DNA of 64,000 nucleotides from Planctomycetota bacterium (GTDB lineage: Bacteria > Planctomycetota > UBA1135 > UBA2386). The notes beneath the pieces are model-generated. The model saw only the letters and a program-made list of their open reading frames with translations, was not told where the DNA came from and did no database searches. The translations under genes and the position numbers were made by a program. Position 1 is the first letter of the stretch. Each line of letters starts with the position of its first letter. Shown here one piece after another: positions 1 through 64,000 of the stretch. Location: the NCBI GenBank assembly GCA_046306335.1, contig JBKDXM010000033.1, positions 17,199 to 81,198 on the forward strand, in the 5' to 3' direction.

Positions 1-637
1 GGCGAAGGCGCGCAAGATCCCGGTCGTGATCTTCGACAGCGACCTCGACGGCACGCCCGGCGTCGACTTCGCCAGCTTCATCGCCACCGACAACAAGAAG
101 GGCGGCGAGGACGCCGGCAAACGCCTCGCCGAGCTGCTCGGCGGCAAGGGCAAGGTGGTGATGCTGCGCTACCAGGTCGGCTCGGCCTCCACCGAGGCGC
201 GCGACGCGGGCTTCCTCGCGGCGGCGCGCGCCGCCGGACTCGAGGTGCTCGTCGACAACCGCTACGCCGGCGCCACCGTCGGCGACGCCAAGAACGCGGC
301 GCTGAACCTCGCCGACCCGCTGGGGCAAGCACAAGGCGTGTTCTGCAGCAACGAGTCGGCGACCGCCGGCATGCTGCAGGCGCTCGAGCAACTCGGCCTG
401 CTCGGCAAGGTGCGCTTCGTCGGCTTCGACAGCTCTCCGCCGCTCGTCGCCGCGCTGCGCCGCGGTGGCATCGACGCGCTGGTGGTGCAGGACCCGCGCA
501 CGATGGGCGAACTGTCGGTGCGCGCGCTCGCCGACCTGATCGCCGGCAAGCCGGTCGCCGCCGTCATCGACACCGGCGCCGTGCTGGCGACCAAGGCGAA
601 CATGGACGAGCCGGCGGTGGCGAGGCTGCTGCAATGA
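1..637 (+). CDS. Sugar-type ABC transporter periplasmic substrate-binding protein (RbsB/LacI-fold family), 5'-truncated by window edge
   Basis: The frame of ORF 26..637 stays open back to nt 2 (AKARKIPVVIFDSDL...). Motifs match type-I periplasmic sugar-binding proteins (GKGKVVML, FCSNESATAGMLQAL, FVGFDSSP, ALVVQDP). The stop overlaps the next start (ATGA at 634..637). Confidence 0.8.
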   Translation, partial: AKARKIPVVIFDSDLDGTPGVDFASFIATDNKKGGEDAGKRLAELLGGKGKVVMLRYQVGSASTEARDAGFLAAARAAGLEVLVDNRYAGATVGDAKNAALNLADPLGQAQGVFCSNESATAGMLQALEQLGLLGKVRFVGFDSSPPLVAALRRGGIDALVVQDPRTMGELSVRALADLIAGKPVAAVIDTGAVLATKANMDEPAVARLLQ

Positions 638-1761
638 CCCCGCGCCGCGCTGCCGCGTGGCGACGCGGCGGCCCGCTGGTCGGTCTGCTGGCGACGTGGC
701 TGCTGTTCGCGGTGTCGGCGGGCGGGCCGTTCCTGTCGTGGGCCAACCACGAACTGATGCTGCTGCAGACGGCGGTCGTCGGCGTCGCCGCCGTCGGCGC
801 GACGTGGGTGATCGTCGCCGGCGGCATCGACCTGGCCGTCGGCTCGACGATCGCGCTGTCCGGCATGGTCGGTGCGCTGGCGCTGCGCAGCGGCCTGCCG
901 TGGCCGGTCGCCACCCTCGCGACCGCGCTCGCCGGCGCGGCGGCCGGCTTCACCACCGGCGCGCTCGTCACCGGTGCGCTGCTGCGGCTGCTGCTCGCGG
1001 CCGGCGCGGGTATCGCCCTCGCAGCGGCGACCTACGGCATGGGAGCGCTGTCGGTCGGCGCGGCGAAGGGCGGCGGCGCCTTCCTCGGCTGGACCGCCGC
1101 CGGCGCGGGCGCGGGCGCGGCGTGCGCCGTCTGGCTGGCGCTGCCGCGGCTGCGCTGGGTACTGCCGCTGTCGCCGTTCATCGTCACGCTCGGCCTGTGG
1201 GGCGCCCTGCGCGGGCTCGCCAAGGGCCTCGGTGGCAACCAGCCGGTCTACTTCCCGCGCCACGACGAACTCGCCGCGCTGATGCTGCCGGGCACGGGGC
1301 TGCTGCCGACCGGCGTGTGGGTGCTGCTTGCCGTCGCTGCGGTCGCCGCCTTCGCGCTGCGCCGGACGGTCTTCGGCCGCCACGTGCAGGCCTTTGGCCA
1401 GAACCGCGAGGCGGCGCGGCAGTCGGGGCTCGACGTGGTCAGCCTCGAACGCCGCGTGTACGTCGTCGCCGGCCTGTGCGCCGGCATCGCCGCCGTGCTG
1501 CAACTCAGCTACCTGTCGATGGGCGACCCGACGACGGCGCAGGGGTACGAACTGAAGGCGATCGCCGCGGCCGTCATCGGCGGCGCATCGCTGGCCGGCG
1601 GCGCGGGCTCGATCGTCGGCACGCTGGTCGGCGCCTTCGTGATGACGATCGTCGACAACGGCTGCACCAAGCTCGGCCTCGACAACTGGGTCCAGGAAGT
1701 CGCCACCGGCGCGATCATCGTCGGCGCGGTCGCCCTCGACCGACTGCGGTCGCGCGGCTGA
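634..1761 (+). CDS. ABC transporter permease, RbsC/AraH-like
   Basis: ORF 634..1761. It is a multi-TM hydrophobic protein with AGGIDLAVGS and GGASLAGGAGSIVGTLVGAF motifs typical of ribose-type ABC permeases. It is translationally coupled to the binding protein. Confidence 0.85.
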   Translation: MTPRRAAAWRRGGPLVGLLATWLLFAVSAGGPFLSWANHELMLLQTAVVGVAAVGATWVIVAGGIDLAVGSTIALSGMVGALALRSGLPWPVATLATALAGAAAGFTTGALVTGALLRLLLAAGAGIALAAATYGMGALSVGAAKGGGAFLGWTAAGAGAGAACAVWLALPRLRWVLPLSPFIVTLGLWGALRGLAKGLGGNQPVYFPRHDELAALMLPGTGLLPTGVWVLLAVAAVAAFALRRTVFGRHVQAFGQNREAARQSGLDVVSLERRVYVVAGLCAGIAAVLQLSYLSMGDPTTAQGYELKAIAAAVIGGASLAGGAGSIVGTLVGAFVMTIVDNGCTKLGLDNWVQEVATGAIIVGAVALDRLRSRG

Positions 1762-1878
1762 CGGCTGCCGACGACGCGCCGCCCGTGCCGACGGCGGTTC
1801 GGGCACCGCCCGGCATCGGGGACCCCGGTGGCACCGCGGCACCGCTTGCCAAGCAACGGCCTGCTGCGCCCGCCGCTC

Positions 1879-1918
1879 GATGCACTATATCTCACCAAAT
1901 GGGGTGCATCCGATGCGC
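1879..1918 (+). promoter_or_regulatory. Candidate operator/promoter region upstream of boxC
   Basis: This is the only AT-rich stretch of the 230-nt intergenic region. It holds the inverted repeat GATGCAC(1879-1885)-N18-GTGCATC(1904-1910), followed by a GATGCGC half-site (1912-1918). TGCA-containing repeats recall BzdR/BoxR-type operators; that comparison is from memory only. Confidence 0.25.
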
Positions 1919-1990
1919 TATCTTGCTTGAACTAGCAGTTGGCCGAAACCAGACTGTGTGACCCGTTCGCCGCCCTCTCCCGCCCCCTAG

Positions 1991-3613
1991 ATGACCGACT
2001 TCAACCGACACCCGAGCAGCTACCACCACTGGCAGCTGCAGATCGACGGCGACGTCGCGCACCTGCGCATGAACGTCGACCCGGCCTTCCCCTTCAAGCC
2101 GGGCTACGAGCTCAAGCTCAACAGCTACGACCTCGGCGTCGACATGGAGCTCGCCGACGCGGTGCAACGGCTGCGCTTCGAGCACCCTGAGGTCAAGGCG
2201 CTCGTCGTCGGCAGCGGCCAGGAGCGCGCGTTCTGCGCCGGGGCCAACATCTGGATGCTGGCGGAGAGCACGCACCCCTTCAAAGTGAACTTCTGCAAGT
2301 TCACCAACGAGACGCGGCTCAGCCTGGAGGACTACAGCCAGCACAGCGGCGTCAAGTCGATCTGCGCGGTCAACGCCGCGTGCGCCGGCGGCGGCTACGA
2401 GCTGGCGCTGGCTTGCGACGAGATCCACCTCGTCGACGACAGCAACTCGGCGGTGTCGCTGCCCGAGGTGCCGCTGCTGGCCGTGCTGCCGGGCACCGGC
2501 GGCCTCACGCGCCTCGTCGACAAGCGCAAGGTGCGCCGCGACCGCGCGGACGTGTTCTGCACGATGGCCGAAGGCATGCGCGGCAAGAAGGCCGTCGCCT
2601 GGGGCCTCGTCGACGCGGCGTGGAAGAAGTCGCAGTTCGCCGACAGGGTGAACGCGCGCGCCAAGGAGTTGGCGGCGCAGGCCCCGGCCAAGGCGCCGAG
2701 AGGCATCGTGCTCGACCCGATCCGCGCCAAGGTCGAAGGCGCCACCTACAAGTACGAGTACGTCGCGTGCGTCGTCGACGCCGGCGCGCGCAAGGCGACC
2801 ATCACCGTCCACGCGCCGCAGGGCCCGCAGCCGAAGGACGGCCCCGGCTACGAGCAGGCCGGCTGCAAGGCCTGGGCGCTGCAGTGCTGGCGCGAACTCG
2901 ACGACGCGCTGCTGCAGCTGCGCTTCGACCACGAGGAGGTCGGCCTGATCGTGCTGCAGACGCGCGGCGACCGCGCGGCGATCCTGCAGGTCGAGAAGGA
3001 CCTGTTCGCCCAGCGCTCGCACTGGCTCGTCAACGAGATCCTGCGGCACATGGCGCGCGTGCTGCGCCGCTTCGACCTGATGGCGCGCTCGACGTACGCG
3101 CTGGTCGACGGCGACGCCTGCATGGCGGGCGCGTTCCTGGAGCTGACGCTGGCCTGCGACCGCGTCTACATGCTCGACGACGACAAGGTGCACGCCGCGG
3201 TCGGCCCGCTGAGCGCTGGCCTGCTGCCGATGAGCCACGGGCTCACGCGCCTGCAGAACCGCTTCCTGGCGCAGCCCGAGCACGCCGCGAAGCTGGCGGC
3301 CGATCAGCCGACGCTGACGGCGGCCGAGGCCGACGAGCAGGGCCTGTGCACCTACCTGCTCGACCCGGTGGACTGGGAGGACGACGTGCGCATCGCGCTC
3401 GAGGAGCGCGTGTCGCTGTCGCCCGACGCCCTCACCGGCATGGAGGCGTCGCTGCGTTTCGGCGGCGCCGAGAACTGCGACAGCAAGATCTTCGGTCGGC
3501 TCAGCGCGTGGCAGAACTGGATCTTCACGCGTCCGAACGCGACCGGCGACGAAGGGGCACTGACCCGTTACGGCGCGCCCGAGAGCGCCAAGTTCGATTG
3601 GCGGAGAACCTGA
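1991..3613 (+). CDS. boxC: 2,3-epoxybenzoyl-CoA dihydrolase / benzoyl-CoA-dihydrodiol lyase BoxC (crotonase superfamily)
   Basis: ORF 1991..3613, 540 aa. It carries a crotonase signature (AFCAGANI, CAGGGYELALACD) in a double-length enoyl-CoA hydratase-like protein. Its size and its position directly upstream of boxB match the BoxC I recall from Azoarcus/Burkholderia. Confidence 0.88.
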   Translation: MTDFNRHPSSYHHWQLQIDGDVAHLRMNVDPAFPFKPGYELKLNSYDLGVDMELADAVQRLRFEHPEVKALVVGSGQERAFCAGANIWMLAESTHPFKVNFCKFTNETRLSLEDYSQHSGVKSICAVNAACAGGGYELALACDEIHLVDDSNSAVSLPEVPLLAVLPGTGGLTRLVDKRKVRRDRADVFCTMAEGMRGKKAVAWGLVDAAWKKSQFADRVNARAKELAAQAPAKAPRGIVLDPIRAKVEGATYKYEYVACVVDAGARKATITVHAPQGPQPKDGPGYEQAGCKAWALQCWRELDDALLQLRFDHEEVGLIVLQTRGDRAAILQVEKDLFAQRSHWLVNEILRHMARVLRRFDLMARSTYALVDGDACMAGAFLELTLACDRVYMLDDDKVHAAVGPLSAGLLPMSHGLTRLQNRFLAQPEHAAKLAADQPTLTAAEADEQGLCTYLLDPVDWEDDVRIALEERVSLSPDALTGMEASLRFGGAENCDSKIFGRLSAWQNWIFTRPNATGDEGALTRYGAPESAKFDWRRT

Positions 3614-3617
3614 CACC

Positions 3618-5036
3618 ATGAGCACCGTCGACCTCGAAGCGAAGATCCCGAACAACGTCGGACTGCGCGACAACAAGCGCCTGACCATGGCGCTGGAGAA
3701 GTGGCAGCCGAAGTTCCTCGACTGGTGGAAGAACGTCGGCCCGAGCGACTTCAACCAGAACGAGGTCTACCTGCGCACCGCCGTCGGCGTCGGCCAGGGC
3801 GGCTGGGCGCACTACGACTACGTGAAGATGCCGGACTACCGCTGGGGCATCTTCCTCGCGGACGGTCCCGCCGACCGCAAGATCCACTTCGGCGACATGA
3901 TCGGCGAATCGGCGTGGGCCGAGGTGCCGGGCGAGTTCCGCAACCGCCTGCGCCGCCTGATCGTCACGCAGGGCGACACCGAGCCGGCGTCGGTCGAGCA
4001 GCAGCGCCTGCTGGGCCACTGCTGCCCGTCGCTCTACGACCTGCGCTCGCTGTTCCAGATCAACGTCGAGGAAGGCCGTCACCTGTGGGCGATGGTCTAC
4101 CTGCTGCACACGTACTTCGGCGGCGACGGCCGTGACGAGGCCGACGCGATGCTGGAACGCCACAGCGGCGACCAGGACAACCCGCGCATCCTGCAGGCGT
4201 TCAACTACCCGGTGACCAACTGGCTGGACTTCTTCTGCTTCACGGCCTTCATGGACCGCGACGGCAAGTACCAGCTCAGCTCGCTCGCCGAGTCGAGCTT
4301 CGACCCGCTCGCGCGCACGACGCAGTTCATGCTCGCCGAGGAGGCCTACCACCTGCAGACCGGCGAGAACGGCGTCGGCCGCATCGTCAAGCGCACCGGC
4401 GAGCTGATGATGCAGGGCCAGGACCCGCGCAAGGTCGGCGCGATCCCGCTGGAGATCGTCCAACGCTACGTGAACTTCTGGTTCACCGGCTCGATCGACC
4501 TGTTCGGCGGCGAGGACAGCACCAACGCCGCCGAGTCGTTCGCCAACGGCCTCAAGGGCCGCTACCGCGAGAGCGACGGCATCTACAAGGACCCGAAGGC
4601 GCTCAACGCCAACTACGTCCTCGAGGTGCCGACCGAGGACGGCAAGATCAGCAAGCAGGAGATCCCGCTGCGCCGCGCCATGAACGCGGTGCTGCTGGAC
4701 GCCTACATCGCCGACTGCAAGCGCATCGTCGAGCGCTGGAACCGCGACCTCGAGAAGCTGGGCGTCAAGGAGCGCATCAGCCTCCCGGACCGCAAGTTCC
4801 ACCGCTACCAGGGCGTGTACGCCGGCTTCCGCTTCGCGCCGACGGGCGAGCTGATCGACGAGGCGACCTGGACCAAGCGCCACACCGAGTGGCTGCCGAC
4901 CCAGGCCGACCGCGACTACGTCAACTCGTGCATGGTCAAGGTGACCGAGCCGGGCAAGTTCGCCAACTACATCGCCCCGCCGCAGCACGGCGTGAACGAG
5001 AAGGCGGTCGAGTTCGAGTACGTCAAGTTCCACTGA
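3618..5036 (+). CDS. boxB: Benzoyl-CoA 2,3-epoxidase (oxygenase) subunit B, di-iron protein
   Basis: ORF 3618..5036, 472 aa. By recall it is nearly colinear with Azoarcus BoxB (IVTQGDTEPASVEQQR, NVEEGRHLWAMVYLLH, DNPRILQAFN, FMLAEEAYH, KFANYIAPP...FEYVKF). Confidence 0.93.
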   Translation: MSTVDLEAKIPNNVGLRDNKRLTMALEKWQPKFLDWWKNVGPSDFNQNEVYLRTAVGVGQGGWAHYDYVKMPDYRWGIFLADGPADRKIHFGDMIGESAWAEVPGEFRNRLRRLIVTQGDTEPASVEQQRLLGHCCPSLYDLRSLFQINVEEGRHLWAMVYLLHTYFGGDGRDEADAMLERHSGDQDNPRILQAFNYPVTNWLDFFCFTAFMDRDGKYQLSSLAESSFDPLARTTQFMLAEEAYHLQTGENGVGRIVKRTGELMMQGQDPRKVGAIPLEIVQRYVNFWFTGSIDLFGGEDSTNAAESFANGLKGRYRESDGIYKDPKALNANYVLEVPTEDGKISKQEIPLRRAMNAVLLDAYIADCKRIVERWNRDLEKLGVKERISLPDRKFHRYQGVYAGFRFAPTGELIDEATWTKRHTEWLPTQADRDYVNSCMVKVTEPGKFANYIAPPQHGVNEKAVEFEYVKFH

Positions 5037-5066
5037 TCGGCCGGGTTCCACCGATCGGCCGGGATC

Positions 5067-5117
5067 GGCCGGCGAGCGATCGCCGGCCGCCGCGCGCGGC
5101 CCCGACGCGGGCCGCGC
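5067..5117 (+). terminator. Two strong GC hairpins between boxB and the ferredoxin gene (possible terminator/attenuator or processing site)
   Basis: Hairpin 1 is GGCCGGCGA-GCGA-TCGCCGGCC (5067-5088, 9 bp). Hairpin 2 is GCGCGGCCC-CGACGC-GGGCCGCGC (5094-5117, 9 bp), followed by CCCCTTTGCG. The U-tract is weak. Confidence 0.3.
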
Positions 5118-5139
5118 CCCCTTTGCGCCTCACACAGCC

Positions 5140-5475
5140 ATGAGCAATCGACTCTGCTACGTCTGCGAAGGCGGCGACTGCACCGAGAAGGGCGGCGGCG
5201 AGCTCTTCGACCGGCTGCGCGACCTGATCAAGAAGTTCGACCCGGCCGAGGAGCGCATCAAGATCCGGCGCTACCCGTGCTTCGGCGCGTGCGACCAGGG
5301 CATCAACGTCACGCTGTACCCCGACAAGATCTTCTATAGCAAGGTGACGCTGGCCGACCTGCCGGAGATCGCCGCCCACATCGAGGGCAAGGGCCAGCCG
5401 GTGACGCGACTCACGGGCAAGTGCCAGCCCGACGTCGAGCAGATCATCTGGGACATGCTCGACAGCCCGTACTGA
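5140..5475 (+). CDS. Thioredoxin-like [2Fe-2S] ferredoxin domain protein
   Basis: ORF 5140..5475, 111 aa. Its Cys pattern is C-x4-C (CEGGDC) ... C-x3-C (CFGAC), as in NuoE-type/thioredoxin-like 2Fe-2S ferredoxins. Confidence 0.8.
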   Translation: MSNRLCYVCEGGDCTEKGGGELFDRLRDLIKKFDPAEERIKIRRYPCFGACDQGINVTLYPDKIFYSKVTLADLPEIAAHIEGKGQPVTRLTGKCQPDVEQIIWDMLDSPY

Positions 5476-5502
5476 CCGGCGCGGCGGCGCCCCCGCCCCC
5501 GC

Positions 5503-7323
5503 TCACGGCGCGATCGTCACGCCGACCGGCTGGCTCCAGCACTTGATCGTGTGCTGCCACGCCGGATCGAGGGTGATGCCGGCGACGTAGGACGTCACGC
5601 CGATCAGCCACGTCTCGTTCGGGATCGTCAGCGTGCACTGCGCCTGATCGCCGGGACCGAGCGTCGTCCAGGTCGGCGCCAGGAACGGATTGCCGGTGAG
5701 GGCCAGTTCGAGCAGGAAGTCGGCGTTCAGCGGCAGCGTGCGCTGCCCGCCGAGCGCGATGCCCGGCGCCGTGCCGAGCGACCAACCGAACAAGACCTGC
5801 TTGCCGGCGTCGCCGGGCGAGCCGTAGGTGAAGACGACCTGCGTGCCGATGCTGCCTGAACCGGACTTGCTCAGCGTGGGCGTCGGCCCGGTCGGCTCCA
5901 GGAACACGTCGAGGGCCGCGCCCTGGTCGAGCGCCGCGACCGTCACCGGCACGGTCTTGCTGGCGTGCCCCGGCGCGCTGAAGGTCACCGACCACGCGCC
6001 GGTCGGCAGCCACAGGCCGTAGCGGCCGTCGCGCGCGCGGCCCTTCGTCACCTCGCCGTGGTTGAGCACGGCGGGGCTGAACGTGATCGTCGCGGCGAGC
6101 GGCGCGCCACCCAACGCGCTGCGGACGTGGCCGCGGCGGGCCGGCATCCACTGCAGCAGCGCGTCGCGGACGCCGGGCCAGACGCGCGCCTCCTCGGTGA
6201 CCGTCGCCGCGAACGCCGGCTGGAAGTCCGTCCCGACCTCGATCAGGTACGACAACGTGCCGCCGGACGAGTAGTGGTCCTCGGGGGCCTCGCCCGACGC
6301 CGACGGATCGCGCGTGTCGTAGGCCATCGGCGCGCGCAGCCGATCGCCGTACGCCTGCTGGAAGGCCTGCATCGTCGGATGCACGTTCGCGCACGGCGCC
6401 CACAGCCGCAGCACGTCCTGGCCGTAGCTGTGGAAGTCGAGGTAGACCTCGGGCCGCAGCCACGCGACGAGGTTGCGCAGCGTGACGGTCTCCGGCTCGC
6501 TGCCGGCCGCGGGCCCGCGGTAGGTGTCGGAACTCGCCGTCGCCGAGGCGCCGCAGAGCCCCCACAGGAACGGGTAGTTGCGGTTGAGGTCGACGCCGAA
6601 GCTGCCGCCGTTGTTGCGGCGGTTCTTGCGCCACAGGCTGTTGACGTTCCACACGTGGTGGACGCCGTCGGGATTGGCCATCGGCACGAACCACAGTTCG
6701 CGGCCGTCGACGAGCGCCTGGATCTGCGGATCGGTCGCGCGGTCGCCGAGGATGCGCTGCATCGCGCGCACCACCATGTGCGGCGAGTTGAGTTCGCGCG
6801 CGTGGTGCTGTGCTGCCAGCACGACCGCCGGCTCGTCCTCGTCGCTGGCGACGTTGTCGCTGACCTTCAGCGCGAAGACGCGGCGGCCCTCGTGCGTCAG
6901 CGCGCCGCCGGGCAGTGCGCTGAGGTCGACCTTGCGCGCGTACGCCGGGTAGGCGAGCACCAGAGCGTCGATCTCCGCCTCGATCTCGGCGACCGTGTAG
7001 TAGCTCGCGTCGGGATCGATGCCGGCGGCCAACTGCTCCTGCTCGACGAGGTGCCAGGGGCGGCCGTCGCTGACCAACGCCGCCTGCGGCGCGATCGCCA
7101 GCAGCAGCGGCACGGCCGCCGCGTCGGCGACGACGTCGACCGGCCCGGCCGCCGACGGCGCGCCACAGCACGCCCCGGCGACGTCGAAGTGCTGCTGCAG
7201 CAGCAGGCGCTGGCCCGGCGTCGGGTTGCGCACGAGGTAGCGCGCAGCCCCGCGTTGGGCGCTGGCGGTCGCCGCCAACGCGAGGAGGACCGCCGCGGGG
7301 ATCAGGGAGCGAGGGATGGGCAT
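5503..7323 (-). CDS. Secreted M14-family zinc carboxypeptidase with CarboxypepD_reg-like and C-terminal beta-rich domains
   Basis: ORF 5503..7401 trimmed to ATG 7323, which gives the signal peptide MPIPRSLIPAAVLLALAATASAQ. M14 motifs are present: QHHARE, PMANPDG, NRNYP, DFHSYG. A beta-sandwich segment follows (GRYGLWLPTGAWSVTFSAPGH). Confidence 0.85.
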   Translation of the reverse strand: MPIPRSLIPAAVLLALAATASAQRGAARYLVRNPTPGQRLLLQQHFDVAGACCGAPSAAGPVDVVADAAAVPLLLAIAPQAALVSDGRPWHLVEQEQLAAGIDPDASYYTVAEIEAEIDALVLAYPAYARKVDLSALPGGALTHEGRRVFALKVSDNVASDEDEPAVVLAAQHHARELNSPHMVVRAMQRILGDRATDPQIQALVDGRELWFVPMANPDGVHHVWNVNSLWRKNRRNNGGSFGVDLNRNYPFLWGLCGASATASSDTYRGPAAGSEPETVTLRNLVAWLRPEVYLDFHSYGQDVLRLWAPCANVHPTMQAFQQAYGDRLRAPMAYDTRDPSASGEAPEDHYSSGGTLSYLIEVGTDFQPAFAATVTEEARVWPGVRDALLQWMPARRGHVRSALGGAPLAATITFSPAVLNHGEVTKGRARDGRYGLWLPTGAWSVTFSAPGHASKTVPVTVAALDQGAALDVFLEPTGPTPTLSKSGSGSIGTQVVFTYGSPGDAGKQVLFGWSLGTAPGIALGGQRTLPLNADFLLELALTGNPFLAPTWTTLGPGDQAQCTLTIPNETWLIGVTSYVAGITLDPAWQHTIKCWSQPVGVTIAP

Positions 7324-7497
7324 GGCACGCACATTGTGCCATGCAGGCCGCCCGGCTGGCCCTGCAGGGTCGGCGCCGCCCGGGCCGCCGCCCCGCGGCA
7401 CGCGCCCGGCGCGGCCCGGGTCGGCTGCCCGATCAGGCCATCCACGACGCGCGGGAACCGTTCAGGCTCCACCGGCGCGCGGCGACCTGCGCCGGCG

Positions 7498-9165
7498 TCA
7501 CTTGCCGCCGGACAGTTCCTGGACCAGCGCCGCTTCCTCGTAGATCACGCGCAGCGACTCCAGCATGCCGGCCGTGTGCACGCCGACGCAGCGGTTGACG
7601 CGCTCGTCGAACCAGTAGTTGCCCGGCAGCGATTCGATGTTGCCGTCGAACACGAGGCCGACGACCTTGGCGTCGCGGTCGAGGATCGGGCTGCCCGAGT
7701 TGCCGCCGATGATGTCCGCCGTGCAGACGAAGTTGTACGGCGTGTCGAGGTTGAGCTTCGCCTTCTTGTCCGTCCACTGCTTGGGCAGGTCGTACGGATG
7801 CTTGTTGTCGAAGCCCTGGTTGCGCTCGAACAGGCCGTTGAGCGTCGTCTTCGGCGGCACCATCGTCGTGCCGGCCTCGTAACCCTTCACCGTGCCGAAG
7901 GCGAGGCGCAGCGTGAACGTCGCGTCCGGGTAGTTGGCCGTGCCGTAGACGTCGAAACGGGCCTGGTTGATCGTCGCCTTGGCCTCGGCGCAGGTCTTGA
8001 CGCTGACCTCCTCGATCGCGGGCATCATCATCTGCAGGTTCGGCTTCTTGCCGAACTTCTCGCGCAGCTTGCCCATCTCGGCGGCGATGAAGTCGAACGC
8101 GGCCTTCACCGCGGGCTTGCCCGACTTCTGGATCAGATCCTCGTCGCGCGCCTTCATCTTGGCCATCATCTCGGCCGTCTGCAGGCCGACGAGGTGGCCT
8201 TCGAAGGCCTTGAGCGAGTTGCTGGCGCCGAAGTACTGGTCGCGCAGCTCGAAGGCCTTCTTCGGGTCCTTGTCCATCGCCTTCTTCATCGCGGCGACGC
8301 GGTTCTTCAGCAGCTTGACGATCTGCGGCACCGGCAGGTCGCGCTGGAACTCCATCTCGGCGTGCGTCAGCGAGCGCTCGGTGCTGCCCGGGTGGCCGGA
8401 GACGAAGATCAGCTCGTCCGTCGCGGCGCCGTCGGCGTCGAACGGGAAGTAGAACTTCGAGCTGTCGATCGGCTTGCCGTCCTCGTAGACACGGAAGAAC
8501 GCGCAGTCGAGGCAGTAGCGCGGGTAGGTGAAGTTGTCGAAGTCGCCGCCGTAGAACGCGACCTGCTTCTCGGGCGCGAACACGAGCCGCACGTCCTCGA
8601 ACACGTGGTAGACGTAGATGCGGAACTGGTTGCCGTCGTACAACGTGACGAGGTCGGCGACGTGGTTCTTCTTGCCCTCGGCGGCGGCCTTGGTCATGCC
8701 CTCGACCTTCTCGCGCCACTCGTTGCCCTCAGGCGTCTTGTCAGCGGCCTTGAGCGCGACGACCTCGGACGTGACGTCCTTGATCTCGACCAGCTGGCGC
8801 AGCGTCAGCCCCTTGCCCGGGACTTCCTGGCCGTAGAGCCGCGCGCTGAAGCCCGGCTCGACCCAGTCCTTCTCCGGCGTCGAGACCGCCTGGATCGTCG
8901 TCAGCGCGACGTGGTGGTTGGTCATCACGAGGCCGTTGGGCGACACGAACGAGCCCGAGCCGCCGGTGTCGAAGCGCACGCTGCCCAGGCGCACGTGGTC
9001 GAGCCAGTCCTTGGTCGGCTCGAAGTTGTGCTTCTCCTTGAGGACCTGCAGCGGCAGGCCGTCGAACAGCCACATGCCCTCGTCGGGGCGGGCCATCGAG
9101 GCGGGGAACGTGGCGCCCAGCGCGACGAACGCGAGCGCGAACTTGGCGAACAGGATCGGATGCAT
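7498..9165 (-). CDS. S46-family dipeptidyl-peptidase (DPP7/DPP11-like serine protease)
   Basis: ORF 7498..9285 trimmed to the internal ATG (coordinate 9165 by ORF arithmetic, +/-1 nt by my hand count), which gives the signal peptide MHPILFAKFALAFVALGA. S46 hallmarks are present: DEGMW, VMTNHHV (His), IIGGNSGSP (Ser). Size is ~555 aa. Confidence 0.9.
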   Translation of the reverse strand: MHPILFAKFALAFVALGATFPASMARPDEGMWLFDGLPLQVLKEKHNFEPTKDWLDHVRLGSVRFDTGGSGSFVSPNGLVMTNHHVALTTIQAVSTPEKDWVEPGFSARLYGQEVPGKGLTLRQLVEIKDVTSEVVALKAADKTPEGNEWREKVEGMTKAAAEGKKNHVADLVTLYDGNQFRIYVYHVFEDVRLVFAPEKQVAFYGGDFDNFTYPRYCLDCAFFRVYEDGKPIDSSKFYFPFDADGAATDELIFVSGHPGSTERSLTHAEMEFQRDLPVPQIVKLLKNRVAAMKKAMDKDPKKAFELRDQYFGASNSLKAFEGHLVGLQTAEMMAKMKARDEDLIQKSGKPAVKAAFDFIAAEMGKLREKFGKKPNLQMMMPAIEEVSVKTCAEAKATINQARFDVYGTANYPDATFTLRLAFGTVKGYEAGTTMVPPKTTLNGLFERNQGFDNKHPYDLPKQWTDKKAKLNLDTPYNFVCTADIIGGNSGSPILDRDAKVVGLVFDGNIESLPGNYWFDERVNRCVGVHTAGMLESLRVIYEEAALVQELSGGK

Positions 9166-9356
9166 GATTGGCTCGGGAACAGTGGCCGGCGGTCGGCGGA
9201 GGGCCGGGCCGGCCGAAGCGCCGCTGTGGCCGGGTCGCGCGTGCGGCCTGTCGGCCGCGCGGCGCGGCACGACTGGGCGACGCATCGGGACGGGCGATCG
9301 TAGGGAGCCGGCCCCCGCATGTCACCGACGAGCCGCGCGCCGGCGGCCGGCGGCGC

Positions 9357-10463
9357 TCACTTCGCGGCAGCCAGCTTGCCAACCAGGCCCTTGGCGACTT
9401 CGGTCGCCGCGTCGCCGTCGTGGCCGCGGTAGTGGATGCGGCCCTCACCGTCGAGCACCACGATCGTCGGCCAGCCCTGGATCGCCCAGGCCTTGGGGAT
9501 CGGACCGCGCGTGCCATCGGGTCCGGCGTGGAAGCTGCGCCAATTGAGCTGGTTGTCGGCGACCGCCTTCTTGGCGCGCGCGATGTCCTTGTCGCTGTTG
9601 ACGCCGATCAGGGCGAACGGCTTGTCCTTCATCTCATCCACGAGCGACCGCTCGTGCGGGTACATGGCCCGGCAGGGGCCTCACCAGTCGCCCCAGAAGT
9701 CGAGGAAGACCACCTTGCCGCGGTAGTCGGAGAGCTTGAAGGCGACGCCGTCGAGGTCCGTGCCCTCGATGTCCGGCGCGACGACGCCGACGCCGAACTT
9801 CTCGCGCGTGTCGATGGCCTCGCGGATGCGGTCCTTGAGGTCCGCGTTGCTGGCGAGTTCGACGATCTTGGTCAACTCGCTCTTCGCGCCCTGGTAGAGG
9901 TCCGACTCGCGGTCCGCAGTCTCGATCGTCTTCTCGTGCTTGGCGAACACCGCCCAGCCGCGCACGTCGGCATTCGCGCTCTTGGCGAACTTCTCGGCGA
10001 TCGCCGGGGCCTTCTCCTCGCCGACGATGCGCGGCAAGAAGCCGATCAGGCTGCCGATCTGCGCCGTGGCCGGGTGGTCGGCGAACTTCTCGCCGAGGAG
10101 CGCCAGCGCGTCGGCCGCGCCGGCGCGGTCGGCGCCGACCGCAAGCAGGAGGAACGGCACGGCGTCGTCGCCGTCGGTCATCTCCTTGGCGGCGGCGAGC
10201 GCCTGCTTGCCGATCGCGCTGGTGTCGGGGCGCATCGGCATCGCCGGCGCCGGCTTGCCGTCTTTCTTGGCGGCTTCGGCCTCGGCCGCCATGGCCTTGA
10301 CCTTCGCCATCCACTCGTCGCTCAGCTTCGTCTGCTCGGCCTGCAGCGCGGCGTACCGCTCGGCCGCGGCCGGACTCTTCGGCGTCGGCTGCGGCGGCCG
10401 CTGCTGCGCCGCGAGGGTCGCCGCGAGCAACAGCGGCAGCGCCCACTTCGTGATCGTTCGCAT
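9357..10463 (-). CDS. TlpA/ResA-like periplasmic thioredoxin with in-frame UGA at the active site (probable selenoprotein, W-U-G-P-C); otherwise a disrupted pseudogene
   Basis: ORFs 9681..10514 and 9357..9665 share one frame. The junction reads ...GKVVFLDFWGDW-TGA(9683..9681)-GPCRAMYPHE... The start was chosen at ATG 10463, giving the signal peptide MRTITKWALPLLLAATLAAQQ. The C-terminal part (WPTIVVLDGEGRI) is a thioredoxin fold. Confidence 0.7.
9639..9656 (-). promoter_or_regulatory. Candidate bacterial SECIS apical hairpin
   Basis: The mRNA sense sequence CACGAGC-GGUC-GCUCGUG has a 7-bp stem and a GGUC tetraloop. The stem starts 24 nt after the UGA. An additional GGCCC-CUGCC-GGGCC hairpin lies immediately 3' of the UGA (9666..9680). 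Confidence 0.5.
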
Positions 10464-10626
10464 CGGGTCTCCGGGGGTTGGACGCGGCGCAACCTGCGCC
10501 GCGCTCCGGATCATGCCGCGCCCGCACCGCCGGCGGCACGGGCCAGCGTCCCGTTCGTGTCGCGGCGCGGGCGCAGGGCGGATCCCGCGCGTGCGGCGAC
10601 GGCCGCGCCGCGGCTAGAGTCCGGCG

Positions 10627-11454
10627 ATGACCGCGCGCGCCGCCGTGCATCGCCTGCTCGAAGCCTCGCCGCCGACGCGAGCGGCGGCCGCGTTGCGGGC
10701 AGCGCTCGCCGGCCTGATCGTGATCAACGTCGCCGCCGTCGTCGCCGACTCGGTGCGCGACGTGCACGCCGTCGCGCTGCAGTGGCTGCGCGCGATCGAG
10801 TGGGTCTCCGTCACCGTCTTCAGCGCCGAGTACCTGCTGCGGCTGTGGGTCGCGCCGGAGCAACCGCGCTTCGGCCGACCGTTCGGCCGGGTGCGCTGGG
10901 CACTGACGCCGTCGGCGCTGGTCGACCTGCTCGCCGTGCTGCCGAGCCTGTTGGCGATGGCGTCGCTCGACCTGCGCACGCTGCGGCTCGTGCGCTTGGC
11001 GCGGCTGTTCCGCATCGCCAAGCTCGGCCGCTACAGCCTCGCCGTGCAGACGCTGTTCGCGGTGCTGCGCAGCAAGGCCGCCGACCTGCTGTCGCTGCTG
11101 TTCGTCCTCGTGATCCTGCTCGTCGTCACCTCGACGCTGATGTTCCACCTCGAGGGCGAGGCGCAGCCGAACGTCTTCACCAGCATCCCGGCGACGATGT
11201 GGTGGGGCATCGTCACGCTGACGACGATCGGCTATGGCGACATGGCGCCGGTGACCGCCGCCGGACGCGCGCTCGGCGGCGTGGTCGCCGTGCTGGGAAT
11301 CGGCATGTTCGCGCTGCCGGCCGGCCTGCTCGGCGCCGCGTTCGTCGACGAACTCGGCAAGCTGCGCGCGGCGCGGCACGGCGACGGTCACGCCGCCGGT
11401 GAGCACGGCGGCGGCGCGCACTGCCCGCACTGCGGCAAGGCGCTGGAACCGTAG
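10627..11454 (+). CDS. Voltage-gated K+ channel (6-TM Kv-type)
   Basis: ORF 10627..11454. The S4 helix is RTLRLVRLARLFRIAKLGR and the selectivity filter is TLTTIGYGD. Confidence 0.9.
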   Translation: MTARAAVHRLLEASPPTRAAAALRAALAGLIVINVAAVVADSVRDVHAVALQWLRAIEWVSVTVFSAEYLLRLWVAPEQPRFGRPFGRVRWALTPSALVDLLAVLPSLLAMASLDLRTLRLVRLARLFRIAKLGRYSLAVQTLFAVLRSKAADLLSLLFVLVILLVVTSTLMFHLEGEAQPNVFTSIPATMWWGIVTLTTIGYGDMAPVTAAGRALGGVVAVLGIGMFALPAGLLGAAFVDELGKLRAARHGDGHAAGEHGGGAHCPHCGKALEP

Positions 11455-11558
11455 CCGCCGCACGGTCGGTGACGACAGCGCCGACGATGGTGCCGAGGAA
11501 CGCGGCGCGGCGCGGCGCGATCGCTGACGGCGCGCACCGCGCCGGCCGCGACCGCGCG

Positions 11559-12827
11559 ATGGAACGCCGCCGCCGCGCCCCTACCATCCGCGCCGTGCAT
11601 CCGAACCTGCTGCTGCCCGCGCGCGCGTCGACGGGCCCTGAATCGCTCGCCGAGTACCGCGCCCGCGGCGGCTACGACGGCCTCGCGACCGCGGGTGCCC
11701 GTGGCGCGGCATGGCTGCGCGGCGAGGTCGCCACGGCGCAGCTGCGCGGCCGCGGCGGCGCGTCGTTCCCGACGGCGCGCAAGTGGGAACTGGCCGCCAA
11801 CGCCGCCGGCGACGAGAAGTTCGTCGTCGGCAACGGCGGCGAGCACGAGCCCGGCAGCGACAAGGACAAGGTCCTGGTCGCGCGCCATCCGCACGCCGTG
11901 CTCGAAGGCCTGCTGCTCGCCGGCCTCGCCACCGGCGCCAGCAAGGGCTGGATCTACCTGATCGAGGACATGCACGGCCCGCGCGGTTCGATCGAGCAGG
12001 CGATCGCCGAGGCGCAGGCCGCCGGGCTGCTGCCGTTCCCGGTCGCGGTGCACCTCGGCCCCACCACCTACGTCGCCGGCGAGGAGACCGCCGCGCTCAA
12101 CGCCATCGAGGGCAAGCCGGCGAAGCCGCGCAAGAAGCCGCCGTTCCCGGGCGACGCCGGCCTGTTCGGCAAGCCGACGACGGTCAACAACGTCGAGACG
12201 CTGGCGCACGTGGCCTGGATCGCGCGCCACGGCGGCGCCGCGTTCGCCGCGATCGGCACCGCCGAGAGCAAGGGCACGCTGTTGTTCACGCTGCCCGATG
12301 GCGTGCAGCGCCCCGGCGTGCACGAAGCGCCGTTCGGCGTCACCTACCGCCAGCTGATCGAGCAGGTCGGCGGCGGCCTGCAGGACGGCCGGACGGTGCG
12401 CGGCGTGCTGCCGGCGATGTCGAGCGGCTTCCTCGGCGCGGACGCGCTCGACGTGCCGATCGCCTACGAGACGCTGCGGCCGCTCGGCAGCTCGCCGGGG
12501 TGCGGCGGCGTGCGCATCGTCGACGACCGCACCGACGTCGTCGCGCTGGCGGTCGAGATCGCCGAGTTCTTCATGCGCGAGCAGTGTGGCCAGTGCCCGC
12601 CGTGCCGCATGGAGACCAACCAGTTCGTGCACATCCTCAAGGCCGTGCAGCAGCACAAGGGCCCGGGCTACGACGACAAGGTCCGCAAGCTCGCCGAGTT
12701 CTCGCGCAAGAAGGGCTTTTGCTCGCTGATCGAGATGGCGGCCGCCCCCGTCGTCAGCGCGCTCAGCGTCTTCGCCGCCGACTTCGCGGCCGCGGCCGGT
12801 CCTGGCCAGCCGGGCGGCGCGTCGTGA
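11559..12827 (+). CDS. NuoF-like NADH-binding FMN/[4Fe-4S] flavoprotein (51-kDa subunit family), stand-alone
   Basis: ORF 11469..12827. Motifs present: RGRGGASFPTARKW, GNGGEHEPGSDKDK, and the Fe-S motif EQCGQCPPCRME...C. The start is uncertain (ATG 11469, 11487 or 11559, or GTG 11595). Confidence 0.75.
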   Translation: MERRRRAPTIRAVHPNLLLPARASTGPESLAEYRARGGYDGLATAGARGAAWLRGEVATAQLRGRGGASFPTARKWELAANAAGDEKFVVGNGGEHEPGSDKDKVLVARHPHAVLEGLLLAGLATGASKGWIYLIEDMHGPRGSIEQAIAEAQAAGLLPFPVAVHLGPTTYVAGEETAALNAIEGKPAKPRKKPPFPGDAGLFGKPTTVNNVETLAHVAWIARHGGAAFAAIGTAESKGTLLFTLPDGVQRPGVHEAPFGVTYRQLIEQVGGGLQDGRTVRGVLPAMSSGFLGADALDVPIAYETLRPLGSSPGCGGVRIVDDRTDVVALAVEIAEFFMREQCGQCPPCRMETNQFVHILKAVQQHKGPGYDDKVRKLAEFSRKKGFCSLIEMAAAPVVSALSVFAADFAAAAGPGQPGGAS

Positions 12828-13975
12828 GCTTCCATCGCTACTACGCGGCGTGCACGCTCGGGCTCGAGAAGGTGCTCTACGACGAACTGCGCGCGCTCGG
12901 CGCCGACAACGTCGAACAGCGCCGCGGCGCCTGCTCCTTCACCGGCGACCGCGCGATGGGCTACGCCGCGTGCCTGTGGCTGCGCTCGGCGGTGCGCGTG
13001 CAGGAGGAGCTGGTCCGCGGCCCGGCGCACGACCGCGACGAGCTGTACGCGCTCGCCCGCGAGGTCGACTGGACGCAGAGCATCACCTACCTGCAGACGC
13101 TCGCCGTCGACGGGTCGGTGCGCGACAGCTTCGCCAACGACACGCGCTTCCCGGGGCTCGTCGTCAAGGACGCCATCTGCGACCAGATGCGAGAGCGGTT
13201 CGGCAAGCGGCCCAACGTCGAGAAGGACCGCCCCGACCTGCCGGTCAAGCTCGTGCTGCAGGGCAACGAAGCGATCCTCTACCGCGAGCTCGGCGGCGCG
13301 CCGCTGCACAAGCGCGGCTACCGCGAGATCCAGCACAAGAGCCCGCTCAACGAGGCGACCGCCGCCGGCCTCTTGCTGCTGACCGGCTGGAACCGGCAGA
13401 CGCCGCTGTGCGACCCGATGTGCGGCTCGGCGACGTTCCTGGTCGAGGCGGCGTGGCTGGCGACCGACCGCGCGCCCGGCCTCGGCCGCAGCTTCGCGTT
13501 CGAGCGCTGGAAGGACGTCGACGTCGACGCGTGGCGCAAGCTGTTCGACGACGCCGAAGCGCGGGCCCAGCGCGGCGCCAGCAAGCTGCCGCCGATCTGC
13601 GGCAACGACCGCCATCCTGGCGCCATCGCCATCGCGCGGCAGGCGCTGACCGCCGCGGGCCTCGCCGACCGCATCGAAGTGCACCAGGGCGACGTCGCCG
13701 AGTTCGTGCCGCCGACGCGGCCCGAGCTGGTCGTCACCAACCCGCCGTACGGCGACCGCCTGCAGAGCGACCCGGTGGCGCTGGAGCAGAGCTGGTCGGC
13801 GCTCGGCCGCTTCCTGCACACGCAGTGCCAGGGTGCTATGGCGTGGGTGCTGTGCGGCAACGCCGACGTCACGCGGCTGCTGGGCCTGCGCGCGACGGAG
13901 AAGCTGCCGGTCAAGAACGGGCCGATCGACTGCCGGTGGTTGAAGTACGAGGTCGACGAGCGGGTGCGGGAGTAG
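12824..13975 (+). CDS. THUMP-domain class I SAM-dependent RNA methyltransferase (RlmL/UPF0020-like)
   Basis: This is the in-frame tail of ORF 11711..13975. The GTG start at 12824 overlaps the upstream stop (GTGA). Motif I is DPMCGSATFLVEAA and motif IV is TNPPYGDR. The N-terminal half is THUMP-like. Confidence 0.85.
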   Translation: MSFHRYYAACTLGLEKVLYDELRALGADNVEQRRGACSFTGDRAMGYAACLWLRSAVRVQEELVRGPAHDRDELYALAREVDWTQSITYLQTLAVDGSVRDSFANDTRFPGLVVKDAICDQMRERFGKRPNVEKDRPDLPVKLVLQGNEAILYRELGGAPLHKRGYREIQHKSPLNEATAAGLLLLTGWNRQTPLCDPMCGSATFLVEAAWLATDRAPGLGRSFAFERWKDVDVDAWRKLFDDAEARAQRGASKLPPICGNDRHPGAIAIARQALTAAGLADRIEVHQGDVAEFVPPTRPELVVTNPPYGDRLQSDPVALEQSWSALGRFLHTQCQGAMAWVLCGNADVTRLLGLRATEKLPVKNGPIDCRWLKYEVDERVRE

Positions 13976-14038
13976 CGGGCGGGGCGGAGGGCGGGAAGGT
14001 CGATGGCGACGGCGGCAACGACGGTCGCCCGAACCGCC

Positions 14039-15496
14039 TCACGGATACTCGATGTCGAGGTCTTCGCGCGTCGCCGTGGGCGTCAGCGTGCGACGCAACG
14101 CCGCGAAGTGGGCACGCGAGACGATCAACACGACAGGATCCGCCGGCGTGTCGCAACAGAACTCGGCGACGCCATCGTCGACCGCCAAACGCTGCCAGCG
14201 CGAGCGATCCTGGATCGCTTCGGGCGCGACGATGTGCACATCCGGGTCACGAATCGATCGCAGCGTCGGATCCAACCCTCGGATGCGCTCGACGTTGTTC
14301 TTGATGCGAACGGTCAGCCGATAGGGCCGACTGAACTCGCCGCGGATGACACCGAGGTCGTTGGTGCCGCGGTCCGCGGAGACCAACGTCGGCTGGATGA
14401 TCCGACGAAGTCGAAGTGGATCGGACCATGGCAATAGGGCGCCGTCGCCATGCACTTGGACAGCCAGATGCGCGGAGGGCACGCCGACGTCGAAGGCGCC
14501 CTCTGCATCGGTCATGACTTGCAATATGACGCCGCCAAGCCCGATCGGCCGCTCGCCGGGCGGACAGTCCAAGTCTTGCGGATAGACCTGGACCTGCACA
14601 CCCACGACCGGCTTGCCATCCTGGTCGACCACACGCGCAACGAGCCGTGCCGACTGGTCGCCGCTCACGAAGGGCGCAAGGTTGTGACGGACACCCTCCT
14701 GCACCCGAAGCCGCACAGGCAGTGGCGACGGCGAGACCGCACGGGGCTTCGCATGCGTTGCATACGCTTTCACCGAGTAGGAACTCGGTGGAATCCCGGC
14801 GAAGGTGAACAGTCCCGAGATGTCCGTCTCGGCATCGAATGCGATCCCAACCAACCCGGTCACTTCGGACTGCAACCGGATCGAGCAACCGGCGACGGGC
14901 ACTCCGACCGCATCCACTACGACGCCGACGACGACAGCCGGAGCGAACACGCGTATCGCGACTTCGGCCCGCTTGCCGGCCTCGCACTGCACCCGCTGCG
15001 CGTAGAACCCGTCGGGGACGGCGTGCTCGGGAGGGATATCCGACTGGCGAATGGGCGCCATCAGTCCATCCGGCAGGCTCGCAGGATCCAACGTCAGCAG
15101 CCGTCTGCCCGGCGAGACTGCGACCTCCGCTGCGCCGCGCGCATCGGTCGTGGCAATGACCTCCCCGTCGGCGTGCACCCGCACACCAGCGACCGGCAAG
15201 TCGGGGGCACGGTAGACGCGCACGGCCAGGATGGCGTCGGCGGCAACGGCAGACGACGGTGTCGAGGCCGGCGTGCGTTGCACTTCTTGCCGTTCGTCGG
15301 GAGACGCCGCGACGGGAGCTTCACCATCTGCCGTGGCATGGACGGCCACCGGATGCATGGCGCCATGCGACGTGGCCGTGGATCCCTGGCCCAGGAACCA
15401 CCATGCCGCTGCGATCAGGCATGCAAGAACGAGCAGGGTAATGACGAGGGCTTTGGGCACGAGCACTTCAGAACGATAGACCGAGAGCCAAATCAT
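14039..15496 (-). CDS. Membrane-anchored protein with repeated CarboxypepD_reg-like beta-sandwich modules (function unknown)
   Basis: ORF 14039..16267 trimmed to ATG 15496 (MIWLSVYRSEVLVPKALVITLLVLACLIAAAWWF, an N-terminal TM helix). It has three or more repeats of the type xVxGxVVDxxGxPVAGxxV...TDxxGxF. GC content and GC3 are lower than in neighbouring genes. Confidence 0.55.
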   Translation of the reverse strand: MIWLSVYRSEVLVPKALVITLLVLACLIAAAWWFLGQGSTATSHGAMHPVAVHATADGEAPVAASPDERQEVQRTPASTPSSAVAADAILAVRVYRAPDLPVAGVRVHADGEVIATTDARGAAEVAVSPGRRLLTLDPASLPDGLMAPIRQSDIPPEHAVPDGFYAQRVQCEAGKRAEVAIRVFAPAVVVGVVVDAVGVPVAGCSIRLQSEVTGLVGIAFDAETDISGLFTFAGIPPSSYSVKAYATHAKPRAVSPSPLPVRLRVQEGVRHNLAPFVSGDQSARLVARVVDQDGKPVVGVQVQVYPQDLDCPPGERPIGLGGVILQVMTDAEGAFDVGVPSAHLAVQVHGDGALLPWSDPLRLRRIIQPTLVSADRGTNDLGVIRGEFSRPYRLTVRIKNNVERIRGLDPTLRSIRDPDVHIVAPEAIQDRSRWQRLAVDDGVAEFCCDTPADPVVLIVSRAHFAALRRTLTPTATREDLDIEYP

Positions 15497-15546
15497 GGCG
15501 TGCCTCGTGCCGACGATTCCCGTGATTACGTCGGCTGCGGCACCTA

Positions 15547-15696
15547 CACGGAACGCGCGCCGAGCCGGTGCGCCGATTCGCGGCTGGGGCGAAGCCGACG
15601 ACCGGAGGCGAATCGGTCGATTCGCCGAGGATCGGCGACGAGCCCCCGGACGCGAAGACGCGTGCCAGGTGGCGTGGCCTTCCGGGACGCATGTCC
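15547..15696 (-). repeat. Repeat family B, long form, copy 1
   Basis: It aligns by eye to 46947..47098 with about 13 mismatches over ~145 nt. It contains the internal hairpin GGCGAATC-GGTC-GATTCGCC. The outer termini are degenerate. Confidence 0.8.
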
Positions 15697-15887
15697 CCAG
15701 CTGGCCAACACCGTGTTCGCCGCGGCGGCCTCGCACCGTTCTCCCGCCACCGTGCCCGGCGCGCTGCAACATGGCGGCCGTAAGGGGGAACGCCAGTGCC
15801 GCGAAGGCGAAGTCCGGCGCCGAGCGCGGCCAGCCGGCCCTCAGGAGGATCTTGCGGAGTTCGAACGTTGCACCGTCGGACAGCGGC

Positions 15888-17186
15888 TTACCGACCGCCT
15901 TGGCCTTCGAGACGACGGCACGCCCGCCCCAGCCACCGCCCGAGCCACGCCCACAGCAACAGCACCGGCAGCGCTGCCGCGCACAGCCCGGCGTTGCCGA
16001 GTTGCGCGGCGCGCAGGCCTTCGCTGGCGCAGGCGCCGAGCAGGTCGCCAAAGCGCATGACCGCCGTGTCGACGACCGCCTTGGAGACGTACTTGGCCTC
16101 CGGATCGAGCGGCGTGTAGAGCACGTCGCGCGCCGGCTTGTCGAAGGCGAACTGCAGCGTCCGCCGACCCACCTCGATCGCCGCAGTGACGCCGGCGAAC
16201 GGCCAGATCGCCAGCGCAGTGAGGCCGAGCAGGCTGGCGACCGGCACCGCGCACAGCGCCGCGCCAACGCCCAGGAACAGCAGCACGCGGCTGGTCGCGA
16301 ACAACTGCAGCACGAGGCAGATCGCGTTGTACCACCAGTTCGCGGTCGCCTCGAGCGCGCGGCGCGCCGACTCGTCCGGCAGTTGCGCCTTCGTCAGCGT
16401 GATGCGCTGGAAGTAGAAAGTCGTCGCGACGACCGACGCGAGCAGCACGAACCCGGCGAGGCCGCGCAGGTACGGGTCGCGCAGGACGCGGCCGAGGCCT
16501 TGCGCGAACGAAGGCGGGTCGGCGAGCTGATGCCGGCGCGGCGCGCGGTCCATGCGACGGCACGCGCGCACGGACAACGCCCAGGCGCCGACCGCGCCCT
16601 CGACGCCGACCGCGGCACAACACAGCAGTTGCGCGTAGCTGGCGTCCTTCAGGTGCAGCGACGCCGACGAGCCCAGCATCGCGCCCAGCGTGCCGCCGAC
16701 GGCGATCAGGCCGAACAGCCGCTTGCCCTGCGCCAGCGAGAACCACTCGACCGCGTGCACCCACACCAGCGTGCTGCCGCCGACGACGAACGCCGACACC
16801 CAGGCGTAGAACACGGCATAGGCCCAGCCGCGCGCGCTGGCGAAGTCGAGTTCGCCGAGCTGCGCGCCGCCGCCGCGGTAGACGAACGCCAGCGCGACGA
16901 AGCTCGCGGCGAAGGCGTGCAGCGCATACGGCAGGAAGCGGTGCGACGGCAGGCGGCGGACCAGCGCGACGTAGGGCTGGTTGAGCAGCGTGACGAAGAG
17001 GAACGTCAGCGTGAACAGCGGCAGCAGCCGCGCCGGGCCGAAGGCGGCGCCGACGTTCTCGCGCAGCGGCCGCAGCAGGTAGTAGCTGAACAGCACGCAG
17101 AAGCACGCCACCGCCGTCCACAGCGCCGCGCGGCGCTCGGCCGCGGTCGCGTCGTGGAGGCGCAGGAGGCGCAACAGCGGCTGCAT
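15888..17186 (-). CDS. MFS-type transporter of the TLC (ATP/ADP-translocase-like) family
   Basis: ORF 15888..17354 trimmed to ATG 17186 (MQPLLRLLRL...). It has ~12 TM helices. The N-terminal motif FSYYLLRPLRENVG is characteristic of TLC/Npt-like MFS proteins, by recall. Confidence 0.65.
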   Translation of the reverse strand: MQPLLRLLRLHDATAAERRAALWTAVACFCVLFSYYLLRPLRENVGAAFGPARLLPLFTLTFLFVTLLNQPYVALVRRLPSHRFLPYALHAFAASFVALAFVYRGGGAQLGELDFASARGWAYAVFYAWVSAFVVGGSTLVWVHAVEWFSLAQGKRLFGLIAVGGTLGAMLGSSASLHLKDASYAQLLCCAAVGVEGAVGAWALSVRACRRMDRAPRRHQLADPPSFAQGLGRVLRDPYLRGLAGFVLLASVVATTFYFQRITLTKAQLPDESARRALEATANWWYNAICLVLQLFATSRVLLFLGVGAALCAVPVASLLGLTALAIWPFAGVTAAIEVGRRTLQFAFDKPARDVLYTPLDPEAKYVSKAVVDTAVMRFGDLLGACASEGLRAAQLGNAGLCAAALPVLLLWAWLGRWLGRACRRLEGQGGR

Positions 17187-17382
17187 CGGCGGAGAGGAGT
17201 AGGGGGTGGCGAGGGGTAAGGCCAGCCCACAGCCGCCGCGGAGCCGCGGCGCCCGTGCACCGCAACGCCAACATGCCACCGCGTCACCAACCCAACCCGC
17301 ATCCGCGCGCGCCCGGCGTCCGGCGATTCCCTCCGTCACCATCGTGCCCACCATTCCACCGCCCTATCGTCCCGCCCCACCG

Positions 17383-18294
17383 ATGCGCGGCCGCTACGCC
17401 CCCCACCTGATCCTGCTGTCCCTGATCGCGATCTGGAGCGCTTCGTTCGTCGTGTCGAAGGTCGCCCTGCGCGGGCTGTCGCCGAGCGGCCTCGTCGCCG
17501 CGCGCTTCTGGCTGGCCGTCGTCTGCCTGCTGCCGTTCCTCGGCCGCGATGCGCTCGCCGACCTGCGCCGGTCGATGCGGCCGGGCCTCGCCGCCGGCGT
17601 CGCGCTCGGCCTGGGCTACCTGCTGCAGATGGAAGGCATGACCGAGACCTCGGCGTCGATGGGCGGCCTGCTCGCCGGCCTGATCGTGCCGCTCGTCGCC
17701 GTCGGCGGCTTCGTGTTCTTCGGCGCGCGCCTGGGCGGCGTTTCGATCGTCGGGTTGCTGCTGGCGATCGCCGGCATGGTCGCCATCTGCTGGCCGGGCG
17801 AGAAGCAGCCGGGCGAACACCAGGACACGCTGTTCGGCATCCTGCTGCAGGTCGGCGCGTCGGCGAGCTACGCCGGGCACGTGCTGATGCTGTCGCGCTT
17901 TGGCCGCACGCAGCCGGTGGCGGCGCTGGCGTTCTGGCAGCTGCTGTTCGTCGCCGGGCTCGGCACCGGACTGGCGCTCGCGCACCACGGCGTCACGGCG
18001 GACGGACTGGGCGTCGGCGCGCTGGCGTGGACGACGGACCTGGCGTGGTCGCTGCTGTACCTCGGCGTGTTGGCGACGGCGGTCGGCATCGGCGTGCAGA
18101 GCAAGGTGCAGCACCTGGTGCCGCAGGCGCACGTGCCGCTGCTGTTCGCGATGCAGCCGCTGTTCGCCGCCGTGTGCGGCGCGGTGCTCCAGGGCGATCG
18201 GCTGGGGATGACGCAGTTCGTGGGTGGCGGACTGATCGTGGTCGGGGTCGTAGTGACGAGCTTCGACCGGGCGGGTGGGCGAGCGGACGAGTGA
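17383..18294 (+). CDS. DMT-superfamily (EamA-like) transporter
   Basis: ORF 17206..18294 trimmed to ATG 17383. It has ~10 TM helices in two EamA-like halves (LIAIWSASFVVSKVAL...; LLYLGVLATAVGIGVQSK...). Confidence 0.85.
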   Translation: MRGRYAPHLILLSLIAIWSASFVVSKVALRGLSPSGLVAARFWLAVVCLLPFLGRDALADLRRSMRPGLAAGVALGLGYLLQMEGMTETSASMGGLLAGLIVPLVAVGGFVFFGARLGGVSIVGLLLAIAGMVAICWPGEKQPGEHQDTLFGILLQVGASASYAGHVLMLSRFGRTQPVAALAFWQLLFVAGLGTGLALAHHGVTADGLGVGALAWTTDLAWSLLYLGVLATAVGIGVQSKVQHLVPQAHVPLLFAMQPLFAAVCGAVLQGDRLGMTQFVGGGLIVVGVVVTSFDRAGGRADE

Positions 18295-18384
18295 GGGTGC
18301 GGGTGCTGGGTGTGGGTGCTGGGTGTGCGGGTCGTTGGCGCTGCGGGTGACTGCGTCGGGGTGTGAGCGAGGAGGAACGCGAAC

Positions 18385-18537
18385 GCGGCGATGGGCGCGC
18401 CGCGACGGGGCGCAATGGACACGCGGCCAGAGACGGGGCGGGCGCAGCGGCGACGCCAACCGCAGCGGGGCAGGCTGCGAAGGCCTGGGAAGGGATAGGA
18501 AGCGCTGTGGAGCAGGCGGGCAACCAAGATGGAGCGG
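18385..18537 (+). repeat. Repeat family A, left arm flanking RAYT
   Basis: Compared by eye with the reverse complement of 19788..19942. Long identical blocks are present (GCGGCCAGAGACG, GGGCGCAGCGGCGACGCCAACCGCAGCGGGG, GAAGGCCTGGGA). Confidence 0.75.
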
Positions 18538-18594
18538 AGGCGATGGAGTGCTGACGCCGGCGACGGATGGGGTTGGAGAGGGGATGGCTGCATG

Positions 18595-18741
18595 GCGGCG
18601 GGGCGGCGGGGCGGCGGGGCGGAGCAGGACCGTCGGGTTGGGATCTCGGCCGACCGCAGGCGGCAGGCGACGGGCGGCGAGGCCGCAGGCGACGGGCGGC
18701 GGACGGCCGGCGGACGGCGGACGGCGGACGGCGGACGGCGA
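18595..18741 (+). repeat. G-rich short tandem repeats (GGCGGGGC x3; GCAGGCGACGGGCGGCG x2; GGCGGAC x4-5)
   Basis: Read directly: ggcggcggggcggcggggcggcggggcgg at 18595-18622 and ggcggacggcggacggcggacggcggacggcg at ~18708-18740. Several GGGG tracts occur on the + strand. Confidence 0.8.
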
Positions 18742-18796
18742 GGCCGGGCAGTGACGCCGTTGCGGCCTCCCATCCGAACGGATCGCGAACATGGCC

Positions 18797-18825
18797 TTGC
18801 TCTTGCGTCGCTCGGAGTGTATATG
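18797..18825 (+). promoter_or_regulatory. Candidate sigma70-like promoter of the RAYT gene
   Basis: TTGCTC (18797-18802), a 17-nt spacer, then TATATG (18820-18825), about 47 nt upstream of ATG 18873. It sits in a local AT-rich patch. An SD-like GGTGAGGTGA precedes the ATG. Confidence 0.3.
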
Positions 18826-18872
18826 TGCGAATTCAAATTGGCGGCAGCGGTTCGGGTTGGTGAGGTGACGCG

Positions 18873-19655
18873 ATGGGAAAGCAGGCAAGGGCGCGCGCGG
18901 CGGATGCAACGACGGGCGCGGGCGCTGGTTCTCGGCCGAAGGGGCGAGCGCGGACGCGGTCACCGGCCGGCCGGCGACCGGTGCAGGGCTCGTTGCCGTT
19001 CCGCCAGCATGGCGGCGCGCGCCCGGGCGCTGGGCGCAAGCCCAACGGCGCTGCGCCGTTGATGGCCCGGACGACGCGGCCCTCGCACGCCGCCTACCAC
19101 CCGGCGCTGGTGACCGTGAAGCTGCGGCAGCACCTGCCGCGGCTGCGCAACCGCAAGGAACGCGCGGCGTTGCTCACCCACTTCGCGCGCGGCAAGGACC
19201 GCTTCGGTTTCCGGCTGCTGCATTTCGCCATCCTCAACGACCATCTGCACTTCGTCGTCGAGGCCAAGGACCGCACCGCGCTCAGCCGCGGACTGCAGGG
19301 GCTGCTCATCCGGCTGGCGCGCGGGCTCAACAAGCTCTGGGGCCGCAAGGGGAAGGTCTTCGCCGACCGCTACCACGACCGCGCGCTCAAGAGCCCGCGC
19401 GAGGTGCGCAACGCGCTGGTCTACGTGCTGGGCAACGGCAGGAAGCACGCCGCACAGGGCCGCATGATCGCGGCGTTCGAGGGGCCGGACATGTTCACTT
19501 CGGCGCCGTGGTTCGACGGCTTCGTCGAAGCAATCGAGGTGCGCGGCATCGACGGCATCCCGCTGCCGGTCGCGCGGGCGCGTACGTGGCTGGCGAACGA
19601 CGGTTGGCGCAGGCTAGGGAAGATCGGACTGGAGGAGCAGCCGAAGGTCGGGTGA
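18873..19655 (+). CDS. REP-associated tyrosine transposase (RAYT; IS200/IS605-like Y1 HUH transposase family)
   Basis: ORF 18873..19655, 260 aa. The HUH motif is NDHLHFVVEA. The Tyr motif is ALVYVLGNGRKH. Conserved GKVFADRYHDRALKSPREVRNAL block is present. The N-terminus is Arg/Gly-rich. Confidence 0.8.
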   Translation: MGKQARARAADATTGAGAGSRPKGRARTRSPAGRRPVQGSLPFRQHGGARPGAGRKPNGAAPLMARTTRPSHAAYHPALVTVKLRQHLPRLRNRKERAALLTHFARGKDRFGFRLLHFAILNDHLHFVVEAKDRTALSRGLQGLLIRLARGLNKLWGRKGKVFADRYHDRALKSPREVRNALVYVLGNGRKHAAQGRMIAAFEGPDMFTSAPWFDGFVEAIEVRGIDGIPLPVARARTWLANDGWRRLGKIGLEEQPKVG

Positions 19656-19787
19656 CGAGCGTGGTGCGCAGCTGAGCCGGCCAAGCCGGCCAGAAACACT
19701 GCGGGCGAACTAAGGAGGCCAACCCCAGCGCCGCCGCTGCGAAGGCCTGGGAAGAGGGCAGCACATCGGGTGCCTGCGTACCCAAAC

Positions 19788-19942
19788 CGCTCCGACTTGG
19801 CCCGCCCCCCGCCGCGTCCCCCGCTCCTCATCCCTCCCAGGCCTTCGGAGCCGCCCCCCGCTGCGGTTGGCGTCGCCGCTGCGCCCACAACGTCTCTGGC
19901 CGCGGGTGCATGCCGCTCCGACTTGGCCCGCCCATCGCCGCC
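19788..19942 (-). repeat. Repeat family A, right arm flanking RAYT (inverted)
   Basis: It is the reverse complement of the left arm. In addition, the right flank holds an internal inverted pair, GCTGCGAAGGCCTGGGAAGAGGG (19735-19757) / CCCTCCCAGGCCTTCGGAGC (19832-19851). Confidence 0.75.
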
Positions 19943-19979
19943 TCCCCCGCACCCGTCCCTGCCGCTCCGCCCCCCTCCG

Positions 19980-20804
19980 TCACCCCAGCGCCAGCCCAAA
20001 CGCCACCGCCATCGGCACGCCCAACCACAGGCCCGCGCCGAGCCCCCACCACGCGGGGCGCTTGGCCGCGGTCGGCTGCAGCAACAGCAGGCCGAACGGC
20101 GCCACGGCGGCGGCGAGCGCGGCGGGTTTGGGCAGGTCGGCAAGGTGCGTGCCGACGCCGACGAACAGCACGTGCGCGAGCGCGAGGCAGCCGCCGTCCG
20201 CCGGCCCGAGCGCGAAGGGCCGCCGCCACAGCGCGGTGCCGGCGGCAGCACCGACGGCGGCCGCACAGGCACCGCACAGTTGCGCCAGCAACCCGCTGCG
20301 CGCGACCGTCAGCAGCACGGCGTCGGCGCTCAACAGGGCCGACCACACCACCGCCGGCAGCGTCGTCGCCGGCGCGTTCGCCATCGACCTGCGGCCGGCC
20401 AGCGTCGCCAGCACGGCCAGCAAACCGCCGCCGCCGACGTGCAGGAAGACGTCGGCGTTGCTCCAGCGCAGCGCCAGCTTCTGCAGCACGAAGAACACCG
20501 CGCCCGCCGCCAGCAGCGCCGCGACCACCGCGGCGACCCTGCCGCGCAGCACACGGAATCCCTCCAGCGTGGCGAGCACGCCGGCGGCGACGAGCGCCCA
20601 GACCAGCCACTGCCGGCCATCGGGCTGCGCCCACAGTTCGTGCGGCCACGCCGGCTGCGCCTTCAGCAGCCAGAAGGCGACGAACACGCCGACGGCCAGC
20701 GCGAGGCCGTGCAGGCGGGAGCCCAGCGCGCCGACGAGCAGCAGCGCCGCCGCGATCGGCGGCAGCGTGCCCTTCAGCACGACGATCGGATCGGGCAGTT
20801 CCAC
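19980..20804 (-). CDS. Polytopic membrane protein, unknown function
   Basis: ORF 19980..20804, 274 aa, with ~7-8 hydrophobic helices and high GC3. Its start lies 5 nt after the yceI-like stop. Confidence 0.6.
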   Translation of the reverse strand: MELPDPIVVLKGTLPPIAAALLLVGALGSRLHGLALAVGVFVAFWLLKAQPAWPHELWAQPDGRQWLVWALVAAGVLATLEGFRVLRGRVAAVVAALLAAGAVFFVLQKLALRWSNADVFLHVGGGGLLAVLATLAGRRSMANAPATTLPAVVWSALLSADAVLLTVARSGLLAQLCGACAAAVGAAAGTALWRRPFALGPADGGCLALAHVLFVGVGTHLADLPKPAALAAAVAPFGLLLLQPTAAKRPAWWGLGAGLWLGVPMAVAFGLALG

Positions 20805-20808
20805 CGGC

Positions 20809-21393
20809 TCACTTCGCCGGGACGAGCGCGAGGTCGAAGCGCAGCATCACCTCGTCGCCGAGTGCGCCGCCGTCGACGCCGTAGGTCATGCCGAAGTCGC
20901 TGCGCTTGACCGTGAACTCGCTGCTGTAGCCAACGCGCTTGCCCTTCCTCTCGGAGGCGCCGACCTTCTGCGCGACGATCGTGATCGCCTTGCTCTTGCC
21001 GGCCATCGCCAGCTCGCCGGCGATCTCCAGGTCGTCGCCCTTGGCCTTCACCGACGTGCTGGTGAAGGTGATCTCCGGGTTCTCCTTGGCGTTGAAGAAG
21101 TCGGCGTTCTTCAGGTGGTCGTCGCGGCCCTCGCTGTTGGTGTCGACGCTGTCGACCGGGATCGCGATCTTGACGCTGCCGGCCTCCGGCTTGCTCGGGT
21201 CGAGCGTCACCGTGCCGGCGACGCGGTCGAACGCACCGGTGAACCACGAGGCGCTCATGTGCTTGATGCGGAACGTCACGCTGCTGTGGCCGCCGTCGAC
21301 GGCCCAGTCATTGGGGCCGGCAGCGTCCCCCGACGAGGTCGCAGGCAGGCAGACGAGGGCGAGGGCGAAGGGGACGGCGAGCAGGATCTTCAT
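20809..21393 (-). CDS. YceI-family periplasmic polyisoprenoid-binding protein
   Basis: ORF 20809..21477 trimmed to ATG 21393 (signal peptide MKILLAVPFALALVCLPA). YceI motifs are present: VDGGHSSVTFRIKHM and VDSVDTNSEGRDDHLKNADFFNAKENPEITF. Confidence 0.9.
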   Translation of the reverse strand: MKILLAVPFALALVCLPATSSGDAAGPNDWAVDGGHSSVTFRIKHMSASWFTGAFDRVAGTVTLDPSKPEAGSVKIAIPVDSVDTNSEGRDDHLKNADFFNAKENPEITFTSTSVKAKGDDLEIAGELAMAGKSKAITIVAQKVGASERKGKRVGYSSEFTVKRSDFGMTYGVDGGALGDEVMLRFDLALVPAK

Positions 21394-21420
21394 GGTTCGG
21401 AGTATGGCGACGGTCGGACG

Positions 21421-21461
21421 AAAACGCGCGCGCGGTCTGGCACGGCGGCCATGCGCGCACG
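21421..21461 (-). terminator. Possible intrinsic terminator after the 1181-aa gene
   Basis: Minus-sense CGUGCGCGC...(19-nt loop)...GCGCGCGCG is followed by UUUUCG. The arms are at 21453-21461 and 21425-21433 and the T-tract at 21421-21424. The large loop lowers confidence. Confidence 0.3.
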
Positions 21462-21489
21462 AGGGCGGCGCGGCCACGCGGCCGCGGCG

Positions 21490-24400
21490 TCACGGCAACA
21501 CGCCGCAGACCGCGGAAGACTCCCCGTCGGCCTCGTACTCACCCAGCCGGAACACGATCGTCCGGTAGTTGCGGATGTCGAGCACGGCGAGCGACTGGAT
21601 GGCGCGCAGGGCCATCAGGTCGCGGCGCACCGCCGGCCCGAGCGCGGCCGCCCGGCGCAACGTCGCGTCGCAGGCTTCGTCCGGCGACGCCCCCGGCGGC
21701 AGCGCCCGCCACGCATCGACGACCGCGCGCGCGCCGCCGAGGTCGGCGTTGTAGGCGGCGCGCAGGGCGCGCAACTCGACTGCGGCGAGCCCGCGCGGAT
21801 GGCGCTGGGCCCAGGCGTCGACCGGGTGGCGGACGCAGAGGCCGCGCAGCGCCAGCCAGACCCGCTGCGCCATGCCGTCGCCGACGCCCTGGCGGACGAG
21901 TTGCACCGTCGACTCGGCCAGCCACCGTTCGGCCCGGGCGAGCGTGCGGCAGCGGTCGACGTCGCACAGCCACGCCATCGTCGCCGCCTGCTCGCCCGCT
22001 GCGTCGCCGCACGCCAGCGGCCGCGCCGCCTGCCGCGCGTGCAGCGCCGTCACCTGCGCCCGCGCCGCCGCGGCCAGTTCGCGCAGCTGCGCGGCGTCGC
22101 GCTCCCGCACGTGCAGGAAGCGCAGGTCGCGCTCGCACGGCGGCTCGGCCGCGAACGCCGCGTCCGCCGACCAACCCGCCGGCGCGCCGGCGTACCCGGG
22201 GTCGAGCAGGAGGCGCATGCGGATCGCCTCCAGCAGCCCCGGCGCCTTCATGCGGTGGATCTTGCGCAGCGCCACCGCGATCGGCGCCTCGCCGGCCTCG
22301 CGCCGCTGCATCGCCAGCTCCGGATCGAGCACCTCGCGGACGACCTGCCGCACGCGGCCGACGAGCCAGCCGAGCGACCGCAGCGTGCGCCACGCCAGCA
22401 GCAGCGGCAGCAGCAGCACGCGGCCGCGCGACAGCCGCCGGCGGAAGAAGCGCAGCGGGTTGAAGCTGCGGTCGTGCTTGGGCAGCCGGTGCACGGGCCG
22501 CGTGCCGAAGACCTCGCGCACCATCTTGCGCCGGTCGGCGCGCAGCACGGCCAGCACCTCGTCGCCGAACACCGCCGCGAGGTGGCGGTCGCGCTCGGGG
22601 TCGCCGCCGACGAAGTCGAGCGCCGTGAACTCGGCCGCCGGGTAGGCGACGTCGGCGCGCGGCAGGCGCTCCTTCAGCGTGCGCCCGCCGCGCGGGTCGC
22701 GGCGGCGCGCCAGCCAGTCCGCCATCGCCGCCTTCGCCGCGGGCGAGGCCACGGCGAGCTCGGCGAGCGGGATGCAGTAGCGGTTGTAGCCGGCGATGCG
22801 CTTGGCGGCCTCGACGGCGAGGCTCTCGGTGATGAAGCGGAACCAGAGGAACGGCCCGCGCAGGATCGTGCCGTCGTCGAGCTTGAGGTCGCGCAGGCGC
22901 TTGCGGGCGCGCGCGTCGAGGCCGAGGAACGCCTGCCGCAGGTTCTCCAGCGACTGGCTGGCGAGCAGCTGCTCGGTCGTCTGCACGTCGCTGGCGTGCA
23001 GCGGCGCGCCGTCGAGGTAGTGCAGGTAGAGCAGGATCGCGCGGTTGGCCTCGTGGCGGACCCACTCGGGCACGCCGTCGCCGGCGACCGGCACGCCGGT
23101 GCGCGCGCAGGCGAGCTGCGCCGCCAACTGGCCGCGCGCCGCCGCCGCACCGTCGGGGCCGAACACGCGGCGGGCGAGGAAGTCGAGGTCCTCCGCTTCG
23201 TGCCGGTTCTTCTCGCGCTCCAGCTGCGAGAGGAAGTGCGCCTCGCTGGTCAGCCGGTAGGCCTCGGAGGCCTGCCCGGCGAGGCGCTTGAGCCAATGGC
23301 CGACCAGCAGCAGCACGAGGCAGACGGCGCCGAGCAGGTACAGCGACCGGCTGAAGGTGGCGATGCCGAGCAGCGAGAACACGCCGCCGAACAGGATCAG
23401 GCGCACCGCCGGCCGCTGCGTCGCCTTGACCAGCGCCGAAGCGAAGCGGTCGAGGATCTGCGGCCCGGTGACGATGCCGTGCAGGTCGGCGAAGAACAGC
23501 ATCCGGTCGTGCCAGCCGTCGAGCTGCGCGGCGAGCCGCCGCGCCGCCGCGACGACGCGCTCCTCCGGCGTCGCCGGCAGTGGATGCACCGCGAGGCGCG
23601 CGACGAGCGGCAGCCCGCGCACCGGCCACGCCGACAGCACGCGCACGACGCGGTCGAGCGCCTGCACGTCGGCGGACCGCAGCCAGCGACCGAGGTCCTG
23701 CGGCCGCAGCGCCCACAGCGCCGCGATGGCGTCGGCGATCGGCAGGTCGCGGCCGGCGGCGGCGTCGACGCGGCGCGGCCGCGGTCCGGCGACGACGGCC
23801 TGCGTCGCCGCGCGCACGGCGAGGCCGCGGACGGCGACGGCGGCGCGGCGCTCGTCGGCCGGCGCCAGCGCCAGCAGTTCGTGCTCGCGCCGCAGCAGCG
23901 CGAACAGCAGGTCGCGCTCGTCCTCCTGCGGTTCGGTGCGGCCGATGTCGGCGGCCGCGGGTACGAACACGAACTCGCGGTTGAGCAGCGGCGCGAAGCG
24001 CGCGACGAGGCCGTCGAGGCCGCGCACCAGGAACAGGAGCAAGCGCGCCGAACGCACGATCGGCCGCAGCGACTGCACGTAGCGCGCCGCCCAGGTGACG
24101 CGCAGCAGCCGCAGCACGCGCACCGCGACGAGCCCGTCGGCGGCGGCGATCGCCGACGGCGTCGGCAGCAGGAACAGCACCGCCGGGATCGCCGGCACGA
24201 GGTCGGTCAGCGCGTTGCGCGCGAACCACGACCAGCGCGCCGGGTGCAGCACGAGCTCGAAGGCGAAGTCGGCGATGAAGAACAGGCACGCCAGCGCGTC
24301 GACCCAGTGCAGCGCCGCGAGCCAGCCGTCGGGCAGCTCGACCGTCGCCTCGACGACGAGCGTCGTCAGCACGACGAGCAGCAGCGCGAAGTTCGCCGTC

Positions 24401-25035
24401 TCCAGCGCGGCGACGCCGCGGCGGCCGAGCCGCTGGTCGAGGCGGCGCGCGAGTTCGCGGTCGTCGGCGGCGCGGCGCAAGCGGCGGCCGAGTCGCCGGC
24501 AGGCGAGCGAGCCGGTGCGCGCCGCCAGCTTCTGCAGCGCCGTCGCGGTGCACGCGAGCAGCAGCGGTTGGTGCGCCAGCGGCACGTCGTCGATCGCGGT
24601 CGCCAGCAGCGCGAAGCGTTCGTTGGCCTCCTGGTCGACGGCCGCGTCGACCGGCAGGCGGCCGACCGCGTCGTCGAGCGCCGTCGCGCACGCCGCGGCG
24701 AGCGCGGCCTCGTCGGCGGCGAGCGCCGCGGCGCGCACCTCGGCGAGGTCGCAGACGACGGCGGCGTCGACCGGCCCCTGCTGCAGCCAGCGCAGGCGCG
24801 CCGCGAGCCACTCGCGCCGGCCGGCGGCGAAGTCGTCGGCGGGCAGGCCGAGCGCGTCCCATTGGCGCGCGAGCCAGCGCACCTCGACGGCGAGCAGTTC
24901 GGCGGCGAGCGGTCCAGCGCCCGCGCGCGCGGCGCGCAGCGCGGCGAGGTCCGCGGCGTGCCCGGCGGGCGACGCCGCCGCGCCGTACAGCGCGGCGCGC
25001 AACTGCTCCAGGCTCGGCAGCGAAGGCGTGGTCAT
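21490..25035 (-). CDS. Large (1181 aa) membrane protein with a voltage-sensor-like S1-S4 domain, no recognisable pore, and long uncharacterised cytoplasmic regions
   Basis: ORF 21490..25035 has normal amino-acid composition, unlike the overlapping frames. S2 is FFIADFAFELVLH. S3 is NALTDLVPAIPAVLF. S4 is VRVLRLLRVTWAARY. A later TM hairpin is RLILFGGVFSLLGIATF-SRS-LYLLGAVCLVLLLVG. I recognise no further domains. Confidence 0.7.
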   Translation of the reverse strand: MTTPSLPSLEQLRAALYGAAASPAGHAADLAALRAARAGAGPLAAELLAVEVRWLARQWDALGLPADDFAAGRREWLAARLRWLQQGPVDAAVVCDLAEVRAAALAADEAALAAACATALDDAVGRLPVDAAVDQEANERFALLATAIDDVPLAHQPLLLACTATALQKLAARTGSLACRRLGRRLRRAADDRELARRLDQRLGRRGVAALETANFALLLVVLTTLVVEATVELPDGWLAALHWVDALACLFFIADFAFELVLHPARWSWFARNALTDLVPAIPAVLFLLPTPSAIAAADGLVAVRVLRLLRVTWAARYVQSLRPIVRSARLLLFLVRGLDGLVARFAPLLNREFVFVPAAADIGRTEPQEDERDLLFALLRREHELLALAPADERRAAVAVRGLAVRAATQAVVAGPRPRRVDAAAGRDLPIADAIAALWALRPQDLGRWLRSADVQALDRVVRVLSAWPVRGLPLVARLAVHPLPATPEERVVAAARRLAAQLDGWHDRMLFFADLHGIVTGPQILDRFASALVKATQRPAVRLILFGGVFSLLGIATFSRSLYLLGAVCLVLLLVGHWLKRLAGQASEAYRLTSEAHFLSQLEREKNRHEAEDLDFLARRVFGPDGAAAARGQLAAQLACARTGVPVAGDGVPEWVRHEANRAILLYLHYLDGAPLHASDVQTTEQLLASQSLENLRQAFLGLDARARKRLRDLKLDDGTILRGPFLWFRFITESLAVEAAKRIAGYNRYCIPLAELAVASPAAKAAMADWLARRRDPRGGRTLKERLPRADVAYPAAEFTALDFVGGDPERDRHLAAVFGDEVLAVLRADRRKMVREVFGTRPVHRLPKHDRSFNPLRFFRRRLSRGRVLLLPLLLAWRTLRSLGWLVGRVRQVVREVLDPELAMQRREAGEAPIAVALRKIHRMKAPGLLEAIRMRLLLDPGYAGAPAGWSADAAFAAEPPCERDLRFLHVRERDAAQLRELAAAARAQVTALHARQAARPLACGDAAGEQAATMAWLCDVDRCRTLARAERWLAESTVQLVRQGVGDGMAQRVWLALRGLCVRHPVDAWAQRHPRGLAAVELRALRAAYNADLGGARAVVDAWRALPPGASPDEACDATLRRAAALGPAVRRDLMALRAIQSLAVLDIRNYRTIVFRLGEYEADGESSAVCGVLP

Positions 25036-25062
25036 CGGCCGCGGTGCGGGCGCGCGATCCTA

Positions 25063-25118
25063 GGAGTCGGCGTGACGCGGGGCCACGCCGCCGGGCGCGC
25101 GCTGCAGCTCACGGCGGT
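25063..25118 (+). repeat. Repeat family B, short form, copy with degenerate right arm
   Basis: GGAGTCGGCGTGACGCGGGGCCACGCCGCCGGGCGCGCG... matches the reverse complement of 48362..48417 at about 36 of the first 42 nt. It lies between the anti-sigma stop and the start of the 1181-aa gene. Confidence 0.6.
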
Positions 25119-25188
25119 AGCACGCCATCGCCACTGCCCGGTCGTCGGGCACCGAAGGAACGGCCAGCGCCGCCGCCGGCCGTTCGGC

Positions 25189-26178
25189 TCACCAGGGCCG
25201 GCCGAAGGCGGCGAGCCCGGCGGGTTGTTCGCCGAGGTGCTGCAGCGTGAAGCGGCGGCTGAAGCCCTCGCCGACCGCGTCGATCTCGATGCGGGTCACC
25301 ATGCCGGTCGCTTCGTCGCACAGCAGCCACGCCGAGCGCAGCCGCGCGCGCACGTCGTCGCGCTTGCTCTCGGCCTCGATGCGCAGCTGCGGCCGGCCGT
25401 CGGCGCCGGCCTCGCGGGCGACGACGCGCAGTTCGCAGTCCTCCGGCAGCCGCCGCACGAGCGCGTGCACGTCGAGGTAGCCGAGGTCGATGACGTCGCC
25501 GAAGCGCTGCTGCAGGCGGTCCTTGTCGGCGAACGGCGTCGCCAGCCGGAAGCCGCCGTTGCCACCGAGCGCCCAGACTTCGCCGCCGTCGCAGCCGAGC
25601 GTGAACTCGCCGAACTGCACGCCGCCGAACTCGAGCCGGCCATCGAGGCGGAAGCGGCCGCCCGGGCTGGTGACGAGCCCGAACTCGTGGCGGGCGCGCT
25701 CGCGGCCGGCCGCGCCGCTGCGCACGACCTCGACGTGGAAGCGCTGCGCGACGTCGCGCGCCAGCGCCTGCACCGCCCGCTCGACCGCCGCCGCGGCCGT
25801 CGGCAGCGACGCCGGCAACAGCGCCCAGAAGCCGACCGTCGCCAGCAGCAGCGCGGCGGCCGCGACCGCGAACCAGCGCCGCACGCCGCCGGCGTGCGAC
25901 CGGGCGTCGATGCGCGCGAGCACCGCGGCGATGCGGCCCTCGCGCGCCGCCGCGTCCTGCGAGTGCAGCGCGCGCAGCAGGCCGTGCATCGTGCGCTGGT
26001 CGGCGAGCCACTCCTTGGCTTCGGCCGGCGCATCGCCGGGGAGCGGGTCGTCGGCCAGCGTGTCGTCGTAGGCGCGCCAGGCGTCGGGCACGAGCTCGCG
26101 CCCACGCTCGCCGCGCGGGAGGGAATCGCCATCGCGCGGCAGCGCGCCGTCGTCGTCGCGTTCGTCGTGCTGGCTCAT
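25189..26178 (-). CDS. Putative anti-sigma factor (single-pass membrane protein with periplasmic domain)
   Basis: Tail of ORF 25189..27723, from ATG 26178. It overlaps the ECF sigma stop (ATGA). It has an acidic N-terminal ~110 aa, one TM helix (WFAVAAAALLLATVGFWALL) and a ~200-aa extracytoplasmic domain. The assignment rests on position. Confidence 0.6.
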   Translation of the reverse strand: MSQHDERDDDGALPRDGDSLPRGERGRELVPDAWRAYDDTLADDPLPGDAPAEAKEWLADQRTMHGLLRALHSQDAAAREGRIAAVLARIDARSHAGGVRRWFAVAAAALLLATVGFWALLPASLPTAAAAVERAVQALARDVAQRFHVEVVRSGAAGRERARHEFGLVTSPGGRFRLDGRLEFGGVQFGEFTLGCDGGEVWALGGNGGFRLATPFADKDRLQQRFGDVIDLGYLDVHALVRRLPEDCELRVVAREAGADGRPQLRIEAESKRDDVRARLRSAWLLCDEATGMVTRIEIDAVGEGFSRRFTLQHLGEQPAGLAAFGRPW

Positions 26179-26708
26179 GCCACGTCCTCGGTCGGGATCT
26201 TGCCTTGCAGGCACCGGTGCAACTGCGCGCGGCCGCGCTGCAGGTGCTTCTTGACCGCCTCGAAGCCGATGCCGAGCCGTTCGGCGATCTGCTTGCAGTG
26301 CAGTCCGTGTTCGTAGTGCAGCACGATCGACTCGCGCTGCGGGCCGGTCAACCGCGCCATGCAGTCGCGCAGCGCGTCCAGGCTCTCGTCGAAGGTGTCG
26401 GCCGGGATGCGGGCGAAGGCGCGAAAGCCGTCGTCGATGCGGCCGAGGACCTCCTCGTCGCAGTAGTGCACGCGGCTGCGGCCGAGCTTGCGGCGGTGGT
26501 TGAGCAGCAGCTTGGCGGCGATGCCGCGCACCCACGGCCCGAACGGCAGCTTGCGGTCGTAGCGGTCGAGGATGCGCCACGCGACCAGGAAGGTCTCCTG
26601 CAGCACGTCCTCGGCGGCGACGGCGTCCCGCAGCGACGAGAGCAGGAACGCGCGCACCGAGTCGATGTGCTCGCGCATCAGGATCTCGAACAGGTCGCGG
26701 GGTTGCAC
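26175..26708 (-). CDS. ECF-type RNA polymerase sigma-70 family factor
   Basis: ORF 26175..26882 trimmed to GTG 26708 (VQPRDLFEILMREH...). Region 2 is VLQETFLVAWR...PFGPWVRGIA. The region 4 HTH is LHCKQIAERLGIGFEAVKKHLQRGRAQL. Confidence 0.85.
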   Translation of the reverse strand: MQPRDLFEILMREHIDSVRAFLLSSLRDAVAAEDVLQETFLVAWRILDRYDRKLPFGPWVRGIAAKLLLNHRRKLGRSRVHYCDEEVLGRIDDGFRAFARIPADTFDESLDALRDCMARLTGPQRESIVLHYEHGLHCKQIAERLGIGFEAVKKHLQRGRAQLHRCLQGKIPTEDVA

Positions 26709-26910
26709 GGCAGGGCGGATTGTCCGGCCGGGTGGGTGCCGGGGACAGCCTGGTCTGGCCCCCCATGCCACGGCCCACGACCACGCCGCCGCCCGCCGCC
26801 CTACCGCGCCCCAGTCCCCGACGGCACCGGGGGATGGCCCCGCCGGCGCGGGCAGGCTCGTCGCCGCGCCGGCCCGCGACACCGCCGGCCGCGGGCGGCA
26901 TGCTGCCCGC

Positions 26911-27582
26911 GTGGGTCACGACCGGTTCGAACCGCCGCCGGGTCCGCGCTTCGTGGCGCCGGTCGACCGGCTCGACGCAGCGGTCGCCGGTTTGCGCGGC
27001 GGACCTGCCGCGGACGCCGACGCGCTCGCGTCCCTGCGGACGCGGCTGGTGGACGGCTGGTCGGAGCCGCACCGCCGCTACCACTCGCTGCAGCACCTCG
27101 TCGAGTGCACGGAACTGCTCGACGAGCCGCAGGTCCGCCGCGCCGTCGGGCGCGTGCACGAGGTCGAACTCGCGATCTGGCTGCACGACCTCGTCTACGA
27201 CCCGCAGCGGCACGACAACGAAGCACGCAGCGCCGACGCGGCGCGGCAGCTGCTCGCCGCGATCGGCGGGATCCCGGCGGACGCCATCGCGCGCATCGCC
27301 GCGCTCGTCATGGCGACGAAGCAGCACGTCGCCGCGACGCCGGACGAGGCGGTGTTGCTCGACATCGACCTCGCCATCCTCGCGGCGCCGCCGGCGCGCT
27401 TCGCCGAGTACGACGCCCAGATCCGGCGCGAGTACGCCTTCGTCGACGACGCGCGGTACCTCGCGGCCCGTCGCGCCGTGCTCACGGGCTTCCTCGCGCG
27501 ACCACGGCTCTACCACTCCGACGTGCTGCACGAGCGCTGCGAAGCGCGGGCGCGCGCGAATCTGGCGGCGGCGACGCGCTGA
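26911..27582 (+). CDS. HD-superfamily metal-dependent hydrolase-like protein (COG4339-like)
   Basis: In frame of ORF 26572..27582 with a GTG start at 26911 (start uncertain). The motif W.EPHRRYHSLQHLVEC...WLHDLVYDP is typical of this small HD family, by recall. Confidence 0.6.
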   Translation: MGHDRFEPPPGPRFVAPVDRLDAAVAGLRGGPAADADALASLRTRLVDGWSEPHRRYHSLQHLVECTELLDEPQVRRAVGRVHEVELAIWLHDLVYDPQRHDNEARSADAARQLLAAIGGIPADAIARIAALVMATKQHVAATPDEAVLLDIDLAILAAPPARFAEYDAQIRREYAFVDDARYLAARRAVLTGFLARPRLYHSDVLHERCEARARANLAAATR

Positions 27583-27715
27583 GGCGGCGCGGGACGGCGG
27601 GCGCGTTGCCCTGCGCGCGCAGCATCGCGCATGCTGGCGACGCCAGCCGGCGGCGCGAGGTCGCGACCGCGCCGCGTGCACCCGCCCGCCGCGTCCGCTA
27701 TCCCTGACCCCGCAC

Positions 27716-28792
27716 ATGCGCACGGCGGCCTACGTCTACTCCGGGTGGCACCCGATCCCCGAGCGCGACGCCTCGTTCCACCCCGGCTTCACCGAGTGGG
27801 AGCTGGTCGCCGGTTGCCGACCGCGCTTCCCGGGCCACCACCAGCCCAAGGTCCCGCTGCTCGGGCCGTACGACGACCGCGATCCGATCGCGCTCGGCCG
27901 TCGCCTGCAGCTCGCGCTCGCGCACGGCATCGACGCCTTCGTGTTCGGCGTGTTCTGGTGCCGCGGCAAGCGCGTGTTCGAGCAGGGGCTCGACGAGGGC
28001 TTCCTGCGCTCGGCGGTCGGCGGCACGGCGCCGTTCGCGTGCATGTGGGCCAACCGCATGCCGCGGCGCGTGCTGCCGGTGGCGCGCGCCGACCTGCCGG
28101 TGCTCGACCCGAGCCGCTTCGTGCCGAGCGACGTCGACGACTTCGTGCGCTTCGTCGCGATGCTGGCGACCAACTACTTCGCGCGGCCCAACTACCTGAC
28201 CGTCGGCGGTCGCAGCTACCTGTCGATCTTCGACGCGACGTTCTTCGTCAAGGAACTCGGCCCGGACGGCGCGCGCGCGGCGGTGACGGCGGCGCGGCGC
28301 TGGCTCGCCGACCACGGCCATCGCGACCTGCACCTCGCGGCGATCGAACCGAACGCCGACGCGCTGCCGCTCGTGCGCGCCATCGGCTTCGACAGCGTGA
28401 CGCACTACGTCTTCCTGCCGGACTGGAAGGGCCCGTTCGAGCAGGACTACGCCACGATGGCGGCGCTGCGCGCGCAGCAGTGGGCGTCGTTCGCCGAACG
28501 CGCCGACCTGCCGTACATGCCCGCGGTCGCGACCGGCTGGGACGCGAGCGCGCGCGGCGCCGACTTCGGCGACGCGCGGCCCGACAAGTACCCGTGGTGG
28601 CCGGTGGTCACCGGCGAGCATCCCGAGCGCTTCGCGCAGGCGCTGGCGCGCGCCCGCGCCTTCCGTTCGCCGGTCGGGGGCGTCGACGACCCGCTCGTGC
28701 TGGTGGCGTCGCTCAACGAGTGGAGCGAAGGCCACTACCTCGAACCCGACGAGCGCTTCGGCATGGGCTGGCTGCAGGCCTGCCGGCGCTGA
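27716..28792 (+). CDS. WbsX-like glycoside hydrolase/glycosyltransferase family protein
   Basis: In frame of ORF 26720..28792 from ATG 27716. AAYVYSGWHPIPERD, GIDAFVFGVFWC, ATGWDASAR and NEWSEGHYLEPD resemble the Glyco_tran_WbsX family, by recall. Confidence 0.7.
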   Translation: MRTAAYVYSGWHPIPERDASFHPGFTEWELVAGCRPRFPGHHQPKVPLLGPYDDRDPIALGRRLQLALAHGIDAFVFGVFWCRGKRVFEQGLDEGFLRSAVGGTAPFACMWANRMPRRVLPVARADLPVLDPSRFVPSDVDDFVRFVAMLATNYFARPNYLTVGGRSYLSIFDATFFVKELGPDGARAAVTAARRWLADHGHRDLHLAAIEPNADALPLVRAIGFDSVTHYVFLPDWKGPFEQDYATMAALRAQQWASFAERADLPYMPAVATGWDASARGADFGDARPDKYPWWPVVTGEHPERFAQALARARAFRSPVGGVDDPLVLVASLNEWSEGHYLEPDERFGMGWLQACRR

Positions 28793-28817
28793 CGGCAAGC
28801 GCTGCGCCGCCCCGCGT

Positions 28818-29219
28818 TCAACGGCCGCCGACGTACGCGACCGCCTCGATCTCGAGCCGCAGGCCGTCGTACAGCCGGCCCACCGGCACCGCCGCGCGCG
28901 CGGGCCGGTGCTCGCCGAAGAACTGCGCATACGCCGCGTCGAAGTCGTCCCAGTCGTCCTCCGACGCCAGCCACGCCGTGACCTTGACGACGTCGGTCAA
29001 CTGCGCGCCGGCGGCGGCGAGCGCGCTCGCGAGGTTGCGCAGCGCGATCGTCGTCTGCTCGCGCATCGGCAACGCCGCATCGGCGGCGCCGCCCGGCGGC
29101 ACCGGCAACTGGCCGGAGACGAACACGAAGCCGCCGGCGGCGACGGCGTGCGAGTAGTGGCCGCCCGGCGCGATCCCGGCGGCGTTGGAACGGAACTGGC
29201 GCGGTCGCAGGTCGCTCAT
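28818..29219 (-). CDS. RidA/YjgF-family reactive-intermediate deaminase
   Basis: ORF 28818..29219, 133 aa. GHYSHAVAAGGFVFVSGQLP...LTDVVKVTAWL...PARAAVPV...LEIEAVA is a classic RidA pattern. Confidence 0.9.
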   Translation of the reverse strand: MSDLRPRQFRSNAAGIAPGGHYSHAVAAGGFVFVSGQLPVPPGGAADAALPMREQTTIALRNLASALAAAGAQLTDVVKVTAWLASEDDWDDFDAAYAQFFGEHRPARAAVPVGRLYDGLRLEIEAVAYVGGR

Positions 29220-29272
29220 GCGCGGCGCAGCCTATCCGCCGCCGCCCGACCCGCCCGACCCTCCTGCCCCGC

Positions 29273-31009
29273 TCACGGCCGGACGGTGTTGCGGCCCGCG
29301 CGCTTGGCGTCGTAGAGCGCGCGGTCGGCGCGCGCGAGCGCGGCGTCGATGCCGGCGTCCTCGGGCGCCAGCACGGCGACGCCGATGCTGATCGTGAAGG
29401 CGACCGGCTTGCCGTCGACGACCGCCGGCCTGGCGACGACCTCACCCCGCAAGCGCTCGGCGAACAGCCGCGCCTCGGCGAGCGACGTGTCGGGCAACAG
29501 CACGAGGAACTCCTCGCCGCCGCTGCGGCCGATGGCGTCGGCGCGGCGGATCGCGCCTGAGGCGACGTCGGCGAAGTGCCGCAGCACGGCGTCGCCGGCG
29601 GCGTGGCCGAGCTCGTCGTTGACGCGCTTGAACTCGTCGAGGTCGATCGCCAGCACGCTGCTGTGGATCTCCGGCCGGCGCTTCACGCGCGCGTGCTCGG
29701 ACTCGATGCGCTGCAGGATGCTGCGGCGGTTCGGCAGGCTGGTCAGCGCGTCGGTCAACGCGAGATGCTGCAGCTCGGTCGCCAGCGCCCGGCGTTCGGT
29801 GATGTCCTCGAAGCTGGCGTAGACGAACTCGATGCGGCCGTCCTTGCTGATCGGGATGGCGTTGACCAGGATCCAGGCGCGTTCGCGGCCGGGCACCGAC
29901 ACGCCCATGACGACGTTGCGCACCGGCTGTCCGGTGCGCAGCGCGACCATCGCCGGGTGCTCGTCGCCGGGGAAGTCGCTGCCGTCCTCGCGCAACGTGC
30001 GCCACCGCGGGTCGATCGACAACCGGCCCTGCATCTGGCTCAGCGACAGGCCGAGGATGCGCTGCGCCGCCGGGTTGGCGTCAGTGATGCGGCCCTGCGC
30101 GTCCTGGTAGACGACGCCGGTAGGCGATGTCTCGTACAGCGTGCGGAACTTCGACACGCTGTCGAGGAACCACGCCTCGTACTCCTTGCGCTGCGTGACG
30201 TCGGTGAAGACGCCGGCCCAGGCGACGCTGCCGTCGCGATCGGCCGCCATGCGCGCGGCGACGCGCACCTGCCGTCGCGCGCCGGCGGCGGTCGCGACGG
30301 CGAACTCGTGCTGCCAGTCGGAGCCGTCGGCGACGGCGCGTTCGAGCGACGCGGTGAACGCGGCGCGGTCGGCTTCGACGAGGCGCTCAGCCAGCAGCGA
30401 CGGCTGCGCGCACACGTCGCCGGCCTCGACGCCGAACAGCTCGCGCACGCCCTGGCTGACGAGTTCGAAGCGCGGCTTGCGCCGCGGGCCGCGCACGATG
30501 CGGAACGCCGCGCCGGGCAGGGTGTCGATGAACTGCTGCAGCAGGTCGCCGCGACGGCGCAGCGCGTCGCGCTCCTGCCGGTCGGCGGTGACGTCGTCGA
30601 GCACGACGACGGCCACGGCCGCGCCCGGGCCGGCGCAGCGCGCGACCGAGGCCTGGAACCAGCGCGGGCCGTCGCGACCGCGCAAGGGCAACTCGACGCG
30701 CGTGCCGTCGCTGCGGCCGGCGAGCACGTCGCGCAGTTGCGCGACGAAGCCGCCGACGACCGCCTCGTCGCCGCCGGCGCGGCGCTGCGCCCAGGCGGCG
30801 AGGTAGTCGTCGCCGGCGCGGCCGCAGCATGGCGCGCCGTCGTCGCGCACGTCGCAGCCGCGCCACGCGCGGTTCGTCGCGAGGATGACGCCATCGGCAT
30901 CGAGCACGGCGACCGACCCCGGCAGCGCATCGAGCGCCGCCGCGGCCACGTCTCCGGCTGGCTGCCCGCCGGACCGGCTGCCGTCCTTCGCTGCCGACAT
31001 TGCGAGCAT
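29273..31009 (-). CDS. Multi-PAS sensor diguanylate cyclase (GGDEF)
   Basis: ORF 29273..31009. Three PAS-like segments precede a GGDEF domain (RSGGEEFLVLLPD, ALYDAKRAGRN). Confidence 0.9.
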   Translation of the reverse strand: MLAMSAAKDGSRSGGQPAGDVAAAALDALPGSVAVLDADGVILATNRAWRGCDVRDDGAPCCGRAGDDYLAAWAQRRAGGDEAVVGGFVAQLRDVLAGRSDGTRVELPLRGRDGPRWFQASVARCAGPGAAVAVVVLDDVTADRQERDALRRRGDLLQQFIDTLPGAAFRIVRGPRRKPRFELVSQGVRELFGVEAGDVCAQPSLLAERLVEADRAAFTASLERAVADGSDWQHEFAVATAAGARRQVRVAARMAADRDGSVAWAGVFTDVTQRKEYEAWFLDSVSKFRTLYETSPTGVVYQDAQGRITDANPAAQRILGLSLSQMQGRLSIDPRWRTLREDGSDFPGDEHPAMVALRTGQPVRNVVMGVSVPGRERAWILVNAIPISKDGRIEFVYASFEDITERRALATELQHLALTDALTSLPNRRSILQRIESEHARVKRRPEIHSSVLAIDLDEFKRVNDELGHAAGDAVLRHFADVASGAIRRADAIGRSGGEEFLVLLPDTSLAEARLFAERLRGEVVARPAVVDGKPVAFTISIGVAVLAPEDAGIDAALARADRALYDAKRAGRNTVRP

Positions 31010-31069
31010 GCTGACGTTCGCCGACGGCAGGGCAACAGCAAAACCGGCTCGACGTGCGGCGCGACGCCC

Positions 31070-32278
31070 TCACTGCGGCGCTTCGCCATCCCCGTCCGGA
31101 CCGAACGGCGTAGTCGCGCGGCGGGCGCCGCCACGGCCGACGGCGTCGTCGCCGTGCCGATCGCGGATCGCGTCCATCGCGCGCAGCAGCCGCTCCTGGC
31201 GGCGCGGATCGCCGCCGAACAGCGCCGCCTGCACCGGCGCCGCCGCGTCGACGAGCGCCGCGGCGGTGACGCCGAGCAGCCGGACGCCGCGCGCGCGGTC
31301 CCACTCGGCGTCGAGCAGGTCCCGGGCGACGCGTGCGAGTTCGAGGTCGTCGGCGGTGGGCGGCACGCGGCGCTGGCGCGTCAGGGTGGTGAAGTCGGGG
31401 TAGCGCAGCTTCAGCCGCACGACGCCGCCGCGAAGGCCGTGGCGGCGCAGCCGGCGGCCGACGAGTTCGGCAAGCTGCAGCAGCACGCCGTGCACCTCGT
31501 CGGCGTCGACGAGGTCGTCGGCGAACGTCATCTCGTGGCCGATCGAGCGGGCCGCGCGCTCGGACTCGACCTCCCGCAGGTCGTGGCCGTTGGCGAGTTC
31601 GTGCAGGTGGCCGCCGAGGTTCGCGCCGAACGCCGCCACGAGCTGCGCCGCCGGGCGCGATTGCACGTCGCCGATCGTGCGCAGGCCCGCGCGCTCGCGC
31701 TGCTGCTGCGTCGTCGGCCCGACGCCACACAGGCGCGACACCGGCAGCGGCGCCAGGAACGCGCGCTCGTCGCCGGGCGCGACCACGACGAGGCCGTCGG
31801 GCTTGTCGAGGTCGCTCGCCACCTTGGCGACGTACTTCGACGTCGCCACGCCGACCGAGACGGTCAGCCGCGTCGCCGCGCGCACCTCCCGCTTGACGCG
31901 GCTCGCGATCGCCGCGCCGTCGCCGAACAGCGCCCGGCTGCCGGTGACGTCGAGGAACGCCTCGTCGAGCGACAGCGGCTCGACGAGGTCGGTGTAGCGA
32001 TCGAACACCGCGCGGACCTCGGCCGAGACCGCTTCGTAGACGTCCATGCGCGGCGCGACGAAGACGCCGTGCGGGCACAGCTGCTTGGCGCGCACGCCGG
32101 GCATCGCCGACCGCACGCCGAAGCGCCGCGCTTCGTAGCTCGCCGTCGCCACCACCTGCCGCGGCCCGCTGCCGCCGATGATCACCGGCTTGCCGCGCAG
32201 TTCCGGGCGATCGCGCTGCTCGACGGCCGCGTAGAACGCGTCCATGTCGGCGTGCAGGATCGTGCGCAACGCGCTCAC
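31070..32278 (-). CDS. dinB: DNA polymerase IV (Y-family)
   Basis: ORF 31070..32278. ILHADMDAFYAAVEQRD, SLDEAFLDVT and SVGVATSKYVAKVASD motifs are present. Confidence 0.95.
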   Translation of the reverse strand: MSALRTILHADMDAFYAAVEQRDRPELRGKPVIIGGSGPRQVVATASYEARRFGVRSAMPGVRAKQLCPHGVFVAPRMDVYEAVSAEVRAVFDRYTDLVEPLSLDEAFLDVTGSRALFGDGAAIASRVKREVRAATRLTVSVGVATSKYVAKVASDLDKPDGLVVVAPGDERAFLAPLPVSRLCGVGPTTQQQRERAGLRTIGDVQSRPAAQLVAAFGANLGGHLHELANGHDLREVESERAARSIGHEMTFADDLVDADEVHGVLLQLAELVGRRLRRHGLRGGVVRLKLRYPDFTTLTRQRRVPPTADDLELARVARDLLDAEWDRARGVRLLGVTAAALVDAAAPVQAALFGGDPRRQERLLRAMDAIRDRHGDDAVGRGGARRATTPFGPDGDGEAPQ

Positions 32279-32407
32279 GCCCGCAGTCTAACGCTGGCGG
32301 GCGGCAACCCACCGGCCGCGCGCAGCGCGGCCAGGAGCCGCCGCAGCGGGCTGGTTGCCTTCGTTCGCCCTACGTCGCACCCCGCGTTGCGGCGGCGACC
32401 CGGCAAC

Positions 32408-32860
32408 TCAAAACCACTCGGGCACGATCTCGGGGTCGAGCCCCATCGCCTGCAGGATCAGCGTCTGCACGTACGCCGGATCGATCGCGAACTCCTTCAG
32501 CGTTTCGTAGCAGCTGCCCGCCTTGATCGACAGCAGCGCGATCGCGAGGTGCTCCGGCTCGACCTTCTTGCCGCCGAGTTGCTGGGCGGCGTCCTTGGCG
32601 CGCTCGAAGGCGGTGCGCACGTGCCGGTTGAACGGGCCGTTGGGCACGCCCGGCTCGCGCGGCAGGCTGTTGACGTAGCCCGAGAACATGTCCGGGTCGA
32701 CGTTCAGGTCCTGGAAGATGTGGTGCAGGCAGACGCTGCGGTCGACGGTCAGGCCGTAGATGACGTGGCCCGTCGCCACCGACTCGTCGGCGAGCTGCTG
32801 CGCCAGCTCTTCGGCCTTCTGGATGGCCAGGACCGTCTTCTCGGCGAAGTCCTCGAACAT
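32408..32860 (-). CDS. Stand-alone Clp N-terminal (Clp_N) repeat domain protein
   Basis: ORF 32408..32935 trimmed to ATG 32860 (MFEDFAEKTVLAIQKAEELAQ...). It has two Clp_N-like repeats (GHVIYGLT..., EPEHLAIALL). Confidence 0.7.
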   Translation of the reverse strand: MFEDFAEKTVLAIQKAEELAQQLADESVATGHVIYGLTVDRSVCLHHIFQDLNVDPDMFSGYVNSLPREPGVPNGPFNRHVRTAFERAKDAAQQLGGKKVEPEHLAIALLSIKAGSCYETLKEFAIDPAYVQTLILQAMGLDPEIVPEWF

Positions 32861-32931
32861 AGGGGGCGGGGACTCTACCGAGCCTGCCGCCCGCCCGCCA
32901 CCCGGTGGAGCCCCGGTGCGCCCGGAAACGC

Positions 32932-33420
32932 TCACTTGCGCGCCTGCAGCCGGTTGGCCCGGCGCTGCTGGGCGGCGGCGAAGCGGCGCTTTTCGTCGTC
33001 GGTTTCGGGCAGCACCGGCGGCACCGGCCGCGGCGCGCGCGACTCCGGATCGAGCGACACGAACGTCAGGTACGCCGACGCGACGTGCTTGCGCTCGCCC
33101 GTCGAACGCTGCTCCTGCCAGACCTTGACCCCGATCTCCATCGACGTGCGGCCGGCGAAGTTGACCGACGCCAGCAGCACCACGACGGCCCCCACCGGCA
33201 CCGGGTTGACGAAGTTGATGTTGTCGACGTTGGCGGTCACGACCGGGGTGCGGGCGTGGCGGCCGGCGCAGACGGCGGCGGCGATGTCGATCCAGTGCAT
33301 GACGCGGCCACCCATGCAGTTGCCGAGCGGGTTGGCGTCGTTGGGGAAGACGATCTCGGTCATCTCGACCTTGCTCGCGGCCACGGGGCGCGGCGGCGGG
33401 GTCTCGGCAGGTGCGGTCAT
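32932..33420 (-). CDS. Acyl-CoA thioesterase (hotdog fold, YciA/BFIT-like)
   Basis: Tail of ORF 32932..34161 from ATG 33420. VFPNDANPLGNCMGGRVMHWIDIAAA...TANVDNINFVNPV...TSMEIGVKV is a typical 4HBT thioesterase pattern. Confidence 0.85.
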   Translation of the reverse strand: MTAPAETPPPRPVAASKVEMTEIVFPNDANPLGNCMGGRVMHWIDIAAAVCAGRHARTPVVTANVDNINFVNPVPVGAVVVLLASVNFAGRTSMEIGVKVWQEQRSTGERKHVASAYLTFVSLDPESRAPRPVPPVLPETDDEKRRFAAAQQRRANRLQARK

Positions 33421-33468
33421 GTGGCGGCGACTGTAGAACGGCGTCGCCCGCGGAAAAGGGCGCGACCC

Positions 33469-33999
33469 ATGCTTCCCGCCATGAACCATCGCCAACTCGT
33501 CGCCCTCTTGCTGCTGCCGCTCGCCGGCTGCGCCTCCAACTACGACTTCACGCAGGCCCAGCTGCCCGATGGCGGCTACGACGTGCCCAAGCTGATCGCC
33601 GACCTGAAGGCATCGGGCGAACGCCGCCTGCACCACAACGCATGGTTGCCGTTGCTTCGCTACGAGGAAGTCGGGTTCGAACCGGCGACGGACTCGTCCC
33701 CCGCGGGCTACGTGCTGAAGACGAAGACCGGCCTGGGGCCGCTCTTCTTCGCCTCGCGCGACGACGAGCGCGTCGTCGACAGCGCCGGCGCGCCGATCGA
33801 GTCGAGCACCGAGCGGCGGTTCGGCTGGGGCCTGCTGTACAGCACCACGCAGCGCGACGTCACCACGACGCACGGCCTGCGCCAACACACGGCGTGGCGG
33901 GCGCTGCTGCTGTTCGGCCGCACGGACTCGCGCTTCGCGGAAGGCAAGCCGGCGGCGGCAGGGGCGGCCGCGGCGACGACGCCGGCGGGCGCGAACTGA
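33469..33999 (+). CDS. Lipoprotein, unknown function (paralog 1)
   Basis: In frame of ORF 32905..33999 from ATG 33469 (or 33481). The lipobox is LLLPLAGCAS. It is similar along its whole length to the next gene. Confidence 0.6.
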   Translation: MLPAMNHRQLVALLLLPLAGCASNYDFTQAQLPDGGYDVPKLIADLKASGERRLHHNAWLPLLRYEEVGFEPATDSSPAGYVLKTKTGLGPLFFASRDDERVVDSAGAPIESSTERRFGWGLLYSTTQRDVTTTHGLRQHTAWRALLLFGRTDSRFAEGKPAAAGAAAATTPAGAN

Positions 34000-34102
34000 C
34001 GACGACAGCCCGCAGCGCGGTGCCGCGGCGGCAGGTGCGGCGATGCGCCGGCGGCGGTAGAACGCCGCTGCCCGCGCCCGGGCGCGACCACCGCTTCCCG
34101 CC

Positions 34103-34594
34103 ATGGACCATCGCCGACTCGCCGCCCTGCTGTTGCTGCCGCTCGCCGGCTGCGCCGCCAAGCTCCAGCACTACGACTTCGCCCAGGCCCGCCTGCCCGG
34201 CGGCGGCTACGACACCGCGAAGCTGATCGCCGACCTGAAGGCCTCGGGCGCGCACGGTTTGCAGGACGGCTCGTGGTTCCCGTTGATCCACCTGGAGCGC
34301 ACCGAGTTCCGTCCGACCACCGCGAACCTGCCCGACGGCTACGAGCTGACGACGGTGAGCGCGTCGGGGCCGATCTTCTTCACCGGGCGCAACGACCGGC
34401 GCATCGTCGACGGCAAGGGCGATCTGGTCGAGTCGGCCGTCGGCAACTGGTTCGGTTGGAGCCTGCTGCACCACGCGCGCGAGCACGACATCGCCACGAC
34501 GCACGGCCTGCGCCGGCACACGCGCGGCCGCACCCTGCTGCTCTTCGGCGGCGACGCGCTGAGCTACCGCGCCGACGCGCCGGCAGCGAAGTAG
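34103..34594 (+). CDS. Lipoprotein, unknown function (paralog 2)
   Basis: ORF 34103..34594. The lipobox is LLLPLAGCAA. Shared blocks with paralog 1: YDF.QA.LP.GGYD..KLIADLKASG, TTHGLR.HT, LLLFG. Confidence 0.6.
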   Translation: MDHRRLAALLLLPLAGCAAKLQHYDFAQARLPGGGYDTAKLIADLKASGAHGLQDGSWFPLIHLERTEFRPTTANLPDGYELTTVSASGPIFFTGRNDRRIVDGKGDLVESAVGNWFGWSLLHHAREHDIATTHGLRRHTRGRTLLLFGGDALSYRADAPAAK

Positions 34595-34632
34595 CGGCCC
34601 GCCAACTGCGGTCGGACGGCGGTCCGCTGCGG

Positions 34633-35064
34633 TCAGCGGCGCGCCGAGGCCGGCGCGGCAGCGCCGTCGTTGGCGAGTTGCTGCAAGCGCACCGGTGCCG
34701 CCGCCCCGGCCAACGCCGCGACCCCGCGCGCCATCGCGAGCACGCCGAGGTCTTCTTCCTCGTCCTGGAAGGGGACGCGGCGGCTGAAGCGGCCGTTGGC
34801 GGTGGCGTGGCCGAGCCAGCGGCCGCGCGGATCGACGATGCGGTAGAACGCGATCGGTCCTGCCGGATCGCGGATTTCCAAGTGCTGCACGACCGCGACC
34901 AACGCCTCGCCGTCGAAGGCCTGGAAGCGGGCCAATTCGACCACCTCGCGCGGCGCCAGGGGCGGCGGGGGCGGCGGCGCGCTGCCGCAGGCGGCCGCGA
35001 TCGCCGCCAGCACGGCAGCCGGCGCGGTCGACGGCATCCAGCGGCGCAGCGGAGCGAAGGTCAT
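34633..35064 (-). CDS. Putative lipoprotein, unknown function
   Basis: ORF 34633..35064. It has a signal peptide/lipobox (AVLAAIAAACGS) followed by a poly-Pro linker. GC3 is high. Confidence 0.5.
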   Translation of the reverse strand: MTFAPLRRWMPSTAPAAVLAAIAAACGSAPPPPPPLAPREVVELARFQAFDGEALVAVVQHLEIRDPAGPIAFYRIVDPRGRWLGHATANGRFSRRVPFQDEEEDLGVLAMARGVAALAGAAAPVRLQQLANDGAAAPASARR

Positions 35065-35125
35065 GTGTGGCGTCCCGCCCGTTCTATCCGCAGAATGTTC
35101 GCCCCGCTACCGCGGGCCACCCACC

Positions 35126-36199
35126 ATGACGTCGATGAAAGGCGTGCAGCTCACCGCCCCCGGCCAGTACCGCCTGCGCACCGACCTGCCCGTGCCCGAG
35201 CCGGGCCCCGGCGAGGTGCGCCTGCGGGTGACCGCCTGCGGCATCTGCGGCACCGACGTGCACATCTGCGCCGGCGACCCGTCGATGAACGGCCTGATCG
35301 CGCCACCGGTGACGCTCGGCCACGAGTTCTGCGGCGTCGTCGACAAGCTCGGCGCGGGTGTCGACGAGAAGCGCCTGCCGCTCGGCCGCTACGTCAGCGC
35401 CGAGATGCACGAGATCTGCGGCGTCTGCCCCGCCTGCCGCAGCGGCGCCTACCACGCCTGCGCGACGGCGCGCATCCGCGGCATCAACCTCAACGGCGCC
35501 TTCGCCGAGTTCGTCGTCGTCTCGGCCGGCAACGTCGTGCCGCTGCCGGCGGACCTGCCGGTGCAGGTCGGCGCGATCCTCGACCCGCTCGGCAACGCCG
35601 TGCACACGGTGATGAAGACCGACGTCAAGGACCGCACGGTCGCGATCATCGGCTACGGCCCGATCGGCGCGTTCTGCGGCGAGGTCGCCACCTTCGTCGG
35701 GGCCAGCCACATCTACATCGTCGACGTCGCCGACCAGGCGCTGGCGCGGGCGCGCGAGTGGGTCGCGCGTCGCAAGCTGGCCGACAAGGTCACCGTCGTC
35801 GACGGCCGCGAGAAGCCGGTCGAGACGATCGTCGAGCGCGCCAAGGGCGGCGTCGACGTGTCGCTGGAGATCTCCGGCCACCCGACCGGCATCAACAACG
35901 CCATCGCGATGACGCGGCCGGCCGGCCACGTCGTCAACCTCGGCCTGCCCAAGGGCGACACCGTCGGCATCGAGAAGTTCAGCAAGAACTTCATCTTCAA
36001 GGGCCTGACGATGCACGCCGTCATCGGCCGGGAGATGTTCCGCACGTGGGACCAGATGCTCGACCTGCTGAAGCGCGGCATGGACATCCGCCACTTCGTC
36101 ACCGCCGAGATGCCGCTGGAGCAGTTCGGGACCGGCGTCGACCGCTTCGGCAAGGGCCTGGAGCAGAAGGTCGTGCTGTACCCCGCCGGCCGCCCGTGA
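35126..36199 (+). CDS. tdh: L-threonine 3-dehydrogenase (Zn-dependent MDR family)
   Basis: ORF 35063..36199 trimmed to ATG 35126. [15 protein letters not shown] and [10 protein letters not shown] Zn motifs are present. It lies immediately upstream of kbl. Confidence 0.9.
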
Positions 36200-36236
36200 C
36201 CGACCGCCAGACCGACCGCCAGACAGGACCATCGCC

Positions 36237-37420
<1,184 letters not shown>

Positions 37421-37424
<4 letters not shown>

Positions 37425-38323
37425 AGCTCGACCTCGACAAGCTGCGCCTCTCGGGCCGCATCTCCGCGCGCGCGCTGGCCCACGGCCGCGCCATGATCGT
37501 CCCCGGCGCGCGCATCGAGGACGTGCAGCGCGCCGTCGAGGCGAAGATCCGCGAGCTCGGCGGCGCGCCCGCCTTCCCGGCGCAGGTCTCGCGCAACCAC
37601 ATCGCCGCGCACTACTGCTCGCCTCCCGGCGACGCGACGGTCGTGACGCCGGGCGACATCGTCAAGCTCGACTGCGGCACGCACGTCGACGGCTACGTCA
37701 CCGACAACGCCACGACCGTCGACCTGCGCGACGGCGACAACTCGCTGCTGTGCACGGCGAGCCGCATGGCGCTGGAGAACGCGATCGCGGTCATGGGGCC
37801 CGGCGCGTCGCTGACCGAGGTCGGCCGGCAGGTCGAGAAGACGATCACGGCGATGGGCTTCCAGCCGGTGCGCAACCTGTGCGGCCACGGCGTCGCGCGC
37901 TTCACCATCCACTGCGCGCCGTCGGTGCCCAACTACCCCGACCCGCGCGCCGGCCGGCTGAAGCCCAACATGACCATCGCCTGCGAGCCGTTCGCGAGCG
38001 ATGGCGTGGGCATGATCGACGTCGACGGCGACGCCGAGGTGTTCATGCTCAAGCGCGACGTGCGGCCGAAGGACGGCCTGCCGGGCGCGGTCGAGAAGGC
38101 GCTCGTGCAGAGCCAGGGCCTGCCGTTCGCGCGCCGCGACCTGGAGCGGTGGCTCGGCGCAGCCAAGGCCGGCGAGGACGCGCTGCGGCTGCTGCGCCGC
38201 AAGGACCTCGTCGACGAGTACCCGCCGCTGTGCGAGAAGCCCGGCGTGCGCATCGCGCAGTTCGAGCACACGATCTTCATCGGCGAGGGCGGCGCCGAGG
38301 TCCTCACGCGCATGCCGGAGTGA
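37421..38323 (+). CDS. map: Methionine aminopeptidase, type II (archaeal-like, ~300 aa)
   Basis: Tail of ORF 36299..38323. The GTG start at 37421 overlaps the kbl stop (GTGA). By recall it is colinear with Pyrococcus MetAP-IIa: PAFP...NHIAAHY.P, KLD.G.HVDGY..D.A.TV, NL.GHG..R...H...SVPN, EPFA, AQFEHTI. Confidence 0.85.
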
Positions 38324-38327
38324 GCGG

Positions 38328-39467
38328 ATGCGGATCGGCATCGACGCGCGCGAGGCCTTCCGCAGCGAGCCCCGCGGCATCGGCCACTACGTGCAGGGCC
38401 TGCTGCGCGAGTTCCCCGCGGTCGCGCCCGGCGACGAGTTCCTGCTCTACCACCAACTGCCGCAGCCGGCGTCGCTGACGCTCGGGCCCGGCCAGCGGGC
38501 GGTGCGCGCCGACATGCCGGGCGGGCGCCTTCACCTGTGGGAGCGGCTGCAGATGCCCTGGCGCATCCGCCGCGACCGCCTCGACGTCTACCACGGCACG
38601 TTCAACACGCTGCCGCCGCGCTGGCGGGCCTGGCCGGCCGCGCCGATGGTGCTGACCCTGCACGACGTCATCGTGACGTGGTGGCCGGACGACCTCGGCG
38701 ATCCGTTCGTGCGCTACGCGCGGGCGGTGACGCCGCGCGTGCTGCGCGACGCGGCTCTGGTGCTGACGATCAGCGAGTGGAGCCGCCGCGACGTCAGCGC
38801 GCGCTTCCAGTGCGATCCGGCGCGCATCCGCGTGGTGCACAACGGCCTGCACGCCGACATGCTCGGCGGCGCGCCGCCGGGCGCGGGCGAACAGGCGCGG
38901 GCGCGCTTCGCCGAGGGCCGGCCGTACCTGTTCGCGATCGGCGGCGCGCTCGAACGCAAGAACACCGGCCGGCTGCTGGAGGCCTGGGGCGCCGTGCGGC
39001 GGCAGCGGCCGGACTGGCCGCACCTGCTGCTGGTGAGCGGCCTCGGCAAGGCGACGGACCGCTTCCGCGAACGCGCGGCCGCCGCCGGCGCGCTCGACCA
39101 CGTGCGCTTCCTGCCCTACCTGAGCCAGCCGGACCTGATCGCGACGTACGCCGGCGCGACGCTGTCGGTCTACCCGAGCCTCGTCGAAGGCTGGGGCCTG
39201 CCGGTGTGCGAGTCGCTCGCGCTCGGCACGCCAGTGCTGACCAGCAACACCTCGGCCATGCCCGAGGCCGGCGGCGAGCACGCGCGCTACTTCGATCCGG
39301 ACTCGGCCGAGGCGATGGCGGCGGCGCTGGTCGACGCGGTGGAACGCTGGGTGCCGCAGTGGCCGGGCGTGCGCGAAGCCGCCATGCGACGGGCGCGCGG
39401 CTTCACCTGGCGGGCGACGGCCGAACACGTGCTCGCCGCCTACCGCGACGCGGCGGCGCAGCGCTGA
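38328..39467 (+). CDS. Glycosyltransferase family 1 (GT4-like)
   Basis: ORF 38328..39467. It has MRIGIDAR...GIG.Y at the N-terminus and the EGWGLPVCESLALGTPVLTSN EX7E motif. Confidence 0.85.
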   Translation: MRIGIDAREAFRSEPRGIGHYVQGLLREFPAVAPGDEFLLYHQLPQPASLTLGPGQRAVRADMPGGRLHLWERLQMPWRIRRDRLDVYHGTFNTLPPRWRAWPAAPMVLTLHDVIVTWWPDDLGDPFVRYARAVTPRVLRDAALVLTISEWSRRDVSARFQCDPARIRVVHNGLHADMLGGAPPGAGEQARARFAEGRPYLFAIGGALERKNTGRLLEAWGAVRRQRPDWPHLLLVSGLGKATDRFRERAAAAGALDHVRFLPYLSQPDLIATYAGATLSVYPSLVEGWGLPVCESLALGTPVLTSNTSAMPEAGGEHARYFDPDSAEAMAAALVDAVERWVPQWPGVREAAMRRARGFTWRATAEHVLAAYRDAAAQR

Positions 39468-39549
39468 CGCGCGCCGGCTCCTGCCGTGCGGCGGTGGGCG
39501 AGGCGCGCGTGCGACCGTTGCGGCAGGCCAACACCACGCAGGACCTGCC

Positions 39550-40251
39550 ATGAAGCACTGGATGATCGCGATGTTCCTCACGCTCGCGCCGCTCGCGGCG
39601 CAAAGCCCCGAAGGCCCGCAGGGCGGCGAGCGCGCCGCCGAGGGCTGGCGCCAGCGCGTCGAGGAGGCGCAGCAGAAGTTGCAGTCCGCGCGCGAGCAAC
39701 TGCGGCGACTGCAGCAGGAGCGCGCCGGCGGCGAGGGCCGCGACGACGGCGCGCGGCAGCGGCCGCAGGGCGACGGCACGGATCGCGGCGGTCGCGGCCC
39801 CGGCGCGCGCGGCGACCGCGGCGACGACCGGCGCGGGGACGGTGCGCGCAGCAGCCGCGCTGGCCGCGGCCAACGTGACGGCGCGCACGGCCGGCACGGC
39901 GGACAGCGGGGCTCCGGTCGCGAAGGCCGCAACGGCCCCGGCGTGCACGGCGACATGCCCCCGATGGCCGAGCGCTGGCTGCGCCTGCGCGCGCTGCGCG
40001 ACCGCAGCATGGGCATGCGCAGCTTCCAGGGCATGCGCCCGCCGATGCGCGGCTTCGACGGCGGCCGCTCCGGCCCCGGCGGCCCCGGCGGCCGCGGTCG
40101 CCCGGAGCGCCAGGGCTTCACCCGCCCGGGCGGCGAAGCGCCCGGCCGCGGCGCGCTGCTGGAGCGCCTGCGGCAACTGCGCAAGTGGCGCGCCGAACCG
40201 GAGCAGCCGATGCGCGGGCCGCGCTCGGGCCGCGGGCGCAACGACGTCTGA
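39550..40251 (+). CDS. Secreted Arg/Gly-rich low-complexity protein, unknown function
   Basis: ORF 39550..40251. It has a signal peptide (MKHWMIAMFLTLAPLAAQS), a short coiled-coil-like QQKLQSAREQLRRLQQER segment, then RG/RD-rich repeats. GC3 is consistently high in this frame. Confidence 0.5.
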   Translation: MKHWMIAMFLTLAPLAAQSPEGPQGGERAAEGWRQRVEEAQQKLQSAREQLRRLQQERAGGEGRDDGARQRPQGDGTDRGGRGPGARGDRGDDRRGDGARSSRAGRGQRDGAHGRHGGQRGSGREGRNGPGVHGDMPPMAERWLRLRALRDRSMGMRSFQGMRPPMRGFDGGRSGPGGPGGRGRPERQGFTRPGGEAPGRGALLERLRQLRKWRAEPEQPMRGPRSGRGRNDV

Positions 40252-40313
40252 CGCGCGCGCAGCGCTCCGTCACGCCGCCGGCGGACGTTCGCGCGGCAAG
40301 GAGCACTCGGAGT

Positions 40314-40334
40314 CTCCCGCGACCCGCGCGGGAG
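40314..40334. terminator. Hairpin between convergent genes (possible bidirectional terminator)
   Basis: CTCCCGCG-ACCCG-CGCGGGAG has an 8-bp stem and is preceded by GGAGT. It lies in the 96-nt gap between the stops at 40251 (+) and 40348 (-). Confidence 0.35.
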
Positions 40335-40347
40335 GACGCGACTAACC

Positions 40348-41466
40348 TCAGCCGCCGCCGCCGGTGCGACCGCGCGGCGGCACCGCGCACGAGGTCGTCT
40401 TCTTGGCGCCGCGGGCGTCGGCGACGATGCGCTCGGCCAGGCGGTCGGCGGCGTCGCTCGGCGGGATGCGCTCTTCCTTGCTGATCGTCCAGAGTTCCTT
40501 CAGCGCCTGCGGGATGCGCTCGATCTTGCCGAGCGCGACCTTCTCGTCGTAACCGCCCGGGTGGAACTCGACCGACACGTTGATGATGCCGCCGGCGTTG
40601 ATGACGTAGTCCGGCGCGTACAGGATGCCGCGGTCGGCGAGCATCTTGCCGTGGCGCGGTTCCAGCAGCAGGTTGTTGGCCGCGCCGGCGACGATCGGCG
40701 TGTCGAGCTTGGGGATCGACTGGTCGTGCAGGATCGCGCCGAGCGCGCACGGCGCGAACACGTCGCACTTCATCGTCATGACGTCGGCTTCGCTGGCCGG
40801 GATCAGGCCGATCTCCTTCTCCAGCTGCTTCAGCCGCTCGGTGTTCTTGTCGGCGCCGTAGACCTTGGCGCCGGCCTCGACGAGGCGCTTTGCCAGCGCG
40901 CTGCCGACCGCGCCAGTGCCCTGGATGGCGACCGTGCGACCCTTGGGCGAGTCGCTGCCGAAGGTCCAGCCGAGCGCCGCCTTGATGCCGAGGAACACGC
41001 CGTACGCGGTGTACGGCGACGGGTTGCCGCTGCCGCCGTCCTTGCGCTCGAGGCCGGCGACGTACTTGGTCGCGCGGCGGATGATCTCCAGGTCGCCGAC
41101 CGACGTGTTGACGTCCTCGGCGGTGATGTACTTGCCGCCGAGCGCGTCGACGAGGCGGCCCATGGCGAGGTACAGCGCCTCGGACTTCACCTTCTTCGGG
41201 TCGCCGATCATCACCGCCTTGCCGCCGCCGAGGCCGGTCTGCGCGACCGCCGACTTGAAGGTCATGCCGCGGCTGAGGCGCTTGACGTCGAACAGCGCCG
41301 CGTCCTCCGACTCGTACGGCCACATGCGCAGCCCGCCGAGCGCCGGGCCCAGGGTCGTGTCGTGCACGGCGATGATCGCGTGCAGGCCGCACGACGGATC
41401 GACGCCGCGGACGACGCGCTCGTAGCCGGCAACGGGGATGTCGGTGATCTGGAGGGTGTTGGTCAC
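40348..41466 (-). CDS. Leucine (Glu/Leu/Phe/Val family) dehydrogenase
   Basis: Tail of ORF 40348..42606 from GTG 41466. GPALGGLRMWPY, RLSRGMTFK.A...GLGGGKAV and the Rossmann motif GTGAVGSALAKRL are present. Confidence 0.85.
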   Translation of the reverse strand: MTNTLQITDIPVAGYERVVRGVDPSCGLHAIIAVHDTTLGPALGGLRMWPYESEDAALFDVKRLSRGMTFKSAVAQTGLGGGKAVMIGDPKKVKSEALYLAMGRLVDALGGKYITAEDVNTSVGDLEIIRRATKYVAGLERKDGGSGNPSPYTAYGVFLGIKAALGWTFGSDSPKGRTVAIQGTGAVGSALAKRLVEAGAKVYGADKNTERLKQLEKEIGLIPASEADVMTMKCDVFAPCALGAILHDQSIPKLDTPIVAGAANNLLLEPRHGKMLADRGILYAPDYVINAGGIINVSVEFHPGGYDEKVALGKIERIPQALKELWTISKEERIPPSDAADRLAERIVADARGAKKTTSCAVPPRGRTGGGG

Positions 41467-41654
41467 GGGTTTGGCTGGGGCCTGGACTTCGGGGGCGAGC
41501 AGGATAGCGACGCCGGGGCGGCGCGCCACCGTCGGCGTCCGGGCGGCGGAAGGGCCTCGGTGGCAGGCAATTGCGGCCGGCGACATCCGGGCGTGGCGGC
41601 CGGCGCGGGGCCGCCCGGGCGCGCGGCCGGCCAGGGAGCGGGCCGGGACGACCC

Positions 41655-42935
41655 TCAGCGGCTGCGCGGACGCGAGCCGACGACGACCTGCAGGTCGACC
41701 TCGGCGCCCTCGCGGCGGACGCGCACGGTCGCCGCCTTGCCGATCGTCAGCGCGTCGAGCAGTTCGGTGTAGTGCTCGATGTCCTTGATGGCCGTGCCGT
41801 TGAGCGCGACCAGCAGGTCGCCGGCCTCGATGCCGGCCTTGTCGGCGGCGCCGCCCTCGCGCACCGACCCGACCTTCACGCCGCCTTCTTCGCCGCCGTA
41901 CTCGGGCATCAGGCCGAGCGCCGGACGCACGTTCTCGTCGTGCGCCGGGGCCGCCGCCGCCGGCTGACCTGCCGTCGGCTTCGCCTCGGCAGTCTTGGGC
42001 TCGACCAGCCTCGCGTCCGGTCCCTTGGCGGCGCCCTTGTCCTTCTCGCTGCCGATCACCGGCCCCACCATCATCGGCGGCCGCTCGACCTCCGCAGTGA
42101 CGACCACGTAGCTGCCGACGTCCTTCGGCGACGTGAACGGGTCGGACGACGGTTCCTTGACCGTCTCCGCCGACAGCACGCGGCAATCGAGGTCCGGCCG
42201 GCGGTTCTTGATGCGCTGCACGGTGCCGCGGCCGTGGTCGGAGTGCATGCGGCCGCAGACCAGCACGACGAGAGGCTTCGACTCGCCGACGGGCAGGCTG
42301 GCGAGGTAGTCGGTGATCGACTCCGCCATGGTGTCGTCCTTGATGCACTGCGCCGCGTACATGCGGCCGAGGAACTCCCTGGTCACGCCCGGATGGCCGT
42401 CCATCGCCTTGACGAACTCGGCGTAGTACGCGTCCTCCGGAGCGGTGGTCTCGCGCGCGACGTTGGCCTCGCCCGCCACTGCCGTCGCGCCCTCGCGCGC
42501 CACCTTGGCGGCGAGCTTGCGCGGCGCGTTGGCCGCGAGCACGACGATGCCGTTGGCCTTGGCGTACTCGACGACCGGGCGGTAGTCGCGGCGGTAGTCG
42601 GGCCACGGCCGCGAGGCGGCGAGGAAGTCGCCCTCGTCGATGGCGCCGGTCAGGTACTGCAGCAGCGTCGTCTGCACGTCGCGCTCGAACATCTCCATCG
42701 CGATCACCAGCTGCGGCCGGCGCGCGTGCAGCGCCTGGATGAGGTCGAGGTGGGTCTCGTGCCCCGCCGGCGTCTGGTGCAGTTCGCCCAGCGCGACGAC
42801 GTCGGCCGCGGCGAGGTCGTCGGCGGCGGTGCCGACCGACACGTCGGCGCCGTCGGCGGTGCGGACGATGCGGGCGGGCGCCGCGCAGGCGGCGCCGAGC
42901 AAGGCGAGGAGGACGACGAACCAGTGCGAGCGCAT
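41655..42935 (-). CDS. ChaN/Tiki-superfamily (haem-binding-uptake-like) protein fused to a C-terminal PDZ domain
   Basis: Part of ORF 41655..43790 from ATG 42935 (MRSHWFVVLLALLGAACAAP). The GELHQTPAGHETHL motif and a ChaN-like core are present. After a linker comes a PDZ-like segment (GVKVGSVREGGAADKAGIEAGDLLVALNG). Confidence 0.7.
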   Translation of the reverse strand: MRSHWFVVLLALLGAACAAPARIVRTADGADVSVGTAADDLAAADVVALGELHQTPAGHETHLDLIQALHARRPQLVIAMEMFERDVQTTLLQYLTGAIDEGDFLAASRPWPDYRRDYRPVVEYAKANGIVVLAANAPRKLAAKVAREGATAVAGEANVARETTAPEDAYYAEFVKAMDGHPGVTREFLGRMYAAQCIKDDTMAESITDYLASLPVGESKPLVVLVCGRMHSDHGRGTVQRIKNRRPDLDCRVLSAETVKEPSSDPFTSPKDVGSYVVVTAEVERPPMMVGPVIGSEKDKGAAKGPDARLVEPKTAEAKPTAGQPAAAAPAHDENVRPALGLMPEYGGEEGGVKVGSVREGGAADKAGIEAGDLLVALNGTAIKDIEHYTELLDALTIGKAATVRVRREGAEVDLQVVVGSRPRSR

Positions 42936-43049
42936 GGCGACATGAAACCTGCCCGGCGCGCGCGCGACAAGGCGACCCGTCGCCCGATCGCCGGATCGCG
43001 CCCTTCCGCGGCGGCGCATCGGCGTGTCGAATGCCCGCCCCGCGCCCGC

Positions 43050-43828
43050 ATGAAGATCACCACCTGGAACGTCAACAGCCTGCGCATGCGGCTGACGCAC
43101 GTCGTCGACTTCCTGCGCGAACACCGTCCGGACGTGCTGTGCCTGCAGGAGACCAAGGTGCAGGACCCGCAGTTCCCGCGCGAACCGCTGGAGGACGAGG
43201 GCTACGAGGCCGTGTTCGTCGGCCAGAAGGCCTACAACGGCGTCGCCATCCTGACCGCCAAGCCGGCGTCGGCGATCAAGAAGGGCTTCCCCGACGACGG
43301 CCCGGACGCCGACAAACGCGTGATCGGCTGCGACGTCGGCAGCTGGCGCGTGCTCAACCTGTACTGCCCGAACGGCCAGGACGTCGGCACCGACAAGTAC
43401 CGCTTCAAGCTCGACTGGTTCCGCCGCCTGCGCGCCTTCCTCGACCAGGAGTACGCCGCCGACCAGCGCGTGGTCGTGGTCGGCGACTTCAACGTCGCGC
43501 TCGACGACCGCGACGTGCACGACCCGGTCTGGTGGCACGAGAAGATCCTGTGCTCGACGCCCGAGCGGCAGGCCATGCGCGACGTCATGGCGTTCGGCCT
43601 CGCCGACGGCCTGCGCCTGCACCGCCAGGAAGGCGGCATCTACACGTGGTGGCACTACCGCGCCGGCGCCGCCTACAAGGACGACGGCCTGCGCATCGAC
43701 TACGTGCTGTGCACGCCGCCCGCCGCCGGCCTGTGCGCCGAGGTCGTCGTGCACAAGGACGTGCGCATGCAGAAGCAGCCGAGCGACCACGTGCCGGTGA
43801 CCGCGGTGTTCCGCGACGGTGCGGGCTG

Positions 43829-43829
<1 letters not shown>
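43050..43829 (+). CDS. xthA: Exodeoxyribonuclease III
   Basis: In frame of ORF 41571..43829 from ATG 43050. MKITTWNVNSLR, LCLQETK, GDFNVA and PSDHVPV motifs are present. Confidence 0.95.
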
Positions 43830-44559
<730 letters not shown>

Positions 44560-44563
<4 letters not shown>

Positions 44564-46203
44564 ACCTCCTGCTCGCCGACGTGCGCGCGCTCGCCGGATT
44601 GCCGCGGACCGCGGCCGGCCGGCGCGTGCTCGCCGCGAGCGGCGGCGGGCTGCTGCTGCTGGGCCTCCTGTCCTGGTGGTTCGCCAACGCGCTGCTGGAC
44701 CAGCCCGGCCTCGTCGTCGCGCTGCACGACGCCAGCGATGGACGATCGCAGGCGGCGTTGTTCGGGCACGCGCTCACCGCCTGCCCGATGGTCGCCGCGT
44801 GGCTCGGCCTCGCGCTCGCGCAGCGCACGCTCTTCGAGGCGCCCGAGCTGCCGCTGTGGCGGCTCGCGCCGCTGCCGCCGTGGCGACCGGCGCTGCAGGC
44901 GCTGCTGCGCGCCGGCTTCACCGCGACGCTGTGGGCGCTCGCGATCGCCGGGCCGGGCATCGTCGCCGTGCTGCGGCGCGGGCCGGCGCCGGCATGGGCC
45001 TACGCGCTGACGCCGTTGGCGGTGGTCGCCGCCACCCTGCCGACGCTGGCGGCGTCGCTGGCGGCGCAGTTGTTGATCGTGCGCTATCTCGCCGGCCGCT
45101 GGCTGCGCCTGCTGCTCGTGCTGTTCGCGGCCGCCGGCTCGATCGGCTTCTCGACGTGGCTGATGCTGGCCCTGTTCGGCAAGCCCCAGGACCACGCGCG
45201 CGACGTCCTCGCCTTGGCGGCCGCGGACCGGCCGCCGCCGTGGAGCGCGGGACCGGCGGCGGACCTGCTGGCGGCGGCGGCAGGCGGCCGGCTCGACCTG
45301 CGCGCCCTGCGCGACGTCGCGCTGTGGCTGCTGGCGACGGTCGTCGGCTTCCGGCTCGTAGGCCGGGCGCATCCGGCCGCGTGCGAACGCCACCTCGCCG
45401 CCGAACCGCCGGCGTGGCGCCGGCGCGGCGGTCGCTGGCCGGCCGGTCTCGCCGCCAACGTGTTGCGCAATGAGTTCGCGCAGGTGGCGCAGCAGCCGGG
45501 CGCGCTGGTCGGCTTCCTCGTGTTCGCCGTGCTGGTCTTCGCCATGTGCCAGCGCCGCGTGCTCGTCGCCGGCGTGCTGGCCTCGCCGTCGCTGCCTGCC
45601 GACGTCGCCTGCTTCGCGGCCTTGCTGGCGTGGTGGTTCCTCGCCGTGCTGCTGGTGCTCTACGCGCACATGGGGCGCATCGCCCAGTGGGATGGACCGC
45701 AATGGACGCTGTGGCAGTGCGCGCCGGCGGCGCCGGGCGCGATCCTGCGCGGCAAGATGCTGGCGGTGATGGCGCTGCTCGGCTGGCCGCTGCTGCTGGT
45801 CGCCGCCGCCGGCGTCGCCGTGCTCGACGCGCGCGCCGACGTCGTGCTCGCGTACGCCGTGACCGCGCTCGGCGGCTCGGGCATGGCGCTCGGCGTGCTG
45901 ACGATCGTCGGCACCGTGCCGGCGCTCGTCCGGCACGACGGCGACGGCGGTTCGCTGCAGGGCGGCAAGGGCCTCGTCGCCGCGCTGCTGCTCGTCGTCG
46001 GCATGCAGGTCGCGGCGCTGCCGGCGCTGTACGCATGGCACCTGCTCGGCGAACACGTCGCGGTGCACGGGCTCACCACCGCCGAAGCATGGCGTCTCGC
46101 GCCGCCGGTCGTCGCCACGGCGATCGCCTACGGCGCCGTGTGGCTCGTGGTCGGATGGATCGTCGGCAGCTGGAACTTCACCCGGCTGCTGCGGCCGCGC
46201 TGA
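44560..46203 (+). CDS. Large polytopic membrane protein, putative ABC exporter permease partner
   Basis: In frame of ORF 43819..46203. ATG 44560 overlaps the ATPase stop (ATGA). It has ~12 hydrophobic helices. The assignment rests on coupling to the ATPase. Confidence 0.65.
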
Positions 46204-46307
46204 CCGCGCCGATCCGTCGTTCGCTCGCGCATCGCAACGGCGACGCGGACCGGCTACGAAGCCGGCGGACGACACTGCGCATGCCCACCTACCCAACCGA
46301 TCGGGCC

Positions 46308-46910
46308 ATGACGCCGACGCGCGTGGCGCGCGGCGCGGCAGCCGCCTTCGCCTGCCTGATTGCGATTGCGTGCGCCGGCCCCGCGCCAGCCACGTCCCGC
46401 GCCCGGATCGGACTCGATCGCACGCCCGGCGCGGAGTTCGTCAGCGCCCGCGTGCACCATGGCGTGCCCATCCTGCAGAAGTCGTTCTTCTGGGACGGCA
46501 ACGGCGAAGTCGACAACAGCGGCATCGGCCTGCACTGGGGCCACTTCGTCGACGAACGACTCGCCTTGGGCCTCGGCTCGAACGTGGCGAACTGGTGGAC
46601 GGGCGGTCGCGACGTGCAGAGCGTCGAGCTCGAGGGCCTGATCCGGGTCTATCCCGAGCCCGACTGGCCGCTGTTCGTCAGCGGCACGGGCGGCTACCAG
46701 TTGGCCAACGACCAAATCCCGCCGGGCGGCACGGTGTGGAACTTCACCTTCAGCTTCGGCGCCGGCGTCGAGATCCCGGTGGCCACGGGCACGAGCGCGT
46801 TGGTCGCGCTGGACTACCACCACATCTCGAACGCGCTCGGCCGCGAAAGCGCGCGCAATCCGAGCCAGAACGAAGCCCGCTTCTGGATCGGCGTCGGCTG
46901 GACGTTCTGA
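46308..46910 (+). CDS. Lipid A 3-O-deacylase (PagL)-like outer-membrane beta-barrel
   Basis: In frame of ORF 45546..46910 from ATG 46308 (or 46281). It has an N-terminal signal and alternating beta-strand pattern. The YHHISNA (His-x-Ser) motif and the terminal aromatic residue (...IGVGWTF) are present. Confidence 0.7.
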   Translation: MTPTRVARGAAAAFACLIAIACAGPAPATSRARIGLDRTPGAEFVSARVHHGVPILQKSFFWDGNGEVDNSGIGLHWGHFVDERLALGLGSNVANWWTGGRDVQSVELEGLIRVYPEPDWPLFVSGTGGYQLANDQIPPGGTVWNFTFSFGAGVEIPVATGTSALVALDYHHISNALGRESARNPSQNEARFWIGVGWTF

Positions 46911-46936
46911 CCGGGCGGAAGGAACGCCGCAGCCGG

Positions 46937-47098
46937 CAGACTGCGTCACGGAACGCGCGCCGATCCGGTGCGCGGATTCGCGTTCGGGGCGAAGCCGACG
47001 ACCGGAGGCGAATCGGTCGATTCGCCGAGGATCGGCGGCGAGCTCCCGGACGTGAAGACGCGTGCCGGGCGGCGCGGCCTTTCGTGACGCAGACTCCT
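46937..47098 (-). repeat. Repeat family B, long form, copy 2 (most complete)
   Basis: The terminal inverted repeats are GCAGACTGCGTCACGGAACGCGCGCC ... GGCGCGGCCTTTCGTGACGCAGACTCC. The internal ~100 nt are shared with 15547..15696. The element abuts the TAG stop of the gene at 47097. Confidence 0.85.
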
Positions 47099-48299
47099 AT
47101 GGGCCGACCGTCAGGTGCAGGCGCGCAGTCGCCGCCAGGCCGGGCACGAGCGGGCACGGCGAGCTCGGCGCCTGCAGCAGCGCCCACTGCATGCCGATCG
47201 TCGTGCCGACGACCGACGGCTGGTTCGGCACGCCCCATGGCCAGAAGGCGAAACCGCCGGCTTGCAGCACGAAGGTCCACGACACCGCGTCGAGGAAGGC
47301 GCAGGGACCGCAAACGAGCTCGTTGCCGGGGAGGCCGATGCCGGCGAACGCCAGCGCGCCGGCGGGCGCGCCCTGCAGCCGCAGCGCGAAGTTGGCGCTG
47401 CCGACGTTGAAGCTGCCGGAGCTGCTGATCGCGCCGGCGTTGCCGCAGCTGCTGCCGACGACGACCGATTGCGCGACGGCGAAGCCGAGGTGGTTGGCGA
47501 CCGCGCGATGGCCGCCGTCGCTCGGCTGGTTCTGGACCAGCGCGCCGCCGGGCGGCGAGTGCAGGAACGACGACGAGCCACCGCCGTCGAGGTTGATGGC
47601 GCGCCACGCGCCCATGGCGAGGAACACGTTGGCGAGCTCGGGCAGCGTCATGCCGACCGACCAACCCGGCTGGCGGCCGTCGACGACCGCGACGTAGAGC
47701 GTCGTGCCCTGCTGGTTGACGCCGACCGCCGTGCGCGGGTTGCGCACCAGCGGCTCGACGCGCGCCGTCGCGCCGGTGTTGACGCCGTCGGTGACCAGCA
47801 GCGTGCCCGGCACCGTGTCGGTGCTGCTCGGACCGACGCCCGCGATCGCCCACTGCGCGGCGGCGGCCTGCGCCGTCGTGATGTTGCCGATCGTCGCCAG
47901 GCGGTTCGGCGCGAACACCAGCGCCGGGTCGGGCGCGGCGCCGAACTGGCGCACCGGCGAGACCAGGACGCCGTTGCTCTTGCTCAGTCCGACGATGTCG
48001 GCGGTGGTCGACGACAACGCGCCGAAGAAGTTGGCGTTGATCGACAACCGGTTGCCGAGCTGGTTGTGCCAGTTCAGCGTCGTACGCAGCGAGGCCTCGT
48101 ACGACTGCAGCGGCGACAGCGGCGCCGTCACGCGGATCTCCAGCCGCGGATCGGTCAGGTCGATCACCGCCGTGAAGCCGCGCGCCGTGCCGCCGCTCGT
48201 CGCCCAGACCTGCGGCGCGACCGCGATCTGCGCCGGCGGCGCGGCGGCGACGAAGGCGCAGGCGAGCAAGGCGAGGACGCGCAGCGGCGCAGTCGGCAT
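47097..48299 (-). CDS. Secreted phosphodiester glycosidase (NAGPA/DUF2233) family protein with C-terminal beta-rich domain
   Basis: ORF 47097..48299. It has a signal peptide (MPTAPLRVLALLACAFVAAAPPAQ). The NAGPA core carries RTAVGVN..GT.LY.VVVDGRQ and AINLDGGGSS. A ~115-aa C-terminal domain follows. Confidence 0.8.
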   Translation of the reverse strand: MPTAPLRVLALLACAFVAAAPPAQIAVAPQVWATSGGTARGFTAVIDLTDPRLEIRVTAPLSPLQSYEASLRTTLNWHNQLGNRLSINANFFGALSSTTADIVGLSKSNGVLVSPVRQFGAAPDPALVFAPNRLATIGNITTAQAAAAQWAIAGVGPSSTDTVPGTLLVTDGVNTGATARVEPLVRNPRTAVGVNQQGTTLYVAVVDGRQPGWSVGMTLPELANVFLAMGAWRAINLDGGGSSSFLHSPPGGALVQNQPSDGGHRAVANHLGFAVAQSVVVGSSCGNAGAISSSGSFNVGSANFALRLQGAPAGALAFAGIGLPGNELVCGPCAFLDAVSWTFVLQAGGFAFWPWGVPNQPSVVGTTIGMQWALLQAPSSPCPLVPGLAATARLHLTVGP

Positions 48300-48361
48300 G
48301 GGCGCAGTCTACCGCGGCGGGGCCGGACCGGGCGGCTGGGCGCGGTCGCGCTGCCGCGCTC

Positions 48362-48417
48362 GGAGTATGCGTCACGGAACGCGCGCCGGGCGGCGCGGCC
48401 TTTCGTGACGCCGACTC
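48362..48417 (-). repeat. Repeat family B, short form (terminal inverted repeats only)
   Basis: GGAGTATGCGTCACGGAACGCGCGCC-GGGC-GGCGCGGCCTTTCGTGACGCCGACTCC is a 56-nt near-perfect hairpin. It directly abuts the TAG stop (48418-48420) of the GNAT gene. Confidence 0.85.
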
Positions 48418-48921
48418 CTACGGCGCCGTCGCGGCGGCAGCACAGCGCGCCAGCGCCTCGCCATCGAGCCGGCAGACGCGCCAGTCGGCCAGCAGGCGCG
48501 CGCCCTGGCGTTCGTAGAAAACGATCGCCGGCGCGTTCCAGTCGAGCACTTGCCAGTCCAGCCGCGGGCAACCGCGCGCCACGGCGAGCCGCGCGACGGC
48601 GCGCAGCAGCGCGAGGCCGATGCCGTGGCCGCGCAGGTCCGGCGCGACGAAGAGGTCCTCCAGGTGCAGACAGGCTTCGGTGCGGAACGTCGAGTACGTC
48701 GCGAAGTGCAGCGCGAAGCCGGCCGGTCGGCCCGCCCACTCCGCCAGCAGCGCGCCGCAGGCCGGCTGCGGCCCGAACAGGTGCGCGCGCAGGCGCTGCT
48801 CGCTGACGTCGAGTTCGTGCTCGAGGCGCTCGTAGCGCGCGAGGTCGACGATGAAGCGCGCGACCAGCGATTCGTCGCCGGGCACGGCGGCGCGGACGAG
48901 CAGACGGGGATCGGCGGCCAT
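48418..48921 (-). CDS. GNAT-family N-acetyltransferase
   Basis: ORF 48418..48921. The acetyl-CoA motif LEDLFVAPDLRGHGIGLALL and a C-terminal FYERQGA are present. Confidence 0.85.
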   Translation of the reverse strand: MAADPRLLVRAAVPGDESLVARFIVDLARYERLEHELDVSEQRLRAHLFGPQPACGALLAEWAGRPAGFALHFATYSTFRTEACLHLEDLFVAPDLRGHGIGLALLRAVARLAVARGCPRLDWQVLDWNAPAIVFYERQGARLLADWRVCRLDGEALARCAAAATAP

Positions 48922-48944
48922 GGGCGGGCAGGCTACCCGCAGCG

Positions 48945-49001
48945 GGGGGCGCGCCGGCCGAGGGGGCGCCGGCCGCGGGGGCGCCGGCCGCGGGGGCGCC
49001 G
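48945..49001 (+). repeat. 15-nt tandem repeat (GGGGGCGCCGGCCGC) x ~3.5
   Basis: Read directly in the 80-nt gap between the infA stop (49002) and the GNAT start (48921). Confidence 0.85.
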
Positions 49002-49217
49002 TCAGGCGCGGTAGGTGATGCGACCGCGGGTCAGGTCGTACGGCGACAGCTCCACCGTGACGCGATCGCCGGGGATGATGCGGATGTAGTTCTTGCGCAT
49101 CTTGCCGGAGATGTGCGCGAGCACGATGTGTCCGCCATCCACCTGGATGCGGAACTTGGTGTTGGCGAGGGTCTCAACGACCGTGCCTTCCAGGACAATC
49201 GCTTCTTCTTTGGGCAC
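49002..49217 (-). CDS. infA: Translation initiation factor IF-1
   Basis: Tail of ORF 49002..49406 from GTG 49217. (V)[70 protein letters not shown] is a canonical IF-1 S1 fold. Confidence 0.9.
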
Positions 49218-49395
49218 AACGACTCCAGTGGCGACCAGGATCGGCCGGCGCGACCACCGCCACGGGTGATCGGACCGGGCTGTGCGGCTCTGGGCCGCAC
49301 AGCGGGGCGAGGAGTCTACGGCCACGCCGGGCGGGCGATCAAGCCGCCCCCCCATCGACGCTGCACCGTGGCGGTCGCCGTGCGTCCGCGCCAGG

Positions 49396-50034
49396 ATGCC
49401 GCGCATGGCCGGCCAGCCCCGCCGCCGCGGCGACGCGCCCGAGCGCTTCGACCGGGCCTATTACGACCGTTTCTACCGCGACCCGGCGACGCGCGTCTCC
49501 GACGCCGCGGCGGTGGGCAAGCTCGCCGCGCTGACCGCGGCGTGGGCCGCGTGCCTGGACTTCGAGGTGCGCACGATCCTCGACCTCGGCTGCGGGCTCG
49601 GCCATTGGCGCACGGCGGCGCGGCGGCGCTGGCCGCGCGCCGCCTACCACGGCGTCGAGCACTCGCGCCATCTGTGCGCCGAACTCGGCTGGACGCACGG
49701 CTCGATCGTCGACTTCGACCCGGCGCGCGCCTTCGGGGCGGAGCGCTTCGACCTCGTCGTCTGCCAGGGCGTGCTGCAGTACCTCGACGATCGGCAGGCG
49801 GCGGCGGCGCTGCGCAACCTCGCGGACTGGGCCGGCGGCCTGCTGTTCCTCGAAGCGCTGACCGCGCGCGACTGGCGCGAACGCTGCGACCGCGACCGCA
49901 CCGACGGCGACGTCCACCTGCGCACCGGCGCGTGGCACCGCCGCCGGCTCGCCCGCGACTTCACGACGCTGGGCGGCGGCGTGTTCGCGGCGCGGCGCGC
50001 CGGCTTCGTCTTCTTCGAACTGGAGACCGGCTAG
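49396..50034 (+). CDS. Class I SAM-dependent methyltransferase
   Basis: In frame of ORF 49282..50034 from ATG 49396. Motif I is [11 protein letters not shown] and the post-I/II region is [13 protein letters not shown]. Confidence 0.75.
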
Positions 50035-50037
50035 ACG

Positions 50038-51903
50038 ATGGACTTCTTCGGCCATCAGGAGGCGGCCCGCCGCGCGACCAAGCGCCTCGTCGTGCTGTAC
50101 GTGCTGGCGCTGGCCGCGATCGTGGCGAGCATCCACCTCGCGGCGTCCTTCGCGTTCGCGCTCGGGGACCGCGGCGGGCCGCGGCTGGGCACGCTGTTGC
50201 TGCTCGTCACGGCCGCGACGCTCGCCGTCGTCGGCGTGGGCGCGCTCGTCCGCATGCTCGAACTGCGCCGCGGCGGCCCGGCCGTCGCCGAGCTGCTCGG
50301 CGGCCGGGCGGTGCCGCTGCGGCCGACGGATCCGAAGGAGCGCCTGCTGCGCAACCTGGTCGAGGAGATGGCGATCGCCTCCGGCACGCCGATCCCCGCG
50401 CTCTACGTGCTCGACGACGAGACGGGCCTCAACGCCTTCGCCGCCGGCTGGACGCCGGACGACGCCGCCGTCGCCGTAACGCGCGGCTGCCTCGACGAAC
50501 TCGACCGCGACGAGCTGCAAGGCGTCATCGCGCACGAGTTCAGCCACGTCTTCCACGGCGACATGCGGCTCAACATCCGCCTGATGGGCGCGCTGGCCGG
50601 CATCGTCTGCCTCGTCACGATCGGGCGGGTGCTCGCGCGGGTCGGCGGCCGCAGCCGCGGCAACCGCAAGAACAACGCCGCCGCGTTCGCGTTGTTCGGC
50701 GTGCTGCTGGTGGCGATCGGTTGGATCGGCGTCCTGTTCGCCCGCCTCATCCAGGCAGCGGTGTCGCGCCAGCGCGAGTACCTCGCCGACGCCAGCGCCG
50801 TGCAGTACACGCGCAATCCGCTCGGCATCGGCATGGCGCTGGCGCGCATCGGCGATCGCTCCGCCCGCATCCAAAACGTGCGCGCCGAGGAAGCGAGTCA
50901 CATGCTGTTCGCCGATGGGATGGGCCGCATGTTCGGCAGCCTGCTCGCCTCCCACCCCCCGATCGCCGAGCGCATCGCCCGCGTGCTGCCCGGCTTCGCC
51001 GCCGCGTCGCGGCCGCGCCGCTCCCTGCAGGCCGACGTGGCCGCGCTGGCGCCGGCCCCAGCCCGCGCCGACGCGCTGCGGCGCAGCGCGCCCGACGCGC
51101 TGGTCGCCGCCTTCGGCGAGCCGCAGGCCGCCGACGTCGCGGCCGCACGCGACCTGCTCGCCGGCCTGCCGCTGACGCTCGCCCAGGCCGCCCATGCGCC
51201 GGAGTCGGCGAAGGCGCTGGTCTGCGCGCTGCTGCTGGCCGACGACCCGGCGCTGCGCGCCGCCCAAACGGCGCTGCTCCCGGCCGACGCCGCGCTGCGC
51301 CACGATGCGCAGGCGCTGCGCCTCCCGACGCGCGCGGTCGGCGCGACGGCGCGGCTGCCGCTGCTGACGCTGGCGCTGCCGGCGCTGCGCGGACTGCCGG
51401 TCGGGGAACGCCGGCCTCTGCGGGCCGCGCTGCAGGCGCTGGCCGGCGCGGACGGCGCGCTGGCGCCGTTCGAATGGGCGCTGCTGCGCCTCGCCGACCG
51501 CGCGCTCGCGCCGGACGCCGACGGCCGGGTGCGGCGGCCGACGGCCCGCAAGGCGCCGCTGTACGCCCGCGCCGACGCCGTCGCGACGGTGCTGTCGCTG
51601 GTCGCCCGCACCGCCAACTTCGACGACGACCAGCGCGCCGCCGCAGCCTTCCGGCGCGGCGGCGAGGCGCTCGACGGCTTGCCGGGCCTGCGGCTGCGGC
51701 CGGCCGCCGAGTGCACGCTCGACGCGCTCGGCGTCGCCGTGGATGCGCTGGCCGAGGTCACGCCGCTCGCGCAGCGCAACCGGCTCGCCGCCTGCGCCGC
51801 CGCCGCCGCGAGCGACGGCGCGGTGCAACCGGCGGAGGCGGAGCTGTTGCGCGCGCTCGCGGCGATCTGGGACTGCCCGCTGCCGCTCGCCGTCGCCAAC
51901 TGA
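50038..51903 (+). CDS. M48-family (HtpX-like) zinc metallopeptidase with ~290-aa C-terminal extension
   Basis: ORF 50038..51903. It has two N-terminal TM helices, HEFSHV (HExxH) and REYLADASAV. The long Ala/Leu-rich C-terminal region has unknown function. Confidence 0.85.
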   Translation: MDFFGHQEAARRATKRLVVLYVLALAAIVASIHLAASFAFALGDRGGPRLGTLLLLVTAATLAVVGVGALVRMLELRRGGPAVAELLGGRAVPLRPTDPKERLLRNLVEEMAIASGTPIPALYVLDDETGLNAFAAGWTPDDAAVAVTRGCLDELDRDELQGVIAHEFSHVFHGDMRLNIRLMGALAGIVCLVTIGRVLARVGGRSRGNRKNNAAAFALFGVLLVAIGWIGVLFARLIQAAVSRQREYLADASAVQYTRNPLGIGMALARIGDRSARIQNVRAEEASHMLFADGMGRMFGSLLASHPPIAERIARVLPGFAAASRPRRSLQADVAALAPAPARADALRRSAPDALVAAFGEPQAADVAAARDLLAGLPLTLAQAAHAPESAKALVCALLLADDPALRAAQTALLPADAALRHDAQALRLPTRAVGATARLPLLTLALPALRGLPVGERRPLRAALQALAGADGALAPFEWALLRLADRALAPDADGRVRRPTARKAPLYARADAVATVLSLVARTANFDDDQRAAAAFRRGGEALDGLPGLRLRPAAECTLDALGVAVDALAEVTPLAQRNRLAACAAAAASDGAVQPAEAELLRALAAIWDCPLPLAVAN

Positions 51904-51990
51904 CGCCGCGCCGCGGGCCAGCGCGCCCGCAGCGGCGCTCGCGCCAGAGCGACGTTGCGCGCGCCCCGCTGCCCGCTCGATGATGCGCCG

Positions 51991-52770
51991 ATGCGGCGAT
52001 GCCGACTCCTGCCTTGCCTGTGGCTCCTCGCCGTCGCGGCGTCCGCGCAGCAACCGGACGGCGCGCCGCCAAGCCGACCTGCGGCGCCACCGGCGACGCC
52101 ACGAGCGTTCCCGGCGGACGAGGCGACGGCGCGCTTCGCCAACCGCAACGCGTCGTTCCACATCCAACTGCCGGCGCAGTGGCGGCAGATCGCGCCCGGC
52201 GAGGCGCGCACCGTCGGGGAACGGCGCGAGGCGCCGCCGAAGTTAGGCTTCGCGCAGCCCAACCACTTCTACGCCGTCGGGCCGGTCGACCAGTGGCTCG
52301 CCGGCGACTTCCGCGGCGCGTGGCTCTACGTCGTCGAACAGGACGCCGAGTGGCACATCGGCGACCACTGGCAGGACGATCTGCGCGCCATGTGGCGCGA
52401 GGAAGGCGCGGCGAGCGGCAATCGCCACGAACTGACCAACCTGCGCCGCGCCAAGGTCGGGACCCAGGGCGTCGAGGCGCTGCTGGCGGAGCGCACCACG
52501 ACGCCGCCGGATGGTCGTCCGGCGGTCCGCAGCCTCGACGTGCACGCGCCGTGCGGCGGCCGTCAGGTGTCGCTGTCGTTCTGTTGCCCGCCCGAGCGAT
52601 TCGGCGCGGAGGAAGCCTCGTTCGTCGCCGCGCTCGCGACGCTGACCTTCGCCCGGCTGCCGCGCGAGCAGCAGAGCCTCGGCGACCGGCTGTGGTCGCC
52701 GCTAATGACTGGCGGCGCGGTCGCCCTCGTGCTGCTGCTGCTCTACAAGCACACGCGCGGCCGGCGTTGA
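51991..52770 (+). CDS. Secreted/tail-anchored hypothetical protein
   Basis: ORF 51955..52770 trimmed to ATG 51991 (signal MRRCRLLPCLWLLAVAASAQQ). The C-terminus has a hydrophobic helix plus a basic tail (GGAVALVLLLLYKHTRGRR). Confidence 0.5.
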   Translation: MRRCRLLPCLWLLAVAASAQQPDGAPPSRPAAPPATPRAFPADEATARFANRNASFHIQLPAQWRQIAPGEARTVGERREAPPKLGFAQPNHFYAVGPVDQWLAGDFRGAWLYVVEQDAEWHIGDHWQDDLRAMWREEGAASGNRHELTNLRRAKVGTQGVEALLAERTTTPPDGRPAVRSLDVHAPCGGRQVSLSFCCPPERFGAEEASFVAALATLTFARLPREQQSLGDRLWSPLMTGGAVALVLLLLYKHTRGRR

Positions 52771-52878
52771 GCCGCGCAGGGCCTGGGCCTAGACTGTGGG
52801 CCTTGCGGTTCGGGGCCCGTCGCCGGCGATCTCCGCCGCGCTGCGTGGGCACGCGCCGCCCCCGCACTTTCTGCCGCC

Positions 52879-54450
52879 TTGAAGAAGACCACTTCGCCGA
52901 AGTCCGCGCGCAACCTCGACAAGTTCCTGTTCGAGGCCGGGCAGCAATGCCAGAAGCGCCTCTGGCTCGACTACCATGAGCCGGGCGAGGAGCCGGTCGG
53001 CCCGATGCGGCAGGCGATGTCCGAGATCGGCGCGCAGTTGCGCACGCTGGCGCGGTCGGCCTTCCCCAAGGGCGTCGTCGTCGAGGGCAAGGACGTGACG
53101 GCCGCGGCCGCCGACACCAAGGCGAAGATCGCCGCCGGCACGCCCGTGCTATTCGACGCCGCCTTCGTCGCCGAGGGCGTGGAGGTGCGCTGCGACGTGC
53201 TGGTCGTGCACCGCGACGGCCTCTGCGACCTGTTCGAGATCAAGTCGGGTGTCAAGGTGAAGCACCGCTACGTCAACGACCTGGCGCTGCAGGCCTACGT
53301 GCTCGCGGCGTCGGGCCTGCAGATGCGGGCCGCGTACCTGCTGCACGTCAACCCGAAGTACGTGCACAAGGAAGGCGCCGACTATCCGGCGATGCAGCTG
53401 CTGCGCAGCAGCGACGTGACCGCCAAGGTGCAGAAGCAGTTGGACCCGACGCGGCGCCGCCTGCAGCACTGCCGCGCGGCGCTCGCCGACGAAGCCGTGC
53501 TGCAGCTGCCGATGGGCACGTTCTGCACGGCGCCGTTCCCGTGCCCGCACCTCGCCCGCTGCGGCAAGGAAGCGCCGGCGCTGCCGCTCCGCGAGCTGCC
53601 CGAGCTCACCCGGGCCCAGGAACTGGCGCTGCACAAGGAAGGCATCGAGACGATGACCGACCTCGATCCGGCGCGCGAGGGCCTGACCTTCCGCCAGCGC
53701 CGGACGCTGGCCTGCATCAAGCAGGACGCGCCGCTGGTCGAGCCGTTCGTGCGCGAGGAACTGCGCCAGTGCAAGAAGCCGCTGCACTTCCTCGCGATGG
53801 TCTCGGTCACCGAGTCGCTGCCGCGCTTCGACGGCCAGCGGCCGTGGCGGCACGTGCCGTACGCGTGGGCGTGCACGACCGTGCACGAAGGCGGGCGCAT
53901 CGAACAGGACTCGTTCGCGCACACCGAGAAGTCCGACCCCCGCCCCGGCTTCGTCGAGAGCCTCGCCCGGCGGCTGGAGGTCGGCGGTTCGATCGTCGTC
54001 TGGGACGACGAAGCACTGGAGGAACTGCACACGCTGCTCGACGACCTGCCGGCGCACAAGGCGCACGTGCGCGCGATCATCTCCCTGCCGCACCTCGACC
54101 TGATGCAGCTGCTCGACGCCGGCGTGTTCCACCCGCAACTGCGCACGCACGCCGACCTGCGCGCCAGCGCCGCCGCACTGCTGAGCGACGACAGCGGCAA
54201 GGAACTCGCGCATTGGGGCGAGGACGCGTGCTTCGGCGAACTGCAGAAGGCGCAGGCGCCGCGCGTGCGCAGCACGACGCGCAGCAAGATCGCGACCGAC
54301 CTCGTGGCGACGCTGCAGTGGTCGGTCGAACGCATCCGGGCGCTGTTCGCCAAGTACGCGGAGGAGGAGGCGCCGGCGCCGAAGCCCAAGACCACGCCCG
54401 CGCGCAAGGCGGCGAAGCCGCTGCCCAAGCCGCTGCCGCCCGAAGCCTGA
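52879..54450 (+). CDS. DUF2779-like protein: N-terminal Cas4/RecB-type PD-(D/E)xK nuclease module with Cys cluster, plus C-terminal uncharacterised (RNase H-like?) module
   Basis: ORF 52879..54450. It has an early Cys (QQCQKRLW), the D...EIK motif (CDLFEIKSG) and a late Cys cluster (CTAPFPCPHLARC), arranged as in Cas4-family Fe-S nucleases. The C-terminal tail is Lys/Pro/Ala-rich. Confidence 0.65.
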   Translation: MKKTTSPKSARNLDKFLFEAGQQCQKRLWLDYHEPGEEPVGPMRQAMSEIGAQLRTLARSAFPKGVVVEGKDVTAAAADTKAKIAAGTPVLFDAAFVAEGVEVRCDVLVVHRDGLCDLFEIKSGVKVKHRYVNDLALQAYVLAASGLQMRAAYLLHVNPKYVHKEGADYPAMQLLRSSDVTAKVQKQLDPTRRRLQHCRAALADEAVLQLPMGTFCTAPFPCPHLARCGKEAPALPLRELPELTRAQELALHKEGIETMTDLDPAREGLTFRQRRTLACIKQDAPLVEPFVREELRQCKKPLHFLAMVSVTESLPRFDGQRPWRHVPYAWACTTVHEGGRIEQDSFAHTEKSDPRPGFVESLARRLEVGGSIVVWDDEALEELHTLLDDLPAHKAHVRAIISLPHLDLMQLLDAGVFHPQLRTHADLRASAAALLSDDSGKELAHWGEDACFGELQKAQAPRVRSTTRSKIATDLVATLQWSVERIRALFAKYAEEEAPAPKPKTTPARKAAKPLPKPLPPEA

Positions 54451-54456
54451 GCCCTG

Positions 54457-54815
54457 GGAGTCTGCGTCACGAAGGGCCGCGCCGCCTGCCGCGCACCGCA
54501 GCTGCGGGTCGTTCTGCAGCCGCACCTCCGTCTGCCCTGCCCTGCTCTCCTCTGCCCTTCTTTGCGCTGTGCGCTCGGTGTTCTCCGTGGTTGTTCTGCT
54601 TCTGCAGCAGCAGCAAGGAACCACAGAGGACACAGAGGACACAGAGCCCAGACACCAAGAGCCCAGCAGCACCCGGCAGTCGCGGGGCAGCGGGTTGCAG
54701 TCCGCGAGCCGGGGCACGCCCGTGCGCCCGGACGCTCGCTGCCGAGCGTCCGCGCATCCACGGGTCCGCCTGCGGTCGGAGGCTTCGCCTCGGTCGCGGA
54801 TCGCCCGAGGTGGCC
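54457..54815 (+). repeat. Repeat family B copy split by a ~220-nt insertion containing a long imperfect hairpin and a 9-nt tandem repeat
   Basis: The left arm is GGAGTCTGCGTCACGAAGGGCCGCGCCGCC (54457-54486). A degenerate remainder at ~54709-54815 aligns by eye to the reverse complement of 46937..47068. Inside are a hairpin (54583-54628, CTCCGTGGTT...AACCACAGAG) and CACAGAGGA x2.8 (54622-54646). Confidence 0.6.
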
Positions 54816-54821
54816 GCGCGC

Positions 54822-55853
54822 TCAGGCCGCCGCGTAGGCCGACAGCAGCGCGCCGAGCTCGCGGTCGATGCCGAATCGGCGCTGGAAGTCCTCGCGCACG
54901 CGCACGCCCAACGCGCCCGCCGCCGAGCGATTGCGGCACAACGCGAGGACCTGCTGCGCCATCTGCTCTTCGTCGGCGAACAACAGGCCGGTCTCCCTGT
55001 GGCGGAGCAGTTCGCGGTTGCCGGGCACGTCGGCCGCGACGATCGGCCGGCCGAGGAACCCCGCTTCCAGCAGGGTCGGGGCCGCGCCTTCGTGGAACGA
55101 GGTGTTGAGCACCACGTCGGCGTCGGTGTACGCCGCGCCCATGCGCTCGCGCGCGAGCGTCGGCAACAAGCGGACCCCGGCGTGTTCCGCGATGCGCCGC
55201 CGCAGGTCGGCCGCGTACTCGGGGTGCTGGTCCGGGCCGGCGAGGATGACCTCGACATCGGCCCCCGCACCGCGCAGGACGCTGGCGAGGCCGAGCGCCC
55301 GATGCTGCCCCTTGATCGGCCGCAGACCGCCCGGCAGGAACACGAGGAACCGCTGGCGCGGGATGCCGAGCGAACGACGCAGGTCGGTGCCATCGGTCGC
55401 GAGGCGCGCAGCCGACCGCGGCACGACGTCGACCTTGCCGATCGCTTCCGGCACGCGCTGCTCGACCAGCGCAGCCGCGTCGGCCGACGGAGCGAGCACG
55501 CGATGGGCGCGGCGCAGCACCTCGCAGACCAGCTGCCCCCGCTTGTCGTCGAGCATGTCGCTGTAGAGGTCCTCGCCCGTCAGCGAGACGACCCATGGCG
55601 TGCGCAAGCCGAGCAGCCTGACGCCACAGCGCAGCGCATCGTGGGCATGGACGACGTCGGGACGGAAGCGGGTCAACGTGCCTTCGAGCGACTGCGTCAG
55701 GCCGCCTTCGCCGCCGCCGCCGAACGTCTCGCACAGATGGCCGCGCGCCTGCAGGCCGTCGCGCCAGCGCGCGACCGTGGACAGCCCGCCCATGTGGCAG
55801 ACGGCCGGCGTCGGCGTCATCAAGAGGACCTTCACGGCGGGCTCTTTCGGCAT
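54822..55853 (-). CDS. Glycosyltransferase family 1
   Basis: ORF 54822..56126 trimmed to ATG 55853 (MPKEPAVKVLLMTPT...). The GT-B C-terminal motif is SFHEGAAPTLLEAGFLGRPIVAADVPGNRELL. Confidence 0.8.
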   Translation of the reverse strand: MPKEPAVKVLLMTPTPAVCHMGGLSTVARWRDGLQARGHLCETFGGGGEGGLTQSLEGTLTRFRPDVVHAHDALRCGVRLLGLRTPWVVSLTGEDLYSDMLDDKRGQLVCEVLRRAHRVLAPSADAAALVEQRVPEAIGKVDVVPRSAARLATDGTDLRRSLGIPRQRFLVFLPGGLRPIKGQHRALGLASVLRGAGADVEVILAGPDQHPEYAADLRRRIAEHAGVRLLPTLARERMGAAYTDADVVLNTSFHEGAAPTLLEAGFLGRPIVAADVPGNRELLRHRETGLLFADEEQMAQQVLALCRNRSAAGALGVRVREDFQRRFGIDRELGALLSAYAAA

Positions 55854-55869
55854 CGCCGGCCGGGGCGCT

Positions 55870-56658
55870 TCAGCGCGGACCGGCCGGACACGCCGCGCGC
55901 ACGGCGCGCACGCGCGCCGGATCGACCGGCTGGTCGACGCGGCCGTCGTGCTTGCAGGCCGTGCCCACGATCGCCCCATCGCATGCGGGCCACAGCGCCG
56001 GCGCGGACGCGAGCGACAGTCCCGAGCCGAGCCAGATCGGGAACGCGCCGACGGCGGCGCGCACGGCGACGACTGCTGGCAGGTCGACCGGCTCGCCCGT
56101 CCGCCGGCCGGACAGCACGATGCCATCGGCGCCGCTGCGTTCGGCGACGTCCTTGGCGCCGGCGGCGAGGTCGAGCGGGGCCAGCGGTGCGGCGTGCTTC
56201 ACGAAGTGGTCGGCCAGCAGCAGCCCATGCCAGCCGAGCTGGCGACGGTACGCGGCGAGCCGCGCCGCCTCGCCTTCGATCACGCCCTGGTCGGTGACGT
56301 AAGCCCCGGCGAGCACGTTGACGCGCACCCACCGCGCGCCGGTCGCGGCGGCGACGCCTAGCGCGGCCATGCCATCGTTGCGCAGGCAGTTGATCCCGAT
56401 CGGCAGGCCGGTCTCGGCGGCGATCCGGGCCGCGGCGATCGCCAGCCCGGCGACCGCGTCGGGCGGCGCGGGATCGTCGCGCGTGCCCTTGTGGAACGGC
56501 GCGTCGCCGAAGTTCTCCACGATCACGCCGTCGAAGCCGCCGGCGGCGTAGGCCCGCGCGTCGGCGAGCGCACGATCGAGCACGCTGGCCATCGTGCGAT
56601 GGCCGCGCGACGACGGTAGCGGCAGCAGGTGGACGACGCCGAGCAGCGGGCGGCTCAT
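55870..56658 (-). CDS. BtpA/SgcQ-family TIM-barrel protein
   Basis: ORF 55870..56658. GVVHLLPLP, GFDGVIVENFGDAPF and IGINCLRND motifs are typical of BtpA/SgcQ, by recall. Confidence 0.8.
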   Translation of the reverse strand: MSRPLLGVVHLLPLPSSRGHRTMASVLDRALADARAYAAGGFDGVIVENFGDAPFHKGTRDDPAPPDAVAGLAIAAARIAAETGLPIGINCLRNDGMAALGVAAATGARWVRVNVLAGAYVTDQGVIEGEAARLAAYRRQLGWHGLLLADHFVKHAAPLAPLDLAAGAKDVAERSGADGIVLSGRRTGEPVDLPAVVAVRAAVGAFPIWLGSGLSLASAPALWPACDGAIVGTACKHDGRVDQPVDPARVRAVRAACPAGPR

Positions 56659-56665
56659 CGCCGCA

Positions 56666-57538
56666 TCATGCCGGCAGCAGGCTGCGCAGTCGCATGCGCA
56701 CGGCCTTCCACGTCGGCGCCAGCCGCTGGGCCTCGCGGATCAGCGCGCGGCCCTCCGCCTTGCGACCGGTGGTGATGAGGTCCCACGCGTAGTCCAGGCG
56801 CACGTCGGCGCGGCGGCGACGGATGAGGTTCTGGAAGTGGGCCTCGCCGACGTGGTGCTGCGCGACGCGCGCGAGGATGCGGTCGAGGCCGCGCAGGAAG
56901 CGCTCGTTGGCCGACAAGCTGCCCTGGTGCACGCGATAGAACGTCAGCGGCTCGCCGAGGTACGCCAGCGGCTCGCGCTCGCTCATGCGCAGCCACAGGT
57001 CGAAGTCCTCCGTGGCGATGAGGTCCGGATGCTCGTCGAAGCCGCCGACCTCCAGGACCGCGCGGCGGCGCGCCACGACCGAACTGCAGATCACCGGGCT
57101 GCCCTTCAGCAGGCGCTCGGTGGTGAGCACCGTCGGCACGTTTCGGCCCTGGTTCTTGCGCGCGTCGATGCGGCCGCCGCGCACGACCCACGCGTCGGTG
57201 GCGAGGCACGCGGCGCCGACCTCCTCCAGCACCTCCACCGAACGCTCCAGCTTGTCGGGGGCGTACCAGTCGTCGGCGTCGAGGAAGGCGACGAACTCGG
57301 TCGTCGCGTGCGCCACGCCGCGATTGCGCGCCGCGCCCGGACCGCGGTGGTCCTGGCGCAACAGCGTCGCGCCGCCTTCTACGGCGATCTTCGCCGTCGC
57401 GTCGGTCGAGCCGTCGTCGACGACCACGACGGCTTCCGGCGGCGTCGTCTGCGCGCGCAGCGAGTCCAGCGTGGCGGCGAGGAACTCGCCCGCCTGCCAG
57501 GCGGGAATGACGACGGTTACCGGCGCGTTGCGGCTCAT
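56666..57538 (-). CDS. Glycosyltransferase family 2
   Basis: Tail of ORF 56666..58735 from ATG 57538. VTVVIPAW, VVVDDGSTD, FLDADD and the ED motif (ATEDFDLWLR) are present. Confidence 0.9.
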   Translation of the reverse strand: MSRNAPVTVVIPAWQAGEFLAATLDSLRAQTTPPEAVVVVDDGSTDATAKIAVEGGATLLRQDHRGPGAARNRGVAHATTEFVAFLDADDWYAPDKLERSVEVLEEVGAACLATDAWVVRGGRIDARKNQGRNVPTVLTTERLLKGSPVICSSVVARRRAVLEVGGFDEHPDLIATEDFDLWLRMSEREPLAYLGEPLTFYRVHQGSLSANERFLRGLDRILARVAQHHVGEAHFQNLIRRRRADVRLDYAWDLITTGRKAEGRALIREAQRLAPTWKAVRMRLRSLLPA

Positions 57539-58965
57539 GCGGAACGGCGGCGCATCTTGGCGGCCACCGCGGCGAAGATCTCGCCAATGTAGCGAAGGTC
57601 GGCCGGCTGCACGACGAGGCAGCGCCACGCCGGCGTGCCGGTCTGGCGCGAGTAGGCGACCACCGTGACCACCGTGCCGACGAAGTACGCGACGCTGGAG
57701 GCCCACGCGGCGCCGAGCGCTCCGTGCGACGGGATCCACAGCGCGTCGAGCGCGAGCATGGTGACGAAGACCGTCGACTGCGCGGCGATGCAGGTGTCGA
57801 GGCGGTCGCGGGCGCCGAGGTCCGCCTGCAGGACCTTCGACACGGTGAAGGCGACGGTGCCGGGCGCCAGGGCCAACAGGCAGGCGCCCACCGGTTCGCT
57901 CCAGTCCGCGAGCCAGACGTCGGTGGAACCGCGCGTCGCCAACGTCACCAGCCCCATGACCGGGTCGACCAGCAGGAGCAGCGCGGCTGCGGCGACGACG
58001 GACGCGGCCAGCCCCAGGCGCGCGAGCACCGGCGTGCGCACGCGCGCCTCCTCGTCGGTGCTGCCGGCGACCTTCGAGAAGAACAGGTCGCGCAGCGCCT
58101 CGGGGAAGTGCCAGACCAGCTCGGCCCACGTGATCGCCATCGAATAGAACGCGACCTGCACGTTGGCGGCGCTCGTCGCCGCGGCCACCTCGATCCCGTC
58201 GGCGCGCAGCGTGCGGAACATCAGCACGCCGAGCACGATCATGTCGAGACGCTGGTTGAGCTGCGCGAGCGTCGACGTGAGGTTCGCCTTCCAGCCAAAG
58301 CGCAGCGCGTCGCCGAGGAATTGCCGGTGCACGCGCACGCGCAGCTGGACGACCTTGCGCACCAGCCAGAGGGCGACCACGGCGACGACGGCGGTGCTGG
58401 CCATCCGGCCCCACGCGACGCCGGCCTTCACGTCGCCCGCGCCGACGTCGCCGCCGATCGCCAGGAAGACGGCGAAGAACGCCGGCAGGAAGGCGAGCGA
58501 GGTGACGAGGTGGACGATGCCGTAGTCGCGGATGCGCTCGGTGGCCAGCTGCGTGCTGTTGGCGTAGCTGGCGACGAGCAGCAGCGGCACGGCGAGGCAG
58601 ACCGGCAGCACGAGCCACGGATCGACGAGCCACTCCGGGTCGAACATCGGCAGCGCGTACATCACGACGCACCACGCCGCAACGCCGACGACCGCGCCCC
58701 AGCCGAGCGCCACGGCCATCGCCGTCTCGAAGCACGTCTGCGCGCTGTAGCGCTGCCGCCGCACGAACCAGACCAGCGCCGTCGCGAGCCCCAGGTTGGC
58801 GATCGCGCTGAGCACGAACGGCAGCGCCGCGACGATGCCGGCGCCGCCGTGCTGATCCCGCTGGTTGGCCGTCAGCGCGTAGAGCACGAGCCCGCCGCCC
58901 TTGTCGATGACGACGACTAGGGCATGGATCAGGAAGGTGAAGACGACCCAGCGGCGGAAGTTCAA
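57535..58965 (-). CDS. Polysaccharide flippase (Wzx/MOP superfamily)
   Basis: ORF 57535..58965 has ~12-14 TM helices. Its stop overlaps the GT2 start (ATGA). It sits in a polysaccharide-locus context. Confidence 0.75.
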   Translation of the reverse strand: MNFRRWVVFTFLIHALVVVIDKGGGLVLYALTANQRDQHGGAGIVAALPFVLSAIANLGLATALVWFVRRQRYSAQTCFETAMAVALGWGAVVGVAAWCVVMYALPMFDPEWLVDPWLVLPVCLAVPLLLVASYANSTQLATERIRDYGIVHLVTSLAFLPAFFAVFLAIGGDVGAGDVKAGVAWGRMASTAVVAVVALWLVRKVVQLRVRVHRQFLGDALRFGWKANLTSTLAQLNQRLDMIVLGVLMFRTLRADGIEVAAATSAANVQVAFYSMAITWAELVWHFPEALRDLFFSKVAGSTDEEARVRTPVLARLGLAASVVAAAALLLLVDPVMGLVTLATRGSTDVWLADWSEPVGACLLALAPGTVAFTVSKVLQADLGARDRLDTCIAAQSTVFVTMLALDALWIPSHGALGAAWASSVAYFVGTVVTVVAYSRQTGTPAWRCLVVQPADLRYIGEIFAAVAAKMRRRSA

Positions 58966-58998
58966 GCGCGCACCTGCAGGGGCTGCGCCGCCGCGGCG

Positions 58999-59874
58999 TT
59001 ACCAGGGCATCTCGGCGTCGGCGAAGGCTTCGCGCACGGCCGGCAGCAGTTCGTCGACGAGATCGGCCGGCAGCCCGACGTGCTCATAGGCCTCGGGGCA
59101 CGACGGCGGCTGCACCGTGCCCTCGGTCGAGGGAATGGCGGCCAGCCAGGCGAGGCGGTCGGCGAGGTGCACGAGGGACGCAAGGGGCTTGAAGGCGGCG
59201 GACCGCTGCGGCGCGTGATGGTAGCGGATCGCCTCCGCCAGATCCTCGGGCAGCGACCACTTGTGCGCGAGCACCGAGCCGACCTCGGCGTGGGTGAAGC
59301 CGAACTCCAGTCGCTCGACCTCGCCGTCGGGGAGTCCTTCCGCGGTGCCGCGCTGCAGCGCGGCGACGTACCGCGGGCCGCACTTCTCCAGCATCAGGAT
59401 CTTGCCGACGTCGTGCAGGAGGCCGGCCATGTAGGCGTCCTCGGGATGCAGATCGATGAAGGTCGGCGACGCCGCCGCCAGCGTGCGAGCCGCGATGCCG
59501 ACGAAGATCGAGTGCCGCCAGAAGCCGGTCGGGTCGAAGTTGGCGATCTTCTCGCGACGGGTGGCGAACGCGGTGAACACGGCGGCGCGCAGCGCGACCC
59601 GGCGCGTGGTCGCGAAACCGAGCACGGAGACGGCGAGCGGGATCGACGCGATCCGGACCACGAGGCCGTAGTGCGCCGAATTGACCATGCGCAGCATGTT
59701 GACGGCGACGGCCGGATCCGACTGCAGCACCTTGGCGACATCGCCGGCCGAGGCGCTATCGCTCTCGAGCAGCTTGTTCAGCTTGCCGACGACCTCGGGG
59801 AGGGTCGGCAGGCCGACGGCTCCCTGAACCAGGCTGGCGAGGTCGTGCGACGAAGCCTGCATTGGTGATGTCAT
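58999..59874 (-). CDS. HDOD-domain signalling protein
   Basis: Tail of ORF 58999..61182 from ATG 59874. LPTLPEVVGKL, DPAVAVNMLRMVNSAHYG, AGLLHDVGK and FGFTHAEVG are classic HDOD motifs. Confidence 0.85.
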   Translation of the reverse strand: MTSPMQASSHDLASLVQGAVGLPTLPEVVGKLNKLLESDSASAGDVAKVLQSDPAVAVNMLRMVNSAHYGLVVRIASIPLAVSVLGFATTRRVALRAAVFTAFATRREKIANFDPTGFWRHSIFVGIAARTLAAASPTFIDLHPEDAYMAGLLHDVGKILMLEKCGPRYVAALQRGTAEGLPDGEVERLEFGFTHAEVGSVLAHKWSLPEDLAEAIRYHHAPQRSAAFKPLASLVHLADRLAWLAAIPSTEGTVQPPSCPEAYEHVGLPADLVDELLPAVREAFADAEMPW

Positions 59875-59922
59875 GGCGTATGGTGTATCGGTCCGCATCA
59901 CCCGCCAGCTTGAAGCCATCGC

Positions 59923-61143
59923 GTGCCTGAGACACCGCGCCCACCCCGCATCGTGTTCCTCTGCCAGCGGGTGCCGTATCCGCCGGACCGCGGCGACCGC
60001 ATCACGACGTGGAACTTCCTGCGCCACTTCCTGGACCGCGGGGCGGAGGTGGCGGTCGGCTGCCTGCAGGAAGAGGCCCGTGACAACGACGCCGTGGCCC
60101 ACCTGCGCGCGCGCTGCCGCGCGGTCGCAGCGCCGCTGCGGTCGCCGAAGGTCGCCCGCGCGCTCGGCTTGCGGGGGCTGCTGACCGGCGAGCCGCTGAC
60201 CCTGCCGGTCTTCCGCCACCGCGACCTGGCGCGCGCCGTCCGCTCGTGGTGCACGCCGGATCCGCCCGACCTGATCTGGGTCTACTCGTCGTCGATGGCA
60301 CAGTACGCGCTCGACGTGCCGGCGCGCGCCAAGGTGATGCAGTTCGCCGAGCTCGATTCGGACAAGTGGCGGCAGTACGCCGCCGCCGCCGGGCCCGCCG
60401 GACGCTGGCTGTACGGCCGCGAAGCCCGGCTGCTGCTCGCCTTCGAGGACCGCGTCGCCCGCGCCTTCGACCGGTCGCTGGTCGTCAGCGAAGTCGAGCG
60501 CGAGCTCTTCCGCCAGCGCATCCCGGGCGTCGAGCCGGCCGTGCTGCCCAACGGGGTCGACGTCGCGCACTTCCAGAGCCGCGGCGACGCCGAGCGGCAC
60601 GCGCACACGGCGATCTTCACCGGCGTGATGGACTACGAACCCAACGTCGACGGCGTGTGCTGGTTCGTCGACTCCTGCTGGCCGGCGCTGCGCGCCCGCT
60701 TCCCCGACGCGCAGTTGCTCGTCGTCGGCAGCCGGCCGAGCCCCCGCGTCACCGCGCTCGCGCGCGCGCCAGGCGTGACGGTGACCGGCCGCGTGCCCGA
60801 AACGCCGCCATGGTTCGACCGCGCCGCGGTGGCGATCGCGCCGCTGCGCCTCGCCCGCGGCGTGCAGAACAAGGTGCTGGAGGCGCTGAGCATGGGCCTG
60901 CCGGTGGTGTCGACGACGCACGCCGCACAGGGGCTCGGCCCGGCGCCGGACGCCGCCGTCGCCATCGCGGACGACGCGCCGGCCACCATCGCCGCCGTGT
61001 CGCGCTGGTTCGCCGATCCGGCGTCGGCGCGCGCGAGCGGCGCGGCGGGCGCGGCGTGGGTGCGGCAGACGTGGCGCTGGGAAGCGATGCACGCGCGCTG
61101 CGATGCGCTGTTGGCCGAACTCGGCGTGCGCTGGCCGCAGTGA
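59923..61143 (+). CDS. PEP-CTERM/exosortase-system-associated glycosyltransferase (TIGR03087-like GT1)
   Basis: ORF 59923..61143. RVPYPPDRGDRI, ELDSDKWRQYA, FTGVMDYEPNVDGV.WF and APLRLARGVQNKVLEALSMG match my recollection of that family. Confidence 0.75.
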   Translation: MPETPRPPRIVFLCQRVPYPPDRGDRITTWNFLRHFLDRGAEVAVGCLQEEARDNDAVAHLRARCRAVAAPLRSPKVARALGLRGLLTGEPLTLPVFRHRDLARAVRSWCTPDPPDLIWVYSSSMAQYALDVPARAKVMQFAELDSDKWRQYAAAAGPAGRWLYGREARLLLAFEDRVARAFDRSLVVSEVERELFRQRIPGVEPAVLPNGVDVAHFQSRGDAERHAHTAIFTGVMDYEPNVDGVCWFVDSCWPALRARFPDAQLLVVGSRPSPRVTALARAPGVTVTGRVPETPPWFDRAAVAIAPLRLARGVQNKVLEALSMGLPVVSTTHAAQGLGPAPDAAVAIADDAPATIAAVSRWFADPASARASGAAGAAWVRQTWRWEAMHARCDALLAELGVRWPQ

Positions 61144-61299
61144 CGCGACCAAGCCGCCTGCGGTCGTCGGCGCCGCGCCCACGGCCCGTCCGCCCGCGGC
61201 TGCGGCGCGCAGGTCCTGACACGGACGCTGCGTACGCCGCCGCGGCGGCCCGACCTGCGCCGGGCGCCCAAGGCCTTGGTGACGGTGTTCCGCGGCCTC

Positions 61300-62001
61300 T
61301 CAGCGTCCGTCGACGAGCCGGAACTCGACCGCGATGCTGCGCGTCGTCGGCACCGCCGCACCGTGCGACCGCGCCGGCGCGAAGCGCCACGTGCGCACGG
61401 CCCGCAGCGCCTCGCGGTTGAGCGCCGCGTAGCGGGTCGGCTGGCGCAGCGCCACGTCGAGCACCGCGCCCAGTGCGTCGATCGTCGCCGTGACTACGAC
61501 CGTGCCTTCGTGGCCGGCGAGACGCTCCGACTCGGGATACCGCGGCGGCTCGTTGTCGGCGCACTCGACGGCTTCGACCCATGCGTGCGGCGCGGACGCA
61601 GGCGCGGATGCGGACTCGGGCTCCTGCGGCGCTGGCTCCGGCGGGGCCGCCGGTGTCGGGGGCGTCGGCGCAACGGACGGTCGCTTCGCGATGCGCTGCA
61701 AGCTCGGCGGCGGTGCCACCGCGAACGGGACGTGCTCGGCGGCCGGCGGCGGCAGTTCGCGGAGCGGATCGTCGACCTCGCGGTGGTCCACCACCTCGGC
61801 CGCCACCACCGCCTCGACCACGACGTCGGGCGGCAGCACCTCGCGCGGCATCGAGGGCGCGCTCGGCTCCGACATCTGCACCTGCACCAGCGGCGGTGCT
61901 GCGGCGATCTTGGCGCCCGCGTAGGCGCTGTACCCCAGCGCCGCCGTCAGGGCGACGCCGTGCATGGCGCACGACAGGGCGAAGAAGGCGGAACTGCGCA
62001 C
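61300..62001 (-). CDS. TonB-family energy transducer
   Basis: ORF 61300..62001. It has an N-terminal TM helix, a Pro-rich spacer (PTPPTPAAPPEPAPQEPE) and a TonB_C domain (PPRYPESERLAGHEGTVVV...A.R.WRF.PA). Confidence 0.75.
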   Translation of the reverse strand: MRSSAFFALSCAMHGVALTAALGYSAYAGAKIAAAPPLVQVQMSEPSAPSMPREVLPPDVVVEAVVAAEVVDHREVDDPLRELPPPAAEHVPFAVAPPPSLQRIAKRPSVAPTPPTPAAPPEPAPQEPESASAPASAPHAWVEAVECADNEPPRYPESERLAGHEGTVVVTATIDALGAVLDVALRQPTRYAALNREALRAVRTWRFAPARSHGAAVPTTRSIAVEFRLVDGR

Positions 62002-62037
62002 GGTTCGGGGTCGAGAACGGTACCCGACCGCCGCGGT

Positions 62038-63315
62038 TCAGTCGCCCCCGTCCTTGCCGGCGGCAGGCGCCGGGACCAGCCGATAGACCTTGCCCTGGCG
62101 GCCGTCGAAGCCGGCCAGCAGCAGTTCGCCGTCCGGTTCCTCCGCGAAGCTCGCCACCTGCTGCGGCGCCCCGGCGAGGCGCACGACCGCGTGCGCGCCG
62201 CCCTGCCGGTCCTCCTTGCAAGCCCACATGCGCAGGGTCATGAAGTCGCCGTACACGAACCAACCGTCGAGCCCGGCGATCTTCTTGCCGCGGTAGACGT
62301 AGCCGCCGGTGATCGACAGGCCCTCGCTGTGCGGGTAGCTGGCGACCGGCGCGATCGCGTCGGCAGGCACGTCCTTGCCCTTGCGCAGCTTGAACACCTC
62401 GCCGGCTTCGAGCGCGTTCCAGCCGAAGTTGCCGCCCTTGACCAGCCGATCGACCTCCTCCAGCCGGTTCTGGCCGACGTCGCCGCACCACAGGTCGCCG
62501 GTCGCCCGGTCGAAGGTGATGCGCCACGGGTTGCGCAGGCCGTAGCACCAGATCTCCGGCCGCACGCCGTCGGTCTGCGGCCACGGGTTGTCGGCCGGGA
62601 TCGCGTACGGCTTGTCGGCGGTCGCCGCGCGCACGTCGACGCGCAGCACCTTGCCGAGCAGGTTGGCGCGACTCTGCGCGTTGCGGAACGGATCGTTGGC
62701 AGCGCCGCCGTCGCCGAACGCGACGTACAGCATGCCGTCGGGCCCGAACTCGATGGTGCCGCCGTTGTGGTTGCCGAACGGCTGGAACACCTCCAGCACG
62801 CGCAGCTCGCTGGCGAGGTCGACGACCGGGCCGGCGTCGGTCTTGCGCGCCGTGTAGCGGGCGACGATCGACTGGCGGTTGGACTTGGCGACCTTGCCGT
62901 TGCCCATCGTGCCGCTGAGGCCGTCCTTCTTCTCCGACCAGCAGACCCAGACGTGGCCGTTGTCGGCGTACTTCGGATCGAACTGGAAGCCGAGCAGGCC
63001 CTCCTCCCAGTTGTCGGTGAACACGACCGCGCTCATGTCGAGGAACAGCCGGCCGGGCCCGTTCTGCGCGCCCTCGCGCGGCACCGCGAACACGCGACCC
63101 GGCTGGGTGCAGACGTAGGCGTGCGCCGGATCGGTCGCCGTGAAGGCGACGTACAGCGGCCGGTCGAAACCGGGATGGCCGGGGAAGGCCTCGACGAAGG
63201 CGACCGCGGGACCGTCCGGCAGCGGCGCGGGATCGTCCTGCGCAGCGAGCGGCGCCGTGATGGCGAGGACGACGGCAGCGGCGAGCAGGGAAGGCGACGA
63301 CGGGAAGGCGCGCAT
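62038..63315 (-). CDS. PQQ-dependent sugar (glucose/sorbosone) dehydrogenase, beta-propeller
   Basis: Part of ORF 62038..63951 from ATG 63315 (with signal peptide). EEGLLGFQFDP, NHNGGTIEFGPDGMLYVAFGDGG, GLRNPWR and GGNFGW motifs are present. Confidence 0.85.
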   Translation of the reverse strand: MRAFPSSPSLLAAAVVLAITAPLAAQDDPAPLPDGPAVAFVEAFPGHPGFDRPLYVAFTATDPAHAYVCTQPGRVFAVPREGAQNGPGRLFLDMSAVVFTDNWEEGLLGFQFDPKYADNGHVWVCWSEKKDGLSGTMGNGKVAKSNRQSIVARYTARKTDAGPVVDLASELRVLEVFQPFGNHNGGTIEFGPDGMLYVAFGDGGAANDPFRNAQSRANLLGKVLRVDVRAATADKPYAIPADNPWPQTDGVRPEIWCYGLRNPWRITFDRATGDLWCGDVGQNRLEEVDRLVKGGNFGWNALEAGEVFKLRKGKDVPADAIAPVASYPHSEGLSITGGYVYRGKKIAGLDGWFVYGDFMTLRMWACKEDRQGGAHAVVRLAGAPQQVASFAEEPDGELLLAGFDGRQGKVYRLVPAPAAGKDGGD

Positions 63316-63372
63316 CGGGGCGCGAGGATAGCAGCGGCGCACGTCTGGCATAGGCGCGCGCCCGCGGCCAAG

Positions 63373-64000
<628 letters not shown>

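Follow-up and report, generated by a model that had tools for sequence, protein, structure and literature searches.

The 64-kb stretch of Planctomycetota DNA analyzed here (the window) carries three consecutive genes on its plus strand, boxC (positions 1991 to 3613, 540 amino acids), boxB (3618 to 5036, 472 amino acids), and a gene that we call fdx (5140 to 5475, 111 amino acids). A fourth gene on the same strand (11469 to 12827) encodes a stand-alone NuoF-like flavoprotein; the products of all four genes are small, soluble proteins. An earlier note on this DNA had placed boxC next to boxB, and both the coordinates and the assignments were right, with each product above its NCBIfam equivalog cutoff. 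BoxC, the predicted 2,3-epoxybenzoyl-CoA dihydrolase, matches TIGR03222 with 736.8 bits (cutoff, 712.3) over residues 3 to 539, and BoxB, the predicted di-iron subunit of benzoyl-CoA 2,3-epoxidase, matches TIGR03225 with 669 bits (cutoff, 499.1) over residues 4 to 471. They are 52% and 57% identical to the annotated BoxC and to the BoxB of Mycetohabitans, respectively. BoxB also matches the solved structure of Azoarcus BoxB (PDB accession number 3PER; E = 2.4e−170), and the alignment displays the EExxH and D...EExxH motifs. The iron ligands of the Azoarcus enzyme (E120, E150, H153, D211, E240, and H243) are all kept (6 of 6) in the window protein. By sequence, therefore, the two genes specify a benzoyl-CoA epoxidase and dihydrolase at the equivalog level, with the corresponding predicted activities, and a BoxB with all six ligands intact needs a source of electrons.

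In the characterized pathway this source is BoxA, in which a ferredoxin with two [4Fe-4S] clusters is fused to an FNR-like FAD/NADPH reductase (PMC4498308). The canonical cluster on the Mycetohabitans megaplasmid has the order boxR, boxC, boxB, boxA, so that fdx sits exactly in the slot of boxA. That BoxA, benzoate-CoA ligase, boxD, and BoxR are missing from the 64 kb, as first noticed by eye, is borne out by our searches: tblastn with canonical proteins (E ≤ 1e−3) gave no match to BoxA, the ligase, or BoxR in the window, and Pfam scans of 46 window ORFs gave no AMP-binding ligase, aldehyde dehydrogenase (boxD), FNR/Fer4 protein, or HTH-plus-SKI regulator. Of the 51 predicted genes, 45 were scanned, together with one ORF from a gap, and the set included every gene of at least 250 amino acids except the cut gene at 62038 to 63999. 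Nor did tblastn find BoxA in 158 related loci (80 from GTDB and 78 from metagenomes), these searches having covered the window and neighborhoods of about 20 kb. Upstream of boxC lie ABC components of the ribose type (RbsB-like and RbsC-like), which had correctly been read as sugar-type. The suggestion that the remaining pathway genes are dispersed is true in part: the ligase and boxD are outside the window, and a divergent BoxR-type regulator (HTH plus a shikimate-kinase-like domain) stands upstream of boxC in a sister clade but has no counterpart in the window.

The gene after boxB had been described as encoding a thioredoxin-like 2Fe-2S protein of 111 amino acids, and closer analysis agrees. 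The pattern C-x4-C...C-x3-C is present (C9-x4-C14...C47-x3-C51), and its four cysteines are invariant in 29 homologues with identities down to 51%. In a profile-to-PDB search the Fdx family matched the N-terminal domain of HydB (E = 4e−13), with its cysteines aligned to those of HydB N-terminal domains, and Aquifex Fd4 (E = 5.8e−12). An AF2 model (pLDDT, 89.3) was matched by Foldseek with probability 1.00 and TM scores of 0.72 to 0.77 to 7q4v_B, 1m2a, and 5abr. Fold and cysteine pattern mark Fdx as a genuine thioredoxin-like 2Fe-2S protein, and it presumably binds a [2Fe-2S] cluster. Its scores stay below the curated thresholds (18.9 versus 24.8 bits for PF01257, 35.7 versus 195 for NF041613, and 24.6 versus 31.6 for DUF1636), and the C terminus ends in a conserved acidic and aromatic tail, DVE(E/Q)IIWDMLDSPY. 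Its sequence places Fdx in a divergent subfamily of thioredoxin-like [2Fe-2S] ferredoxins.

The association of this ferredoxin with boxB extends far beyond the window. The gene is encoded in 106 GTDB species, almost all of them Planctomycetota MAGs. Of the 80 loci that we retrieved, 79 have it directly after boxB, and the 80th is on a contig without upstream DNA. Likewise, boxC is upstream of boxB in all related loci that are long enough (67 of 67). Every informative species-level locus (79 of 79) thus has the trio boxC-boxB-fdx, which spans two deep clades, with BoxB identities down to 58 to 75% in the divergent one, while the rest of the neighborhood changes. Hardly any members of the fdx family were found outside the context of boxB, and complete chromosomes with the cluster are available (OZ245006.1, OZ245838.1, and JBKAGP010000001.1). 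Hence, the trio is a lineage-wide design, and the joint occurrence of the ferredoxin and boxB in the absence of boxA, which the earlier note had raised, is seen in every informative locus, with BoxA never nearby.

Which enzyme would reduce Fdx? The first reading of the window had overlooked the gene of the NuoF-like flavoprotein, a probable reductase 6 kb downstream of fdx. The true start of this gene is probably near 11559 because the homologues have 408 to 422 amino acids. The protein matches PF01512 (121.3 bits) and PF10589 (60.3 bits) and is predicted to have an FMN site, an NAD(P)H site, and a [4Fe-4S] cluster. The GRGGAxFP motif and the cysteines of the C-x2-C-x2-C...C cluster motif (343, 346, 349, and 388 in the numbering of the first aligned sequence) are invariant in 10 sequences, and the family has motifs of its own, ANGGEHEPGS and EQCGQCPPC. 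We considered that the gene might encode a canonical NuoF (the 51-kDa subunit of complex I) and rejected this: the protein scores 329.7 bits against TIGR01959, under the equivalog cutoff of 558.65, and the gene lies outside any nuo operon with nuoE, beside rlmL or fdx. Its best PDB matches are instead HydB, NfnB, and HoxF chains. One of these chains acts as a Rosetta stone, since the fdx profile covers residues 8 to 103 of 7t2r_B and the NuoF-like protein of the window covers residues 125 to 524 of the same chain.

In the sister clade the two genes are neighbors. The order boxC-boxB-fdx-nuoF-like occurs in 23 metagenome contigs and in 4 GTDB genomes, the latter with only 17 to 91 nt between fdx and the NuoF-like gene. 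The metagenome contigs come from a search that started from the NuoF-like side: fdx is directly upstream of clade-I-type genes in these 23 contigs, and BoxB is upstream of the pair in all 20 of them that reach far enough. Only 4 to 5 metagenome contigs with at least 1 kb of DNA upstream of a clade-I-type gene lack fdx; genes of this type without an upstream fdx (L093, L113, L117, and L153) count against the link. In the NuoF-like tree, the window copy nests inside the box-linked copies, and the distance to fdx grows stepwise from 36 nt to 1 to 4 kb, then to 2 to 8 kb, and finally to unlinked genes; the BoxB tree is split in the same way. The unlinked genomes retain the NuoF-like gene, at 30 kb and about 2 Mb from fdx. 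These trees indicate that the window protein is orthologous to the operon-encoded copies of the sister clade, and the NuoF-like protein is probably the reductase of Fdx. Of the 80 GTDB loci, only 19 have the NuoF-like gene at no more than 10 kb from fdx. In the clade of the window it usually belongs to another conserved block (S46 peptidase, thioredoxin-like gene, K+ channel, NuoF-like gene, and RlmL), and its family, which comprises more than 120 clusters at ≥73% identity, seems to be no less widespread than fdx. The conserved block and the wide spread suggest that the NuoF-like protein could have a broader or different role in this lineage.

The spacer between boxB and fdx holds two GC hairpins, to which the earlier note had attached weight. 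Both stems are there: hairpin 1 (5066 to 5089, plus strand) has a perfect 10-bp stem and a 4-nt loop, and hairpin 2 (5094 to 5117, plus strand) has a perfect 9-bp stem and a 6-nt loop. Their importance was overrated, because in this sequence of 73% GC the folding of the window spacer is not significantly above that of shuffled sequences (z = −1.4 and −1.1 in two runs) and many relatives have spacers of only 0 to 40 nt, an argument for cotranscription of boxB and fdx; the spacer measures 0 to 45 nt in 34 of 78 loci. No T-tract follows the hairpins in the window spacer, and hairpin 2 has no Rfam match. In the closest relatives the conservation of hairpin 1 is only partial. Hairpin 2 is kept in three loci (L004, L005, and L007); in L008 and others its position is taken by another hairpin. 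As a group, the relatives' spacers of at least 45 nt (n = 46) are more structured than shuffled sequences (mean z, −2.5; z < −2 in 29 of 46). We speculate that the hairpins most likely stabilize the transcript or partly attenuate it, which would lower the expression of fdx relative to that of BoxB. They could also permit separate transcription of fdx, which counts against a role of Fdx in the electron chain.

We propose that Planctomycetota have their own type of box operon, boxC-boxB-fdx, in which the single polypeptide BoxA is replaced by a chain of two proteins, the NuoF-like flavoprotein and Fdx, and we put the probability of this reading at roughly 60%. Electrons would enter from NAD(P)H at the FMN of the NuoF-like protein (encoded at about 11.5 to 12.8 kb), leave from its [4Fe-4S] cluster to the [2Fe-2S] cluster of Fdx, and reach the di-iron center of BoxB, which would epoxidize benzoyl-CoA; BoxC would then hydrolyze the epoxide. 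We infer this path from gene context and homology; the same holds for the direction of electron transfer and its partners, for the choice of nucleotide, and for the continued service of the separated window gene to Fdx. A different electron-delivery chain was one of two possibilities in the earlier note, and it is now strongly supported by the position of fdx in the boxA slot, the conservation of the trio in 79 of 79 loci, and the lack of BoxA in the vicinity. Small amounts of BoxA suffice and its binding to BoxB is transient (PMC4498308), which makes the reductase look like an exchangeable component.

Fdx could donate to BoxB and yet be reduced by another enzyme, for example, a generic ferredoxin-NADP reductase or a 2-oxoacid:ferredoxin oxidoreductase, leaving the NuoF-like gene as a relic of synteny. 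Ferredoxin reductases are often encoded apart from their oxygenases, and in the clade of the window the NuoF-like gene travels with rlmL and unrelated genes, mostly more than 10 kb from fdx, and its family appears more abundant than fdx. We nevertheless consider a different reductase unlikely, given the boxB-fdx-nuoF-like operon of the sister clade (23 metagenome contigs plus 4 GTDB genomes), the orthology of the window protein to the operon-encoded copies, the fused homologues in HydB chains, and the retention of the gene even in unlinked genomes.

If anything less probable is that Fdx serves BoxB as an accessory, in redox sensing, protection, or assembly and repair of the di-iron center, with the main flow of electrons coming from an unlinked BoxA or another direct reductase. 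The absence of BoxA covers only the window and the neighborhoods of about 20 kb, and an actinomycete boxB locus with neither linked BoxA nor fdx makes an unlinked reductase possible; moreover, stand-alone thioredoxin-like ferredoxins have no firmly established partners (PMC8561814). An accessory role fits less well with the exact placement of fdx in the boxA slot, its invariant ligand cysteines, its sister-clade operon with an NAD(P)H-flavoprotein, and the count of BoxA in 0 of 158 loci. The window alone, with no other box pathway genes, unrelated flanks (sugar ABC transporter and peptidases), and hairpins that could separate transcripts, might even suggest that the adjacency is incidental, with boxA, the ligase, boxD, and boxR merely dispersed and the ferredoxin outside the pathway. 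This is very unlikely, as the trio persists in all 79 informative loci and across two deep clades while its surroundings change, and as the fdx family was hardly found without boxB.

In genomes, the aerobic benzoyl-CoA (box) pathway is taken as a marker of aromatic degradation, and pipelines count it as incomplete if boxA is missing, which is also the reasoning of a published analysis (PMC10803450). If Fdx and the NuoF-like protein form the reductase, current rules would overlook a working box module in about 100 Planctomycetota species. The thioredoxin-like [2Fe-2S] ferredoxins, whose roles have so far been vague (PMC8561814), would gain a concrete physiological partner, and an NADH-dehydrogenase module of the complex I/hydrogenase type would prove recruitable to feed a di-iron oxygenase. 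We found no description of an arrangement with fdx in place of BoxA in the searchable literature. The chances seem to us about even that this is a previously unrecognized three-component benzoyl-CoA epoxidase with a split HydB-like module for BoxA. If so, a thioredoxin-like ferredoxin of the stand-alone kind would have its first defined physiological partner, and a complex-I-type NADH-dehydrogenase module would for the first time be seen to feed a di-iron oxygenase.

Compared with the BoxAB and BoxC systems of Aromatoleum (Azoarcus) evansii and Burkholderiales, the planctomycetal clusters share equivalog-level BoxB and BoxC, the order boxC-boxB-electron donor, and, in the sister clade, a BoxR-type regulator. 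BoxA is replaced by the 111-amino-acid thioredoxin-like [2Fe-2S] protein, joined in the sister clade by the FMN/[4Fe-4S] NuoF-like protein; the replacement has other cofactors and folds than BoxA and is divided between two polypeptides. The pair resembles the HydB, HoxF, and NfnB subunits of NAD(P)H-linked hydrogenases and bifurcating complexes (for example, 7t2r_B, 7q4v_B, and 9bov_B), which combine an N-terminal thioredoxin-like [2Fe-2S] domain with a NuoF-like FMN/[4Fe-4S] core. However, those chains are single fused polypeptides, whereas here Fdx corresponds to the first part and the NuoF-like protein to the second, encoded by separate genes in the context of an oxygenase operon, and without the C-terminal 2×[4Fe-4S] domain, the NuoE/HydC-like partner, or any hydrogenase subunit. 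NuoE-NuoF of complex I and FdsG-FdsB of NAD-dependent formate dehydrogenase also pair a thioredoxin-like 2Fe-2S protein with the C-x4-C...C-x3-C pattern and an FMN/[4Fe-4S] NADH-binding protein. Fdx matches NuoE only weakly (E about 1e−3 or worse) and lacks its N-terminal helical domain (111 amino acids versus 150 to 250 residues in 24-kDa/NuoE chains), and the NuoF-like protein fails the NuoF equivalog cutoff and carries its own motifs. Fdx has the fold and ligand pattern, and about the size, of the stand-alone ferredoxins Aquifex aeolicus Fd4, Clostridium pasteurianum 2Fe Fd, and Azotobacter vinelandii FeSI, from which it differs by an identity of only 25 to 28%, the distinctive C-terminal tail, and a clear genomic partner, boxB. 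In three-component di-iron monooxygenases such as toluene-4-monooxygenase, electrons pass from a reductase to a Rieske ferredoxin and on to the hydroxylase. On general grounds, and not from a homology test, we liken the proposed chain to these systems and to PaaABCDE, whose PaaA is a structural homologue of BoxB: an NAD(P)H flavoprotein would reduce a small [2Fe-2S] carrier, which would reduce a di-iron oxygenase. The carrier here is thioredoxin-like rather than of the Rieske or plant type, and the presumed reductase is NuoF-like rather than FNR-like.

In the window, whose GC content is ~73%, boxC (1991-3613) scores 736.8 bits against the NCBIfam BoxC equivalog model (cut-off, 712.3) and boxB (3618-5036) reaches 669 bits with the corresponding model for BoxB (cut-off, 499.1). 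The window BoxB matches the solved Azoarcus protein (3PER) with an E-value of 2.4e-170, and the alignment shows that E120, E150, H153, D211, E240, and H243, which we take to be the six iron ligands, are all kept. After a 103-nt spacer follows fdx (5140-5475), which encodes a 111-amino-acid protein with a C-x4-C...C-x3-C pattern, and ribose-type ABC components are encoded upstream of boxC and boxB. The equivalog scores, the cysteine pattern, the GC stems in the spacer, and the ribose-type ABC genes bear out the earlier note's description of a boxC-boxB pair followed by a small open reading frame (ORF).

What is the product of fdx? Alone it gives weak, sub-threshold matches to PF01257, DUF1636, and the 2Fe-2S ferredoxin models of NCBIfam. 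The fdx family profile matches the N-terminal thioredoxin-like [2Fe-2S] domain of HydB-type subunits (7q4v_B, E-value of 4e-13; 7t2r_B, 5e-13) and Aquifex Fd4 (5.8e-12), and the AlphaFold model (pLDDT, 89.3) superposes on structures of these proteins with TM scores of 0.72 to 0.77. Cysteines 9, 14, 47, and 51 are invariant in an alignment of 29 homologues reaching down to 51% identity, as is much of the C-terminal tail DVE(E/Q)IIWDMLDSPY (DVEQIIWDMLDSPY). Because of the cysteine pattern, the profile matches, and the model superposition, we assign fdx to the thioredoxin-like [2Fe-2S] ferredoxins as a divergent subfamily whose cysteines presumably bind the cluster. What stand-alone thioredoxin-like ferredoxins do in the cell is still poorly understood (PMC8561814).

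Scanning the fdx alignment against one genome per GTDB species identified the gene in 106 species, and our neighborhood counts rest on the best 80 of these 106 loci, almost all from Planctomycetota metagenome-assembled genomes. The proposal that fdx accompanies boxB where boxA is not nearby holds across this set: local tblastn placed boxB immediately 5' of fdx in 79 of the 80 loci (the remaining contig begins at fdx) and found BoxA in none of the 80 neighborhoods. Moreover, 67 loci extend far enough to include the region 5' of boxB, and every one of them has boxC there. All-versus-all clustering of the ORFs in the 80 loci returned only boxC, boxB, fdx, the NuoF-like gene, BoxR, and unrelated clade-specific genes, with no other broadly conserved neighbor. 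Hence, on the basis of the 80-locus synteny and the variable surroundings, the boxC-boxB-fdx trio is a conserved unit. Its carriers include three complete or nearly complete genomes, OZ245006.1 (8.07 Mb), OZ245838.1 (7.19 Mb), and JBKAGP010000001.1 (6.59 Mb). There are ~100 clusters of fdx homologues, and every one with a named source is labeled Planctomycetota or Planctomycetes. A 2.49-Mb contig labeled Candidatus Marinacidobacterales, Acidobacteriota (CBDEGF010000003.1, locus L070), carries boxR followed by boxC, boxB, fdx, and the NuoF-like gene; this contig is either mislabeled or a sign that the cluster extends beyond Planctomycetota. Two further loci, labeled 'Luminiphilus' (L055) and 'Gordonia' (L020), are probably misbinned contigs.

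The canonical cluster of a Mycetohabitans megaplasmid, as annotated in RefSeq, has boxR followed by boxC, boxB, and boxA, and therefore fdx occupies the boxA slot. Neither BoxA nor BoxR nor the benzoate-CoA ligase of Mycetohabitans has a tblastn match within the window, and Pfam scans of 46 window ORFs revealed no FNR/Fer4 protein, AMP-binding ligase, aldehyde dehydrogenase, or HTH+SKI regulator, in agreement with the earlier note, which had seen no boxA, benzoate-CoA ligase, boxD, or boxR in this stretch. A recent survey scores box clusters without BoxA as incomplete (PMC10803450). In one sub-lineage, represented by locus L017, fdx is followed on the same strand by an FAD_binding_3 monooxygenase and an AMP-binding ligase (11311-13990 of that locus); the ligase, which is not present in the window, is ~25% identical to benzoate-CoA ligase and could fill the role of the missing aromatic-acid CoA ligase.

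Which protein might reduce the ferredoxin? The window contains a stand-alone NuoF-like gene (11469-12827) with a PF01512 FMN-binding domain and a PF10589 [4Fe-4S] region, whose product scores below the NuoF equivalog cut-off. The BoxB tree divides the relatives into the window's own clade II and its sister, clade I. In clade I, the genes are tightly packed, fdx shares no more than 66% identity with the window copy, and a BoxR-type regulator, absent from clade II, lies divergently upstream; the NuoF-like gene begins 17 to 91 nt after fdx in four of these loci (L062, L070, L071, and L072). In clade II, the gene lies 2 to 8 kb downstream in 9 loci with full-length BoxB (11 if L056 and L060 are included) and farther away in the rest. 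A search of metagenome contigs starting from the NuoF-like protein recovered 23 contigs in which fdx directly precedes a clade I-type NuoF-like gene, and BoxB is encoded upstream in 20 of the 20 that extend far enough; fdx was missing from only 4 to 5 contigs whose upstream DNA spans 1 kb or more. On metagenome contigs, rlmL comes after the clade II-type genes, and the 10 kb around them mostly lack fdx. In the NuoF-like tree the window copy nests within the box-linked copies and the distance to fdx increases stepwise, and unlinked genomes still keep the gene, 30 kb or ~2 Mb from fdx. Residues 8 to 103 of the HydB-type chain 7t2r_B match the fdx profile and residues 125 to 524 match the window NuoF-like protein; such consecutive matches on one chain form a classic domain-fusion link between the two. 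We infer that the partnership persists in the window lineage, with the genes 6 kb apart and unrelated genes between them.

Distant pairs of fdx-like (33 to 35% identity) and NuoF-like (40 to 42%) genes occur with no BoxB nearby (L159, 110-1619; L150, 4671-8165), which suggests that the split module is also present in other contexts. In the 8.07-Mb chromosome OZ245006.1 (L001/L059), an IS110-family transposase (10617-11999 of the locus) lies directly downstream of fdx, at the position of the NuoF-like gene in sister genomes, and its insertion may have displaced that gene.

Several observations bear on whether another explanation would serve better. The NuoF-like family, seemingly no less widespread than fdx, may have a wider role, because in the window clade it belongs to a separate conserved block comprising an S46 peptidase, a thioredoxin-like gene, a K+ channel, the NuoF-like gene, and RlmL. 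ORF clustering of the 80 loci brought up no alternative conserved reductase 3' of fdx. In loci without the NuoF-like gene, Pfam scans of the downstream genes identified HtrA, a transposase, a sulfatase, and DUF389, and further genes appeared glycosyltransferase-like by eye from their translations; L017 alone among them has the monooxygenase and ligase. In L002/L063, fdx is separated from the NuoF-like gene by a 334-amino-acid gene that has no Pfam match and is not conserved elsewhere. BoxC releases formate, and fdx and the NuoF-like protein could be pictured as a formate dehydrogenase diaphorase; we rejected this reading, as no molybdopterin catalytic subunit was found among the conserved-neighbor clusters of the 80 GTDB loci or in Pfam scans of the window. 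Box loci with no linked BoxA also exist outside Planctomycetota: in Nonomuraea gerenzanensis (NZ_LT559118.1, 5639765-5661174; L084), boxB is followed by a minus-strand 281-amino-acid ORF (11428-12273 of the locus), by eye a candidate PaaX-like regulator, and then boxC, with no BoxA, fdx, or NuoF-like gene within 10 kb. Therefore, a missing linked boxA is by itself no proof of replacement.

The earlier note had also pointed to two strong GC hairpins between boxB and fdx. Perfect stems are indeed present (5066-5089 and 5094-5117), but in this GC-rich DNA the spacer as a whole is not significantly more structured than its dinucleotide-shuffled versions (z, -1.4 and -1.1 in two runs). No T-tract lies 3' of the hairpins, an Rfam scan of 1600-5700 (E-value of ≤1) gave no match, so that they are not a known RNA family, and a consensus scan of 1500-6000, uninformative for Planctomycetota, detected no sigma-70-like sites and no spacer terminator. 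Across relatives, the spacer measures 0 to 270 nt (≤45 nt in 34 of 78 loci), and among the 46 that measure 45 nt or more, folding is on average stronger than in shuffled sequence (mean z, -2.5). The closest relatives share hairpin 2 with the window, and different hairpins take its place elsewhere; within one clade, the hairpins recur but vary. The 244-nt spacer of L017 (~9757-10000) contains a tandemly repeated ~90-nt palindromic unit (z, -6.5), and a comparable duplication is present in L031; in both, REP-like intergenic repeats seem to have lengthened the spacer, within a single sub-lineage.

Two other window genes deserve mention. On the minus strand, two called ORFs (9357-10430) are one TlpA/ResA-like thioredoxin-fold gene with an in-frame TGA (9681-9683) exactly at the first cysteine of the redox motif (FLDFWGDW-[TGA]-GPCR, i.e., U-G-P-C); because the TGA replaces this cysteine, the product is a probable selenoprotein. 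The identical TGA occurs in the same motif in 21 related loci and a GC hairpin (GGCCC-CUGCC-GGGCC) begins immediately 3' of it; no tRNA-Sec was found in the window. A minus-strand ORF of 1,181 amino acids (21490-25035) has a very strong coding signal (GC3, 0.97) and no Pfam match at an E-value of ≤1e-4; it adjoins an ECF sigma factor gene (26175-26708) and a 329-amino-acid ORF without matches.

We hypothesize that fdx functionally replaces the electron-donating role of BoxA, with a probability of roughly 0.75. NAD(P)H, the presumed nucleotide, would donate electrons to the NuoF-like protein, which would accept them at its FMN and relay them via its [4Fe-4S] cluster to the fdx [2Fe-2S] cluster; from there they would reach the di-iron center of BoxB, which would epoxidize benzoyl-CoA for ring opening by BoxC. 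This full path, somewhat less assured than the replacement itself though still favored, starts from observed protein identities, fold and ligand pattern, synteny, the sister-clade operon, and the fusion relation. BoxA acts transiently and small amounts suffice (PMC4498308), which fits an exchangeable reductase and, more speculatively, spacer hairpins that reduce fdx expression relative to BoxB. In our literature searches we found no published account of a box cluster containing a thioredoxin-like ferredoxin or NuoF-like reductase, or of box genes in Planctomycetota. In summary, the cluster uses the same oxygenase and hydrolase as the known box system and appears to differ from it in the electron-delivery chain.

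Follow-up and report, generated by a model that had tools for sequence, protein, structure and literature searches.

Background

Thioredoxin-fold selenoproteins with a UxxC motif, and SECIS hairpins that lie within the coding region, are textbook features of bacteria. In genome and metagenome data, UxxC examples of the TlpA/Prx-like type date back to 2005-2006 (PMC1088965, PMC1794560), and UxxC TlpA-like selenoproteins now form a described class (PMC1088965, PMC1794560, PMC13188914, PMC4807772). A preliminary description of the locus reported here likewise noted that U-x-x-C thioredoxin-fold selenoproteins are known in bacteria. The published families were predicted computationally from an in-frame UGA followed by a downstream stem-loop (PMC1794560; PMC13188914). 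Several Planctomycetes carry a complete selenocysteine (Sec) machinery, and split "thiol-disulfide isomerase-like thioredoxin" selenoprotein candidates have been listed for planctomycete P1 (Kim et al. 2016, PMC4807772, S9 Table).

The DNA analysed here is a 64-kb stretch from a Planctomycetota bacterium (assembly GCA_046306335.1, contig JBKDXM010000033.1, positions 17,199 to 81,198). We refer to this whole stretch as the window, and all coordinates below are positions within it. Two adjacent annotated genes in the window almost certainly form a single gene, the product of which is an exported thioredoxin-like enzyme with a catalytic Sec encoded by UGA. In its full form, the reading that we consider very probable is that of a single gene for a ~38-kDa exported selenoprotein, composed of a signal peptide, a ~190-residue helical-repeat domain, and a TlpA/ResA-type thioredoxin domain with Sec as the attacking residue (FWGDW-U-G-P-C).

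The published UxxC TlpA-like families (PMC1794560; 2026 review PMC13188914) resemble the predicted protein in their TlpA/AhpC-TSA-type fold, in the placement of Sec first in U-x-x-C, and in having widespread Cys homologues. The protein described here differs from them in adding a ~190-residue helical N-terminal domain and in its fixed FWGDW-U-[GP]-P-C-R-A-M-Y-P-H-E-R-S-L-V sequence, a comparison made with published examples (e.g., MGB1650493.1) by description. The P1 candidates belong to the same phylum and fold class, each consists of two adjacent annotated genes, and the nearest homologue has Cys. For two P1 candidates, also compared by description, bSECISearch reported no SECIS, whereas an invariant consensus hairpin is found here.

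Among the NCBIfam families, NF041054 (WAxxUGC_long, ResA-like) and NF053656 (redoxin_TUGYCR) likewise combine a ResA/TlpA-like fold with Sec in the active-site motif, and NF041054 has a similar overall length of 354 aa. The protein belongs to neither by score (36.9 vs 300 bits and 18.8 vs 100 bits, respectively) or by motif, which here is WGDW-U-GPC. As no NCBIfam model covers the family, the split annotation is explained. TlpA (Bradyrhizobium), ResA (Bacillus), and CcmG/DsbE are comparable in their extracytoplasmic thioredoxin fold, W-C-x-P-C-type centre, and G-W-P-T cis-Pro motif; unlike them, the protein is predicted to carry Sec in place of the nucleophilic Cys and has the extra helical domain. 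It scored below the ResA, TlpA, and DsbE equivalogs (NF002854, 66.3 vs 170 bits; NF047696, 48.1 vs 230 bits; TIGR00385, 35.7 vs 123 bits), and judged by these comparisons it shares the fold of ResA, TlpA, and DsbE but is not an orthologue of them. A literature search for the motif WUGPC or UGPC found no report.

Results

The minus-strand frame from 10463 to 9357 has a sole break, a TGA at 9683..9681. Around this break the frame reads ...GKVVFLDFWGDW-TGA(9683..9681)-GPCRAMYPHERSLV... and runs to a stop at 9359..9357; followed further past the TGA, it is GKVVFLDFWGDW-[TGA]-GPCRAMYPHERSLVDEM. Our reading of the minus strand agrees with the preliminary description in finding two ORFs in one frame that are split only by the TGA. 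It departs from it at the upstream end, where the first ORF had been extended to 10514: homologues begin at 10463, placing the gene start at that ATG (MRTITKW) and not at the upstream ATG 10514. The features of the gene and its product are as follows.

9357..10463, minus strand: complete selenoprotein gene (predicted), 368 codons including one UGA (Sec261), then the stop at 9359..9357
9681..9683, minus strand: UGA, predicted to be read as Sec, at the nucleophilic position of the U-G-P-C motif; TGA in the best 80 loci, Cys in relatives
9672..9674, minus strand: resolving Cys (TGC) of the U-x-x-C motif; Cys in 100% of 77 sequences, with both TGC and TGT used
10404..10463, minus strand: putative signal peptide or membrane anchor (MRTITKWALPLLLAATLAAQ), from sequence inspection, the alignment, and helix 5-19 in the AlphaFold2 model
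9798..10373, minus strand: all-helical repeat (alpha-solenoid-like) domain, aa 31-222, modelled by AlphaFold2 with pLDDT 95-98
9408..9791, minus strand: TlpA/ResA-like thioredoxin-fold domain, aa 225-352, spanning the UGA, from Pfam and PDB matches
9468..9470, minus strand: Pro332 in G-W-P-T, cis-proline by analogy, from the sequence and its alignment to 2lrn/3gl3

In the public annotation, the locus appears as ORFs of 260 aa and 102 aa instead of one gene, bearing out the earlier suspicion that it had been mis-called as two. GenBank names the two pieces "hypothetical protein" (e.g., MFN6145409.1) and "TlpA family protein disulfide reductase" (MFN6145408.1). Taken literally, this annotation makes the TGA an ordinary stop between two genes, one encoding a 260-aa secreted helical protein with a partial thioredoxin fold and the other a 102-aa fragment that starts at ATG 9665. 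Gene callers and GenBank both annotate the locus in this way, and TGA is the stop codon used most often in this genome. However, neither product would have a complete thioredoxin fold or active site, in line with the earlier argument that neither half is sensible alone; together with the conservation of the sequence after the TGA, presented below, this leaves two genes extremely unlikely.

The base composition of the window also bears on how the TGA is read. The window is 73% G+C, and TGA ends most ORFs that show strong codon-position bias. A six-frame scan of the 64 kb found a single TGA flanked on both sides by 60 stop-free, high-GC3 codons, namely the one at 9683..9681. Since there is only one such TGA in the window, the pattern is not a chance product of the window. 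Similarly, UGA ends most of the well-supported ORFs and only one UGA lies inside coding sequence, from which it follows that the genetic code is not reassigned.

When Cys was placed at the UGA, Pfam matches extended across the junction: Redoxin (8e-16; 58.6 bits, cut-off 26.6), AhpC-TSA (2e-15; 57.4 bits, cut-off 26), and Thioredoxin_8 (9e-14; 52 bits, cut-off 27). PDB matches crossed it as well, the best of them ranging from E = 2e-18 to 1e-9, and they represent TlpA/ResA/DsbE-like thiol:disulfide oxidoreductases (2lrn at 2e-18, 3gl3, 4nmu, and 1jfu). The redox motif W-U-G-P-C occupies residues 260-264, and G-W-P-T occupies residues 330-333. By analogy with thioredoxin-fold proteins, Pro332 would be the cis-proline that faces the active site. 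The UGA had been proposed to stand at the catalytic Cys of a TlpA/ResA-type thioredoxin, and both the motif FWGDW-U-GPC and the domain matches that span the junction place it there.

Upstream of this domain, residues 1-20 have the character of a signal peptide (WALPLLLAATLAA-Q), with A19 and Q20 nearly invariant in homologues. An AlphaFold2 model of the 260-aa N-terminal half (mean pLDDT 89.9) contains ten helices in residues 31-222, and the helical N-terminal domain suggested earlier is thus recovered as a confident all-helical model. A PDB fold search with the helical domain gave weak generic matches (ARM, HEAT, and designed helical repeats) with E values of at least 0.02 and TM of about 0.3, and Pfam returned no match for residues 31-222. 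As modelled, this region is an alpha-solenoid-like domain without a specific structural match.

To place the TGA in a wider set of sequences, we drew on two collections of relatives. A protein search with the read-through sequence listed 120 clusters; about 100 of those listed have a length of ~260 aa, a query coverage of 71%, and ...FLDFWGDW as their exact C-terminus, and their identities span 100% to 42%. When a single genome of each species was scanned, 410 confirmed relatives were obtained, of which the best 80 loci, nearly all from Planctomycetota MAGs, were fetched. Among these best 80 of 410 loci, the active-site codon is TGA in all 80, with TAA, TAG, or a sense codon in none (0/80). 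In every one (80/80), the frame continues after the TGA with [G/P]-P-C-R-A-M-Y-P-H-E-R-S-L-V and ~90 more conserved residues, ~105 in total. The N-terminal domains across these 80 species-level genomes are only 30-88% identical, yet the downstream frame is intact. Ordinary stops interchange with TAA and TAG, and the uniform TGA in 80/80 loci accordingly speaks against a stop between two genes.

The codons directly after the TGA separate the two readings further. Across 77 distinct sequences, codons +1 to +5 keep their amino acids (Gly, Pro, Cys, Arg, Ala) and use 2-4 synonymous codons each. As this synonymous change lies ahead of any restart ATG, the stretch is translated in frame and ribosomes pass the UGA. 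The first possible restart, Met at +6, is found in 83% of the 77 sequences. For a separate downstream gene, the five codons between TGA and ATG would not be expected to be under protein-level selection, as they are, and its putative start Met is absent in 17% of relatives. The preliminary description had named two separately conserved genes in close relatives as adverse to its reading; these relatives instead have one frame that is conserved across the TGA, with protein-level selection 3' of it.

Some relatives without UGA at this site have Cys. Clusters P0100, P0105, P0108, P0109, P0111, and P0119 have WCGPC or WCPPC at the UGA position, and a Cys codon (TGC or TGT) was seen in the DNA of loci L085, L087, and L089. 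The UGA is thus aligned to Cys in homologues, as in a Sec/Cys pair, and the comparison of homologue codons gives TGA or, less often, Cys at exactly the same codon.

A change from TGC or TGT to TGA takes one nucleotide, which would suit a Cys codon that has mutated in a pseudogene or been mis-read through an assembly or sequencing error. Read support for the TGA had been raised as a point to check in the preliminary description. The identical split gene, with the same TGA, is present on at least 23 contigs of independent assemblies, each called as 260 aa and 102 aa, and this recurrence means that it is neither a read error nor a private pseudogene. Carriers of the gene include the closed chromosomes OZ245006.1 and OZ245838.1 and contig JBKAGP010000001.1, and the MAGs GCA_046339395.1 and GCA_964654035.1 have exactly the sequence seen here. 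The TGA and the intact downstream frame in 80 species-level genomes, at N-terminal identities of 30-88%, point the same way. An error or pseudogene is effectively refuted by the independent contigs and conserved loci, and we give it virtually no chance.

In the RNA downstream of the UGA, two hairpins can be drawn.

9639..9656, minus strand: SECIS apical hairpin CACGAGC-GGUC-GCUCGUG (predicted), with invariant nucleotides, -10.5 kcal/mol when folded alone, and a fixed offset from the active-site codon
9666..9680, minus strand: proximal hairpin GGCCC-CUGCC-GGGCC, present here and not conserved

The distal hairpin begins 24 nt 3' of the TGA and is composed of CACGAGC (9656-9650), a GGTC loop (9649-9646), and GCTCGTG (9645-9639), which together code for His-Glu-Arg-Ser-Leu-Val. 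It is present at 9656..9639 just as first described, and its loop begins 31 nt after the UGA. The bSECIS consensus, as quoted in PMC13188914, calls for a spacing of 16-37 nt and sets an energy threshold of -7.5 kcal/mol. The hairpin agrees with this consensus in its 4-nt loop starting with GG, its 6-7 bp stem, its 31-nt spacing, and its energy when folded alone, which is -10.5 kcal/mol with 7 bp or -7.9 kcal/mol with 6 bp. In the G+C-rich local context, its fold energy does not stand out (z = -0.63 and -1.7). Rfam, searched at gathering and permissive thresholds, gave no SECIS family match, just chance miRNA and lncRNA matches. The second, proximal hairpin of the preliminary description does exist at 9680-9666, but it is not conserved: U-P-P-C relatives cannot form it, and for this reason it is probably incidental and not part of the SECIS signal.

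Conservation of the distal hairpin is seen at the level of single nucleotides. Across the 77 distinct sequences, the loop offset of 31 nt is constant and there are no indels. Codons +9 to +13 (His-Glu-Arg-Ser-Leu) are CAC GAG CGG TCG CTC in 76/77 of them, although Arg, Ser, and Leu are each six-fold degenerate. The same codons are used in loci of only 47-49% G+C (L066, L073, L074, L080, and L083), and the equally conserved flanking residues Pro+8 and Val+14 are each encoded by four codons. Within ACGAGC-GGUC-GCUCGU, six pairs are invariant, and the seventh is C-G in 64/77. The sole variant, L057, has an A to G change that turns A-U into G.U, preserving the pair while replacing Glu with Gly. 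RNAalifold and covariation analysis of the 77 sequences accordingly found all six core pairs invariant apart from this one A-U to G.U change, with no double changes in the helix; a covariation signal is not possible in a hairpin that never varies. Two extra helices proposed by RNAalifold (GGUG/UGCC and GGG/CCC, the latter with one double change in 2 sequences) were too weak to claim.

A hairpin of this kind is that of E. coli fdhF, in whose type of loop the G and U contact SelB. The preliminary description gave the fdhF loop as GGUC, and in the E. coli sequence (NC_000913) these four letters do occupy nt 22-25, counted from the U of the UGA, where the literature places the apical loop. Both hairpins are embedded in coding sequence shortly downstream of the UGA and share this loop. 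They differ in that the distance from the UGA to the start of the loop is 31 nt here versus 18 nt in fdhF, in that the stem here is a perfect 6-7 bp helix without the bulged U, and in their unrelated stem sequences.

The hairpin is also tied in position to the UGA. In the 1.54 Mb of DNA analysed, there are 93 copies of the 14-mer ACGAGCGGTCGCTC, always at one offset from the active-site codon, which is TGA beside 89 copies, TGC or TGT beside 3, and CGA beside 1. Three non-UGA relatives retain an intact hairpin core: L087 (TGT), L089 (TGC), and L088 (CGA/Arg). By sequence, these look like recent single-nucleotide derivatives of the UGA form, and they mean that the hairpin alone is no proof of current recoding. 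In the TGC form of L085/L086, a synonymous GAG to GAA change has broken one pair, and in L091 (TTG/Leu) and L092 (TCC/Ser) the core has decayed through several changes, some of them synonymous (CGG to AGG, CTC to CTA). Relatives without the UGA, on the evidence of these loci, either keep the hairpin as a fossil or let it decay.

A metagenome DNA scan for FWGDW-Cys-x-Pro-Cys recovered 33 stretches, and 32/33 have an unrelated peptide at +9 to +13 (PNYPKLI, PILEEIA, etc.); the exception is the L089 contig again. As 32/33 Cys forms carry an unrelated peptide, the fold and the active site do not need H-E-R-S-L, and it is the RNA signal that imposes this peptide.

Genes for the Sec machinery were searched for in the same DNA. 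ARAGORN found no tRNA-Sec in the window and 60 related loci, Pfam scans of 20 window ORFs showed no SelA, SelB, or SelD domains, and tblastn with E. coli SelA, SelB, and SelD probes had no true match in the window and all loci. One weak match to the SelB probe was EF-G. The sel genes are usually unlinked to selenoprotein genes. Because linkage is not required, their absence from the window and ~1.5 Mb of related loci was not counted as a negative result.

Read-through of the UGA could proceed without selenium if a near-cognate tRNA inserted Trp, Cys, or Arg with the hairpin as a generic stimulator, or if UGA were a sense codon in this lineage. Such a reading would fit the Sec machinery not being located in the window or related loci, and the existence of derivatives that are one nucleotide away and encode Cys, Arg, Ser, or Leu. 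A sense UGA conflicts with UGA ending most of the well-supported ORFs in the window, where one UGA lies inside coding sequence. The codon coincides precisely with the redox-active Cys, as is the hallmark of Sec/Cys pairs (PMC13188914), the hairpin has a SelB-type G-G/U loop at a distance within the allowed range, and Planctomycetes with complete Sec machinery are documented (PMC4807772). We regard selenium-free read-through as very unlikely, and Sec, rather than another amino acid, as the probable residue at 261, with SelB as the expected ligand of the hairpin.

Discussion

The overall reading of the preliminary description, a mis-split selenoprotein, is supported by the homologue codons, the single conserved frame, and the bSECIS-compliant hairpin. 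In the mechanism that we propose, the UGA at 9683..9681 would be recoded during translation, with the ACGAGC-GGUC-GCUCGU mRNA hairpin, its loop 31 nt downstream, recruiting SelB-GTP-Sec-tRNA(Sec) to the ribosome. If selenium or SelB were lacking, translation would end at the UGA and leave a 260-aa fragment that lacks a complete thioredoxin fold. By analogy with TlpA and ResA, the mature enzyme most likely acts in the periplasm as a thiol:disulfide reductase. In this scheme, a disulfide in the substrate (or a sulfenate or another oxidised species of this sort) would be attacked by Sec261, after which Cys264 would resolve the intermediate to give a selenenylsulfide; re-reduction may be provided by a CcdA/DsbD-type electron shuttle in the membrane. 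Docking of a substrate or partner is a plausible role for the helical domain.

This mechanism is the standard bacterial one and is not new, given that UxxC thioredoxin-fold selenoproteins and coding-region SECIS hairpins are already known in bacteria. What is specific here is the helical N-terminal domain, the scale of the unannotated Planctomycetota family, the invariance of the SECIS with its peptide imprint, and the visible stages of decay. It is possible, if in our judgement somewhat short of probable, that the gene belongs to an undescribed exported selenoprotein subfamily that is widespread in Planctomycetota (410 confirmed genome matches). Such a subfamily would pair a Sec-thioredoxin module with an ultra-conserved SECIS cassette (UGA, 31 nt, ACGAGC-GGUC-GCUCGU), tandem-duplicated and placed on different N-terminal helical domains, and the alpha-solenoid would target a substrate class new for TlpA-like reductases. 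If this is true, the RNA requirement dictates the H-E-R-S-L peptide, and loss of Sec in a lineage leaves behind a "fossil" SECIS that can be dated. In any event, the gene is a very clean case of an RNA signal that fixes both the nucleotide and the amino-acid sequence of a coding region phylum-wide, with the Cys, Arg, Ser, and Leu derivatives displaying stages of SECIS decay after Sec loss.

There is also a consequence for annotation. This gene and hundreds of its relatives in Planctomycetota MAGs are deposited as a "hypothetical protein" plus a 102-aa "TlpA family" fragment. As no NCBIfam model rescues these split genes, selenium use in the phylum is underestimated. A search with the signature FWGDW-UGA-[GP]PC...CACGAGCGGTCGCTC would retrieve them directly.

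The neighbours of the gene are S46 and M14 peptidases downstream and an ion channel, Complex1_51K (NuoF-like), and RlmL upstream. This neighbourhood is syntenic within the closest clade and gives no clue to the substrate or electron donor; cytochrome-maturation or copper-chaperone genes were not seen near the gene. As indirect support for the Sec reading, one related locus, L046, contains another UGA in frame, with the canonical hairpin GGCGGCA-GGU-UGCCGCC 14 nt downstream of it.

Paralogues and constraint around the SECIS hairpin

TlpA paralogues with a predicted selenocysteine (Sec) were found in tandem or in multiple copies within one genome, at three related loci and on four pairs of loci.

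Sec-TlpA paralogues in related loci (positions within each locus)
L036: 3199 and 3770, one genome
L052: 601 and 1567, one genome
L074: 1143 and 1804, one genome
L012/L072, L023/L078, L041/L076 and L051/L058: paired loci, one genome per pair

The SECIS core is identical across these paralogues, and the N-terminal regions differ between copies. The window carries a single Sec-TlpA copy.

Constraint at the nucleotide level was also observed outside the hairpin, when the window was compared with 77 distinct TGA-bearing relatives at three codons, counted downstream from the UGA.

Constrained codons (window coordinates; each column compared in 77 relatives)
9669..9671: codon +4
9660..9662: codon +7
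9636..9638: codon +15

Arg+4 is encoded by CGG in 73 of the 77 sequences and Tyr+7 by TAC in every case, low-GC loci included for both. Codon +15 is Glu in 40/77, and 39 of those 40 use GAA although the genomes are G+C-rich; the window has Asp (GAT) here rather than Glu. Only weak additional helices were returned by RNAalifold.

Substitutions at the Sec codon and a possible larger domain architecture

Three full-length relatives have a sense codon other than Cys at the Sec position.

Relatives with Arg, Leu or Ser at the Sec codon
L088:1913 (protein cluster P0051): CGA (Arg), SECIS intact
L091:2775 (P0010): TTG (Leu), SECIS decayed
L092:2802 (P0043): TCC (Ser), SECIS decayed

Such forms would be without any nucleophile. 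They could be enzymes that have lost their activity, proteins that have taken on a new role, or single-contig errors.

In three other protein clusters (P0044, P0070, and P0083), the called ORF starts just 3' of a UGA (AMYPHERSLV...). Beyond this start, a helical region leads into a second thioredoxin-like domain with a degenerate CxxC (FQGNRYSPGRDM, FSANRYSPDRDM, and FWNDLYVHGSAKY), which suggests a bigger architecture of Sec-thioredoxin plus pseudo-thioredoxin domain.

Other genes

Another in-frame TGA lies at L046:20266 (+), in a distinct gene ~9.5 kb away from the TlpA-Sec gene of that locus. Its context is ...DNDGDKDLLVTNGFTSHSQRELPDW-U-TCWWRQV..., and 14 nt further on comes a hairpin, GGCGGCA-GGU-UGCCGCC, whose 7-bp stem closes a GGU loop; the gene probably encodes a further selenoprotein. 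It is reminiscent of 'FG-GAP / ASPIC UnbV', a candidate that PMC4807772 lists for planctomycete P1.

Within the window, an ORF at 18864..19652 (+) showed a weak match to an IS200-like Y1 transposase (E = 2.4e-4, under the Pfam cut-off).

Follow-up and report, generated by a model that had tools for sequence, protein, structure and literature searches.

Bacterial MITEs typically carry terminal inverted repeats and a terminal TA, and the whole element can fold into a hairpin (PMC2229807). One of them, RUP of Streptococcus pneumoniae, has been attributed to IS630-Spn1 (PMC2229807). IS630/ISY100 inserts into TA and duplicates it, needs only its 24-bp terminal repeats, and occasionally duplicates a dinucleotide other than TA (PMC2170065). 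According to its title, the report of Tenzen and Ohtsubo (1991; cited in PMC2170065) describes an IS630-associated composite transposon that prefers the TA in 5'-CTAG-3'.

Several other families of short repeats are built in a comparable way. The Correia/NEMIS elements of Neisseria have a terminal TA, terminal inverted repeats of ~26 bp and long and short forms that arose by internal deletion; when transcribed, the whole element forms one hairpin, and the copies lie beside genes and are co-transcribed with them (PMC2229807). The ERIC/IRU elements of enterobacteria are imperfect palindromes of similar size (ERIC, ~127 nt), with size variants produced by internal insertion or deletion; they are intergenic and transcribed, and an effect on mRNA stability has been described for ERIC (PMC2229807). 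The GTAG REPs and REPINs (Di Nocera et al. 2013, PMC3733652) have a TAG-containing end beside a hairpin, their termini often supply the TAG stop of a neighbouring open reading frame, and they are found mainly between convergent or co-directional genes, in Planctomycetes as well. Their monomers are stem-loops of 20-40 nt with stems of 6-13 bp and a tag at one end only.

In this work, a 64,000-nt stretch of Planctomycetota DNA (the window) was analysed, and a palindromic repeat family, designated family B, was compared with these systems. The family resembled RUP and Nezha (cyanobacteria) in its small size, its lack of coding sequence and its terminal inverted repeats of ~25-30 bp (PMC2229807, PMC2170065). 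Unlike both, it is GC-rich in a host of 73% GC, modular (57-403 nt) and hosted by Planctomycetota, it has copies in phages too, and it lacked a parent IS with matching ends among the loci examined. Insertion at TA with TA on both sides, and a recent mobility seen from filled and empty sites, were shared with the IS630/Tc1-mariner MITEs. The features listed above for the Correia/NEMIS and ERIC/IRU elements were also recognised, with the exception of the mRNA effect, which is that of ERIC. However, the composition suggests no sequence relationship with Correia/NEMIS, and no IHF site or promoter-like ends were seen in family B, while ERIC/IRU differ from it in both sequence and host. The GTAG REPs shared the TAG-containing ends and the gene context, but family B has a stem of ~25 bp and TA at both ends, its halves are not stem-loops, and its head-to-tail arrays share one TA.

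Results

Copies of family B in the window

It was confirmed that family B is a real palindromic repeat family with five members in the window, which has a GC content of 73% (Table 1). All copies listed in the first-pass annotation stood, but their exact ends did not, and the L and S elements were redefined as 162 nt (46936-47097) and 57 nt (48362-48418), respectively. The similarity that had been noticed over ~145 nt between two long copies 31 kb apart was reproduced by a computed alignment, in which 15547-15691 and 46947-47091 were 91% identical. The hairpin reported inside the long form was also present at its place (Table 1). A sequence identical to the L copy at 46936-47097 was found in the sister MAGs L109, L110, L115 and L117. 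The second L copy lies between two genes, the TLC-like transporter gene, whose stop is ~190 nt upstream, and the CarboxypepD_reg gene, whose start is ~50 nt downstream.

The XL region, previously read as a split copy at 54457-54815, actually represented a third form, which was larger and had a conserved interior of its own. It had no right terminus and ended where the convergent GT4 gene ends (stop 54822-54824); it is therefore a larger form whose right end was lost at the stop of this gene. The copy at 25063..25118, which had been described as short with a degenerate right arm, kept its left arm (41 nt recognisable), but no right arm could be recognised, and its match to the family HMM was weak (E = 1.3). 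This remnant was found shortly before a start codon, in the 73-nt spacer that separates two genes of the minus strand; hence, the TAG next to it was no real stop codon.

The 27-nt left arm GGAGTCTGCGTCACGAAAGGCCGCGCC occurred three times with at most one mismatch, when no occurrence was expected in shuffled sequences. A repeat search also paired the arms 47058-47102, 48379-48423, 54451-54494 and 25061-25101. The family HMM detected no further copies, either in the window or in the 16 kb of contig around it (8 kb at each end).

Two side observations were made on the window. The third-position GC signal of the CarboxypepD_reg gene (region 14000-15500) was ~0.8, much weaker than the 0.93-0.97 of its neighbours, and this gene may be a more recent acquisition. 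At 33458-34552, two adjacent lipoprotein-like gene segments ~630 nt apart were 72-88% identical and had a common signal-peptide region; this pair arose by tandem gene duplication and has no relation to family B.

Table 1. Positions of family B copies, of their contacts with stop codons and of the genes considered, in window coordinates.
Feature	Position	Strand	Description
L-form element, 162 nt	46936..47097	-	left terminus GGAGTCTGCGTCACG intact; right terminus slightly decayed (GCAGTCTGCC)
L-form element, ends decayed	15536..15697	-	core 15547-15691 similar to 46947-47091
S-form element, 57 nt	48362..48418	-	one hairpin made of the two joined terminal inverted repeats; in the GNAT-NAGPA spacer
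XL-form element	54457..54821	+	left terminus, then ~230-nt CT/AG-rich palindromic M, then diverged core C
Remnant, TA + 41-nt left arm	25061..25103	+	85% identical to the S copy; no recognisable right arm
Central hairpin GGCGAATC-GGTC-GATTCGCC	47007..47026	.	tip of the L-form core module
NAGPA TAG stop	47097..47099	-	flanking TA (47098-47099) + first G of the element (47097)
GNAT TAG stop	48418..48420	-	flanking TA (48419-48420) + first G of the element (48418)
NAGPA gene	47097-48299	-	Pfam
GNAT gene	48418-48921	-	Pfam
DUF2779 gene	52879-54450	+	Pfam
GT4 glycosyltransferase gene	54822-56126	-	Pfam
CarboxypepD_reg gene	14039-15496	-	Pfam
TLC-like transporter gene	15888-17354	-	Pfam
Y1/IS200-like gene	18873-19655		Pfam Y1_Tnp E = 2e-4, narrowly missing the curated cut-off; the only Y1-type gene of the window

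Modular structure of the element

Additional copies were drawn from sister MAGs, metagenome contigs and two phage contigs. The general build of family B was TIR-(M, ~230 nt)-(C, ~105 nt)-TIR, in which either or both modules may be absent. The terminal inverted repeats (TIR) were imperfect, ~27-34 bp long, began with GGAGTCTGCGTCACG and were common to all forms. Forms of 57 (S), 162 (L), 268, 330 and 403 nt were recorded, the last two being XL. The S form had no interior, the L form contained the 105-nt palindromic module C, the 268-nt copy, found in L133, contained the CT/AG-rich module M alone, and the XL forms (330-403 nt) contained both. Over 364 nt, the XL copy of the window shared 81% identity with a 403-nt copy that was complete, with both termini (L114:14447-14849), and the right part of the window copy aligned as a diverged copy of the L interior. 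Judging from indel-rich alignments, no open reading frame appears to be conserved between the forms. With lengths of 57-403 nt, within the limit of ~500 bp for MITEs, and inverted termini at both ends, the elements were of the non-autonomous MITE type.

The short form had been described as the two termini joined, and this was correct, since S consisted of the first 34 nt and the last 23 nt of L. In other words, S equalled L minus the segment between two copies of the 10-nt direct repeat CGGCRCGCGT. The S copies kept differing versions of this repeat, CGGCGCGCGT in most of them and CGGCACGCGT in L131. These two different crossover points fit a deletion between short direct repeats, by which the S form would have been derived from L.

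Flanking dinucleotides and target choice

TA was rare in the window, where it made up 0.68% of dinucleotides (433 observed vs 1167 expected from the base composition). The intact ends of the elements were flanked by TA, usually as C-TA-G, in 16 of 25 cases and had no TA in the other nine; as TA is its own reverse complement, a duplication at such sites is indistinguishable from a tag carried by the element. Insertion at TA, often CTAG, is the mark of IS630/Tc1-mariner elements. Both ends were flanked by TA in the S copy of L129, the L copy of L112 and the L copy of the phage contig L153, the last in the context GCTAGC-TA-GCTCC. Further, a single TA joined tandem copies in L113, L130, L132 and L133, and the L+XL junction of L113 read ...GACGCAGACTCC-TA-GGAATCTGCGTCACG... 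The base beyond the right TA was G in all five informative cases and the base before the left TA was C in five of seven, therefore the preferred context was C-TA-G.

In the one clean comparison of a filled and an empty site, the right flank of the filled site was GA and not TA, so one substitution must be assumed. The complete XL copy of L114 had TC on each side as a direct repeat (TC/TC), in agreement with a duplication of 2 bp at an off-target site; this single element is the only informative non-TA case, with a probability by chance of 1 in 16.

IS5-type transposases use YTAR targets. It was considered whether the elements were moved by another TA-target DDE transposase, e.g. of the IS5-group or PIF/Harbinger-like type (YTAR/TNA), and not by IS630. 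The CTAG context of several insertions would fit a 4-bp CTAG duplication made by such an enzyme. However, the outermost G...C of the element stayed constant whatever the flanking base, even when this base was A or G; therefore, the repeated unit was TA and not CTAG, and a 4-bp duplication was ruled out. The left flanks ATAG/GTAG also did not agree with the right flanks CTAG/CGAG (L112 and the 48362 copy). We consider a transposase of this kind very unlikely.

Contacts with stop codons

The contacts with stop codons that had been pointed out in the first-pass annotation were all found: the TAG of both NAGPA and GNAT overlapped the first base of the element, and the TGA of DUF2779 lay 6 nt before the element. 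In relatives without the element, both NAGPA and GNAT already end in TAG. A third fusion was found on L132, where the TAG of the gene was made of the flanking TA and the G of the element, with the other element end abutting. The TAG fusions thus involved three different genes, and the orientation of the element at one of them was opposite to that at the other two. The insertion-site preference that had been offered as one possible reading was supported by the TA flanks of the ends, by the single TA common to tandem copies, by the empty sites of the relatives, where the ancestral stop was already TAG, and by the opposite orientation of the third fusion.

The stop-codon contacts are explained by insertion into the TA of TAG, because the first G of the element then rebuilds TAG. 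Both element ends begin with G, therefore an insertion into TAG or TAA rebuilds TAG in either orientation. After such an insertion the protein would be unchanged, and the element would look fused to the stop codon. As TA is rare in a 73% GC genome and insertions inside genes would be removed by selection, the TA of TAG and TAA stops would be a tolerated target. The window contains ~50 genes, with 43 TGA, 5-6 TAG and 2 TAA stops, and 60 TA dinucleotides outside open frames. If the elements land on tolerated TA, ~1/8 of insertions are expected at a stop codon even without a CTAG bias. With this expectation, the two of five window copies located at stops are unremarkable (binomial estimate, p about 0.1).

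Filled, empty and variant sites

By its gene order and spacing, the window belongs to contig JBKDLY010000067.1 of GCA_046344235.1 or to a MAG nearly identical with it. The NAGPA protein was identical on at least 23 MAG contigs, and among the MAGs with this identical protein the NAGPA site was occupied by L, XL or L+XL. Five MAGs carried the same 162-nt L element as the window. In L111 its place was taken by a 330-nt element that shared the termini but not the interior, L113 contained both L and the 330-nt type, and the contig of L118 ended inside the element. In two contigs (L112:11365-21203 and L114:11271-18653), the DNA beyond the element at the NAGPA site ran into entirely different genes, which were a sulfotransferase-like gene and an 808-aa CarboxypepD_reg gene in L112, and OsmC, AAA ATPase and UvrD-helicase genes with two further family B copies in L114. 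Such switches reflect either genuine rearrangement at the repeats or chimeric joins made in assembly.

The S copy was missing from the GNAT-NAGPA spacer in relatives with 95% (L154) and 90% (L119-L121) protein identity. In L119-L121, whose NAGPA was 90% identical, this spacer was 64 nt long vs 118 nt in the window, and the empty site CCGTA-GCGGCGG corresponded to CCGTA-(57-nt S)-GAGCGCGG of the window, the hyphen marking the insertion point. The same CCGTA-GCGG was read in L119 and L154. The XL copy was also absent from L119-L121, where the DUF2779/GT4 spacer was 63 nt vs 372 nt in the window. After the NAGPA stop of the 95% relative L154, only a left-arm remnant was found. No family members were detected by the family HMM in 16-21 kb of syntenic DNA of the 90, 82 and 78% identity relatives. 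Based on the empty sites and on this result, it was concluded that the family spread recently in this lineage. Besides the five copies of the window, dispersed copies were located at a minimum of 10 further sites on contigs of MAGs, metagenomes and phages. The MITE-like relationship suggested earlier was in agreement with the TA-flanked ends, the single TA common to tandem copies and the empty sites in relatives.

Some additional features of these loci were recorded. A small outer-membrane beta-barrel/PagL-like gene (window 46254-46910; 200-209 aa in MAGs) adjoins the L element and was absent in the 95% and 90% relatives, where NAGPA directly abuts a 547-aa gene; the PagL-like gene and the L element form one indel. 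Many of the Logan contigs L139-L143 started 120-173 nt upstream of CarboxypepD_reg, inside the L copy at 15547. The family causes assembly breaks, and these suggest a high genomic copy number.

Phage copies and searches of sequence collections

L copies ~89% identical to those of the host were found in two phage contigs of 66% GC (L153:2924-3086 and L152:1-136), which were IMGVR_UViG_3300049043_000052 and IMGVR_UViG_3300049043_000191, respectively. The element in L153 had TA/TA flanks in the CTAG context, and this contig also encoded a terminase large subunit and fragments of a RecE-like exonuclease. The phage copies tie the phages to this host lineage and show that the element enters phage DNA.

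A scan of viral contigs for the empty site in phage gave no match, and a search of viral contigs with a 17-mer of the terminus added only one match, by chance (L155, 54% GC). No match was obtained in the plasmid collection by blastn in distant mode. When the pattern GCGTCACGAARGGCCGCGCC was searched in genome contigs, it matched at least 108 unrelated genomes, none with a family member, and the matches were a lysS motif. The arm 20-mer GCGTCACGAAAGGCCGCGCC (47071-47090 and 48392-48411) is identical to one of the usual codings of the lysyl-tRNA synthetase motif GAARPFVTHHN, which is present in many phyla; the identity is a coincidence, but it swamps pattern scans. A stricter pattern in metagenome contigs yielded six short contigs with informative flanks and no autonomous element.

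RNA structure

The hairpin-forming capacity attributed to the family was supported by folding. The L form folded as one long hairpin (-104 kcal/mol, z = -6.5) and the S form as a 57-nt hairpin with a stem of ~25 bp (-42 kcal/mol, z = -4.0). A role of these hairpins as terminators or mRNA stabilisers had been suggested together with the insertion-site preference, but this part of the proposal found no support in the sequence, as the T-tract and the Rfam match were lacking, the covariation was weak and two window copies were located off 3' ends. A terminator scan of 46500-55200 was empty at the elements, no T-tract was present at any copy, and the hairpins were followed by TAGG..., GAGCG... and similar sequences. 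The search of the whole window against Rfam 15 gave no match at gathering thresholds, and its only match with E < 1 was a chance miRNA (E = 0.84). Among seven L copies, two compensated pairs were found, when most other varying pairs were broken. The covariation score was equalled by 22 of 500 shuffles and by the structure slid by one column, with few independent copies available; the result leans against selection on the structure.

The alternative in which hairpins are kept at 3' ends as terminators or as protection from exonucleases, with both spread and position due to host selection, agrees with the high stability of the hairpins, with the two compensated pairs and with the position of four of the five window copies, each of which follows a gene with its left end first. 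An influence on mRNA stability is also known for ERIC and Correia elements (PMC2229807). On the other hand, besides the missing T-tract and Rfam match and the broken pairs, the TAG fusions occurred in both orientations, copies were also found just upstream of starts, in truncated form, in tandem arrays and inside the genomes of phages, and in close relatives these genes are present but lack the element. Host selection for such an RNA was therefore judged highly improbable. The hairpin is explained by the inverted-repeat build of the element, because there was no T tract or Rfam match and the covariation consisted mostly of broken pairs. The very stable hairpin of a transcribed element may change mRNA processing, as a by-product and not as the reason for the family.

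Candidate enzymes

No transposase gene bounded by family B termini was found in the window or in any locus examined. The Y1/IS200-like gene (Table 1) is located in a region (18385-19941) with 86-nt inverted arms that are 86% complementary and with G-rich tandem repeats of GGCGGAC units at ~18590-18740; this arrangement resembles the "TIRtron" of PMC3733652. The earlier statement that family B is unlike the arms around this RAYT-like gene was upheld by a sequence comparison, in which no similarity was seen.

The presence of this gene means that the genome has an enzyme of the type that mobilises REPs and REPINs. It was considered whether family B is of the REP/REPIN type, moved by a HUH tyrosine transposase (RAYT/TIRYT) without target duplication, so that (N)TAG would be a GTAG-like tag that supplies the stop codon. 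Indeed, NTAG is present beside the hairpin at many ends, and for GTAG REPs the supply of TAG stops to flanking open reading frames, head-to-head dimers with outward tags and an occurrence in Planctomycetes have been reported (PMC3733652). However, the arms flanking the Y1 gene are unrelated to family B, and the halves of the S form folded with -6.1 and -7.7 kcal/mol vs shuffled means of -7.7 and -7.6 kcal/mol. As the halves folded no better than shuffles, S is not a dimer of stem-loop monomers, and the reading as a head-to-head REP dimer was ruled out. Further, the ~25 bp stem of family B exceeds the 6-13 bp of REPs, TAG is found at each end and is self-paired, not confined to one end as an unpaired tag, head-to-tail arrays with one shared TA are common in family B and rare for REPs, and one family B copy has direct TC/TC flanks. 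We regard the REP/REPIN origin as unlikely.

Discussion

Based on all comparisons, family B most probably consists of non-autonomous MITEs of uncultured Planctomycetota (Phycisphaerales-like) that insert at TA in the mode of IS630/Tc1-mariner elements, and whose contacts with stop codons result from target choice. One point against this reading is the high GC content of the elements, which most bacterial MITEs described so far do not share.

We propose that a transposase supplied in trans would bind the terminal repeats, excise the element and insert it at TA, preferably at C-TA-G, with duplication of TA. A new copy inserted into the TA that flanks a resident copy would give the tandem arrays sharing one TA. 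The predicted mover is most likely an IS630-type transposase.

A stronger version was also proposed, in which the family is active now and moves between the host chromosome and phages, and its G termini and CTAG/TAG choice have been shaped to rebuild stops; in a variant, the mover is a Y1/TIRYT-type enzyme. This version appears rather improbable. If true, it would represent a "safe harbour" strategy for a transposon where TA is rare, and with a Y1/TIRYT-type mover, family B would be a TA-flanked, modular kind of REPIN that is so far undescribed.

TA-duplicating hairpin MITEs and TAG-supplying repeats have both been described already, and the non-autonomous, TA-inserting MITE family proposed here involves no new mechanism. 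For the host lineage, the family explains the differing breaks and joins of MAG contigs at element sites, its filled, empty and variant sites are a strain-level marker, and it connects two phage contigs with this lineage. More generally, target choice together with purifying selection can make a selfish element mimic a 3'-end function, which calls for caution in the annotation of hairpins after stop codons in GC-rich genomes.
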